Assembly (NCBI GenBank): GCA_043228905.1
Contig: JBHGNT010000012.1
Span: 17,608,001-17,672,000, forward strand
DNA length: 64,000 nt
Source of the DNA: Azolla caroliniana
Taxonomy: Eukaryota; Plantae; Polypodiophyta
Direction: 5' to 3'
Below, one piece after another: positions 1-64,000 of this stretch. Position numbers and translations under genes: made by a program. Every line of letters starts with the position of its first letter. Position 1 is the first letter of the stretch. The notes under the pieces are model-generated. The model searched no databases and was not told the DNA's origin. It saw nothing but the letters and a program-made list of their open reading frames with translations.

Positions 1-193
1 CTTGATCAACTGCTCTACTTGTTTCATCAGTTCCTCAATTTCAATGTTCAACATGGCCTACTCTTCCCTTGTCGGCTGTGATGGTTCCGACTGCGTCTCC
101 TCTGCTTCTCCAAGTGGCTGCTCCTGCTCCTGTTCATCGGTTCCTTGCCCAACTTGAAAGACAAATATGTGTGCGGAAACGTATGTGAGGACC

Positions 194-465
194 TGTCGGT
201 TGTGCTCAGCAAACAACACAGAAGGAAGGCAAGAAGATATAGACTGATAATACACACACACACACACACACACACACAGATGAAGCTTTAATGGAAGATC
301 TCTTTATTTTTGTTTCTCTCTCTCTCAGAGACTCGATGTATAGGATGATCAAATGACTCTCACTTTACAACGTTAGGTTATCACTTATATACTAAGCCCT
401 AACTATATGTACGAGTTCATACTAGGATACAAAGTGGAAGGAGTCGGCCTTTTATGTGGGCGACA
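194..465 (-). mobile_element. Probable 3' LTR of a Ty1/copia element
   Basis: TGTCG...CGACA termini. A PPT-like AGGGGAG lies immediately upstream on the minus strand (468-474). TATATAAG on minus near 383-391. Contains an (AC)n tract at 252-279. Confidence 0.5.
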
Positions 466-697
466 AACTCCCCTGTGAAAGGACTACTCTTTCCTACATG
501 TACATATGTTTGGGGTTGTCTCCCCCGTAAACCTAGATTACAACAATAATCTAAATTTATGTTACAAGTCGGTCGGCATATAGTCGAGTCGGCATAGGTG
601 AGGTCCGTGTTGAGCCTAGCCTGGCTCATTATCATGATTGATTCGGTCAACTCTTGCCTTCTGCTCCTCATTCGACTTTCTTATGCTCAGTCGCTTG

Positions 698-1045
698 TCA
701 TAGTCCCATATTTGTCCTTAGTGCTTCAAAGCGTTGATCTAGGAGTGGCTTCGTTAGGAAATTGGGGATGTTCACCTCGGTGTCAATCTTCCAGACTTCG
801 AGCCTCTTCTCGGTTATGAGCTCCCGAATGTGATGATACCGTACCTCAATATGCTTTTTCTTTGCATGATAAACAAGATTGTTGATGAGGTGTATTGCGC
901 TCTGTGAATTGCAGTAGATGGTAGGCGTTGGTCGATCGATTCGGCCTGTAGCTGAAAAATCGGCAGACAATCGGTGCAGCCAGGTCGCTTCCTTCACTTC
1001 CTCTGATGTTGCTATGTACTCGGCCTATGTGGTCGACAGGGACGT
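698..1045 (-). pseudogene. Ty1/copia RNase H C-terminal fragment
   Basis: Translation TSLSTT*AEYIATSEEVKEATWL...IYCNSQSAIHL...HAKKKHIEVRYHHIRE...NIPNFLTKPL matches copia RNase H motifs. Cut at 1045 by element A. Confidence 0.9.
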
Positions 1046-1182
1046 TGTGGTGATGTGGCATGTCTAGTGCGACAAAAAGTCAAAAATTGAGGATCCACAC
1101 ACATTTCACGAATACTTGTAAAAATGAAAATAAATAAACCTAGGTCGCAATCGCATTGAGTGCATGTAGAGGGTTGCAAGTA

Positions 1183-1237
1183 GGATTTGAACCTTGCACC
1201 TCTAAGATAAGAGGTAATTACCTTACCACTAAAGCTA
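1183..1237 (-). promoter_or_regulatory. tRNA-like Pol III A-box/B-box cassette in family A 5' LTR
   Basis: The minus strand reads TAGCTTTAGTGG...AGAGGTGCAA-GGTTCAAATCC. The T8-to-G53 distance is 45 nt, as in tRNAs. Confidence 0.7.
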
Positions 1238-1733
1238 CTACTAAGTGCTTTGGATGTTCTATATTTCTTTCTCATATTCAGTATTCCGTAGGAAACAAAC
1301 AAACAAAACCGTGTACACAAAACCACGGTTTTAAGCCCATGGTTTCCTGCATGTCACAAAGCAAAACTGTGTGCACAGATACCATGGCTCCAAGCCCATG
1401 GTTTTGTGCATGGAAAAACCTATAAAACCCTTAGTACGTCTTGTGTAAGGGGGGGGCTCAATATGATATGACCATCATCATCACCATCAATAATATAAGC
1501 TTCTATTTCTTCTTCTTCACATCTATTTCTTCTTCTTTGCATCTATCTTGTAATTATATATCTACTTCTCAAGTGTACAATCTTCAATCTTCTCAAGTGT
1601 AATAGGTCTCTCCTCCAATCTTACATTCACATCGTCCTCTTCTCAATACCTTGACGAACATCCTCCTTGGTCCAAGACCCCGGTGGTCCCGCTCAAGCGA
1701 AGCATGCTCGCACGCGCATCTTCGCGACATCTT

Positions 1734-1751
1734 TGGTGAACCCGACGTGAA
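1734..1751 (+). promoter_or_regulatory. Primer binding site, tRNA-Trp
   Basis: TGGTGAACCCGACGTGAA is complementary to the 3' end of plant cytosolic tRNA-Trp (...TTCACGTCGGGTTCACCA) and starts 4 nt after the LTR. Confidence 0.9.
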
Positions 1752-1766
1752 GAGCGGTAAGGGAGG

Positions 1767-4109
1767 ATGAAGATGGACGAGGAATATCTAATGAAGGCAA
1801 TGTCAAAGATGATGATGGAGTTTTCAAGAGAATCGAAAACACGAGATGCGGCCCAACAAGCCGTTGAAAGCATGATCAAGCGAGTCGGGTTTTTCGATGG
1901 AGGCAAAGTCCAAATATTTCTAAAGGCCTACAATGCCGAAATGGATTCAAGGGGAGTGGAGGAAGCAATGAGGTTGGAGTACTTTTGTCGAGTGGTGGCC
2001 GAACCGATCTTCGAAGAGATTAAAGAGATTCAAAAAATTCACGATTCGTGGGTGTCCTTCAAAGAAGCTTTATGAGAGTCATATGGTTACCAAGAGCAAA
2101 AGGGACGAGGTCTATATGAGTTTCACGAATGGGTGTCATCGAGAAAGACCCACCAAAGTGCTATGCATGCATTCGTTGAGTTTGAGTATCGCTTCGCTCA
2201 ACTCTCGGACTAGGATCGAAGATTGGTGGGGGCGAATAAAGTTCCGTTGTTTGTAAAGTCAATCGATCGGAATGAAAGGAAGGCCATTGGAATCCAACTC
2301 GAGGATGAGAATGGTGAAAATGGCCTCACTGAGGATTGGGCCAAAGTGGAAAGGGTATGCCGACAACACGATAAGAGGGAGATGAGATTCTCATTGACAA
2401 TAAAACGACCCACAAGGGATGTTTAAAGGAGAATGGGATGTGGCAATAAAAACCCACCGAAGGAAGAAAGCTCGAAGAGGGAAGCTTCGACAGAACTCAA
2501 CATAGAAGCCTTGATGAGAGAGGCATTCATGAACTTAAAGGAACAAGTCCAAGTTGAAGAGAAGCTGAAAACAAAACTGAGGAAAATGGTGATCGACGAA
2601 GAGGAGACCTCCCGACAAATGCAGACTAATGATGCGGCCAATACGAAGGCCCAAGTTCGGTATGATAGTACCATGGGAGAAGGTGTGAAACAAGCCACCT
2701 TCTCGAATTATGGAGGAACGACGGTCAAGAGAAAGGCCGAAGACTCGAGAGCGGGAAATGCTGCTTTAAGAGTGGACGGGCATTTCGGAACACATGTTGT
2801 GTCCGAAATATCGAGTAATGAAGGTGCAAGCATGAGGGAAGCTTGCGTGATCAAGTGATGTAAAGAGTGTGAGGTCGACATGATTGAGGCGGTAGCCACG
2901 AGGAACGACATCGTGTCGCAGATGGCTAAGGAAGATTCCATGGCGAATGACCGTGTCGAGACTTTCCCAACACTTGATCTAGAGACTTGGGCAGTTGCGT
3001 CCGAGAGCCAACATGAGACCCAAGAGACAGAAAGTGGCGGGGAAGAAAATATTGAAGACAATGCGAATAACAACATTGAGCGAAAGATGGCTATGGATGA
3101 GAAGACGGTGACCGATGGTGTTGAGGTTCTCACCACAATTGTTCCTGAGACTTGGGTAGTTGTGCCCGAGTGTCAACGTGGGACCGGAGAGATGGAAGGT
3201 GGTGGTTGGAAATCGAAGGACTGAAACGACGATGAGGAGGATGGCCACAAACGAAGGAATCCCTCCACACCAATTCTGGAGACTTCGGCAGTTGTGCCCG
3301 AGAGCGAACATAAGACCGGAGAGATGGAAGGTGGTGGCGAGGAGATGAGGGTCGACGGCAGCGCATACGGAGGAACGGTGGCCAACAAGGACGCCAAAAA
3401 CAAAGCTATAATAGAGTTTGATGAAGAGCCAGATAGCGGCAAGAAAGGAAGAACCGGAATACGATCCAGATGGAAGATGACGCGGTTGGTATTCCGACCC
3501 GAACGGAAGCCGACCCGAACGAGAGTTGATCAACCGGGCCCAACCCAACCGAAAACCGGATGGAAACTGACCCGGATGAAAGTCGATAATCTGAGTCCGA
3601 TTCGGCCGAATGCGAATCCGGACGAAGGCCGACCAAGCCAGAAGACGATTGGTCGAGATAGACAAAATTTGAACCGGCCTAGACGGAGGTCGAAGTAGAC
3701 GAGCCGCGACACCCGGTCGAGGCTAGTGAGCATAAGGAAAGGCAAGCATGAGACGAGAAAAGATGATAAAGGAAAGTTAGGTGACCAAGGAGATGGCCGA
3801 GATGAAGCTGGCACATGCACGAGGCATGAAGCGTTATGCTCGGGAGGAGCAAAGGGAGCCATGACAACTAGACCTGGCAATAAAAAAGGTGAGCAAATGA
3901 TATGGTGGATCGGATGGCAACGACAATTCGAAGTAGACGACAACAAGACGGTGCGAACGAGGCGCAAGAAAGGAGGAAATCAAACACCAACCACCTTTGA
4001 CCCTTCCACATCACTCTTTTCTTCTTGGCACATACCAGAGGATGTGCGGTTTGGTGGGGGTGGATGTCGTGATGTGGCATGTCTAGTGCGAGAAAAAGTC
4101 AAAAATTGA
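1767..4109 (+). pseudogene. gag: Gag-like ORF with a long low-complexity extension, broken only by in-frame stops
   Basis: ORFs starting at 1767, 2223, 2433, 2880, 3294 and 3726 share one frame. The N-terminus (FDGGKVQIFLKAYNAEM...DSWVSFKEAL) resembles a retrotransposon capsid. Confidence 0.7.
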
Positions 4110-4201
4110 GGATCCACACACATTTCACGAATACTTGTAAAAATGAAAATAAATAAACCTAGGTCACAATTGCATTGAGTGCATGTAGAGGGTTGCAAGT
4201 A

Positions 4202-4256
4202 GGATTTGAACCTTGCACCTCTAAGATAAGAGGTAATTACCTTACCACTAAAGCTA
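4202..4256 (-). promoter_or_regulatory. tRNA-like Pol III A-box/B-box cassette in family A 3' LTR
   Basis: Same cassette as 1183-1237. Confidence 0.7.
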
Positions 4257-4962
4257 CTACTAAGTGCTTTGGATGTTCTATATTTCTTTCTCATATTCAG
4301 TATTCCGTAGGAAACAAACAAACAAAACCGTGTACACAAAACCACAGTTTTAAGCCCATGGTTTCCTGCATGTCACAAAGCAAAACTGTGTGCACAGAAA
4401 CCATGGCTCCAAGCCCATGGTTTTGTGCATGGACAAACCTATAAAACCCCTAGTACGTCTTGTGTAAGGGGGGGGCTCAATATGATATGACCATCATCAT
4501 CACCATCAATAATATAAGCTTCTATTTCTTCTTCTTCGCATCTATCTTGTAATTATTTATCTACTTCTCAAGTGTACAATCTTCAATCTTCTCAAGTGTA
4601 TTAGGTCTTCCTCCAATCTTACATTCACATCGTCCTCTTCTCAATATCTTGACGGACATCCTCCTTGGTCCAAGACCCCGGTGGTCCCGCTCAAGCGAAG
4701 CACGCTCGCACACGCATCTTCGCGACAACGTACAGAGCTTGCTCCTATGATATTACTCTCACTCAGAATGATCTAGGTATCTCTCCTCTCTGCCGAGGTA
4801 CGCAAACCTCGGTTTATATACTTTTTCTTCATACAGAGCCGAGCCGTCAACTGACTGTGAGGCTCGAAACTTGGCGTTTTCCTACAATGTACCTTCCTCA
4901 CCTACTCTCCTTACCTACCAGCATATTTAACTAATTTATATTTCTAGCCTATGGACAACACC

Positions 4963-4978
4963 TGGCACGCCCGTGGGA
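4963..4978 (+). promoter_or_regulatory. Inverted PBS (tRNA-Arg 3'-end mimic) in the PPT position of family F
   Basis: The plus strand reads CAACA-CC-TGGCACGCCCGTGGGA. On the element strand this is TCCCACGGGCGTGCCA-GG-TGTTG (start of 3' LTR). No purine tract is present. Confidence 0.75.
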
Positions 4979-5076
4979 TAGGACTTTGTCCGTTGGACCC
5001 ACGGTTCACCATGGATTTGGCAAAACAACACGAATCACAAAAATTGCCCGTTCCTACGAGGGCTTATAGGTTGGTT

Positions 5077-5394
5077 TTATTCCTCTTCCAATATGTCGAG
5101 GATATCCTCGGGGGCGTGGGGTTGGTCTGGCTGCTCGGCAGGTGGGGTTGGTGATGGAGGGTGTGTTGCCGAGTCGGGGATGGCTGTGCCGATGTGTGCG
5201 GCCTCCTCTATTGGGATTGGTTCAGGCAGGGTCGGGGTTATAGTCTGTGGCTCCGGTGGGATGTGGAGGTCTGCAGGGGCAGGCTCCTCTGGTTGAGCTG
5301 CCGTGGGGAGTGACTCGGTTGGGATGTGGAGGTCTGTAGGGCTAGGTTCCTCCGGTTGAGTTGCCGTGGGGAGTGACTTGGTTGGGATGTGCAA
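5077..5394 (-). other. Extra Pro/Glu-rich ORF in the 3' region of family F, with 60-bp repeats
   Basis: About 2.5 copies of DLHIPTESLPTAAQPEEPAP lie between integrase and the 3' LTR. Confidence 0.45.
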
Positions 5395-5717
5395 GAAAAT
5401 GTCTATGTGTGGGGTGTGCTTGGGGTAATTGTTTTTTAGCGAACGCCTAGGGTTTTGTGCATGAAGAGGAGCCTAGAGATTCTTGATCATGGATGCCATA
5501 ATAGGATATTATGGCCACGTGTCCTAGGGAGTTAGTGTTGTGCCTTGGATGCTGTGCATGTGCCTTTAAATACTTAAGTGAATGTGAAAGTGACTAGTGC
5601 GTGCCTCTAAATATGACGTGATTTGGGTGATGTGGTAGGTGGTTTAGGTGGAACTAACTAATTGCTAAAACTATGCCTAATCCTACTTAATGTCTACGTT
5701 GGAATGTTGGTGGGTTC

Positions 5718-7208
5718 TTACCGAGGGGTATGCGTGGCCTCCTTCGTGGCATTGTCCGTGCCGTGAGACTCGGCGAAAGGGTTGGCTGGGGTATTTCCCT
5801 GGTATGGTCGCAGTCGGAATCCATTCACCCAGCTTTTGACAATTTCCCCGGCGAGGGTGCCGAGCTGGAACATGCCGTTAAACTCGTCAATAATCCAGAA
5901 GGGGCCGGTCCATCGAAATCGTAACTTTTCTGGCATAGCATCGAGTCGTGTCTGGAAAACGAGGATCGGTTTGCCTATGGTCAGTTCTTGTTCCAATCCT
6001 TTCCATTGTCAGTCCACAAAGGCTTTCCGTTGTCGTTGGTGCTGTTCAAGTTGGGCCATGCTCGCTACTCGGTCCTCGCCAAGTTCGAGGAGTTGTTCCA
6101 GCCTCAATTGTTCGTATTGGGCCTTGGGGAGCCGTGCTTTAACTTGAACTCGGAGACTCGGAACTTGGAACTCGATGGACATAACGGCTTCGAGACCAAA
6201 AGCCATCTGAAAGGGGGTGGATTGAATGCTCGTTTTGAATGTAGTGCAATAAGCCCATAATGCACTTTGGAGCTTGTCATCCCAATTGGTGCGGTTCTCG
6301 TTAACGATCTTCTTCAGGATTGTTTGGAGAATTTTGTTTGTCGATTCTTCCAATCCGTTTGCCTACGGGTAGTATGGTGTACTTTTCTTATGTACAACTG
6401 TGTAGTGTGTCGTAAGCTCGCGTATTATATGGTTTATAAAGTGCCCACCTTGGTCACTAACGAGCTCAATTGGGCATCCATAACGGCACCAAAGATGTTC
6501 GTACACGAATTTGGTCGTGGATGCTGCCATGTTGTCTCGTAAAGCCTTTGCCTCGACCCATTTTGTGCAGTAGTCCGTGACCACGATGATATACTTATTA
6601 CCGGTTCGGGCCGCGGCTGGTTTGAAGGGTCCCACAAAATCTAACCCCCATTTTTGAAATGGTTCCAATGGAAGAATGGGTTGGTGTGTCATTCGAGCTT
6701 GTTCCATCGACTATCCCAACTGTTGGCACAAGTCACACTGCCAACAGAACTCGTGGGCATCCTTTTTCGTTGTAGGCCACCATAACCCACTCTGCCATAC
6801 TTTCCTTGCCGTGAACTCTCCGGCGTAGTGTCCACCGGTGATTCCTAGGTGGGCCTTCTTCTCGAATTGTCGAATTGCCCGTCGCCATATTCCATCTGAG
6901 CCTTTGTGGTAGAGGATGTCGGAAACGAGACAAAAGTTTCGGCTACGTACTACGAGTCGTTTCTGCACATCGAGGGCCATGTGGTCGGGAGGCAGGCCAG
7001 TACTAAGGAAATGGGTCATCTCCGTGATCCATTCATCTTCTTTGTCGTCTGGCAGCGTTGTGAGATGAAATAGGCTAGCATCGCGTAAATCGTCATACGT
7101 GGACTCGGTAGGGTCTCCTGACTCGAGGCGGCTTAGGTAGTCAACGACGGCGTGTTGGACTCCGGGTCGATGCTGTATATGAAAATCAAACTCTTGTAAT
7201 AGGAGCAT
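5718..7208 (-). pseudogene. pol: Ty3/gypsy integrase (zinc-binding, core and GPF regions), interrupted
   Basis: H...GHY...CDLCQ, PFQKWGLDFVGP, VSDQGGHF, WTGPFWI. Confidence 0.9.
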
Positions 7209-7388
7209 CCATCAAGCTAGTCGACCTGTCAGGGCTTGTTTATTGACCAGGTAAAGGAGCGCTGAGTGATCGGCGTGAAATGTGAATTTTCGGCCTAAGA
7301 GGTAATGCCAAAATTTACTGATGTTGTAGATCATACCGGGGGCCTCTTGTTCGGTGGTTGAATAGTTCTTTTCCGCGGCCGAGAGACG

Positions 7389-8432
7389 TCAGCTAGCATA
7401 ATACACTGGCCGATACCAATTTGGGGGCGTGCATTGCATAAGTGCGCTCCCGATGGCGATATCTAATGCGTCCACGAAGACGTGAAAAGGTTCTGACCAT
7501 ATCGGGGGCTGCACAATTGGGGCATGTGAGAGCATTAATTTCAAACCTTGGTAAGCCTCATCCTCGATTGATGTCCATTGAAAGGGGAGTTGATGCACTA
7601 TCGCGTGTAGTGTTGTCGCGAAATCGGCCAAGTGGCGTATCATCCGGTTGCGCCATCTAATTTGTCCCAGAAATCGGCTGAGGCCTTTTGCGTTCGAGGG
7701 TGCGGGGGCGTTTAGGATGGCTTGTACTTTATCAGGGTCCATGGCGATACCTTCTTGACTGACGATGTGCCCGAGTAGGTTGCCGCTTGTGACCAAGAAC
7801 ACGCATTTTGCCGGGTTTAAACTTAACCGAGCCTGGTGACATCGATCAAGATAGAGATGTAACTGGGTCATGTGTTCCAGTCGCTGACCATATACGGCGA
7901 AGTCATCGAGAAAGACTTGCATGAACGCCGGGATATACTCATTAAAATTTTTGGTAATGATGCGTTGGAACGTGGCCGACGTTGTTTTTAAACCGAACAT
8001 CATTACTTCTGCCACGAAAACACCCCATTCCGTGACAAATGTTGTTTTCTCCTGATCATCCAGGTGCATTCTGATTTGGTTGTAACCACTGAACCCATCT
8101 AGAAAGTTGTAGCATTCATGACCTGCCACCGTGTTGAGAACGCTATCCGTGAACGGGAGAGGGAATCCATCCGTGATCGTTGTAGCATTAAGATTGCGGT
8201 AGTCGACGCAGACTCGGATTTTCCCGTTTTTCTTGGGGACGACTATGATTGGGCCTAACCATGTGGCACGTTTTACAGGCCGTATGAACCCAACTCGGAG
8301 GAGCTTGTCTATTTCTTCCTTGACCTTAGCCGCATAATTGGGGTTCATCCGGTATCGTCTTTGCTGAACCGGCCAAGCGTCAGGGAGAAGATGGATCTGG
8401 TGTTGGTAGTATTGAGGGTCCAAACCCTTCAT
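7389..8432 (-). pseudogene. pol: Ty3/gypsy reverse transcriptase and start of RNase H
   Basis: PKKNGKIRVCVDYRNLN, LDGFSGYNQI, MMFGLK, VFLDDF, FHVFVDA. Confidence 0.93.
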
Positions 8433-11161
8433 ATCTGTGTAAGACCATGCGAATACATCCTGGTAATCGGTGAGTAAGTGTATGAGGGTTGCTCGTTCGT
8501 CGGCTGGTAAGTTATTAGCAATCTGTAGGGTGTGAGGGTTCTCGTTCGAACCGAGGTTCAGTGTTTCGAGCGTTCATGCCTTCACTCGTTGGGAGATGGT
8601 GACTTCACGTTCAAAAGAGTCCCGAGCGTGTCGTAATTCTGTGATGGTGGTGGGATCGGGCTCATCCTGGGGAGGTGTATTCTCCGTGACCTCCTCGTCT
8701 AGAGGTGTGCCGACGGCCGACATGGCGTCGATTTCGAAGAGAGGTATGATAGTGGGATGATCTTCTAGGAAGTCATCCACCTTGTCATCGGCTAACCCAT
8801 TGAGCATGTGCACCCCTTCTGCGTATAACGGTGAGGTGTTGTGGGGCGTGGTTACGCGTTCTTCGGTTATGATCCGGACCTTGGTCTTTCCTCGGCGAAA
8901 CGAGATCATGTTCGCTGCCAATGTTGTTTGATATTTACTGTGTGCAACCATGGTCTGCCCAGTAACATTGGGTAAGCCCCTTGTGGTTCGAGTCGTGATA
9001 CAATGACCGAGATAGTGAACATGTGGCCTCCTAGAGTAAAGTCGAGGTGGCGAATTAATCCGATGGGGCGAACCGATCGTGTGTCGGCCATCCGAAGCCA
9101 AAAGGGGCAAGGTTCCCATTGATTTAGGCCGAGTTTATGATAGGTAGCCTCGCTAATGACATTCACGCCAGAGCCGCCATCGATTATGCACATGTGCAGG
9201 TCCCGTCCTTTAATCATAATTTTTATGGTTGGATTCTGCGCATCCATGAGGGGTGGACCCGTTCCTGGCTCGGTCAGGTGCACAGGTGGTGCGGTGGAAT
9301 GGGTGTTGGCCGTGAGTGTAGCCAAGGTGTCCTGAAAATGCGGCATGAGTGGTAAGAGTTTATGCAGAGGCAGGGAGATCCTGGAACTGGTAAGGGCGTC
9401 CCACAGCTAGTCATCTTCTGTCAACGTGGATGGTGCTGAGGACTGTGTTACTCCGATGGTCGCGTCTCCCATTTCTGTTTGCATTCGCACCACATTGTTT
9501 TTGTTGGCCGTATCAATCCATTCTTTGGCTGCTTGCCGGACTTCATCTTGTATTTGCCATGGGGTGGCCTGGGCTTTACTGCGTGTTGTGACATTTTGCA
9601 CGTTGGCCATAATACTATTCACGGCAGGAGCCTTTCCACGGTCTGTTGTTGGGCATTACGTAGCGTAGTGACCGGGTTGGTTGCACTTGAAGCAGGTAAC
9701 GTTGGTCGAGTTGTTGGTGCTAGCCTGATCTGTGTGTGGGGGGGGTGCAGTTGATTCTCGGCCTCGTGTGTTGGTGGGTTGGTCCAGGGCACGTTCGAGC
9801 TGCACGGTTCATTTTGCGGGGGGTCCCGATGACGGTTGTTGCGCGATCCTCGGTGAGAGTTGCGCCGATCATTACGGGAATTTCTCTGATCGTATCGGTC
9901 ATCCCGATCATCTTCATTCCGATCATAATCGTTGTTTGCCCGATACTGGTCATCGTGATAGCGATCACGGTGGTCGTCTGATCTCCGTCGGTTGTCGTTT
10001 CGGTAACAGTCGTCGTCTCAACGGTAATCGTCATCACGGCGCCGTCTATCTGGCGATCGGGGTCGTTGGTTATCTTGGTTCCGGTAGGATTGTCTCTCGT
10101 CCTGACGTGAGTATGTATCCCTGGACTTGATCTTGTGAACCGGGGCCATCATTGTGCGGTTGAGCATATTGTATTCACATTGCTCGACAGTGTGAGATCG
10201 GGACTGGCAAATCGGACACTGTGGCCGGTGAGGACATTCAAGGGCTAGATGGCTCGATCTCGAGCAAACTATGCATTGGAGGCTTGGCGGAAGCGATTGT
10301 CCTCCTGGGGAAGGGCGCTTTGCAGTGAACTCATAGAGAAAGTCATGCTTTGCTGAGTCCGATCGAGGGCAAGGACGCGCGCTATGACTTGCTCGATCGT
10401 TTGGTTGGCAAAATTAGTAAGTGCGAGAGTCATCCGTAGAGGCTCCCGTTAGCTGGACAGGAATGCGTCTGGAATGTGCTGTGCGGAGACATCGTCGGCC
10501 ACTTGTCTGTAGAGATCCCAGAACCGGATCATGAACTGTGTGACCGTCTCGTGCGGTTCTTGTCACATGGAAAAGAACCGTCGGAGCAATTCTCGTTTGG
10601 GCACCTCACGATGGAATAGTTCTAGGAACTGCATGCGAATGTCGTGGAAGGTGAAAAAATCCCCTGTGTCGAAACGAGAATACCATCGCACAACTGGTCC
10701 ATCGAGGGATAGCGTAAACTCGGCAATTTTTGAGGCCTCAATTTTGGTAGGCAAGAGTCGCTCTGTTGAGTGGTTGGCCTGCCAGGTGGACACGAAGGCA
10801 CGGATGTGCGACTCCGCGTCGGGGTTGTCGGTGTATCGTGGGTAAGGATACAACATGGTATCGAATTCGGGATCTTCCGGTAAAACTTGAAACGGGTTAG
10901 GGTCAGGGTGGGTGACCTCTGGAGGGCTTGGTGGAGAGGTTGGTGTGGAATCAACTCACGACCGAGTAGCAGGTGGCGAGGATTGCAACCGGTGAGCCTC
11001 CGATATTTCTTGGAAAGACTGGTCCGTGACCGCCGAGTCGGAAGTTCCTTCGACTGGCTAAGGGCATCGACCAGATGGCCGAAACCGCTTGGTGCGATTG
11101 GGGGCCGTAATGGCGACTGAAGGTTGCCTTCAACGTAGTTCGCTGTGATCTCACAGCTGTA

Positions 11162-11174
11162 ACCGGGCATGCCA
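11162..11174 (-). promoter_or_regulatory. Primer binding site, tRNA-Arg type
   Basis: TGGCATGCCCGGT lies 5 nt inside the 5' LTR boundary. The sister copy has TGGCACGCCCGGT at 47900-47912. Confidence 0.75.
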
Positions 11175-11446
11175 AATTGTGTTATCTGTTCCTTTGGAAA
11201 ACACCTTCGATGAGCCCATAGGCTATCGGTGTCAAGGGATCGTGTTACATGGAAGCTTCTTCTACACGGGAAAAAAGAGAACAAGGATCGTACACGGGCT
11301 ACAACCCGTTAAGTATGAACGTAGCCTGAATTATGAGTACGGGGAGAATACACAGCTAGGAGTTTAGAAAAGACGAAACTTATATTCCATGATAAAGCTT
11401 ATAGTGATTACAGTATTCGGCCTCAACCGGAAACAATATGTACAGA

Positions 11447-11519
11447 GCATCCCTTCCTCCCTCGTTCGAGACCCCCATGGTCCCGCCCTTTTGACACGCA
11501 CACTCGTAATAACGCGACA
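11447..11519 (+). mobile_element. 3' tail of a family E LTR
   Basis: Matches 42793-42866 (GACCCCC.TGGTCCCGCCC...AACGCGACA) and resembles the family A LTR end. Followed by ACGT. Confidence 0.7.
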
Positions 11520-12149
11520 ACGTGTCTCGATTTCATCACATGTTGGCTATTTGATGTTATGATTTTTTTAAATATACGCATATGTGGTCACATGTATACG
11601 TATTTGATTGTATGTATGTGATAAATATACATATGTGTATGTTAGTTATTAGTAATTTCTATATCGAATGTTGTCCTTTTTGGGGAAAGGATCTTGGTGG
11701 CTGTCCTCACATTTTTGTGAGAATGACGTAGTCACCATCCTTTTTTCAACAATTATTTTTGTTGACATCCCCGTTGGTCACTTCAATTTTGTTACGTAAC
11801 GAAATGCTCTTAGCCACAATGATGTTGAGAAAGTAGGGCTTGACCCACTTCATGTGAGGTTGCTCCTAGGACACACATATCCAACATCCCTCCCTCATTA
11901 CATGCATACGATGCCACCATGAGATCATTCTTACGAAAGGCATTCGTAATGACGTAACCATGTGATGGGCTACGTGGGCCTACTACGAAAAGAGGGCTCA
12001 TTTGGCTTGACCATTAGGTTGCACTTTGGCGTATGCCATCGTAATTAGGAGACATGAATGAGGTTTGGTAACGTACCGACATCGTTTGTGGTAAATGACA
12101 GGGAAATAAGGACTCCTTATGTATATGTTTCTTTTAAAAAAACATATAT

Positions 12150-12652
12150 TTGCAAATGCCTCGCATATCTCTTATATGCATAAAACATTAAACATTCAAC
12201 ATGAGCAATCTATTTGGTTATCTTAAGTGTTTAATGCATTTGTTCTTGAGGTCTCGAGTTCAAATATGACCAAGAGCATACAATATTGTTGATACATATG
12301 ACTATAATACATGTTTAGACTTTAGGTCTAAGTACACTTTGGGGTCCTCGTAATAGGACTTAAAGAGCTGAAACCACATACGTGGGCACAGAAACATAGT
12401 TTATTATTAAGATTGTTTTCGTGTATAAACTATTCATGACACAAACATACATGGTTGAGCCTCAGGGAGCTGCCATGAAAAAATCGATATAGAGATCAAG
12501 GAAAGACATTCATTTGTCACCCCCATGGTTTTTAAAACACTTTGTGTTGCCATAGTAACCTAATCTTGAACCTAATCTCATACGTCTAGAGGGGGATTGA
12601 CGTGAGATCATGATATTGATTAATGTTTCCATGATATGTTTACATCACGACA
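12150..12652 (-). mobile_element. Degenerate LTR related to family A (left boundary uncertain)
   Basis: The minus strand begins TGTCGTGATGT at 12652, identical to the first 11 bp of the family A 3' LTR. Confidence 0.4.
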
Positions 12653-13060
12653 CGATGTTATGACTATTTGTCTGACCTTATCCTATTTATTTGCCAGAAA
12701 TAATCATTGAATAGCTCAGAATAACGACCTGATGTCATCTGCTCCAGCAGAAGGAACTCAAGGAAATCCTCCTAGAGCAATCTCCATTGAGTTGTATTTC
12801 TTACCAATACAAAGTTTCCTTAGTTCAGCTGCTCATCAGATGTCCGAACTTCGGCAATCTCAAAGTGCTCTCGAGGCACGTGTCATTAGTTTACAACGTG
12901 ACACTAATAGACCCGATGAACATCAGGGTGAACCATCATTTGTTGTCAAGCCATTTACAGGAGAAAAAAAAGGAAAGAACCGAAGAATCAACCTCCACGT
13001 GGTTGGGCCGATGGGTGTCTCATTTTGAGCTCTATCCCACGCAAGATAATACGAAGATTG

Positions 13061-13872
13061 TGTTGGGAGACAGGTCCCTCCGGATGGGAAGAGAGAAGAA
13101 CAGTGCCGATGAACAAACTCGGCCGAGGCCGAAACCGGGTGAGGAGTACCCGGCTACGGAGAGCCGGATGGTGCAGACCCGGTGAGAACCGGATGAGGAG
13201 TACCCGGCTACGGAGAGCCGGATGACGCAGACCCGGTGAGAACCGGATGAGGAGTACCCGGCTACGGAGAGCCGGATGACGCAGACCCGGTGAGAACTGG
13301 ATGAGGAGTACTCGGCTACGGAGAGCCGGATGGTGCAGACCCGATGAGATCCGGATGAGGAGTACCCGGCTACAGAGAGCCGGATGGTGCAGACCCGGTG
13401 AGAACCGGATGAAGAGACATATTCGTAAATATGTTTCTGAGAGTCCATTGAGGCTATATTTGTAAATAGACAAAAATTCATATTAGTATAAATATGACTT
13501 AGGGCAAACTTTTAGTTACTGTTGTTGTTATTATTTCTTGTCTGCGTGAGATCAAAGCGCGTAACAGTGTACAGAGAGAGAGAGAGAGAGAGAGAGAAAG
13601 AGGTTGTTGCCTCTGTTGTAACTGCCGCCTGTGGCGAAGATCGTGAGCACGAGGTCGTTGCCTCCGTGAACTCACTGCTGTACATACTAATCTAGTGATA
13701 GTTTGCAGCCTGTGGGCTGCCGTGGTTTTTCCCTAGTTTGGGGTTTTCCACATTAAACATCCTGCGTACTCTTCTCTTCCATTGTGTCGTTCTTTATTTC
13801 CCATTTTCTGTGTATGATCCTAAGCTCGGTTGTGGCCGAGCATTGCGTATAGGGAGCGTTCAGTTCTCGTCA
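13061..13872 (+). mobile_element. Solo LTR inserted in family D gag
   Basis: TG...CA termini with TSD GATTG (13056-13060 and 13873-13877). The gag frame K-I-A-Y-V-G resumes after it. Confidence 0.9.
13132..13413 (+). repeat. 54-bp tandem repeat, about 5.2 copies, in the solo LTR
   Basis: Unit GAACCGGATGAGGAGTACCCGGCTACGGAGAGCCGGATGACGCAGACCCGGTGA. GAGGAGTAC recurs at 13141, 13195, 13249, 13303 and 13357. Confidence 0.95.
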
Positions 13873-16551
13873 GATTGCATATGTCGGCTAAGAACTAGGG
13901 GGTAAAGCTGCCGCATGGTGGTGTGGGCTCCGAACTTTGGGGAAATTGCCCAATACCTGGACAGATTTTGTCATAGTTTTTAAGAGCCATTTTCTGCAAC
14001 CTCCCTCTTGAACTGAGGCAACTCAAGCTTTAATGAACCTCTCTAGTAGGAAGTTTTCCTTGCTAGAAGAATATGTTCACTGTGCTAGAACCCAAATCCA
14101 AAAATCGGGCCTAGTAAGGGACAAATAGTTAATAGCTTGTTTTGTCAATGTCATCCCCAATTCGGACTATCACTAGATAGTTCACGATAAGGATCCAAAA
14201 TCCTTTGAAGAGGCAATTGAAATAGTTCTTTGCTATCAACGCACTTCGAAGAAGGACCATAACTAACCCAACGAAGCGCCCGTGACTAAGCAGTCACAAT
14301 TCACTAGGAAACGCAATACACCCAACGAATTCGTAGATTGCGATTGTAAGCGACAATATCCTTTTTGCGTATTCTGCAAAAAGAAGGGTCATATAAAAGA
14401 ACAATGTCGAAAGCTCCAACGCAAAGAGCACGACAACAAAGAAAAGGTTGCAGACCATAAAGGTCAAATTGCTAATGTCCTTGAGGTCTATACGCATCAT
14501 TTAAGTAATTGTCAATGTTCGTTCCCTCACTATGTATTGGAACCCAATGATTTAGTACGTGCAAACGGGTATATCAATGGATCTCCCGTACAATTTTTAT
14601 TTGATTCGGGAAGCTCACACGATTTTGTCAATGATCGTTTGGTTCAGATATGGGGAATCCAACCTACTGTAAGTAATCACACCTATAGGCTGCACTTTGC
14701 TGATGGACGAGTACAATACATCAACGAGGCGATTTATTCATTAGGAATTTCTATTGATACTTATATAGAGGAAGTAGACTTCCATGTAATGAATCTTTGT
14801 ACCATTAATGTAATACTGGGTTATCCCTAGTTTTATAATAAAAACTCTTCTTTATCTATTGATTGGGTTCATCATTCAATTACTTTTGTATTGAACGATT
14901 GTACTCATTTTATTCAATGTGTTAAAAAACAATCTCTTTCGATTGTTTCCTCGCCATCAATATTTGAGTTGTCTTGGTCTTCTTTATTTTATTATGTACT
15001 GGATCCGAACAATTACGTTTATAATATTGATAACGTCTCGGGTCAATTTACATATTTTGAACAACAACAACTCGATAAAATCTTAAATGATTTTCATGAT
15101 ATTTTTCCGAGTGAACTACCACATGGGTTACCTCCTTAATGTAATATAGACCATCATATAGATATTGTACCTGGCGTTGCACCAATAAGTATACCTCCTT
15201 ATCGGTTAAGTCAATTCGAAGAGGATGAGGTATCTAAGCAACTCAAGGACTATTTGCGAATGGGTTATATACGTTATAGTAAATCTCCATGGGGTGCACT
15301 TGTTCTCTTGGTAAAAAAGTAAGAGGGCTCATGGCGTATGTGTATTAATTACTGACACTTGAATAAAGTGATGTATCCATTGCCTTGGGCTGACAATCTA
15401 ATTGACCGTCTCTAGGGAGCACGATATTTTACGAAACTTGATCTACGTACGGGCTACCATCAAATTCGTATAAGTGAGGACGATATTCCTAAAACAACAT
15501 TTCATACGCGTTATGGCCATTATGAGTTTTTGGTTATGCCTTTTGGCTTGACCAATGCTCGGGCCACATTTCAACAAGAAATGAATGACATTTTCCGAGA
15601 ACAACTTGGAAAATTCATCGTTATTTTCTTGGATCATATTTTAGTTTATAGTCGAACATTAGAAGAACATGCTAAACATGTCCGCTTTGTTTCACAAACA
15701 TTGCGTGACAAACATTTTTACATGAAGATCTCAAAATGTGAGTTCTTCAAGAAATCAATTACTTATCTTGGGCATCTCATAACCGAACAAGGAGTTGAAA
15801 TTGATCCTTCTCGCATCGAGAAAATCAAACTTTGGCCCACTCATCGATCAATCCTTGGTTTTGTTGGGTTTTTGTGAAAATCCCTTCATAATTACTCCCA
15901 ATTGACGACGCCGCTTACAGATCTTCTAAAAGGTCAAACACATAAGTCTACAAAACCTATTGTGTGGAACATGAACACTGTCGCTGATGCACTAAGTCGT
16001 AAAGGTTCCATGAGCATTGTCATTGATGCACTAAATCACATCCATGAAGTTAACATGCTTAGCTTCATTGAAATAGCATCAGATCTTTATGATCACCTTC
16101 GAGGAAAGTATCCTGATGACAGTTATTTTGCGAAATACTGGGCAAGAGTTGAGTTTAGAACAGACATCACCACAACCTCGAAGGAATCCTTCCACATTGC
16201 TAACGGTCTACTCCACCGTAATGGGAAGGTCCGTGTTCCAGATTTGCCTAAGTTCAAAAAGAGAATTTTGTTTGAATGCCATGATGCACCATCAGCAGGG
16301 CACCCTGGATTACATCGCACACTCCTTCTCATCTCCACTTAATTCTATTGGCCTAAGATGTATCCTGACATACATAACTATGTGACTAAATGTCACCAAT
16401 GTCAAGTTAACAAAGCCGAGCGACTTAAAGCCGGAGGACCTTTACATCCCTTGGACATTCCCAATAATAAGTGGAAAACCACGGTAACAGCTCCTGAATT
16501 GGCTTACCAATTCGTTGATGAGTTATTTCGTTTTTATGGGTTATCGATGGA

Positions 16552-17568
16552 TATCATGAATGATCGAGATCCAAAGTTTACTAGTGACTTCTGGACACAA
16601 GTTTTCAAGAAGTTAGAAACTACATTGAGCATGAGCTCGACGGATCATCCTCAATCCGATGGACACACATAACGAGTAAACCAAATTATTGAGGACATGC
16701 TTCGAGCATACGTTGGTGCAAAACCAACAAAATGGGAACATTATCTCCCAATTTTGGAGTTTGCTTATAACAACTCCAAGCATACGTTGACGGGATATAG
16801 TCGTTTTATGTTGATGTATGGGTTTCAGCTACGAGCCCCAATTGAAGTACGCAAAACTTTCTTCGAGATATTTCGGGATATGCAAGATATGTTGCATATC
16901 GTGAGTGATCGAGATCCAAAGTTTACTAGTGACTTTTGGACGCAAGTCTTTAAGAAGTTAGAAATGACGTTGAGCATGAGCTTGACAGATCATCCTCAAT
17001 CTGATGGACAGACTGAATGAGTAAATCAAATTATTGAGGACATGCTTCAAGCATACGTTGGTCCAACAAAAAGGGAACGTTATCTCCTAATTTTGGAGTT
17101 TTCTTATAACAACTCCAAGCATATGTTGACGGGATATAGTCGTTTTATGTTGATGTATGGGTTTCAGCTACGAGCCCCAATTGAAGTACGCAAAACTTTC
17201 TTCGAGATATTTCGGGATATGCAAGATATGTTGCATATCGTGAGTGATCGAGATCCAAAGTTTACTAGTGACTTTTGGACGCAAGTCTTTAAGAAGTTAG
17301 AAATGACGTTGAGCATGAGCTTGACAGATCATCCTCAATCTGATGGACAGACTGAATGAGTAAATCAAATTATTGAGGACATGCTTCAAGCATACGTTGG
17401 TCCAACAAAAAGGGAACGTTATCTCCTAATTTTGGAGTTTTCTTATAACAACTCCAAGCATATGTTGACGGGATATAGTCGTTTTATGTTGATGTATGGG
17501 TTTCAACTACGAGCCCCGATTGAAGTACGCAAAACTTTCTTCGAGATATGCAAGATATGTTGCATATT
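16552..17568 (+). repeat. Tandem triplication (345/339 bp) of an integrase core segment
   Basis: GATCGAGATCC at 16562, 16907 and 17246. Copies 2 and 3 are almost identical. Confidence 0.93.
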
Positions 17569-18546
17569 GCATGAGATAATATAAAAACAGCTCAAGATAG
17601 AGCGCCTTTTTACGCCGATCATAATAGGCAACCTCATGTATTCAACCATGGAGAGAAGGTATTTTTACGTGTACGTCACAATTCTAAGACGTTGTGTACA
17701 GGTAAGTGCGCTAAGTTAGCCCCACGGTTTTGTGACCTTTTCAAGTCCTCAAACGCATTGGTTCATCAATAGATCATGTCGCTCTTCCCAATGTCGTTGA
17801 AATTCATCCATTTTTTCATGTAAGTCATCTAAAAGAACTTCTAGGTTCCGACGACAATACAGTTATAACTGAAACTCTGGTTACTTCTGAAGAATTATCT
17901 TCTAAACCACATGTACCAAAAAGAATTCTCGATGTTAAAACAAAAAATCTAGGTACTAAGATAATCTGAGAATTTAAAATTAAATGGATGGATAAATCTA
18001 TGAAAGATGCCACATGAGAACACGAAAATACTCTTAGAACTAACTTCCCTAACTTTCCATTTCAAGAGTGCAATGTTTTAAAGAGGGGGAGTATGTTACG
18101 GGCATGACCATATAATATCCTGTGGTGAGAATTTACCATAGTATTCTATACACGTGGATAAGTGTGAGGGTTAAATGAGAGTGTAAAGAAGGGGAGGATT
18201 ACTTTTAATCCTCAGGATTGAGATAACCCATTAGGCCAAGTGTGAACTTGCCTGGGGGCCTTGGGTATCGTTATAAATATGAGACCTAACTACCCTCATT
18301 TCATCATCTTTTGACTAGGTCGAGACTCTGATGTTGTGGTGGGTCAACTATTGTAGCGAGTGCACCAGCACCAAGTATGACTCGACGCCACAATGGTGGT
18401 ATGGGACGCCGATCGAGGCTCAAGTCCGTTTGGATCCCTTCGCTTGGGGGTGGTCGGGTGGATTGGCACCCTTCTTTCTCTCGTTCCTTTCTATCTATCT
18501 ATCTTTTATCCTTATCATACGCTTACTTTAGATCATAACTCTAACA

Positions 18547-19345
18547 TAGTTTATGACCTTTGTGACCGTAGAGGTTGTGAAAAGTGTCCCCATGGTAGGT
18601 CGAGGTGTGAAGGGCATGGGGATGGGTGGTTGGTTTGGGACGTGGTAGAGTTTCTCTGTATATGTGTGCCAAGTGTTGGGATCCTCGATGGGTGTTTGTG
18701 GTCTCGGTTCCCGTTGTCTCTTCCATGCAAGGGCGTAATCCCTACTCATGAGCATGTGATAGAGTTCCCAATATTAAGACCTTTCCCATGCTTGTCGTTT
18801 ATGACGTGTCATCTTTCACATCTCTTTGCAAGCTTGTACTGAGGAAATAGTACCATTATGTTGCAACACATTAAGTTGTTTATACAAGTCTCTACAATCC
18901 TCATCATACCACTTGTTCTATGGCATAGAACCTATTCTACTATGATTGGAGTGTTTCGTGTATGGGAAGCTATTGATTGTTGTTGAGTGAAGGATGTGTG
19001 TGAGTTCTATAGTGAGGTACTCTAAAGGCAGGGAAGGATCAAGAGAGGAGAGATGGGCTTGAACATGTCGGGAGTAGATGTATAGAGCTCATGTGTGAAA
19101 TGTATTGTGGTGTGATGGTTTGGTTGACAAGGGTTGGTGGCATTGGAGGTGTCAATTTAGCTCAAAGTATAGGAAGTTATGGTCGGCACCAATAGGGCAT
19201 GGGGCCACTCGGAAGGAGTTAATCATGTGGGTAGCTTCAGGGCGATCTATTAGGTAATCAACTGTGCTTTCCCCTCCTCCATGTGGGAAACATGTGAGCT
19301 CTTCCGAGCCCGGCCACTTCGTTAAGCCATTATATACGATCATCT
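18547..19345 (-). mobile_element. LINE ORF2 fragment (AP-endonuclease C-terminus and linker)
   Basis: TCFPHGGGESTVDYL...GADH and WYDEDCRDL motifs on the minus strand. Confidence 0.75.
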
Positions 19346-21661
19346 AGTGTCTACTTTTGAGAGAGAGAGAGAGAGAGAGAGCACCACAAGCATGATCGAC
19401 TCCTCTTCGAAGTAGTCCTCTAATGTGTAGGACGAGCTACAAGATGGTGGGAGAGAAGGATAGGTTCTAATGTGTGAACTTTCGTTTTTTACATCGATTT
19501 CTCCATTGTTCTCTATATAATCCTGAAATGCTTCGGATTCCTAATTTTGTAAACAAAACATTGATTTTAAGAATTATTTGGTTTCCTTTTTCCCGCGTGT
19601 AATTTCTGAATTGATTTCTACAATCTTGCATCTTTAAATTATATTATAATAGTTTTAGCTTTTGCTGAAATTTTATTGTTCCTTTTTATTGTTTCTTTTT
19701 ATTTCACTTTGATTTATGTATAGCTCTACATATATTATTATGTATTAACAACTTATGTCTATGAATTTTCTTTGCAAGGATACCTAGAAAAGCTAATAAA
19801 CTAGAGGGTCTTATGGAAATATTGTCACTTAATCAATGATAAATCAAGTGTTTGTGGTGAAGAGGGGGAGGAGGAAAGGGAGGAGGAAAGAGAGGGGGAG
19901 GAGGATGTAGGAAATAATGATGTCGAAAACATGAGGGAAGGTGACATTGCAAACATGAAGGTTCTTAGTTCAATACCATATCAGTTTAAAACATTGTTTG
20001 TATGTGTATGTGTATGACATGTATGTGTACTTGCATATACATGTGCATGTATGTGTTTGTATGCGTGTATGAATGCATGCACACATGCATTTGCAACATT
20101 CTCTCGCATGTTTTTTTGCCATATTACTTTGTGTATTTGCTATTGTCATCTCACATGAAAGAAGAGCTCTTTTGGTCTTGAGAAACCTCATGTGGCTTCA
20201 AGAAGTGATTGACAATAGAGGCTAGAGATTCTAGTGACAATTGAACAAGATCTTATTGTGATTTGTGCAACCTTTCATGCAAATGCAAGCTCAAATCCAC
20301 ATCCAACATGCTCTAAAAAAGAAAGAAGGCAGACCCATACAACTTTCGAAGAGCTTATGTTGTACCATTTGAACCTCAATGAACCAACACTAATGTGCAC
20401 ATAAGAAACACTTAATTTATTTTGTGATATCTTTGTTAAAAAGGTCGTAGATCTTCTTGATATGTGTTATATTAACGATAATCTTAATCTGCTAACCCAA
20501 ACATGAAGTTCCATCCTCTTGTTTTGTTTCCAAATTTCTTTTCTATTCAGGGTGGCGTGAAAGCATATAAACAATGGAAGAGATTGAAACGTGTGTATAT
20601 TTGGGCAAGAAATGACATATATGAGTGTCTTGGCCCTTAATAGCTCTTGCAATGTTGGAGTTTCCTTTGAAACTATAAGGAAGTAGGCTTCGTTAATGCA
20701 AGCTTCCAAAATTGATGGCTTGGAGAAATGCGAGTTCATCGATGCAGATATAGTAACATGAAAACCAGTAGGCATGCATCCATACACAATTATAAATATA
20801 TATACATTAGTTATGGGTTGCATATTATATTATGGACCATAGAAGTTGATGTTATTGTGCATGAGATCACGTAGGAGGTGAAGGTATAACAATTGATGCT
20901 TATTGATTATTACTCTACATCTTTTGTTTGTTGCAGATTATATTATGGACCAAAACAGTTGATCTTATTGTGTATAGGATCAAGATTGTAGCATTACTTA
21001 AGAGGTGAAGGTGTAATGATTCATGCTTCTTGATTATTATGAGTCTACATCTTTTATTTGCAACTATCATTTTGATCTTGTTATTTCATTTGCACAACAT
21101 ATTAACCTTTGGTTTCTTACTGTTATTGCATAGGTTTTCAACTTATTGAATGATGGTGCTCAACAAAGAAGAAGTAAAAAAACGTGTTTTTGTGTGTAGG
21201 TTTGCAAATGTCAGATTAAGGACTATGATAAAGGGCATGTACATGAAGCTTGTTCTGATTTACATTAATGATAACCCAACACTACTTTTCTTGCAAATAT
21301 CAGATTAAATGTTCTTGAATGTAAAACTTTGTGGGTTCCAGAGCCTACTTAATCTAATTCTGCTTTGGAGAATATGTTTTTATAGGTTAAAAGTATTCAG
21401 TGTGAGTGATTGCATTGTAACCATAGAATTAACCAAACACATTTGCATTCGAGTATGTTTCAATCAAAATGTATAGTAAATCATCTCAAAATTGGAAAAA
21501 ATAAATAAAGATTGGAGTTTCAAAAAATGATCATGGTCTATATTATATATTGATCATATCACATGTCATCACAATTAAAACTTCAAAACTTATGAATTAC
21601 TTAATTGCCAAACATTAGAAAGCACAAACATTAAAATCAAATAGTGTGTATGACATGTAAT

Positions 21662-21850
21662 TCAGTCACTACTTGCATGTTTACATTTCTCCACACCTTG
21701 TCCTCTCAATCCCAATAAGTGAACTCTAATCCGTTGTGGACCACCAACATAAGTATGGATGCAATATTTGCATTGCATCACATGCATACCTTTGGGATGC
21801 TTCTTAAGAATCAAGACATGATCCCATCCTTCACCATTTTGTGTACCAAT
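21662..21850 (-). pseudogene. hAT-type transposase BED zinc-finger relic
   Basis: WDHV...QCKYCIHTYVGGPQRIRVHLLG...GVEKC. Confidence 0.7.
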
Positions 21851-22446
21851 TTGATTACCTAAATTTGACAAGAATTGTAGATCCAAAGCTACAGAGAATT
21901 GAGGACTTGTAGATATAGACTGTAGCAAAGACAATGTGGAATGTATGTAAGTCGGATGCAAGGTGGTGGAAAATATTACAATGTGGTTGGCATTCCCATC
22001 TACCATTTCGTGGAAAGGTATTAATATGGACAGTCATGATTGGTGGGCTCCCATTAAATAGACGAGGACTTGTTTCTTTTGCATCATTCCATTGGAGGAT
22101 AGTACACATTGGTTCATTAAATGTCCTATAGGGTGTACCATTTGGAAGTACTTATCAGACATTTGGCAAGTTTTAACCCGTTATTATTTGAGACTATTTT
22201 TAGGAGATGGTGTTTAGAGATTGGTCATGGCATGTTTCATTGTTGTAGTGGAAGACTTCAATAGAGGTTAAACACATGCAATGCACATAACCTTTTGCGA
22301 ACACGTTCACATAACTCATAAGTAAAACTAACCCCATGTCAAGAACCATTTTCTCAAGGCTTTTAATGTAATTTTTGTCAAAGCACACACATTTGACATA
22401 TTCTAACAGGAGTGAAGACATATATGGCAAGAGAAGTAGAGAGAAT

Positions 22447-22593
22447 TGTTATGGGCATGACCAATCTTGTGGTAATTTTGTACCGTAGTACCTTCTACAC
22501 ATGATGTTATGGGCATGACAAAAAATTATCCCGTGGTAAGTTTGTACTGTAGTATTCTACACACAAGAATAATATTTGGTCATGCCCATAACA
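22447..22593. mobile_element. 147-bp mini-element with 18-bp TIRs derived from the family D LTR U3 end
   Basis: TGTTATGGGCATGACCAA...TTGGTCATGCCCATAACA with TSD AGAAT (22442-22446 and 22594-22598). Similar to the family D LTR start TGTTACGGGCATGACCA. Confidence 0.85.
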
Positions 22594-23817
22594 AGAATGA
22601 TGAGAAAGGATGAGGTGAGGCAAGTAAAGAGAATGTGAGCCAAGATTGAGAGGTCAATGAACCATGTAATTTGGAGAGCACACAATGGTTACCAAGGTGT
22701 TTCTTATTGTAGATAGATAGATTGCTATTATCATTGTCTTTGGGCAAACTTGACTCTGAGATATGTTATCTAACAACAAAATATTGATACTCGCAATGCA
22801 CAACAATGATGTCTATCATAAGCTAATTGAAGGTAACAATAATGTCAAGCCTCCTCTAAGTATCCATTTAGTATTCAATTTTTATTTTTAGTATTTGAGG
22901 TATATGTGTAGCTAGTTGGACATACACGCAATCACGTGTTCATGCGAAATATAAGAATATGTACATACTATATAAATTTGCATAATGGTTGAATTAAGTG
23001 AAATAAACCAGTTTTATAACTTACCTTTTGATCATAATCATCATTACAAAATGTACAAAATTTATGTGAAAAAGAAATCTTCGTTGGAAGCATTGAAAGA
23101 ATGAGAGAAACTAAGTAAATCTATGTTGGAACTAAGATTCACAAAGTAAAGAGGAAGTTGAGTGAGAATATCAAGTTAATGTGCAATTTAGGAAAGCATG
23201 ATACGAAATTTGTAGAAGATCCAAAGGAGACTATCTTTTAAAATATGTATGACAATGCTAAGCAAGGGATTTCTATGGCCAAAGAAAGGATAGAATTTGA
23301 AGTAAGAGAGAAGTTAACGCACAACGTAGTTGGACATAAATAAGCAATTGGCCATTTTTAGGTTAGATGTTGCTTTCATCCTTTTTGCTTCTATCAACAT
23401 CAACTTCTATACTAGTTGAACCTATTTAACCCCAACTGGGTGCAATCATAGTGACAACCTTGAGCACCCTATAGATATAAGGCAATTCCTATACTTCCAT
23501 TGAGACACATTTTCGTGCGCACAATATCAACACCTATTTGAGTTGAGCTTGTAAGTAGGCCTTCTTCAGGGTGGGTGCATACACCACACACATGTGCACA
23601 CATAGACACATAGCTCTAGGTTATGAGATACCGATACATACTGGTTTGGCCCTAATGGACCAATCAACATTGTGTCACAGTTGCGTTGTGTAGATATTGA
23701 GACTTACACTACACTAACAGAGCTTGACCAAGTTGTAGTATGTAGGTAGGTTTGTGTGCGCACACACACTGCACACTTTTTTTGTTCTAGCCTAGGCCTA
23801 GAAGAAGTTAGGAGGAA

Positions 23818-25428
23818 ATGGGGCATTTGATCTTGTTTTTATCCTTGTGTTTGTGTGTGGTGGTATATGGAGGCATAGCTATGGATATCATTGACACCGA
23901 CACCGACACCGACACTTACATTGACATCGATAGCGATATTGAGAAGCCGCTGGTGTTTGAGAACGAGCGGCTACGGAGAGCGTACGTGGGCTTACAAGCG
24001 TGGAAGGCGCGCATATTGTCGGATCCTCGGAACATCACGGCCACGTGGGTGGGCGCGGATGTGTGCGGCTACATGGGTGTGTTCTGCGGGCCCGCAGCGG
24101 ACGACCCGTGTGAGCGGACGGTCGTGGGGATCGACCTCAACCACGCGGACCTTGCGGGCACCCTTCCCCCTCAGCTGCCAACCCACCTCTCTGACCTGGC
24201 CCTCATTCACCTCAATTCCAACAGATTCTGTGGTGAGATCCCCACAAATTGGGCGCGCCTCCACCTCCTTGTGGAGATGGACCTCAGCAACAACCGCTTT
24301 GTTGGCGCTTTCCCATTGGCCGTGCTCGATCTCCCGGGCCTCGTCTACTTGGACCTCCGGTTCAATGAATTCGAAGGCGAGATCCCCGCGCGCGCCTTCG
24401 AGAAGGAGAGCCTCGACGCCCTCTTCCTTAACAACAACCGATTCTCGGGCCCCATCCCGGGTAACCTCGGACAATCCCCGGCCTCCGTCCTTGTGCTTGC
24501 CAATAACCTCCTCTCGGGCGCCTTGCCTCCAAGCATCGGCCAAATGGGCGCCTCATTGAACGAGATCGTGCTCCTCAACAACAACCTGTCCGGCTGTGTG
24601 AACCCGGACATCGGCCAGCTCTGCGACTTGACCGTGCTTGACATTAGCTCCAACCGGATCTCCGGAAAGTTACCCGAGACCGTGGCTGAGATGGTGAGCT
24701 TGCAGGAGCTTGACGTGGCCGGGAACAGGCTGTCCGGCCAAATCCCACCCGAGATCTGTGCCCTCCCTCGTCTCCGCAATTTCACTTATGCCCATAATTT
24801 CTTCTTCGGGGAAGCCCCCAACTGCCTCGACTTGCAAGCCTCGGACGATAGAAACAATTGCATACCTGGACGCCCATCCCAACGACCATTTTCTCAATGT
24901 GCCCGTTACTTGTCCCACGAACCCAAGTGTGAACATCCCCCCCACTCACAATCAAGGTCAAGGTCAAGGTCAAGGTCACCATCTCCATCTCCATCAATAT
25001 GGTCATGGTCATCACCACCCTTATCATGGTCACCCTCACCTTCAACATCCAACACACCACCCACATCTCCGTTGACATCCCCTTGGTGGTCATGGTCATG
25101 GTCAAGACCACCGCCAGAATCACCTAACCCTTCGCCTTCAAGATCCCCATCCCAATCTTCGTCTTCATCGTGGTGGTCAAGGCCACAACCAGCCCCATAC
25201 ACACCTCCATCAACTTCCCCTGAACCATCACCAATGCCTCCATTACAACCTCATACTTGTAAGAAAAAGTCAATGAGTCCATCACCGGAACATTTTGTCC
25301 ATAACTCTTTTCCGTCACCCATGCATCCATTACCTAATCCTTCAGGTGATCCTTCTCCTCCTCCTCCCGAGGATCCAATTCTTTCATCCTATTACTACAA
25401 TCATCAAGCCCCCATGAATTACCCATGA
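23818..25428 (+). CDS. LRX: Leucine-rich repeat extensin-like protein (LRX/PEX family), 536 aa, intronless
   Basis: Signal peptide, FEN.RLRRAY..LQAWK N-terminal domain, VVGIDLNHADLAG, about 10 LRRs (HLNSNRFCG, LDLRFNEFEG), Cys-rich DDRNNCIPGRP.QR linker, and a Ser/Pro-rich tail. Confidence 0.95.
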   Translation: MGHLILFLSLCLCVVVYGGIAMDIIDTDTDTDTYIDIDSDIEKPLVFENERLRRAYVGLQAWKARILSDPRNITATWVGADVCGYMGVFCGPAADDPCERTVVGIDLNHADLAGTLPPQLPTHLSDLALIHLNSNRFCGEIPTNWARLHLLVEMDLSNNRFVGAFPLAVLDLPGLVYLDLRFNEFEGEIPARAFEKESLDALFLNNNRFSGPIPGNLGQSPASVLVLANNLLSGALPPSIGQMGASLNEIVLLNNNLSGCVNPDIGQLCDLTVLDISSNRISGKLPETVAEMVSLQELDVAGNRLSGQIPPEICALPRLRNFTYAHNFFFGEAPNCLDLQASDDRNNCIPGRPSQRPFSQCARYLSHEPKCEHPPHSQSRSRSRSRSPSPSPSIWSWSSPPLSWSPSPSTSNTPPTSPLTSPWWSWSWSRPPPESPNPSPSRSPSQSSSSSWWSRPQPAPYTPPSTSPEPSPMPPLQPHTCKKKSMSPSPEHFVHNSFPSPMHPLPNPSGDPSPPPPEDPILSSYYYNHQAPMNYP

Positions 25429-26959
25429 ATCTCCCCCATCAAGTTTGCTATATATTGACTCTTGTATTGAGAATTGCAATTGGCCAGAATTTCGTAAATG
25501 CTCATTACTACATAGATCTATTTATTAGATACACTACTTGTTGACTATTGACATTAATATCGAAATGTTGTGTCAAAGATGATAGATTCATGAAAAATGT
25601 TTCAAAATAAGACTTTTTTTTCTAAGACAATGTCCATGTCAAAAACCATCATGCTAGGTGTTTAAGATTGTATCCTCTCTTTGCCTAATTTGCAAGGCCT
25701 ATTTCCTTGCACTATTTTAATATACTCGACATCTTTACTTGTACAACAAAAAGGCTTCAACAATAAGATATCACATGCAACAATGCATGTGAAAGGAACA
25801 CATTTTTGCTTCAACGACAAACTTTTGCTTACAACTAGAATGTATAAAGTTTAAACATTGTGTTGCAATGTTAAAGCCTACCCCTTATTACTTGCAATGT
25901 ATGGGTTTTAGGTTGGAGGAAATGGGCCACATGTTCCGTTCATTCTAAGCATTTCAAGTTACTTAGACATTGTTATATTAGTGCCTTTTACCCAAAAGAA
26001 ACGACTTTGTAAATTCATTCTTCGCAAGTCAAGGATTAAAAACAAATGTAGGAGGTCAATATGAGGATATTTTCACCTTAATATTAACATACTTTAGTAG
26101 AACAAAAATGATTAGCATGTCTTCTCAAAATGGTGAAACCAATGAAATTGACTTCAACATGAGAACTTGTACAACAAGATAATCACCTTTTGGGTTCTAG
26201 ATATTCTCTATGTAAGAAAACATAAGGAGGTAAAAACAAAAGCTTATATATTATAATGTTCAATACAATTTCCAACTCCATGAGATGCATGTTAGGAAAA
26301 CCAATGATGAGAAATAAAAACATGGCAAACAAGAAATGTGTGTTCTCAAGAGCTCTTATAGCCATAATATTATCACTTGGCCCATCACATAACCACAAAT
26401 CTAAGACTAATAATAGGGAATTCCCAAATCCATGTGAGCTCACTCTAATAGTGGACACAAATTAGACAATTCGAGCAAATCACAATATGATGCATATCAT
26501 CTTGGAGCTTGATGACAAATTTTCATGGTATAAGGGGTCTTATTATAAAATTCAAACACGTTTTGAAATAAGTTCTAAAGATTTATGCATGTGTCATAAC
26601 TATTACAAACTTTACATTATCAATGCATTGGTATATCCACGAGTAATGTAATCCCTTCATGGCTAGGAAGTTCAAGTGATTCAAGAACCTCAAATTTGGC
26701 AAGAAATATATTCACCCTCACATAATAGGTTATTCACATGAAAGCTCCTCTTCTATGGAAATGACCATTATATCAAATATTCTAAGACAAATCATCACAA
26801 ACATGTTTCACAAAATCAAAAGAAATGTTTGCATTATGTGTCTCATGTACTTAGACAATATAGATAGATTTTATAATCATCCTCAAAGGTAAAATATGAC
26901 TAATGGGACCAAAAGTGAAAGTTTTTATACATAGTATGTGTTCAATATTACTAACGCTT

Positions 26960-27302
26960 TGTCAAGAATCACGCTCGCCCACAACCGAGTTCCAAATGCC
27001 AATGGAAGGTTAACAAGAAATGAATCAATGCACTTACATAGTCAAATCAGACGACACCGGATGTTTACGTGGAAAACATTGAGAGGCAAAACCATGGGAG
27101 TTCTCTGACTCCGACCAAGATCACTATAGAGAAGGGTACCACAATGTGAGACTCAGAGGCAGCGACCTCGAGCTCTATCTTCGCCAACCGGCGGTTACAA
27201 CAAAGAACTTTTTGTATCTCTCTGTCGCTCTGTATAACAATAAGAATGATCTCACACAAACTATTATTGCCCTAGTTATATTTATAAATATATAACTTTA
27301 GG
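26960..27302 (-). mobile_element. Partial LTR related to the 13061-13872 solo LTR
   Basis: Shares ATAAATAT..CT(T)AGGGCAA, GGCGAAGAT, CGAGGTCG.TGCCTC, TTTTCCAC..AAACATCC and CTCGGTTGTGG blocks. Ends in TGACA on the minus strand. Confidence 0.65.
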
Positions 27303-30070
27303 TGTCAGATCTTATGTCTAATGTAAGCATATGATAAAGATAAAAGATAGATAGATAGAAAGGAGAGAGAGAAAGAAAGGTGCCGATCCACTCGACCACC
27401 CCCAAGCGAAGGGATCGAGATAGACTCGAGCCTCGATCGGCGTCCCTTACCACCGCCATGGTGTTGGGTCGTACCTGGTGCTGGTGTGCTCGCTACAAGA
27501 GTTGACCTACCACAACGTTAGAGTCTCGACGTAGTCAAAAGATGATGAAATGAGGGTAGCTAGGCCTCATATTTATTGCGATACCCAAGGACCCCAGGCA
27601 AGTTCACACTTGGCCTAATGGGTTGTCTCAATCCCGAGGATTAAAAGTAATCCTCCCCTTCTTTACACTCTTGTTTAACCCTCACACTTATCCACGTGTA
27701 TAGAATACTACGGTAAATTCTCACCACGGGATATTATATGGTCATGCTCGTAACATACTCCCCCTCTTTAAAACATTGCACTCTTGCAATGGAAAGTTAG
27801 GGAAGTTAGTTCTAAGAGTATTTTCGCGTTCCCATGTGGCATCTTTGATAGATTTATCCATCCATTTAATTTTAAATTCTCGGATTATTTTAGTACGCGG
27901 ATTTTTTGTTTTAACATCGAGAATTCTTTCTGGTACATGTGGTTTAGAAGATAATTCTTCAGAAGTAACCAAAGTTTTAGTTCTAACTGTATCATCGCCA
28001 GAACCTAGAAGTTCTTTTAGACAACTATATATGAAAAACTGGATGAATTTCAGCGCCATCCGGAAGAGCGAGACGATAGACTAATGAACCAATGCGTTTG
28101 AGGACTTGAAAAGGTCCACAAAACCGTGGGGCTAACTTAGCGCACTTACCCGTTGACAATGTCTTAGAATTGTGAGGTACACGTAAAAATACCTTCTGTC
28201 CAAGGTTGAATACACAACGTTGCCTATTGTGGTCGACGTAAAAACGCGCTCTATCTTGAGCTCTTTTTATATTATCTCATGCAATATGCAACATATCTTG
28301 CATATCCCAAAGAAATTTTTGCGTACTTCGCAACTCATTATGATGTATATTAACATCAATCGGGGCTTGTGGCTAAAAACCATACATCAACATAAAATGA
28401 CTATATCCCGTCGACGTATTCTTGAAGCTGTTATAAGCAAACTCTAAAATTGGGAGACAACATTCCCATTTTGTTGGTTTTGCACCAACTTATGCTCGAA
28501 GCATGTCCTCAATAATTTGATTTACTCATTCCATCTGTCCATCGGATTGAGGATGATCCGTGGAGCCGATGTTGAATGTAGTTTCTAACTTCTTAAAGAC
28601 TTGCGTCTAGAAGTCACTAGTAAACTTTGGATCTTGATCACTCACGATATCCATCGGTAACCCATAAAAACGAAATAACTCATCAACGAATTGGTAAGCC
28701 AATTCAGGAGCAGTTACCGTGGTTTTAATAGCAATAAATCTGGCCATTTTAGTTAGTCTATCAACCACAACCCAGATGGCATCATGGCCTTTTTGGGTGC
28801 GAGGAAGGCTAACAATAAAATCCATGGATATACTTTCCCACTTATTATTCGGAATGTCCAAGGGATATAAAAGTCTTGTGGCTTTAAATCGCTCGACTTT
28901 GTTAACCTGACATTGGTGACATTTAGTCACATAACTATGTATGTCAGGACGCATCTTAGGTCAATAGAATTGAGTGGAGATGAGAACGAGTGTACGATGT
29001 ATTCCAGGGTGCCCTACTGAGGGTGCATCATGGCATTAAAAAAGAATTCTCTTTTTGACCTCAGGCAAATCTGGAACACAAACCTTCCCATTATGGTAGA
29101 GCACACCGTTAGCAATGTGGAAGGATTCCTTCGAGGATGTGGTGGTGTCTATTCCAGACTCAACTCTTGCCCAGTATTTCACAAAATAACTATCATTAGG
29201 ATACTTTCCTCGAAGGTGATCATAAAGATCTGATGTTATTTCAGTGAAACTAAGCATGTTAACTTCACGGATGCGACTTAGTGCATCAACGACAGTGTTC
29301 ATGAAACCTTTATGATATCGTATGGAAAAATCAAAGTCTTGGATAAGATAAGCCCATCGTGCCTTACGACCTTTTAGGTCTTGTTGGTCATAGAAATATT
29401 TCAAGGACTCGTGGTCCGTAGTTACCACAAAACGATTTCCACAAAGATAATGACGTCATGTTTTGAGCGCATGTATAATTGCAAATAATTCCTTTTCTTG
29501 AATAGTATACCGACATTGAGTAGAATCAAGTTTCTTACTCTCGAATGCTATTGGTTTGCCATCTTGATATAACACAACACCTATAGCATAATCGCTTGCA
29601 TCGGTTTCAACCTCAAAAGGTTTTGATGGATCGGGTAAAAGAAGCGAAGGAGCCTTGCACACCAGGTCCTTGAGTTCCTTAAAGGTGAGGTCTAGTGTAG
29701 CATTCGACACAATAGGTTTTGTAGACTTACGTGTTTGACCTTTTAGAAGATCATTAAACGGCGTCGTCAATTGGGAGTAATTACGAAGGGATTTTCGCAA
29801 AAACTTGACAAAACCAAGGAATGGTCGAACTTCTCAAATATTCCAAAGAGTGCGCCAAAGTTTGATTTTCTTGATGTGAGAAGGATCAATTTCAACTCCT
29901 CGTTTGGTTATGAGTTGTCCAAGATAAGTAATTCATTTCTTGAAGAACTCGCATTTGAACTTTTAGAAGATCAGTAAACGACATTGTCAATTGGGAGTAA
30001 TTATGAAGGGATTTTCACAAAAACCCGACAAAACCAAGGAATGATCGAACTTCTCCAATATTCTGAAGAG
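27303..30070 (-). mobile_element. Chromovirus family D copy 2 (3' half)
   Basis: 3' LTR 27303-27755 (453 bp, same length as 18094-18546), PPT, chromodomain, integrase (KWESISMDFI), RNase H (FEVETDASDYAIG) and end of RT with a local duplication. Confidence 0.92.
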
Positions 30071-30162
30071 TGTCAGGAATAGTACTAAGATAGAGAAGAA
30101 ATTAGTACTAAGAGAGGAATATTAGTACTAAGAGGAATAGAGGGTGTAGAACACTCGAGAGA

Positions 30163-30236
<74 letters not shown>

Positions 30237-31900
30237 GAGATCGAGGGAGAGAAAATGATGATGATAGCGATATATTATGTGAGAAGAATATACAAGGAAG
30301 GCTAGGAGGCTTAAGACTGGCGTTAAACCGATTTGGTTCGAAATAATGCCTTTTATAGTGTTCTTAGGAGTAGTCCTGAAGCTTCTAGAATGTTCTAGAG
30401 AAATCTGGAATATACATTAATTTTCTATAGTAAAACTTAAATAAAAATAATATTCTTCATATTACAATAGATATTGTAATGGTCAAGTGCTCGACCCATG
30501 TAACATAAGGTCATGGGTTCAAGTCTTGCCATATCATGACATTATCCCCCCTTTAAAACGACGAGTGTCACAAGTCGTTTTGGATTGAGGACCCGGTTTA
30601 TCTGGATATTGACGATGGAAGTCATGAAGAAGAGCACGAGCATTGGTCACATTCTCTATTGGTTCCCAAGTACGCTCGCTAGGACTATATCCTAGCCAAT
30701 TGACTAAATAGTAGAGCTTGTTGCGAACAATCTTGGAATCGAGGATGGTGGCAACCTCGTACTCAGGTCCATCATCAAGTTCGATCGGGGGTGGAGGTTG
30801 TGGAATACGACCTGAGATTTCTGTCTTGATAGGGTTCGAGGAGAGAACTATGGAACACCGGATGTATGCGAAGTTGCGGGGGTAGATCGGGATGAAAAGC
30901 GACATCATTAATCTTTCCGATAATATGGAAAGGACCTAATTGTCGATAATCCAACTTCTCGCATGGGTGAGTAGTCTTGATGTGTCATCATAGTAGCCAT
31001 ACCCGATCTCCAATGTTAAAACTGGATGGAAGCTGATGACGATCCGCGTAAACCTTGTGTGTTTGTTGAGCTTGTTGTAGATGAGTAGAAAAATTTGCTT
31101 GTATCTTGCGTAAGCTCCAAACGATCCTCTACGCAAGGATATATTGGTAACTCTAGGGTTTCAAATACACACCATCGGGTGTGACAACCCATATAAGCAT
31201 AAAATGGCATAACTTTAGTCGATGAGTGGACAGAGTTATTATAGGCAAATTTGGCTAAGTCGAGAATATCCGCCCAATCATCTTGATGATAGCTTAGAAA
31301 GCACTGAAGATACTGCTCCAGCGTTTGATTTGTTCGTCCTGCTTGGCCATCGGTTTGCGAGTGGTAGCCGGAGGAGAGGTTACAAGTGACTTTGAGCATT
31401 TTAAAAAGGTGCTTCCAGAATTTCGAGATGAATTGGGGTCCACAGTCACTGATGATATTATTAGGAAGGCTATGATGCCGACATACTTCACGCATGACAA
31501 TTTCGGCGGTTTCTTCATTGGAGATTTACTTAGTACATGGCAGGAAATGAACCATCTTCCTATATCGATCTACTACTGTTAAAATCACATTGAATCCCTT
31601 AAAGACTGGAAGATCTGAGATGAAATCTAGAGAAATGGATTCTTAGGGCTTGCTTGAAATTGGTAATGGTTCTAATAAACCATATGGATAATGCCTTGGC
31701 ATTTTTGCTTTGCAACATGTATCACAAGTCCAAACAACATCTTCGACAAATTGTCGCATACAGGGCCACCAGAATGATCGTTATACTAAATCTAATTTCT
31801 TAGTACTACCAAAATGCCCAGTTGTATATGTGTCATGACAGTTTTGGACTACTCGAAGGCGGCAAGAACCATTAGGAACATACAAGAGTTTCTTAAAGAA
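30071..31900 (-). mobile_element. Tcn1-like chromovirus, family C copy 1 (3' part)
   Basis: LTR 30071-30541 (TGTCA...TGACA), PPT, chromodomain EYEVATILDSK...YLVNWLGY...TWEP, and integrase core. (GA)n at 30165-30232 inside the LTR. Confidence 0.9.
30472..30526 (+). promoter_or_regulatory. tRNA-like A-box/B-box cassette in family C LTR
   Basis: TATTGTAATGGTCAAG...AAGGTCATG-GGTTCAAGTCT with 45-nt spacing, antisense to the element. Confidence 0.6.
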
Positions 31901-34900
31901 AGAAATAGTAAAATATATATTGTATGCATAGGGTAAGATTCAAACATTGTACCTCCATGTTAATAATTTAAAGGCATACCATTACACTAACTCATCATGA
32001 GTGTTAAAAAAATAGATATCCCACATAGAAAGGTTTTCATGCATATTATCTAGGAAAAAGCTTTAGTTAGAAGAAAAACGCATGATAGAAAAAAAGCTAC
32101 ACATGCACATTTGGCATGCATAAACATTATAGTCGATAGAAAACGCACGAGGTTAGAAAAAACGTGTTAGAGAAAGCATATAATCTATATATAGAGAAAG
32201 CATGGAGTCCATAGTTAGAGAAAAAGCATGGATTGCTAAGACTCTCTCATCACTATATAAGGATCTGGAGCACAATGTAATAAAGGGGGAAAAAATAAAT
32301 AAATAAATTATGGGGTGATTATTAGGGTCTAAATATTGATTAATATAATACTCGTGGGATTCACGAGGTTTTCGATTTCTCTTTTCCAATCTATTCCTAT
32401 CGATTCCAATCTATTCCAAAGTATAATTAGGGTTAAATATTAATAAAACTAAAAAACTATATTCGTGGGATTCACGAATTTCTATCTTTCTTTCTTATAA
32501 TCTACTCATAACTAGATTTCCTCAAAGCCTTCCTCCTCCTAGTCCAAAACCCCAGCGGTTCCCACCCGACTCACGCAATGTTCCGGTGCCGAAAGGCACG
32601 ACATATTTGGTGAACCCGACTTGAAAACGAGCGAGGGTGTGTGTTATGATGGTCCATGAGGGATGTTCGATTAAGGATGAATGATGTGGCCGATACGAAG
32701 ACCGAAGTACGATACGAAGGTACCACGGTAGAGGGTGTGAAACAAGCTACCCTCTTGTCTTGCGAAAGAATGATGGCCAAGGATAAGACCGATGACATGA
32801 GAGTGGCGAACACCACTTCAAGGGTTAAAGAAGGGTTCGGGACACGATTGTCGGAAACATCAAGTGAGACAGGGGTAAGCATAATTGATGCTTGCATGAT
32901 CGAGGGAGATAAAGAGTGCGAGGCGGACGTGATTGAGGAGGTAGCCACGAAAGATGACATCAAATCGGAGGTGGCTATGGACGAGTCAATGGCGGATGGC
33001 CATATCGAGACTTTCCCACCACTAATTCCAGAGATTTCGGTGGTTGCGTTTGAAAGACAATGTGAGACCAAAGAGATGGAAGGTGGTGGAGACAAAACAA
33101 AGGTCTAAGCCAATACATACGATGGAGAGATAGTGGAGAAGGTGGGCATGGATGAAACAATGGAGGGCGATAATATCGAGGATTCCTGCCCACTAATTTT
33201 AGAGACTTCGGCGGTTGTGTCCGAGAACCAACATGAGACCGAAGAGACGGGAGATGGCGGCAAGGAAGGTAAAGTCGGAAGGCAGTTCCGATGGAAGATT
33301 ATCCATCTGAAATTCTGATCTAAACGAAAGTCGAACCAAGCGGAAGTGGATTTGGCTGAAATTCGAATGGTCGAGCACGACCCGAACGGAAATCGTTTGA
33401 ACTGGAAGCCGATCAAATGAGACCGAATCGGAAAGAAGCAAATCCGACTCAATCGGAGGTCGAACCGGTCGAGACCGATGAACACGAGGAAAAGGAAGTC
33501 AACCCAGACCGAAACTGATGGGTCGAACTTGACCCGGAAGGGGGCCAACTCGGTCGAAACCGATCAACCGAGTCTGATTCGGCCGAACGTGAATTTGAAT
33601 GGAAGTTGACCTAGCTGAAGGCCGATTAGACAAGACCGATCCGGAAAGAAGCTAATACGACTCAACCAAAGGTCGAAACAATCGAGGCCGGTGAACATGA
33701 GGAAGAGGCCAAGTAGGTACACTACCACGGACGACAAGGGCCAAGCGGATTTGAAGGGTGTTACCCAGGATGAGATCTCGTCAACGAAGGAGGGCTCTAA
33801 CATAAAGATTGTCAACTCTAACGCAAGATTGTACAACGGAGGTGGACGAAGTGCAGAGTGTCTAGACCAAGGAGACGGTCGGAACGCACAAGACATGAAG
33901 GGTTATGGTCAAGAGGAGCACAAGGAGGCATGACAATCGGTCATGGCAATGGAAAGAGTGAACAAAGAATATGGTGGATTGGATGGCGACAATGGTTCGA
34001 GTGGAAGGAATGGATGTGCTCAAAGTGGAGAGACAAAGTCAACATTCCAAGAGAAACAGAGGGTATTGCGGATGAAGGAGAATAACGAGCTATTACAACT
34101 TCGGCACATATCGGAGGATGTGCGGGTTCAAAGGGGGCGGGTGTTGTAGTGTAATTCGTACACTATGTGAAAAACATATAAAATAACCGATTGAATAAAT
34201 ATGAAGAAAAAGAAAGAATTAGTAAAATATATATTACATGCATAGGACAAGATTCAAACCTTGTACCTCTATGTTAATAATTTAAAGGCATACCATTACA
34301 CTAACACATCATGAGTGTTAAAAAAGTAGATATCCCATATAGAAACGTTAGTTCACGCGTATTTTCTAGGAAAAAGCTTTAGTTAGAAGAAAAACGCATG
34401 ATAGAAAAAAAGCTACACATGCACATTTGGCATGCATAAACTCTATAGTCGATAAAAAACATGTTAGAGAAAGCATATAGTCTATAGATAGAGAAAGCAT
34501 GGAGTCCATAGTTAGAGAAAAAGCATGGATTGCTAAGACTCTCTCATCACAATACAAGGATATGCAGCACAATGTAATAAAGGGGGAAAAAATAAATAAA
34601 TAAATTATGGGGTGATTATTAGGGTCTAAATATTGATTAATATACTACTCATGGGATCCACGAAGTTTTCGATTTCTCTTTTCCAATCTATTCCTATCGA
34701 TTCCAATCTATTCCAAAGTATAATTAGGGTTAAATATTAATAAAACTAAAAAACTATATTCGTGGGATTCACGAATTTCTATCTTTCTTTCTTATAATCT
34801 ACTCATAACTAGATTTCCTCAAAGTCTTCCTCCTCCTAGTCCAAAACCCCAATAGTTCCCACCCGACTCACGCAACGATCCGGCGCTGAAAGGCACGACA
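31895..34900 (+). mobile_element. Non-autonomous tRNA-Trp-primed LTR element, family B, with the gag capsid deleted
   Basis: 5' LTR about 31895-32603 (5'-truncated), PBS TGGTGAACCCGAC at 32608-32620, and 3' LTR 34142-34900. The internal region is homologous to family A 2620-4060, including the IWWIGW motif. Confidence 0.88.
34250..34303 (-). promoter_or_regulatory. tRNA-like A-box/B-box cassette in family B LTR (second copy at 31936-31989)
   Basis: The minus strand reads TAGTGTAATGGTA...AGAGGTACAA-GGTTTGAATCT with 44-nt spacing. Confidence 0.6.
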
Positions 34901-35317
34901 ACATGAATTTGAGAAGTGAAGATAGATGAAGTAAATAGGGAGAAGACCTAGGAGTGCCAAGGAATTCCCGAATTGCGATCTCTTCATGTTGTTTGCGGTT
35001 ATTCTAGGTTGGATGGTCATTGTATTGTGGTTAGAGAATAAACTTGTTTTTGCTTCCATTGTGTGTAGGGAAATTGGACATATTGTTTAAACAAAGTATA
35101 TATTTAGAATTGGGAGTATTCACTTGTCTTAAAACTAAAAGTCACATTCAATGAAAATAGTATTTAAATACAAATAAACATCACTTGTGTTAAAATCCTA
35201 GGTAATGTGTTAAGGAGGTCTTAACTATATAAGATCTCGAGTCATCAGTCAATCATCCACTCTGTCTCTCTTGGCAATTAACAAGTTTATGTCGAACTAT
35301 CAGTCAGTTAGTCAGTT

Positions 35318-35320
<3 letters not shown>

Positions 35321-35364
<44 letters not shown>
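35321..35364. repeat. (CT)n microsatellite
   Basis: About 22 CT units. Confidence 0.95.
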
Positions 35365-35366
<2 letters not shown>

Positions 35367-36313
35367 ACACTTGGTAATTCCCTAGGTTCGTACCTCTTCT
35401 CTCTCGCACTCTTTCCTTCCCCCTTCTACTCGAGAATTCATTACGTTCGTACCCCCCTCCCTCCCTCCCTCCCTCTCTCTTCCAACTTCTGCATAGGTTT
35501 CTCCATGTTCTCTGCTCACTCTACAAACCCTAAACCCATTCCCTACCTGTCGTGTCCTCTTTGCAACAACAGTACGTTGTGACCTCGTTGTTCTGTGTCG
35601 TCGTTACATCGACATCAAGTGTTGTACTGTGTCCTCGTTGCATCGACATCAGGTCTTCAACTGTGTCCTCTCTCTCAAGTATTCTTTCTCTCAACCACTA
35701 TATTGTGTCCTCTATTGGCCATGTTCTCGAGCTTTCCTCTGTTGGCCATGTTCTCTCTCTCAAGGGTTCTTTGAAGTGTGGTCTGCACACCATGTCCTCT
35801 TCGCATCGGTTTAGGGTTTGCTAGTCGTGTTCCCTCTACCTCCAAGTGTTCCCTCATACCTGGTTCCCTCTACCTGGTGTGTTTCAATCATGTCCCCTTT
35901 TCAAAGACTTCGACAACGACATTTGGTACTTGTTTTACACTATATTTGCATGTTTGATTCTATCTATTTTTGTCATTTTCTATCTGTTTCTTACATCTGT
36001 AACCATAATGATGTTTGGGACATGTTTATCTGTATGTTTGATTCTATCTATTATTATCATTGAGGGTTTTGTTGTTGTTGTTGTTGGTCTCCCTTGATCA
36101 TTTGATCATTTGAGCACGTTGTACATGCATATGCTTGAATTTGAGAGTCGGACAATATGTGTATATGTCAAGTATCGGGTGTTAACATTATGTTTCATAT
36201 CCGACATCTCCTTGAATTGTATATTATTTAATTTTGTTTACTATTGTTGTGCATGATTTACTGTTATTTACTATTGTTGTGCATGTGAGGCAAAGAAGAG
36301 AGACGGGATTCAC

Positions 36314-36960
36314 ATGACAAGGAAGACACCCACAAAGAAGAAAATGGTCACCGAAAATTTCATCACACAATGCAAGGAAAGAAAAAGGACCCCCATCAAA
36401 GAAAGTAAGATGACCCCCGCCAAAGGGAGGTCAGGGTTTTCAGCAACTCAGGGCAAAAAGGTTCACACAAACATCCTTCGAGGTTCAAAATTGGGATGGG
36501 GTTATTTCCTTCGTGCACGACCTGACACTTATGAAGACGTAGACATGTGGATGAAGCAAACTTGGGGCTCATCACCGCTCGAGTCACGGAGAGGTTTCCA
36601 CCTCACTTAATTGAAGAAGGATTATATCACTGAACTAAAGTCATGGTATGAACAAGTTTATGATACGAAACATATCCTAAACAATGAGGTAGGATCTGTC
36701 TTTGCACGTGCATTTGCATGTGAACTCCATGGTGGCATTGAAGTTGATTGGGAAGATTTTGCTCATCATCGATCATCACATTATAGAGGGTCCTCAAGTA
36801 CCAACACTACCATGAAGTCTGAGGATACCTCTCATATTGAAATCCCAACTCGGACATCTGTGTTGACTCAACAAATTGCAAAACAGAAAGCCACACTGAC
36901 AAAAAAACATGAAGAGCGATTGTTGCATTGTATAGCTTCCATGCAGCGTTGCCCATTTTG
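36314..36960 (+). pseudogene. Interrupted ORF of unknown function, possibly a transposon accessory protein
   Basis: Two in-frame ORFs (36314-36610 and 36611 onward) are separated by one stop. The protein-like segment WYEQVY...NNEVGSVFARAFACELHGGIEVDWEDFA is truncated by LTR sequence. Confidence 0.4.
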
Positions 36961-37378
36961 TGTTAGAGGGTATACCGTTAGATTAGGGTTATCGGTTTTG
37001 TAGAAAGTAGCGTGCGGAAGCAAGTATGAAGACCGAACAGAAGAGAGGAAACTCAGGTTTAATGGAGAGCTTGAGCTTACACGGTATACGCAGGAGAGAC
37101 AGAGAGAGAAACACAAAAAACTATATTCAACAATAACACTCAGTCTGTACATAAGACGTGCTCAGTGAGCACTTTTATACAAGTCCTAGAAGGACTGACC
37201 GAAGTACTGACAGTACTTCAATGCTCATCAAGAGCTCCTACACTAACTCCCAAATATATTCCTCACGGAATATCTTTCCTAACGACCTCCCGGTTTATGC
37301 ACTCGGCCTAACCGATCGGTCCCAACCGATCCGGTCCTCGGCTTCTTCAGCCGATCCGGCCGATGTTGAGCTTGTCTC

Positions 37379-39946
37379 TCAACACTCCCCCTCAAGCTCA
37401 ACTTGAGGCTCTTCAGGATCTTCACAGCACCGGTTCCTCCTGGCTTCTCGCCTCGCTCGCGCTCCTCGACCTGTTCGACTCCGCGCGCTTCGACCCTTCC
37501 AGTCGGCTTGTCTGCTCATGTGGCCCTTATCAGCTCTTCTGCTGTTGCAGTGTTGACGCTTCTTCTGCTGCCTTTTCTTCCGCTTAGGCCTCGATTGATT
37601 CAGCGTGTCTGAATCAAACATCCGAACCGACTCAGCTACCTCCGATCGGTCTTCACTCTCGTCCGAGTTGGCTGTCTCCAACTCGTCTTCGGTCTTCTCG
37701 CCCTCGATGGCGTCATCCTCCGCATGCGTGGTTGGCTTTGGCTCTCTCCTTCGGTTGCTCCCCGTCTGTCCGCTTCCAGACTTTTCTGTGGGTCCGCCCT
37801 CGGCTTCTTCAGCCGATCCGAACTCGAACTCAGTGTCACGATCTCCGCTCCTTTCCTGCTGCCTTGCTTGGTCGTTCGGGACTGTTCTCCCCCTCAAGCT
37901 CGGCACATCGAGGTGACGCAACCCGAGCGCACCTGAGAATTGCCGCAACTTGTCCAGACCAAGAGGCTTTGTGAAGATGTCGGCAGTCTGCCGATCTGTC
38001 GACACATACTGAAGTTCGACTTCACCAGAAAGGACACGCTCACGGACGAAATGGTAATGCACCTCAATGTGCTTGGTTCGTGCGTGGAAAACGGGTTTCT
38101 TCGCGAGCTGGATGCTACTGAGGTTGTCGTAGTAGATCGTCGTTGGATCGGACACCTCCTCTCGCAGGTCCTTAAGTAGCCGCTTCAACCATATGGCTTC
38201 GCATGTCGTGACAGCCGTTCCTCGGTACTCGGCTTCGGTGCTCGACAGTGCAACTTTCGGCTGCTTCTTACTGCTCCACGCGATCGTGGCACTCCCGAGG
38301 GAGAACGCGTATCCAAACGTGGATCGGCGATTGGCGGCGTTGCCATCCCAATCAACATCGGTGTAGCCGACTAACCGCGTGGCTGCACCGGTCCGATATA
38401 GCAGTCCCCGGTCCTTAGTGCCGTTGACATACCGAAGTATGCGTTGCGCACACTGAAGGTGCTCCTCAGCAGGTCGCGCCATGAACTGACTGATCACCCC
38501 GACCGGATAACTGAGGTCGGGTCGGGTGATGGTCAAGTATATAAGGCTTCCGACAATTTGTCGGAACCTCGTCGGGTCGCATACCTTTCCCGTATCGGGA
38601 CGAAGCTTGACGGTTCTGTCCAGAGGAGTCGAGATGGACTTAGAGTCGGCCATCCCAAATTTGAAGAGCATACTCAGCACGTAATGACATTGGCTGATCA
38701 ATATGCCTTCGGGGGTACGGATCACTTCGATCCCAAGGAAGTAATGAAGGTCTCCCAGATCCTTCATGTCGAACGATGCCGCAAGTTGGAGCTTCACGTG
38801 GTCGATTTCACCTAGGTCGGCGCCGGTGATGACCAAGTCATCAACATACAGTAAAATACTAACCGGTCCGAGTCGACCTTTCCGGATGAACAGGGAAGAG
38901 TCCGATTTTGACGTGACGAAGCCCAACCGACGCAGTTGTTGCGTGATCTTCGCGTTCCAGGCACGCGAGGCTTGCTTCAGTCCGTAAAGGGACTTCTTCA
39001 GTCGGCATATTGCCGAGGAGTTCGTTCCAGAGTGAAATCCAGGGGGTTGTACCATGTACACCTGTTCCTCAAGGTCACCTTGCAGGAACGCATTCTTTAC
39101 ATCCATCTGATGTAGGTGCCACCCCTTGGCCGCGGCTACTGCGAGCAAAACACGAATGGTCGTCATTTTCGCGACCGGCGCAAACGTCTCATCGTAGTCG
39201 ATGCCGTGTTTCTGCGCATAGCCCTTTGCCACTAGCCGAGCCTTGTACCGATTGACCGAGCCATCGGTGTTGTACTTGACTTTGTACACCCATCTACACC
39301 GGATCGGCTTCACACCCTTCGGTGCGTCAACCAGGTCCCAGGTCTCGTTCTCCGCCAATGCGTGCATCTCTTCCTCCATCGCAGCACACCAATTCGCGTC
39401 CTTCGCCACTTCTGCGTAGCTCTCCGGCTCACGCACTTCCGCTACACAGGTCATGTACGCATAATGATGTGCCATGTACTCGTTGTATCCGAACCGCACA
39501 ACTGGGTTCTTCTGGCGGGTAGATCGGCGTAATCTCACATTAGCCGATGTCGAGGCCTTCTCGGTAGACGCGGACTTCACCTTTAAAGACCCGTCACCGG
39601 TTCCCTCGGAGTCGGACTTGCGTCGGTCTAACTCATTCCTATCCGTGCCGGAATCCGACACCTTCTTCTTCCCTTTCTCTTTGCGCGTAAGCCGTCTCCT
39701 CGGCTTCCTGCGCGGGGAATGCACGGCCGAGTCTCCACTACTCGCCGGCTCTTCATCGGACTGGTCGTACGGACTCAGTCGTCCAATCGGTCCACTTAAC
39801 CGGAGTGAAATCGGAGTCTCTTCGCGGGTCTCGATTTCGGACTCATTCGGAGGCATTTCGGCCTCGCTAACCTCATCGTCAGAGCTCGGATTGGAGTCGA
39901 GGTTCGTAGTCGGGGGCAGGTACCAGGACGCGGACTCGTCAAACAC
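37379..39946 (-). CDS. pol: Copia pol: reverse transcriptase and RNase H (open segment of a broken polyprotein)
   Basis: YKARLVAKG, QMDVKNAFL, SLYGLKQ, LLYVDDL, HARTKHIEVHYH, ADIFTK. Confidence 0.9.
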   Translation of the reverse strand: MFDESASWYLPPTTNLDSNPSSDDEVSEAEMPPNESEIETREETPISLRLSGPIGRLSPYDQSDEEPASSGDSAVHSPRRKPRRRLTRKEKGKKKVSDSGTDRNELDRRKSDSEGTGDGSLKVKSASTEKASTSANVRLRRSTRQKNPVVRFGYNEYMAHHYAYMTCVAEVREPESYAEVAKDANWCAAMEEEMHALAENETWDLVDAPKGVKPIRCRWVYKVKYNTDGSVNRYKARLVAKGYAQKHGIDYDETFAPVAKMTTIRVLLAVAAAKGWHLHQMDVKNAFLQGDLEEQVYMVQPPGFHSGTNSSAICRLKKSLYGLKQASRAWNAKITQQLRRLGFVTSKSDSSLFIRKGRLGPVSILLYVDDLVITGADLGEIDHVKLQLAASFDMKDLGDLHYFLGIEVIRTPEGILISQCHYVLSMLFKFGMADSKSISTPLDRTVKLRPDTGKVCDPTRFRQIVGSLIYLTITRPDLSYPVGVISQFMARPAEEHLQCAQRILRYVNGTKDRGLLYRTGAATRLVGYTDVDWDGNAANRRSTFGYAFSLGSATIAWSSKKQPKVALSSTEAEYRGTAVTTCEAIWLKRLLKDLREEVSDPTTIYYDNLSSIQLAKKPVFHARTKHIEVHYHFVRERVLSGEVELQYVSTDRQTADIFTKPLGLDKLRQFSGALGLRHLDVPSLRGRTVPNDQARQQERSGDRDTEFEFGSAEEAEGGPTEKSGSGQTGSNRRREPKPTTHAEDDAIEGEKTEDELETANSDESEDRSEVAESVRMFDSDTLNQSRPKRKKRQQKKRQHCNSRRADKGHMSRQADWKGRSARSRTGRGARARREARRNRCCEDPEEPQVELEGEC

Positions 39947-40473
39947 AACGTCGCGGCTGACACGTGCTTGTTTGGTGCGAGGGTTATAGCACTTATAACC
40001 CTTCTACTCGTCCGAGTAACCGACCAAGATGCATTTCTCGGCCTTTGCGTCCAGCTTCCTCCTTTTCTCCTTCGGTATATGCACATACGCAATGCTACCG
40101 AACACCCTCAAGTGTCACAAGTTCGGCTTCGTTCCGAAATATAGCTCGTGCGCCGACACTTTGTCTCCAATCCGGTTCTGGATGTATACCGCGGTCCTTA
40201 CCGCCTCGGCCCAATAGAACTTGGGCAAGCTCTTCTCCTCCAGCATTGCCCGTGCCGCTTCCACAACTGGTCGTCGATGAAGGAGACGAAATATCGGCTC
40301 CCGCCAAGAGTAACGTTTTGTGCCGGCCCCCACACATCGGAGTGTATAAGGTCGAGTTTGTTCCGTCTCCGGTTTCGCTCGTTGGGGAAGGGAAGTCGGT
40401 GTTGCTTCCCGAGCTGGCAGGCTTCACAAATTTGTGCCTTTCGGCCACTAAATTTGGGCAATCCGAACACTAC

Positions 40474-41943
40474 CTATTTCGATTGCAGATCTTGAAGTCG
40501 TTGGTGGTTGACGTGGCCTATCCGCTTGTGCCACAAGTCGATGTCCGACTCGGTCTTTTGTCCCTTCACGAACATTGCGGTGCCGCCGTCAGTGGAGTCG
40601 AGGATGAACATCCTTCCGTCTCTGCGCCCTTGCGCAATCACACGGCCTTCTTCCTCAATGAAGCACCCGAGGTGTGTAAACCGAACCTCCATCCCTTGGT
40701 CGACGATCTGTCCAACCGAGACCAAGTTTTTCGTGATTGTCGGAACGTGCAGCACGTTCATGAGTTTCCCTTTCTGCCCGACATGGCTAAGGGGAACTTC
40801 TCCGACATTCGCGATCGGATGTGGAGTGTCGTCTCTAGTTGCGACTACTCCAGGTTGTATCGGTTTTTCAAGGTACAAGAACCACTCCTTATGGCTCGTC
40901 ATGTGGTTTGACGCGCCGGAGTCTACGTACCACACCTCGTCCGATCTCGGGGTGCTCTGTTTCATTGAGTTTGCTTCGTGTCTCGTCACGAAGACAAACC
41001 CTTCTCCAGCTCTCCCAGAGTCTTTGGCGTATTGCGATCGCTGCCGATTTCCCTTGTGGGTATGTCCAGAGCCGTTTCCGGAACCGGTTCTCTCCAAATC
41101 AGCGCGCTTCTTCCAGCACTCGCTTTCCCTGTGGCCTTTCTTGCCACAATACCAGCACTCCGCGATGGCCTTCCCTTGCCGGTTCTCATCGCTTCGACTC
41201 CCCCTGTTTCCGGAGGGTCCGGAGTTGCTGTCGGCATCACTTTGGTGCCTTCTTCCTTGATCTCGTCGTCCGCCTTCATTGCGCCCCAACTCACCTCGTC
41301 CTCCACATCCATGGGGCCTATCTCCCTCCGTGTACAGCATTCTGTTGTTGGCGTGCGTGCTTGTAGACGCACCCGCGTGGTTCTCCTCTACCAGGAGCAT
41401 CGACTGTAAGTCGAAAAAGGACGGTGTATTCTCCCGGGTACACACAGCAGTTCGGAACGCTCCGAACTTCGACGCCAAACCCCCGAGACAGATCTAGACC
41501 ATCTCGCTCTCCTCGATGTTCACCTCTATGGAGGCGAGGGAGTCGCAGATATCCTTGATCTTCGAGGTATAGTCCGCCACCGACATGTCGCGTTGTCGTA
41601 GGTTGCTCAACTCCTGTCGGAGCTGAAGCTTCCTAGCTGTGGTGCTCGTGGCGAAAATCTTCTTCAGATTTTCCCATGCACCCTTCGGCATCTTTGCATC
41701 CCGAACATAGCTCAATAGTTGTTCGCCCACACACGACGCGAAGCAGTACAATACCCTGCTCGCCGATTGCTCCCACGACGGGAAGTCTCTATGTGTCGAT
41801 TCGGGTGCCGCGTCATTAGCTCCTTCGACATAACTCCAGTAGCCGTGCCCGAGCAGGTACTGGTGCATCTTGTAGGACCAAGACGTGTAGTTGCTTCTGT
41901 CAAGCTTCTCTGTTGGAAGCGAGCTCGCCATGCCTCTATCCAT
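40474..41943 (-). pseudogene. gag: Copia gag-protease with a premature stop at 41494
   Basis: KLDRSNY..WSYKM, zinc knuckle CWYCGKKGHRESEC, protease WYVDSGASNHM, and LWHKRIGH. Confidence 0.9.
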
Positions 41944-42406
41944 TGTTCTTCTCGTTCTTCTTCGTCAAGCTCTGTCGGCTGCAGAGAGGTTCTCAACCCT
42001 CGCGCTTTGATACCATGTAGAAAGTAGCGTGCGGAAGCAAGTATGAAGACCGAACAGAAGAGAGGAAACTCAGGTTTAATGGAGAGCTTGAGCTTACACG
42101 GTATACACAGGAGAGACAGAGAGAGAAACACAAAAAACTATATTCAACAATAATACTCAGTCTGTACATAAGACGTGCTTAGTGAGCACTTTTATACAAG
42201 TCCTAGAAGGACTGACCGAAGTACTGACAGTACTTCAATGCTCATCAAGAGCTCCTACACTAACTCCCAAATATATTCCTCACGGAATATCTTTCCTAAC
42301 GACCTCCCGGTTTATGCACTCGGCCTAACCGATCGGTCCCAACCGATCCGGTCCTCGGCTTCTTCAGCCGATCCGGCCGATGTTGAGCTTGTCTCTCAAC
42401 AGGTTT

Positions 42407-42866
42407 TAACTGGGAGGTTTTCTTCTTCCTCCTCCTTGTTGTGAGGGTTGAGAGTTCGTGTTTGTTTAGGGTTTTTGCTTCTGCTCGGTCTCCTGTGCAA
42501 GACCCCGCTCGGCGCGACAAGCCCGTGAGCTCCCCGATCGGCGGCTTGGTAACATATTATTGTTGTAACTTACCTTGGTCTGGCTCCAAGCCAGGGTTGT
42601 ATTCTTTCCCTTGTAATATACATGCTCATACCTGTTTGTGCATAATGGTGTCTCTGTTGGTGTCGAGTGCATAGTCCCCCTTCCTTTGTTTTGTTGTACA
42701 TAAGAGTCGGTGCCGCGCGTATGCTCTCCCTCTCCTTTCTCTCTCTCTCGTGTTCGGCCACATCCCGGTAGTGCCCGGTGTCAGTTTTCTTGGCATTCCT
42801 TTTCTCCCTCATTCAAGACCCCCGTGGTCCCGCCCCTTTCACACGCACGCGCGTAACAACGCGACA
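42407..42866 (+). mobile_element. Family E LTR, interrupted by the copia element (left remnant at about 36961-36998)
   Basis: Ends ...GTGGTCCCGCCC...AACGCGACA like 11447-11519. Directly abuts family C pol. Confidence 0.7.
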
Positions 42867-45800
42867 ATGCTTCCTCACCATCGACCGTATGATTGCCGCA
42901 TCGATTTACAACTAGGAAAAGAGCCACCATGGGGACCGATCTACAATTTGTCACCAACCGAGCTAGAAGTCCTTCGAGCCTATATAGAGGAGAATTTGGA
43001 AAATGGTTTCATTCGGCATTCGAAATCTCCAGCCAGCGCACCCATTTTCTTTGTCAAGAAAAAGGATGGATCACTTCGTCTCGTTGTAGATTACCATGGC
43101 TTGAATAAGGTCACCATCAGAAATAGGTATGCACTTTCCCTTATCTCAAATCTTTTAGAACGGATCAATTGTGCAAGGTTCTTCACGAAGATCGATTTAC
43201 GGGGGGGAGCATATAACCTCGTATGGATCCGACCAGGAGATGAATGGAAGACCGCGTTTCGCACTAGATATGGGCACTTCGAGTATACAGTCATGCCGTT
43301 CGGACTCACTAATGCGCCAGCAGTCTTCTAGCACATGGCAAATGATATATTCCGAGATCTCTTGGATGTTTGTTTGATCATCTATTTGGATGATCTACTG
43401 GTTTATTCGAAGACCCAAGAAGAGCATGATTCTCATGTACTGTTAGTACTAAAACGACTTCGAGAATATGGTCTTTATGCAAAGCTGGAAAAATGTAGTT
43501 TCGGGTGCAACCAAGTAGAATTTTTGGGCTATGTCATCTCCTCGGAAGGCATCTCCATGGATCCAGCTAAGGTCAAAACAGTGGTAGAGTGGCAAACTCC
43601 GCGTTTGTTGCGAGATGTGCAATGCTTTTTAGGCTTTGCCAATTTCTACCGCAAGTTTATACATGATTACTCAAAGCTTGTTCTACCTCTCACACAACTT
43701 ACTAAGAAGGGACAATCGTTCGTTTGGTCTGAAGAAGCAAACATGGCTTTTCAGAATCTTAAGAAGGCATTTACATCGGCTCTTATTCTAGCCCATGTTG
43801 ATCCGGAAAAACCATTCATCATGGAAGCGGACGCGTCGGATTTCGCATTGGGTAGTATCCTGTCACAACAAGGTAATGATGAAAAGCTACATCATGTGGC
43901 TTTCCACTCACGCAAGTTTGATGCCGCTGAAATAAACTATGAAATTCATAATAAGGAGCTATTACTAATAGTGGACTCTTTTACGCAATGGAGGCATTTT
44001 CTAGAGCAATCCTCTCATCAACTCACCGTATTCAGTGATCACAAAAACCTTGCCTAATTTCAGAGTGCTCGTGTGTTCAATCGAAGTCATGCTCGGTGGG
44101 CCCAATTCCTCACGTGTTTCGACTTCAAAATTACATATCGTCTGGGGAAGCACCAAGGGAAGGCATATGCATTATCACGGCGTTCGTATCTAGCACCGCG
44201 TCCAGGCCAGCCAGCTTTCGATAACCAAAAGCAAGTAATCTTGGCACCGGCACAACTGCAAGCAACACAGGTCTTCGGCATGCCCTTGGATTCCCACGTT
44301 ATCGATACCATATGTGAGGACTTGAAGGCAGATGCTTTCGCCCAAGCCATTCTAGCACAAATTGATCCCTCTCGAGCATCTTGTTCACAGTCGCAACCAC
44401 CAGGTACGGACTATCGACAATTTGAATGTCATGATGGTTTACTATTCTTTAAGAAATTCTTGTATGTTCCTAATGGTTCTTGCCGCCTTGGAGTAGTCCA
44501 AAACTATCATGACACATATACAACTGGGCATTTTGGTTGTACTAAGACATTAGATTTAGTACAATGATCATTCTGGTGGCCCTGTATGCGACAATTTGTC
44601 GAAGATTTTGTTCAGACTTGTGATACATGTTGTAGAGCAAAAATGCCAAGACATCATCCATATGGTTTATTAGAACCATTACCAATTCCAAGCAAGCCGT
44701 GGCAATCCATTGCTCTAGATTTCATCACAGATCTTCCAGTCCCTAAGGGATTCAATGCGATTAACAATAGTAGATCGATATACGAAGATGGCTCATTTCC
44801 TACCATGTACTAAGGAATCTCCAATGAAGAAACCGCCGAAATTGTCATGCGGGAAGTATGTTGGCATCATGACCTTCCTGATAATATCATCAGCGACCAT
44901 GGACCCCAGTTCGTCTCGAAATTCTAGAAACACCTTTTTAAAATACTCAAGGTCACTTGTAACCTCTCCTCCGGCTACCACCCGCAAACTGACGGCCAAG
45001 TAGAACAAACAAATCAAACATTGGAGCAATATCTTCAGTGCTTTCTAAGCTATCATCAGAATGATTGGGCAGATATTCTCCACTTCGTCGAATTTTCCTA
45101 TAATAAATCTGTCCACTCATCGACTCAAGTTACGCCATTTTATGCTTATACGGGTTGTCACCCCCGGTGGTGTGTATTTGAAACCCTAGAGTTACCCAAA
45201 AATCCTTGCGTAGAAGATTGTTTGGAGCGGTTACGCAAGATACAAGCAGATTTATCTACTCATCTACAGCAAGCTCAACAAACACACAAGGTTTACGCGG
45301 ATCGTCATCGGCTTCCATCCAGTTTTAACATTGGAGATCGGGTATGGCTACTATGACGACACATCAAGACTACTCGCCCATGCGAGAAGTTGGATTATTG
45401 GCGATTAGGTCCTTTCCGTATTATCAAAAAGATTAATGATGTTGCTTTTCGTCTCGATCTACCCCTGCAACTTCATATACATCTGGTGTTTCATAGTTCT
45501 CTCCTCAAACCCTATCAAGACAGCACCATCCCAGGACGTATTCCACAACCTCCACCCCCGATCGAACTTGAAGATGGACTTGAGTATGAGGTTGCCGCCA
45601 TCCTCGATTCCAAGATTGTTCGCAACAAGCTCTACTATTTAGTCGATTGGCTAGGATATAGTCCGAGCGAGCATACTTGGGAACCAATAGAGAATGTGAC
45701 CAATGCTTGTGCTCTTCTTGAAGACTTCCATCGTCAATATCCAGATAAACCGGGTCCTCATTCCAAAACAACTCGTGACACTCGTCGTTTTAAAAGGGGG

Positions 45801-46216
45801 ATAGTGTCAAGATATGGCAAGACTCGAACCCATGACCTTATGTTACATGGGTCGAGCTCTTGACCATTACACTATCTATTATAACACATAAAAATATTAT
45901 TTTTATTTAAGTTTTACTATAGAAAATTAATGTATATTCCAGATTTCTCTGGAACATTCTAGAAGCTTCAGGACTACTCTTGAGAACACTATAAAAGGAG
46001 GCACAAGGCATTATTTCGAACCAAATCGGTTCAACGCCAATCTTAAGCCTCCTAGCCTTCCTTGTATATTCTTCTCACATAATATATCGCTGTCATCATC
46101 ATTTTCTCTCTCTCTCTCTCTCCTTCTCTCGGGTGTTCTACACCCTCTATTCCTCTTAGTACTAATATTCCTCTCTTAGTACTAATTTCTTCTTGGTCTC
46201 AGTACTATTCCTGACA
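42867..46216 (+). mobile_element. Tcn1-like chromovirus, family C copy 2 (pol and 3' LTR)
   Basis: [11 protein letters not shown] with IYLDDLL, RNase H MEADASDFALG, integrase, chromodomain at 45580-45745, PPT AAAAGGGGGA, and LTR 45805-46216. Confidence 0.93.
45820..45874 (-). promoter_or_regulatory. tRNA-like A-box/B-box cassette in family C LTR
   Basis: The minus strand reads TAGTGTAATGGTCAAGAGC...AAGGTCATG-GGTTCGAGTCT with 45-nt spacing. Confidence 0.7.
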
Positions 46217-48459
46217 TTGTTGGGCCTTACTTCAGGTGGTGACCTGCTGGACATCAACCGTAATCATGTTTACGGCCGTTGCTTTACCTCGATTGTTGGT
46301 CACACATTGAGTGGCATAGTGACCTAGTTGATTACAGTTGAAGCATGTTATTGTGGCCGAGTTGTTGGGCTCTCCTTGCTCGAATTGAGGTTGTACTGGT
46401 GTTGTGGTTGATCTTCTCGAGCCGGCGGGAAATAGGACTACGGAGGGTTTTCACGAGGCTCGGATTGGGGAGGCCGCCGATTATTCGGTGCGCAGAGGGT
46501 CTCGGCGACGATTGTCGAAGGGTCATCAATTATTCCCTGAAGGTCGGAAGCAACGATTATGATGTGGGGGTCGTCGATCGTGCCATGGATATTGTGGTTC
46601 GTAATAGTCTTCTCGGTTGTAGTCATCTCGGTAATAGTGGTCCTCCGGATAATAGCGCTCGTCACAATAACGCAAACAATCATCCGCGTGTTGTGGCCGA
46701 TTATGATAGCCCAGTGGCTCCGGTCGGTAGTGGTGATCCCAGTGATAGCGATTCGGTTCAGGGTGGTAGCCATCATTGCGGTGAAGCCGATCATCCTCCC
46801 ATGGCCGTTCACCATCTCTATTCCGTGGTGGTGATCACTCTTCCTGTTGTGAACGATCGGGGCGTCGCTCAATTTGATGTACCGGAGCCGAGTTAGTGCA
46901 GTTGAGCATGTTGTACTTGCATTGCTCAACCATATGTACTCTAGAATGGTAGATAGGACAGTGTAGCCGTAGAGGGCAATTGATAGCCGAGTGACCGGAC
47001 TTGGCACAAGCCGTGCATTGCAATGCTTGCCAAAATTGGGTTTCCTCGGTTGTTGGCAAGGCGGTTTGGAGCGTGCCCATGGAGAAAGAATTGTTATGAT
47101 GAGCCCTATCTAAAGCGAGAACATGAGCGACTACTTGCTCGATAGTTTGTTGTTAAAAGTCCATAAGAGCCAATGTCGTGCGCAACTGCTCCCGGAGTCC
47201 GGCAAGGAACATATCTTTTAGATGATTTGCTGACACGTCCTGTGCCAGTTTCCGGTAAAGGTCTTGAAATCAAAGGGTGAACTGAGAAACCGTTTCATTA
47301 GGGTCCTAGGCAATGGTATAGAACCGGCGGACCAGTTTGCACTTAGGGATCTCCTAGTGGAATAACTCCAGAAACCGGGAGCGGACATCTTGGAATGTGA
47401 TGAACTCCCCAGGATCGTTTCGAGAATACCATCGTGCATCCGGGCCGTCTAGAGAAAGGGTGAATTCCGCGATTTTGGAGGCAGCGACCTCCACAGCGGT
47501 GAGGCACTGCGTAGAATGGTTGGCTTGCCATTGGAGAGAAAGGAGCGGATGTGGGATTCTGCATCGGGACCGTCCATGTAACGTGTATAGGGGTACGACA
47601 TTGTGTCGAAATTTGGGTCTTTCAGTAGAGCCGAGAAGGGGTTAAACTCGGATTGTTGAGTGACTTCTGGAGAACTCGGAGGAGTGGTGAGATCGGGCCC
47701 GATATGTGATTGTTTATCAAGGATGACTTGCAAGGAGTGCGATTCCGGGGGTTCTAGTGATGCGTGTTGTGTGCGATTCCGAGTATCCTTGGCTGGCTCA
47801 GTGCAGCGGGATGGGAGCCGCGAGCGAGTAAGACGGTCGGGCGTCGTAATGGTTGTTGGGGGTATCCACCGCCATTGTTCGATGTGATGCACAATGTGAA
47901 CCGGGCGTGCCAAATTGTGTTGTCTCCTTTCTTCTCAAAAACAACACCTTCGATTACTCCTATGGTAATCGGGTCAGGGAACTGTGGTACGAGGTGGAAA
48001 CACGATGAGAAATTTTGCTCGACAATTCCAAAGAAAACAGTCAGCATCAAACAACCGTGAAATAAAATCCTAGTACATGATATTACGATTTAGAGATGCA
48101 AATTATACTGAAACAATTATGACCCACAACTTATATGTATTACGTAGTTCAAAACGGTATTACACGGCTCATAGCCGAAGTTACAATCAGAAGATACAGT
48201 CAGTACTCTACGTATCTTAGTACTATTTCGCTAAGCTAATCAGGTGGTTTCTTCTCTTCCCTTTCTTTTGTTTATGATCCACGCTTTATAGTTTTCATTT
48301 ACCACTAGGCGTGCTTCAGTCTTTCCTTGTTTTCGGTTGTCTATCTCTCGGTTGCACATATTTCGTTCCTTCCTCCTTTATGGCTATCTTTGCCTACTTT
48401 ACCTACTCGTATCTGGATTCCTTTCACACGGTAATTACTATTCTGTCCCACGGATAACA
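46217..48459 (-). mobile_element. Family F-related gypsy copy 2 (5' LTR, PBS and gag)
   Basis: LTR 47918-48459 and PBS 47900-47912. The gag is homologous to 9400-10900 (YPYTRY...DAESHIR; CFNCNQLGHYATQC). Confidence 0.88.
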
Positions 48460-51400
48460 GACAAACTTTTAGCTAAGTTTGGTGATGACAATCACCATAT
48501 TCTCAAATACATGAACTCAACTATTTATCAAGACATGTAGGAAATATCAATCAAGTCAAACAATATACTATCAAGGTCCAATTAAATTAATATTAAAACA
48601 AATAAGAACTAGAGTTAAATTTAAATAGGTTAAAAGTTGTATATACAAAACAAAATACATTGTCAATGCTTCTTTGCATATGTGACAAGCAAGCACAACA
48701 ATGTTAATGTCCCAGAAACATGGGTGGACCAAGCAAGCTCTTCACGTAGATAGAATATTTTGTACATCATAGGCATTTGCACCCCATGCATGCAATAAAG
48801 ATGAAGGACAACAATGGGTTTGAGAGATAAAGATGGACTAACATTACATGTGAAAGAATTGAGGCATTCGAGGTCCCCAATATGAAAGCCTAGATAAATT
48901 AAAAATGCATGAGCATGATGGTGCAATGGTAAAGTTTTCGCTTTGTGATGTTGAGCTTACTTGTCATGTTGTGAGCTTTTTATAACTTTAGTTTGAGATC
49001 GCACACTATCACATTTTGTTCTCGAACAATCACTTTATGAGATTGACATTTTCCACATAGCAATACGAGTGAAAAAGTTGCATGTAGTATGACTAGATTT
49101 GTCTTTCTAAATAGACAAATTATTTCTTGCAGATTCCCAAGTTATGAAATCTAGGCTGATTAGAGGGAGTTGGAAAGTAGAGAAATTAATCAAATGTTTG
49201 AACAATAAAGATTATTAAAATGAGATTTATTTAATGTTAAGTTTGTGGGACAAGTGTAATCCTTCCCGATAAGCATAATAAGTATAATAGTGTAACGGGA
49301 CAAAAACTTCAACCATAAGCATCATTCTTATCGATTTGGACAATTGGAATATCCCAAAATCCTTGAGGAAAATAGAATGATTATACACAAATTTGAAAGG
49401 GATGTGGACGAAGGGACGGTGGAAGATGGTTCGGGCAACAAAATTATGTGTTTGTTCAACAATAAACAAATCCCAAAGTCATTAAATTAAAAAATGATCA
49501 AAAGCCTAATAATTGATCAATTGAAGTGTGATAGAGAAGTTACGGACATGTTCTAGAACTAAAAATTGTGAATAATGTTACCAAACCGTCAAGGGAGTCA
49601 AAATTCTTGATAGTTCACATACCTTCGTAATAATGAAATAGAGTTGCCTTCCAAATTAGGACTATGAAAAGGTTGAATAGTTAGTTGGGAGGACTTGTAA
49701 TAAGGTTATTAAGTTGCAAATAGCACGACATCTTGACGCAAGATGAAATGGCTCAAGTTGTGTGGGTTAGATCAACTTCGTTCCTTCGTTGATTTCTATG
49801 CTTGGTGTATATCTCATTGAAACAAAACCCACCTACCTATAGTGAACAATACATTGCTTCATCAACAGATTCCTATTCTACGCTTTCAAAAAATCGGTGT
49901 CAAGTTATAGGGAGATTAAAATGTCTAACATTGTGTAGTAAATGTAGTTTGAGACCATGCCTACTATCAATTTGCTCTTAAAAACTAGCATTACAATCAT
50001 GAAATCAAAATATCTTCGACGATGCAAACAACAAAAAGGACAACATTTCTTTTGGTAGGCATAACAAAATGAGAATTTACCAACTTTAAAAACTAAATAT
50101 ATAAGGAGAGAATATAAGACCAATAGAGAAGCATAAAGAGCATGACCATCCAAACATTACTCCAGGTAAATAGAACAAAAAAAGGTTATAGTTGGTGAAT
50201 TTCATTGGTGATGAAGGCTTAGTATCAATACCATGTTCTTTCAATGAATGGTTGGTAAGAGAGACAAGAGAAAGCAAGACAAAGTATTAAATGACAAACA
50301 CCGGTACGTAGTGGACAAATTCTAAACTAAGCAATAAACAATATGAATATTAGCTTTTTTGCTTTTGCTTTTTCTTGTGAAGATCAAAATACCTCTAAAT
50401 TATGAGAGAGAGTGATCGAATATCGCTAATTAGTTATTAAATATTAGGGTCACTTAATGCTTGAAAGGCATCGCTGCCCGCATAATAGCAGAACATGATG
50501 TCCATTACATGGAAATTCAAACAAGAGCAAACGCCATTTCATGGATATAGGTTCCTATTTGTTAAGATTGAAAAATAACGAGAGATCTATATGGCTTCCA
50601 ATTTGGCCATCGCAAATGGTAAATTAGTAGATTGACTTGGATAGTAGCAACCAACATTTAGAAAATATCTAGAAATACTTTCAAATAGGCATGGTGATAT
50701 CACATCTACCCCTTGTAAATTGTAATTTCAATAACATCCATGGTGAAGAGTAAGAGGATAAATAATAAGGTTCCCACATTGTGGAACATTGTAATTGCAC
50801 AAAAGATATGACAACATTGATATATGTCCTCTTTACGTTTTTAGGTGTGCATTTGAGAGAACTATTTTTTTATCATTTCCGTAAAAGCAATCTTTTGTTA
50901 TGGTTGTTTCCGATACAAGTTAATGTTGAGCATTTTTGTGTTGTACACATACGAGTACTGAAAAAGACTTGGCATTCAAGTGGATTATATGTGTCCAAAG
51001 CCCCTAGTGGATGAACATGGTTGCATGTCGGTTGTAGAAAGGAATCGAACAAGCCTAAGCATGAGAGGCTAAGAATGAGAATAGAAATCTATGATTTTTC
51101 TATCTTGCATAGTCTACTTCATACATAATGGAGTGAGTGATATTCGTGAACGAGCGCCCAAAGGATACGATGCATATGGGAGCATCTTTTGAGTTTGGTA
51201 GGTTTGTTAGTGGGCTCCCGGTTCAAAAGAGGATGTCATGGATACTATAGAAGCATGGGCATGAGAGAGAGATATTGTGAGATGTGATAAGGTTAAGGTG
51301 GGACATATGAATATATAAATTGCAAGAGGGGAGAATTATGTGAGCCACTAAAGATTGCCATTGCTACAAAGATCTTTTTGTTTGATTTCTGCGGCTAGAG

Positions 51401-53187
51401 GAAATTGTCGTGACGAAAAGATTCTGAACGGGGAGAATATTTGTTCTAGCCACAAGTTCTGAATATTCTTTGCAAAAACATTGGCATTATCTAGTTATGA
51501 TCATTTCTAGATTGTTAATTAGGAAAGCTCATAATAAACAACACATTCTATCATATCCGACTTGGAAATGTGAATTTATGTGATGTTCTTGTTCGGGGGT
51601 AACACATGCATTACATTATGAGTCCCCTATTCTGCGTGCTTGATTTATGTAAAAAGGGAACCATTCGCTAAATGATAGACACCCAAGGGGCCATATAATT
51701 CAAGGCTCTACACAATGTTTGTTATATTTCCGTACATGCATTATTGTTCGTTGCTTTCCCATTTGTACATTCAATCAATGTGTGTAGTATTGGAAACCGT
51801 AAAATTCTAACACTTTTAACGGTGTCATCATTCAAGCTATGATTTTTTACTTTGTAAACCATAGATCATCACTTGGCGTGTCAATCCAATATTTCCAAGT
51901 TGGAAACAAGTGTTTTAATGGAGTGGGTCTCTCTCAATGTGACATCCTAATTCAGCATTGGACTAACATGAGCATGGTCTTGTAAATTCGAAGATCATAA
52001 CCACATATGCAAGGTGCAAGATTTATGTATAATGCTAAAATGTAGTGTATGACTATTGTGGACAAAGTAGCATATATGCATGTTGTAGGTTGTAGCCACT
52101 AGGACACCTAATCTTCCGTCACGATATTCCTACTATTATGGTGATCTTCATTTGTGCCCTCATGATTTTGTCGATGCTTAAAATTTTCAACTCTTTGTTG
52201 CAACATATATTTGAGCTTAAATATATAAACATAAATAAAACAACCAAACATAAAGAAAAAAAGCTTACACGACTAAGCTCAACCAACAAAATTTCCCCAC
52301 TAGATAGGGGCTGTTGGCTAGGGCCATGAGCTTCTAGGAGGTTCAATGGTCAATACAACACCTTTCTTGCATCAAGTTACCCATTGATCTCCACAATTTA
52401 CAGCTCATGGGCCATCAGTTTCAAAAGTTCATTTGGTTACGTTTCTTACCAAGAGGGAGGGATCGTGGGGGCCATCTTCCCACTATTTACCGTGGAAGGT
52501 CGAGTACAGAGGGGCTCTACGAATGCACTTTGGCTACATAGTAGAAAGTCATGGGATGGTCAGGATTACGGTCCATATTACATGTACATATGAGTTATAT
52601 TAAGACATTTGCGGTGGACATGATCACCCAAAACGTATGTGGTGTCTCTCACATAAAGGGTGGGGGCATTGACAGATCTGTATATATATATTATGCACGT
52701 TCGAGTGTGTCAAACATTATGGATGATGCATCATGAGGCATTAGGCATTGATTGATAGTGGGGTGGGCTACCAGGAATGCAAGTTGGGCGAGTCAAGATC
52801 ACGTTTGGAGGGGGGGGGTGTGTGCGTGTGTGCACATGCATCGTGGGAAATAAAGGGAGAGAGATATTTATTCTATTCATTGGCTAATGTTTTAAGGGTT
52901 AAGGTTGTGTGCGTAGGTGTGGGAGGGGGCCCCCCAAGAAATGGGAAGATATAGCTCAGGTTCGGTCCCATGCCTCAGGTACGGGAATGAGGTAGGGAGG
53001 TGGAGCAAGCCTCCACGTAGGCATGGGAGGTGGAGACACTCTGAGGCTGCCACGTAGGTTCGGGGAAGATATTTCTCCTCCCCGAGGCTCCACGTCGGCT
53101 CGGGAGAGATATTTGTGCGTGGAGGAATTCTGTGTTATTAAGGATTCTTCTCTTTCTTTCTTTCTTTTAAATCCGCCCCCCCCCCCC

Positions 53188-53222
53188 CGCTGACGTGGAA
53201 GCTCACATCATCCACGTCAGCG
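53188..53222. promoter_or_regulatory. Inverted pair of Hex/G-box-type bZIP motifs
   Basis: CGCTGACGTGGA-N11-TCCACGTCAGCG. More CCACGT cores lie near 53012-53095, and ACACGTGGC at 53631. Confidence 0.5.
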
Positions 53223-53764
53223 TATTAATTTAAAAAAAACACTGAGCAGTTATTTACTGTTTTTTTGTTGTTGTTTTTTTGCTCTCTAGTCTTCGATTCT
53301 CTTTTTAATTCTTGTTCGATTTTCTGGTTTTTCTAATTTATTTAGTTAATAAATAACTAATAATGATTCATTATATTTTAATCTTTGAAATTGTCTCTAA
53401 AAATCTTGAATTTTATAATTTAATTTTTAAACTATGGCATGAGGGTTTTTGTTTTTTAAACACTCTTTTAATTTTTAAATTTCTGTTAATATTATTTCTT
53501 ATTTACTTTTCTGGGTTTTATGTTTTTATTTCTGAAAAGGAAAATTTTTAATACCCGTAAAAGGAAAGACGTGTTTGTTTTCTTACTAAAATAGGGAAGC
53601 GAAAAGAAAGGAAAGAAGATCGTCGACCGAACACGTGGCAGCGCGCAGCATCAGTAATTTTAAATTAATTACTTATTTATTCCCTCGATTAACTTATTTG
53701 ATTAATTATTTATTTGCCCCATTTTATTTTTTATTTTTTATAAATAAAAGAATTTCTAGCGGAA

Positions 53765-53771
53765 TATAAAG
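53765..53771 (+). promoter_or_regulatory. Candidate TATA box of the thioredoxin gene
   Basis: TATAAAG follows an AT-rich region and G-box, and precedes a CT-rich leader. Confidence 0.5.
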
Positions 53772-53794
53772 AGCGACGCCCGGCGATGGCGGAA

Positions 53795-53944
53795 ACACAG
53801 TCAGACCAAGAACCAGACTCTAGGGTTAGGGTTAGGGTTAGGGTTAGGATTTAGAAGGGACACAGTCAGACCAAGAACCAGACTCTAGGGTTAGGGTTAG
53901 GGTTAGGGTTAGGGTTAGGATTTAGAAGAGACACAGTCAGACCA
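53795..53944 (+). repeat. 65/71-bp tandem duplication containing (TAGGGT)4 and (TAGGGT)5
   Basis: ACACAGTCAGACCA starts at 53795, 53860 and 53931. Confidence 0.92.
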
Positions 53945-54471
53945 CAGAAAGAAACGAAACGAACGATCGAAGAAAAGAACAGACAAGCGTTACTCACTCT
54001 CTTCTTTCTTCTTCTTCTTCTTCTTCTTCTTTGCAACGCCTGTTTTTCGTTGGAACGAAGAAGGAAAGAACAGGGAGGTGTTACTGCTTGCTTGCTTCTT
54101 CTCCTCCTCCTCCTCAACGCCTGTTTCTTCTTTTTCCTCATCTTTCCTTGTTTTACCTCTCTCTGTGCCAAGATCGACGACATTTCCGGTCAGAATCGAG
54201 GGGAAGAGTGTAGACGGATATATTGTTCAGTAGCAGAAGCCATATTCTGGACCTCTGTATTTGCGGATGCTCTCTTGATCTGCTCGAAAATTCTTCTGAA
54301 TCTGTGTGCCAAGATAAGGAGGTTCGTTGATCTGAACGCCATTGATCCTTCTTTTGGAACCTTTCTTGGTCTGTCAGGTAGCACTAAATCTTGAAGAAAA
54401 TTACCATAAATTCTACAATCTAGATATCCATCGCCTACAAGAAATTATCTAGTTTTAAAACCTCCTTGATC

Positions 54472-56028
54472 ATGGCTCTCTGCAATATCCCCCATGCTTC
54501 TTCGAACCTCCTTAGCCTGCAGGCTGATACTGCAACATCCAGCGCAAGATTCTCTTCGATTTATAACTATTCTTCTTCAGCCGCCTATCCATCTAATTAC
54601 TTCTCTGTGTCTTCTACTTCCTCATCAACTCCTCTTTCACATTCTTCTTCCTCTTATACGTCTTCTTCTCCCTGTAGTCCCACAGTAACTACTTGTCAAT
54701 ATGTTTCCAAATCAAGCTCTACCACTACGACTACTAAGACCTCTGTGCACAAGCTTGCGCCTCTTGTCTCTCCTCCTTCCAGTAGTGTTAATCATCAACA
54801 TCATCATGGAGGAGGAGATTGGAATTCTCGGATGCTATTCAACCGAGGTGGAAGTACGCATTCGGTGAAAGACGTGGACAAGGACACCTTCTGGCCCACT
54901 GTGGAGGCTGCAGGAGACAAACTAGTGGTCCTCGACTTATACACTCGTTGGTAAGTGTTAAGAAACTCTGGATTTGTTGTGGAGGATCTGCTTTGTGCAT
55001 GCAATGGTTGTCTGGAATGAAACACTTTTCTGCTACAGAAGTCACCTGATGTATGACTTGATGATGCTTGGAAATTCGTTATGGAAGCAGCTTATATGAT
55101 AGCCTCAACTAGTCTCTTCATTCATACTGGTTTAGCTTAGTTATTTATAAGTATATGAAGCTGGGAATCAATCATTTCATATAAAATTTCTGAGAATTAA
55201 TTTAAAAAAAGTCTTTGTTGATTGATCCAAGCGATCTTCAGGTAATCCAGATCCTTCATTTGAGTAGGAATGTAATGCTGAACCAAGCGGACTTTAAATT
55301 GTTGAATCCATCAGGATATTTCGCTACTATGTTTTCAGGATCTAGCTAGTTATAGGAATCTTGGCGATGTTTCAGATCTTGGAACATACTAGTTCATTAT
55401 AATTGGAGCTTTTAATTTATACATTGATTGAGCACTTGTGTTTCTAAATCGTGAATGATGCTTGAGTTTCTTAGCGAATTTGATATGAGCCCCTGCCTTA
55501 TGATGTCTGTCTGCCCTCTGCTCTACGCGTCTGACTTTAAATTAATTTAATAATGGCAGGTGTGGACCGTGTAGATTGATCTATCCAAAGTTTGTGAAGC
55601 TTTCTGACCAGTATGATGATGTGGTATTCTTGAAACTGGACTGCAGCAATGACAACAAGGTAACTATTCGATCTCCCTGATACCTAGGCCTTATATAGAT
55701 CTAATGGTTGCATATAGTTCTCAAGCTTTTTCTAGATCCACAAATCCTAATAATCTGTTTAGCTTTGGAACTGATCCTGTGCTTGATATTTGTTGCTATG
55801 CAGTATCTTTTCAGCAAAATGGGTGTGGGCATCCTCCCCACTTTCAAGATATTCAGGAACAATAGCCTGGTCTCGGAAGTGAAGGGTGCAAAGTATGAGG
55901 AGCTAGTTCGAAAGATCGAGAAGGCAAGACTCTCGGGCCCTACTGTGTCAATGACAGCAGCTAATAACGAGGAAGTGGATGTGGATGTTAACACTAAGGA
56001 TCTGAATCTTGTAACCTTACCATGTTGA
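54472..56028 (+). CDS. TRXf: Plastid thioredoxin f-type, 3 exons (54472-54950, 55560-55659, 55804-56028), 267 aa
   Basis: Ser-rich transit peptide, VDKDTFWP.VEAAGDKLVVLDLYTRW|CGPC, VVFLKLDC, PTFKI and GAKYEEL. GT-AG introns keep the frame (479+100+225=804 nt). Confidence 0.92.
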
Positions 56029-56745
56029 TTATTAAATCATCAAAAGAAAGACTGATTATAAACGTTTTTTGATGACAAATCTGTCATTTCTTCTCTTTTT
56101 CCTTTTCCCCCAGCTTATTATCCTAGTAGTAGTAAAGCTATTAGGTCACCAATCCACATGAGGTTATGCGATCGAATCCTTGCCCCCACACATGTTATTA
56201 CTCTTATACATATATCTAATCACTTGTCTTAAATTATATGTTGCATGGGTGTGTGTATCCATATACTTCCAACAATCAGATCTAAGTTTGAACTCAAATC
56301 TGTGAATGGATACTCTTTCTTTCGCTAGAATTATGTGGTTCTCAAGCTTTTCTGAAACCCTAGAAGTGAGGTCAACATGGTTTGTACTCCCTATTCCCAC
56401 ATGTTGCTTCTTTTTAAAGTACATGTCCTCCACAATGATTGATTGGTCTAGCTTAAGAAGACGAGGAAATCAGCTTGCAAAGTATAGCAAATCCTTCCTG
56501 ATTTTGAATCAGCTTGCAAAGTAGAGCAAGTCCTTTCTGATTTCGAATCAGGTATAATAATAACAGTAACAATTTATGGTGGTTGGAGGAAATTATTCCT
56601 ATTGTTCTGGGATGAAATGGCTCTTTATTGTTTTGTCATGTGAATAGTATCTTCGATTCAATAGGGAGGGCATCAGATTCAACAGAATTTTAGTAGTTTC
56701 GGCTCAATTAGGGGAAAGTCATTTAGGTTCTGCCGGATTGGATTG

Positions 56746-56920
56746 TTTCAATTGGGTTGGATTGCATCAATTACATTCAACCTCCCTGTGCTATTGAATC
56801 GGACTAATTGGTGATTAGTTGTGGTTGGAAATTTCAATTGGGTTGGATTGCATCAATTGCATTTAACCTCCCTCTGCTATTGAATCGGACTAATTGGTGA
56901 ATAGTTTTGTGGTTGGAAAT
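56746..56920. repeat. 86-bp tandem duplication
   Basis: TTTCAATTGGGTTGGATTGCATCAATT at 56746 and 56832. Confidence 0.9.
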
Positions 56921-57169
56921 GATCTCAAAATGGTATTTGAGGATAGACCCACTTTTTTTCTCATAAAAAAGATCATATAGTATCAGAATATATAGCTTCA
57001 TTTATTCTCATTGAGACAGTGCACTCAATCAAATATGACCTGGGAGGGAGTGAGTGTTAAAAAACATTTTCATGTAGTGTATAATGCTTGTATGTGTGTA
57101 TATATAGAGGGAGTGTTTCAAGAGCCCTCGAAGAGAAGATGTAATAAAAAGGGGATTGATTGAGGGCTC

Positions 57170-57503
57170 ATTTTGGGGTTCGAGGACAAATTCCATGCGC
57201 CCTATCCGGCAATGCCTATTTTCTCCAATGGACACGATTTTGGGCACTTTGGACCATTTGGACAGCCCGCAATAATAAGGTCTTTGATCGAAACCAACTG
57301 CATGAAGTTAGCTTCTTTAAGCAATCCCTCGGGCAATCTCTATTTGATTGTCTGCAACTTAGAGACATCACACTCCAAATTTACAACCTTTGCTTTGAGT
57401 GCTTTTAAGCTTTTTAGTGTCTAATCGACACTTCTATTTTTTCTTTATTCTTTGTGGTTTTCACCTCACTTTGAGGTTTCCCACTTTGTGTTACAAAAAA
57501 AAA
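57170..57503 (+). mobile_element. 3' end of an L1-type LINE
   Basis: FWALWTIWTARNNKVF motif, followed by a short 3' region and A9 at 57495-57503. Confidence 0.6.
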
Positions 57504-57678
57504 GATTTTAGAGGGTTTAGGGAGAGCTTGAGGGCTTCTTCTTCTTCTTCATTTCACAACTTCAGAGATTTTAGAGGGTTTAGGGAGGGCTTGTGGGCTG
57601 CTTTTTCTTATTCATTTCACAATTTTGGGGATTCTAGAGGGTTTAGGGAGAGCTTGTGGGCTTCTTCTTCTTCTTCTT
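57504..57678 (+). repeat. 63-bp tandem repeat, about 2.8 copies
   Basis: GATT(T/C)TAGAGGGTTTAGGGAG at 57504, 57567 and 57630. Confidence 0.9.
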
Positions 57679-60299
57679 ACTACTTGGGTTGCTTTAGGGT
57701 TGTTGATGATGGAAGAGATGAATGAAAGAGTTGGAGACGTTGTCGTGAAGTAGGAAGGCTTCTTGGCATCACCCGCCTTTTTTGTGTATCAAATCGACTT
57801 TACCCACCTTTGTGTGAATATTGGATGGCTTTATCATTATATAATGGGATGGAATGAGCGAGCGAGTGTGTGGATGAGTCACATGAAGATCTTCCATAAT
57901 AGAATACATGGGAAAAAAATGCATACAATGATAATAAAGCTCTCAACTACATAGTTATGTGACATTGTGATTCGTGATGACCCCCCTTTACATAGTTATG
58001 TGACATCGTGATTTGTGATGACCCCCGCTTGAAAATATCTTTGAAACTTTTACTTAATGTTTACATATGGCAAGCAAACATGTGGTTTTTTGCTTCGTCG
58101 CTTTTCTGTCCTAGAAGTGCGAGTTTTGATTGTCTCTTTTTGGATCGAGAAATCGAGGCATCCTCCTTATCGGAGAAAAAGAGGTGGGGATGAACGAACT
58201 TGTGTCCACATAAAAAGGCATCAGTGCACTCAATCAATGATTGTGCACCCAACACTCATATTATTATAGAGAGAAAGACTTGACCAATCTACATTCTGCG
58301 CAAAACAATGTGTATCTACTTCCGAGCATTTCTTTCATTCACCTTTTTGTGATATTTATGATGGACTCATTGGCAAAATGAAATCAGAGCATGTACTTAA
58401 TATAACGTAATTGCGAACTCGAGTGAGTAAAACTTGTAATTCGTGGTAAGATAAAACTGCTCTTACAATAACCACATTTGGTCAAAACCTTTTTATGAAA
58501 AGAAAATACTTTTTGGGTGGAGTGAAACCTTGTCGTAGTTTGAAAGTCCATGAAACATTAATTACATGAATCTAAATTGAAGGTCCATTCCAATATTTTA
58601 TGTTGAGCTTGAATTGTATCCAATGAGGTTTGTCACATGATGCGAAAAATGCGGAATCTTGGAAATTTGCTCCAACCTTGTACACTGGACAACTAAGGTG
58701 TGCTTTTCCGAATTCCAAAGTGAAATCTTAATGGTATAGTCTATAGAACAAGGGCACTCAATTAATTGGTAAGGTGGTTCAACAAAGACCATGAGAGAGT
58801 TGTTTCTAACAATGCTCCCATTTTTGCAAGTCACACAAGACATAAATAAGCACAAGTTAAAAACATGTGTGATTCTTTCACGAAAGAATTTCTTGGGTCA
58901 GCAACCCTAGTTACTCATTGCTTGTTGAGGATTAGTAGTATTCAACTATTTTGTGCATTTTCCATGAAATTTTACCTTCGAAATCCATTGTATTTCTCAT
59001 TGTCTTCCACTTTGTCAATGTTACTGTACAAATTTTCAAAAATTTCATTGTTTTCCAAATCCATTGTATTTATATGACCTTCCAAATGTTTCGCATTTCT
59101 TAATTATCTTCTGTATTGACAATTTTCACCTAGTCTTACCTGAGCCCAAATATGCTTATAATCTTGAAAGCTTCCAAGTTACCCATATTGAAAGCTTTAC
59201 ACTTAAAACTAGTTAAAAATGTACATGCAAATCAAAATAGTACGTGGCCTTAAAAATGTATATACAAATCCAAATAGTACGTTGTCTTCTCATATGTCAA
59301 ATGTGGGTCCCTACATTTAGATGTGTTTTGAAGGTTTAATAAGTGAACGTGGATGACTTGAATAGGATTCAATCATTATGATTCAATCAAGTAGGCACAA
59401 GTATAGCCTTATGTCCAATCAACAAAAAACTTGCAAACACTTGCAAGCTCGACATAAGAGTGGTGAATGAGGATTCAACAAGTGAATCTAATTGTTCTTT
59501 TAGAAAGTGTAAGGGAAAATGAGTAAATATTGGATTACATCACCATGGAAAAAGATGTATTGTCAAATATTTATATTAAGTGGTATGGCCCAAATAATCC
59601 CAACATTGTGTGTGAAAATGTTGGTAAGGGTATTTGTTCTCTCTCTCCATAGAAGCACCTCATATATTGAAACAACATGACAAATACAACTAACCCAACC
59701 CATATGAGACATAATGTGGGTATCAATCACCAACTTACATGGTCATATGCCTTGAAGTTCTCAATATCACGTTATGTGGTCAACATTTCTTGCTTCAATA
59801 ATTAATTCCTTAGCGTGGATACACAGACGTTATACATCCCACCCATCAATGGGATTGGCCTCCTCTGTCCAAGAGAGACAATTTGATAGAAACTTAATGA
59901 CACCAAGTTTCAATAGCTAAATTCTAGACTTCTTAAGGAGACCAAATTTCTATGCCCAACAACAAAGGCCTTTAACTTTGTAATTCCATACCAATATGGT
60001 CTTTTACCACCTTCCTTTATTTATATCTTCTTCCAAAGTTATAATGTTCACTATCTCATCTCATCATTAATCAAGCACTCCTAAGCCAAAAGTTTCGTGA
60101 AATGTTTAATATACTTATCCATAATATATGGGGATTTGTACTCAAATTACCATTTTGTTTTCAAGAAAACATATTCTTCCATTAATTTTAAAAAGCATAT
60201 CAGCTACAAAATACAAAATAGATGGAAAGGAAGTGACTATCCTTCCCTAGCCCGTCTTGTGTAAGACAATGGCTAACCATGAATCCTTCGTTTGATAGA

Positions 60300-61320
60300 C
60301 TTGATTGAGCACTTCCTCCAAAGCTAAGACATACCATGAATTTGCATATGCTCAAAGCAAATCAATCTTCCTCATCATGTTTGTATTCCACATATCCAAA
60401 TACCACATTTGGGTCATCTAATCCTTGAACAACTACATGCATCCAATATACCACCACATTTACCATGACCAAGCATCCTCTATTTTCCACATTCAACATA
60501 AAACTCAAGGAAAGCATTATGGTATAGAGGTCATTTTGTATGCCTCGATCTATGATTTTAGCATGTATGAGCATGCCTTCATGTACAACCATGTGATTGG
60601 CACCCACCTTAAGGGATCTCAACCCATCGAATAGTTTATATGCATTCAATAAACTTCCACATCTTCCACATGTTGCATGCATATCAGTAGTGCTTCCAAT
60701 GAGCATATCCACATCGATACCTAACTGAGTGATGGCAACATGGAGTTCTTTTCCTTCTTTTAAATCAAATGTGTTTGAACATGAAAACCACATCTTGAAT
60801 ACAAGATTTGAAGAACAATGACTCCATCCATCTCATAAGAAGAAATGGAATTCTGCATACTTATCAATTAGCATATTAGTGATTACAAGATCATGTTCCG
60901 AACCCTGTTTTCAAATACAAATGTGCACTTCTTATCCATTTTCTATTGCTCAAAAACTTCCACATGTTTTCAAGACACAAACAATGCGATGACATTCAGA
61001 GATATACCTTCCGAATGCATACATAACTGCCATATAAAAGCATCCTCCTCCCCCACCTGTTTTCAATCTATCTTGAAATCAGTGTAGTCTTTAGTGTCTC
61101 CGCAAGAAAGGCACATTTCATATACATATTCAACAAGACAATTCCAATCACATTATTTTCAAGTAATCCTTTCTTTTTTATCACCACATCCATTCCTTGG
61201 CCTTTTCTAACAACACGTGCATGTTCACCTCTTTTCAAGATACAAATCAGAGCTAAAGTATTGAGAAAGATACCCTAATCTTGCATAAACTGAACATAAT
61301 TCTATGCTTCTTTATTTTTA
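60300..61320 (-). pseudogene. PLS-class pentatricopeptide-repeat pseudogene
   Basis: DLKEGKELHVAI...GIDVDMLIGS..DMHA.CG; CGSLLNAYKLFDGL; HEGMLIHAKIIDRG. Many frameshifts. Confidence 0.7.
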
Positions 61321-62074
61321 AGAATTAGGCAATTAACTACGGGTTAATTAGTACCTAATTATGTGATTAAGCAGCAGAAGATTATGTGATGTGTGTGTAT
61401 GTATGTGAGAGTGTGAGAGGAAGAACACTTATGAACGACGAGACAAGATAAGGGATGATTAACTATATTAAAAAGCATCATCAAATACAAAAATACCCAC
61501 AACGAGGTATATATATATCTCATGTGCAAAGGTGCACATGTGTGAGTAGAATATAGGTACAAATGTGTAAGTCTTATATTAAATGAACATGGGAGTGGAG
61601 GATCTACAATGTATCCCACTCAAGTACAAAATCCTATTTAAGGCTTTAAGGTCAACACACTAACTAGATTTTATCTAGGTAACTACTAAGTTACGTGTGT
61701 TGACTAAATGAATAAACTAATTTAAGCTTGATATCTCAACATTTATCTTGGTCATTCTCTACATATCCTATAATGAGTGAGGTCCAAAGTACCACATTTG
61801 AAAGCCATGTGTAAAAATATTATCATTTTCAGCTTTTAATGAGCTCATCCATTCCGACGAAACAGAAAAATTTGTTCCCTTTCTATATATCTCCCATGTT
61901 GCCACATGCTTTCAACAAACTAGAAAATAAGTCTCAAAGGTCTTTCTTCTTGGCCCAAGCCTTGAGATTGCACAGAATCTCCGTTATTTCTTTCTTTTCA
62001 ATTGCTCATAGACTATCATTGACTGACATAACTCCCAAGACAATACCAAGAACAATTATACATAGCCACATGCC

Positions 62075-62400
62075 TCATATCAGTGGAGGAATTACCCAAA
62101 GAGGTGGCTGATACTTCCAATGTATACAACAATTAACCATGTAAAATACATTCATCCTTTCCCATCTCTTCTTAAAAACCTCTTTCTTTTGAAAGACTAC
62201 ATCTGGATCACCCTTGATAGCGTCATATTCTCCTTTTAGTGTATGCACCAAGGTCAACAAAATCTCCTTCACTACATCCACAATATTTTATTGAATTTGC
62301 TGAAATATCCTTTGACATCTACTAGCCCACAAAACCCATAATGTTATGGAACTAATAGTCTCCCAAACCACCCCATTCTGTACTGAATTAATAGGCATAC
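62075..62400 (-). mobile_element. LINE ORF2 C-terminal fragment
   Basis: WETISSITLWVLWASRCQRIF motif. Confidence 0.6.
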
Positions 62401-62558
62401 ACGACGACACTTCCTCAACATATCGACCTCTTGTATGTAATGCAAAGATAACCTTTTCTTGTTCAAGTTTTCCACATAAAAGATGTTGTGTCTCTGTACT
62501 TGTCTTTTTTGCCTTCTCATTTTCTACCTGTGTATTGTCTGCCTTGATTCTTTGCACC

Positions 62559-64000
62559 TGTAAAGAATCAAGAGTGATTCTGTGTAGCGGAAGGACTGTG
62601 TGTGTGAGTGTGTGTGCACAATAGAGAATGAGAGAGAGAGAGAGAGAGAGAGCTCTAATCAAGAAACTGTATATTATATCCAACAGTAACTAAGTTACAA
62701 AAGGTTGGTTTAAATACCAACTAGTCTAGGGCAAATGCCCTTTTTACTAATTACAAAAATGTCCTAGTAAGTTGTCCACCGACTAGTGTGAACACTATTC
62801 CTATGGGAAGTTGAGTTCGATTCTCAACATGCCCCTTCGAACACAACTTTCGGATGTCAAAAGGTTGTTTTGGTTCGGTTTTCAAAATACTTCGATTTGG
62901 TTGAATCGGCTTCAATTTCAGTTTTCGACATGGCTTACGATTTTGATTGTTCGATTCTCCTTGTTCGGCTATTCGATTGTTTGTTCGTACATCGACTCCT
63001 CTGGTCGGCTTCAATCGATTGATCGGTTACTATTTGGCATCGGCTGGTACTTAGCTGGTATCGTGTCATGTGATGTACTCCCCCTCAAGCTTGGCAATGT
63101 AGAGACCGTGAGACCAGGGTCTGATGCAAATTGGCCGAGCTTGTCGATACCCAAGGCTTTTGTGAAGATGTCGGCCACATGACGATTCGTGTTGATGTGG
63201 TATAGGTCAACATCTCCGGCTTGTACACGCTCACGAATGAAGTGATAGCGTACTTCGATGTGTTTAGTCCGCGCATGGAACACAAGGTTCCGAGCCAGGT
63301 AGATATTGCTCATGTTGTCGTAGTATAGGTGAATTGGATCCTTGATGGGTGCACCCAGATCCTTCAGGATACGCTTGAGCCATATGGCTTCCGTGCTCGA
63401 CAATGCGAATGTCGGTTGCTTCCTACTGCTCCAAGAGATCACTCCGCTGTCAAGGGAGAAGACCAATCCGGAAGTCGATCGTCTATCGGCCTTATAGCCG
63501 GCCCAGTCTACGTTTGTGTACCTTTCGAGTCGAATAAGAGTATTCAACTTATACATGATGTCGTAATGTCGTGATCTTTGCCACTAGGGCAAAGGTCTCC
63601 TCGTAATCAACTCCGTGTGTTTGTGCATATCCTTTTGCGAAGAGTCGTGCTTTGAAGTGATTTACGGAGCCATCGACATTGTATTTGACCTTACAGATTC
63701 ATCTTCAACCAATTTCTTTCTTGTGAGGTGAATGGGGAACAAGATCCCACATCTCGTTTTTGCACAAGGCCTGCATTTCTTCATTCATCACATTGACCCA
63801 TCGCGGGTCCTTCACGGCTTTGGAAAATGTTTCTGGCTCTCGGACAATTGCTACCTTCATCATAAAGGCGTAATGATACGATATATACTCATCGTAGCCG
63901 AAACGGCTTACGGGGTTCTTTTCATGGGTAGATCGGGGTAGCTTCTCGTTTGTGAATACTAAGGCTTTCTTCGCTCCATTTGTCCGTATGTCGAGGCCTT
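62559..64000 (-). mobile_element. Ty1/copia 3' part with most of RT deleted, related to 36999-42401
   Basis: RNase H at 63011-63556 (DWAG...RRSTSG, HARTKHIEVRYH) and RT N-terminus ([22 protein letters not shown]). Probable LTR 62559-62829 with an adjacent PPT-like AAGGGGCA. Confidence 0.85.

Follow-up and report, generated by a model that had tools for sequence, protein, structure and literature searches.

To our knowledge, all retroviruses and LTR retrotransposons are taken to prime the plus strand at a polypurine tract (PPT), which serves annotation tools as a hallmark of such elements. The plus-strand tract of Ty1 is short and imperfect, and the 5′ and 3′ ends of the Ty1 genome pair through CYC5 and CYC3; Tf1 self-primes with the 5′ end of its transcript, and Tf1 elements still have a PPT. 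In hepadnaviruses, the plus strand is primed by an RNA oligonucleotide translocated from DR1 to DR2, and tRNA-like 3′ ends with CCA are found in the Mauriceville retroplasmid and in plant RNA viruses. For Ty3, whose PPT is GAGAGAGAGGAA, a review gives the PPT rule together with a primer-binding site (PBS) in two parts, the second segment of which lies in the 3′ U3, is complementary to arms of the tRNA and binds this tRNA within genomic RNA (PMC5371799). A 2019 survey of plant LTR elements, which mentions self-priming, catalogued PBS types but gave no such list of PPTs, and no fern is named in its text as a source species (PMC6317226). No account of a copied tRNA end standing in for a PPT turned up in the searchable literature, which leaves much of the field uncovered.

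The 64-kb stretch of Azolla caroliniana DNA analysed here (the window) holds a decayed minus-strand Ty3/Gypsy element, with many stops in three-frame translation, that carries such a copy at the junction with its 3′ LTR. The motif is conserved in relatives, including intact ones from other plants, and points to an undescribed way of starting the plus strand. The element, its sister copy and the features that adjoin it are arranged as follows; L024 and L025 are two close relatives and L004 a distant one.

1046-4727, plus strand: element A, a separate LTR element flanked by 4-bp ACGT that adjoins the 3′ LTR fragment (LTRs 1046-1729 and 4065-4727, 95% identical)
4732-4960, minus strand: 3′ LTR fragment, LTR positions 1 to ~237, which starts TGTTGTCC and has a TATA-like AGTATATAAACC (alignment to L024 and L025)
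4961-4962, minus strand: 2-nt spacer from CCA to LTR, GG in the window, L024, L025 and L004
4963-4978, minus strand: copy of a tRNA-type 3′ end with CCA (TCCCACGGGCGTGCCA), an 'anti-PBS' in tRNA sense (related motif in relatives)
4971-5004, minus strand: 7-bp hairpin arms overlapping the motif (minimum-energy fold, z -0.7)
4979-5079, minus strand: 3′ untranslated stretch and stop codon (5077-5079) of the tail ORF (from the sequence)
5080-5472, minus strand: proline-rich C-terminal tail ORF, 131 amino acids (translation)
5380-5390 (near 5389), minus strand: breakpoint of a ~3 kb internal deletion by which the family's extra ORF was lost (relatives' alignments)
5721-10955, minus strand: decayed gag (from 10955), protease (near 9100), RT (8573-7392), RNase H (7388-7215) and integrase (down to 5721) (three-frame translation and domain matches)
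11162-11174, minus strand: PBS TGGCATGCCCGGT, which differs by one C-to-T change from the PBS of L025 and of the sister copy
11175-11448, minus strand: 5′ LTR fragment, LTR positions ~229 to end (alignment to the whole LTR of L025)
11449-11516, plus strand: last 68 nt of an A-type LTR, adjoining the truncated 5′ LTR (alignment; 86% identity to 42797-42867)
47900-48459, minus strand: sister copy, with PBS 47900-47912 and 5′ LTR 47913-48459, 3′ part missing

The domain order gag, protease, RT, RNase H and integrase is that of Ty3/Gypsy, and a tRNA-type PBS follows the 5′ LTR. Homologues carry RVT_1, RT_RNaseH and RT_RNaseH_2, and Integrase_H2C2 is present; among the distant relatives described below, Ty3_capsid was matched in L001 and L005, and L001, L003 and L005 each have two LTRs and a target-site duplication. 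We obtained no match to a chromodomain after the integrase. The extra RNase H domain of archaeal type that marks the Tat clade (Ogre, Retand, TatI-III) was looked for as an RVT_3 or RNase_H match in the ORFs on the integrase side of L004, L001 and the window, and none was obtained there. The elements are non-chromovirus Ty3/Gypsy with a long 3′ region and an unannotated ORF. The window copy is defective, combining the ~3 kb internal deletion and its many stops with two partial LTRs. Its proline-rich tail ORF contains 63-nt tandem repeats (5247-5372), and the distance from stop codon to motif is about 100 nt.

At the 3′ LTR junction, positions 4953-4978 read GGACAACA-CC-TGGCACGCCCGTGGGA on the plus strand and TCCCACGGGCGTGCCA-GG-TGTTGTCC on the minus strand. 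The preliminary description of this DNA had reported TCCCACGGGCGTGCCA-GG-TGTTG before the minus-strand 3′ LTR, and this sequence is indeed present at 4978-4956; its further statement, that the CCA ends 2 nt before the LTR where no PPT is seen, is borne out in the window and in the relatives. The motif extends over the final 16-17 nt of a tRNA-type 3′ end, its CCA is encoded, and the exact 15-nt pattern has a single occurrence in the window. It is the reverse complement of the PBS, that is, in tRNA sense. The family PBS, TGGCA(T/C)GCCCGGT, occurs at 11162-11174, at 47900-47912 and in L025; the two window sites, TGGCATGCCCGGT and TGGCACGCCCGGT, respectively, had been correctly placed on the minus strand. 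To judge by the family's own PBS, the tRNA type of motif and PBS is probably tRNA-Arg. The family motif is one C short of what its own PBS predicts (CAC-GGGCG versus ACCGGGCG), so that only 10-11 nt would pair without a bulge. Between the LTR end and the TGG of the PBS the gap is 1-3 nt, which mirrors the 2-nt gap from CCA to the LTR.

Read on the other strand, the motif is formally a PBS, with TGG 2 nt from the LTR end, about 16 nt of tRNA complementarity and, in the window family, the same tRNA type as the real PBS. Unlike a 5′ PBS, it lies at the 3′ LTR and faces the opposite way, and a tRNA could bind it only in minus-strand DNA, not in genomic RNA. The bipartite PBS of Ty3 is similar in that a tRNA-related cis element is located at a distance from the PBS, at the genome's 3′ end (PMC5371799), but the motif here is tRNA-sense and outside the LTR, and the tRNA complementarity of the Ty3 3′ segment is not found. 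As with the PPT of retroviruses and LTR elements, the motif is directly upstream of U3 and its 3′ end would set the left cDNA end; unlike a PPT, it is not purine-rich and has the sequence of a tRNA 3′ end with CCA. Hepadnaviruses, the Mauriceville retroplasmid and plant RNA viruses offer further likenesses in their non-PPT primers or CCA-ended polymerase start sites, but these are unrelated elements with other chemistry and position, and no tRNA-like fold is detectable here.

Folding searches were consistent with this last difference. ARAGORN returned no tRNA gene or tRNA-like fold in the window and the 10 loci scanned, and Rfam gave no tRNA match at E up to 10; a sub-threshold Rfam ribozyme match (E 0.88) was disregarded. 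A hairpin had been proposed to overlap the site. Its arms, CCGTGGG (4971-4977) and CCCACGG (4998-5004), exist and pair in the minimum-energy fold, but that fold is no better than those of shuffled sequences, and the hairpin does not recur in the distant relatives, with L024 and L025 pairing otherwise. The motif is a copy of the tRNA end only, not a cloverleaf or an acceptor/T-arm mimic. A second GTGCCA-AG-TGTTGG stands in the window at 18666-18676 (plus strand), where the upstream sequence is tRNA-like for only ~8 nt and no pol is nearby; it may be a remnant of another element of the same kind.

No PPT accompanies the motif: in seven of seven elements, purine runs in the 60 nt next to the LTR reach no more than 4-8 nt and none adjoins the LTR itself, and purines make up 53-60% of the last 15 nt. 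For the window copy, the earlier remark that a purine run is lacking agrees with a longest run of 4 nt in the 60 nt before the 3′ LTR. Three other LTR elements in the window have G-rich or purine-rich tracts that abut their 3′ LTRs (GGTGGGGGTGGA, GAAGAAAAAGAAAGAA and GAGGGGGAG). Element A has a PBS-like site and a G-rich tract at its 3′ LTR, and in an Athila-type control, L028, a PBS of the Asp type goes with a normal G-rich tract.

The two LTR fragments of the window copy need a separate account. Positions 4732-4960 show no similarity to the copy's own 5′ LTR (z 0.5), and no similar sequence was found elsewhere in the window; on the plus strand, moreover, the junction reads ...CAACA-CC-TGGCACGCCCGTGGGA, a textbook LTR-PBS junction. 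These features would suit a scenario already raised in the preliminary description, namely that 4728-4978 belongs, as 5′ LTR and PBS, to a separate plus-strand element that became fused to the Gypsy, here a truncated one on the minus strand. We consider this scarcely credible. The fragments are dissimilar because they are non-overlapping parts of one LTR: the whole family LTR is ~490 nt, the window 3′ LTR covers about 237 nt of it, and 4732-4960 is 74-78% identical to the LTR starts of L024 and L025. This alignment upholds the identity and orientation first assigned to 4732-4960, although the likeness of 4890-4960 to the sister LTR that had been cited for them is not significant (z 1.9). In L025, the sequence runs from that same LTR start through the whole LTR to the U5 end, the PBS (TGGCACGCCCGGT) and a leader 90% identical to window 11033-11239. 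The tail ORF, UTR, motif and LTR start follow in the same order in other copies, and complete relatives with target-site duplications show the same layout. The fusion is thus contradicted by L024 and L025, by the complete relatives and by the bridging contigs described below.

The 3′ LTR fragment ends at a 4-bp ACGT (4728-4731), the repeat that flanks element A, and with only two LTR fragments a target-site duplication is not readable for the window copy. The fragments overlap only in the 9-nt GTACAGAGC (4731-4739 and 11440-11448), and each adjoins the 3′ end of an A-type LTR followed by ACGT (4660-4731 and 11449-11520). As the origin of this pair of complementary fragments, neither two separate insertions nor a permuted one-LTR circle nor a 70-bp duplication gives a fit.

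Several observations place the junction in a family rather than in one damaged copy. First, we placed contigs from four public runs, representing three organisms, on the window at 80% likeness. Positions 4734-4895 and 4806-4939 proved to be repeated among other genomic copies, and a contig of a different copy, with 14 mismatches, spans 4943-5080 and hence the LTR start, the motif and the UTR; a further contig spans 5033-5188. All four runs show a rise in summed contig depth at 4903-5036, and in one organism many contigs diverge just past 5003. Because contigs of other copies bridge it, the junction between motif and LTR is a family feature, not a local accident.

Second, we recovered 18 close relatives via the integrase end, among them L006, which is 94.6-95.6% identical. 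The alignments of 17 of the 18 to the window stop at or before ~5380-5390; all ten relatives inspected past ~5390 enter a Pro/Ser-rich stretch, which in nine of them is followed by an extra ORF. This ORF lies after pol in close relatives that are full-length (L006:4534-5649, L009, L011 and L015) and starts MPLAASQETRSWLQERGLGGYLKV...; the ORFs at the corresponding downstream place in the distant L001 and L004 gave no Pfam match. L024 and L025 were found by searching with the tail ORF. The upstream part of L024 overlaps the extra-ORF region of the close relatives and joins it to the tail, the motif and the LTR, and L025 joins the LTR to a PBS and leader of the window family (family F), which ruled out a chimera of two families at ~5389. 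Judged by these alignments, the window copy is one family with a ~3 kb internal deletion.

Third, L024 and L025 share with the window a near-identical module of ~50 nt, ...GGGTCCGACGGACAAAGTYCTGTCCCACGGGCGTGCCA-GG-TGTTGTCCAT. Across the three family copies this module is conserved above its flanks (57/60 versus 77%, L024 versus L025, P 2e-4). In L025, positions 1-1913 comprise a 3′ internal region, a single LTR and then PBS and leader, a layout that might reflect a tandem array or a one-LTR circle, or else the path that an assembler took through a collapsed LTR.

Fourth, a search with the RT piece yielded four more distant elements, at 54-60% RT identity, with the following 3′ LTR junctions.

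L001: LTR identity 85%, target-site duplication TGTAG, junction ...CCACCAGGTGTGCCA-AG-TGTTGG
L003 (Adiantum nelumboides): LTR identity 88%, target-site duplication GAAAT/GAAAC, junction ...CCATCGTGCGTGCCA-AG-TGTTAC
L005: LTR identity 97.7%, target-site duplication CCTGC, junction ...CCACCGAGCTGTGCCA-AG-TGTTAA
L004: 5′ LTR off the contig, target-site duplication not readable, junction ...CCGGGCGTGCCA-GG-TGTTGA

Loci left out as uninformative were L002, whose contig is bacterial, L026 and L027, which have no pair of LTRs in reach, and L029, which has no 3′ junction. The LTR boundaries of L001, L003 and L005 are fixed by the target-site duplications, and the motif is outside the LTR because the 5′ flank differs from the motif in these three elements, which have both LTRs. 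In the window, the two close relatives and the four distant ones, the CCA stands 2 nt before TGTT, with AG as the spacer in L001, L003 and L005, and each of six loci has exactly one occurrence of the pattern GTGCCARGTGTT, every time at the 3′ LTR junction. Other copies do not have the ordinary PPT that the preliminary description had named as counter-evidence: L024, L025 and the distant relatives all carry the motif without one. Only GTGCCA, the R-G spacer and TGTT are invariant across the five families. The bases upstream of GTGCCA vary, with indels, and are still tRNA-like (CCAC/CCCA, then a G+C-rich acceptor-type strand). This likeness to tRNA is kept in five families with RT identity near 55% and with very different flanking UTR and LTR sequences, and the motif is present, reading CCGAGCTGTGCCA, in the young relative L005. 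What is directly observed is the anatomy together with its conservation, the lack of a PPT and the exact boundaries of the LTRs.

Such persistence bears on whether the motif does anything. It might be a functionless fossil, produced for example by aberrant reverse transcription into the primer tRNA, with the plus strand starting from an unrecognised short or distant purine stretch; the short, imperfect tract used by Ty1 gives that idea some footing. We nevertheless give it little credence: the 2-nt distance is the same in five families whose RT identity is near 55%, as well as in a young copy, whose LTRs are 97.7% identical, the motif is conserved above its flanks, and no purine run longer than 8 nt is found within 60 nt of the LTR, with none abutting it.

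The relation between motif and PBS bears on another proposal of the preliminary description, PBS pairing by the motif so as to circularise or self-prime the RNA. The PBS could be that of the same RNA or of a partner; pairing would circularise the genome, as CYC5 and CYC3 do in Ty1, or, after a cut at CCA, self-prime the minus strand, as in Tf1. In L025, PBS and motif are complementary over 11 contiguous bases, and in this respect the 3′ sequence of family F resembles the Ty1 and Tf1/Sushi systems; in the window copy, the C-to-T change in the PBS cuts the contiguous complementarity to 5 bases. The PBSs of L001, L003 and L005 (TGGCGA..., TGGTGACC...), by contrast, are of other tRNA types and offer only 3-4 contiguous complementary bases, yet the motif still reads GTGCCA and its position is kept. 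Because the complementarity is not kept in these three complete relatives, pairing with the PBS is disfavoured as a conserved general function, which weakens the proposal. Pairing would also leave the plus-strand start without a PPT and the fixed 2-nt distance to the LTR unaccounted for, and we regard it as improbable. Compared with the Tf1/Sushi type, moreover, the PBS here starts with TGG and is of a tRNA type, and the complementary stretch sits in the 3′ UTR.

We infer that the motif primes, and consider it probable that it is the plus-strand start site, with a primer that ends at CCA. CCA and TG are 2 nt apart, as many bases as integrases usually remove, and this gap mirrors the one on the PBS side, so a primer whose 3′-OH is the A of CCA would fit. 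That the tRNA itself is this primer is a more tentative reading, to which we would give somewhat less than an even chance. Our working model, held with the same reserve, is of a start site in a non-chromovirus Ty3/Gypsy group that lost its PPT, at which packaged tRNA-Arg would prime the plus strand. Both cDNA strands might then be primed by host tRNA, one on the PBS of the genomic RNA and the second, tRNA-Arg, on a mirror-image site in minus-strand DNA, with no need for an RNase H-resistant polypurine primer; we hold this full version a shade more cautiously still.

In outline, the motif would be the product of reverse transcription over the final 16-17 nt of a mature tRNA, CCA included. Minus-strand DNA made across it would contain a second PBS-type sequence, 2 nt from the U3 complement, to which packaged tRNA-Arg would anneal. 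The 3′ A of the tRNA would be extended through GG into U3-R-U5, RNase H would then remove the plus-strand tRNA primer, as it does the minus-strand primer, and integrase would trim the 2 extra bases. The encoded CCA and the 16-17-nt extent would be the product of copying a mature primer tRNA up to the T-loop, and the same tRNA would presumably already be in the particle, the PBS of the window family being of the same tRNA type.

The anatomy fits equally well if the primer is the element's own RNA, of which a genomic fragment is already in place without an extra factor. RNase H would spare the motif in the RNA/DNA hybrid and cut after CCA, making it a tRNA-derived, non-purine equivalent of a PPT. 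Known RTs match their own PPT/U3 junction specifically (PMC5371799). The cut after CCA is one that RNase H already makes when it removes a tRNA primer, a second tRNA annealing step is not needed, and what stays invariant on either side of the presumed cut is GTGCCA, the R-G spacer and TGTT, with variation and indels upstream. We know of no RNase H-resistant primer of mixed sequence, however, and the persistence of tRNA-likeness over 16-17 nt would need another reason; in L001, L003 and L005, the tRNA type of the PBS differs from that of the motif, and one removal specificity must fit two sequences. On its own the genomic RNA primer seems somewhat doubtful. We rate the tRNA primer slightly above it because tRNA-likeness is kept over 16-17 nt where the flanks are unalignable, and consider the genomic RNA nearly as likely because the matches are imperfect and the core at the cut is invariant. 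That only GTGCCA is invariant and that L005 reads CCGAGCTGTGCCA could also mean that a cleavage site is recognised, in place of one tRNA being annealed.

If a tRNA-end copy has replaced the PPT in a successful plant group, the plus-strand priming step would be evolvable, and these elements would provide a natural system for how RT and RNase H choose and remove primers. The motif also bears on the old idea that CCA-ended, tRNA-like ends mark replication starts. A practical consequence is that LTR-finding pipelines for which a PPT is mandatory will miss some of these abundant fern elements or score them wrongly.

The rest of the window contains further elements and repeats. Element A and element B, the latter at 31895-34900 (plus strand) with a purine tract at its 3′ LTR, are small, with 2.3-kb interiors and no pol noted inside; their PBS, TGGTGAACCCGAC, is presumably of the tRNA-Trp type. 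To the left of A lies the end fragment of a Ty1/Copia RNase H, at 700-1045 (minus strand), which reads ...STT*AEYIATSEEVKEATW...HAKKKHIEVRYHHIRE... and is cut at the A insertion. A Copia frame that appeared to run across element A into 4732-4746 covers only 5 codons there, other LTR copies cover 4734 onward, and we treated it as chance. The young element at 36999-42401 (minus strand), with LTRs 99.2% identical, is probably a Copia element; it has the GAGGGGGAG tract before its 3′ LTR and an initiator-Met-type PBS, TGGTATCAAAGC, at ~42003-42014. Five copies of a 54-nt tandem repeat occupy 13079-13416, and a large inverted duplication (15734-18538 and 27312-30072, 82-92% identity) includes internal tandem repeats of ~340 bp at 16548-17567.
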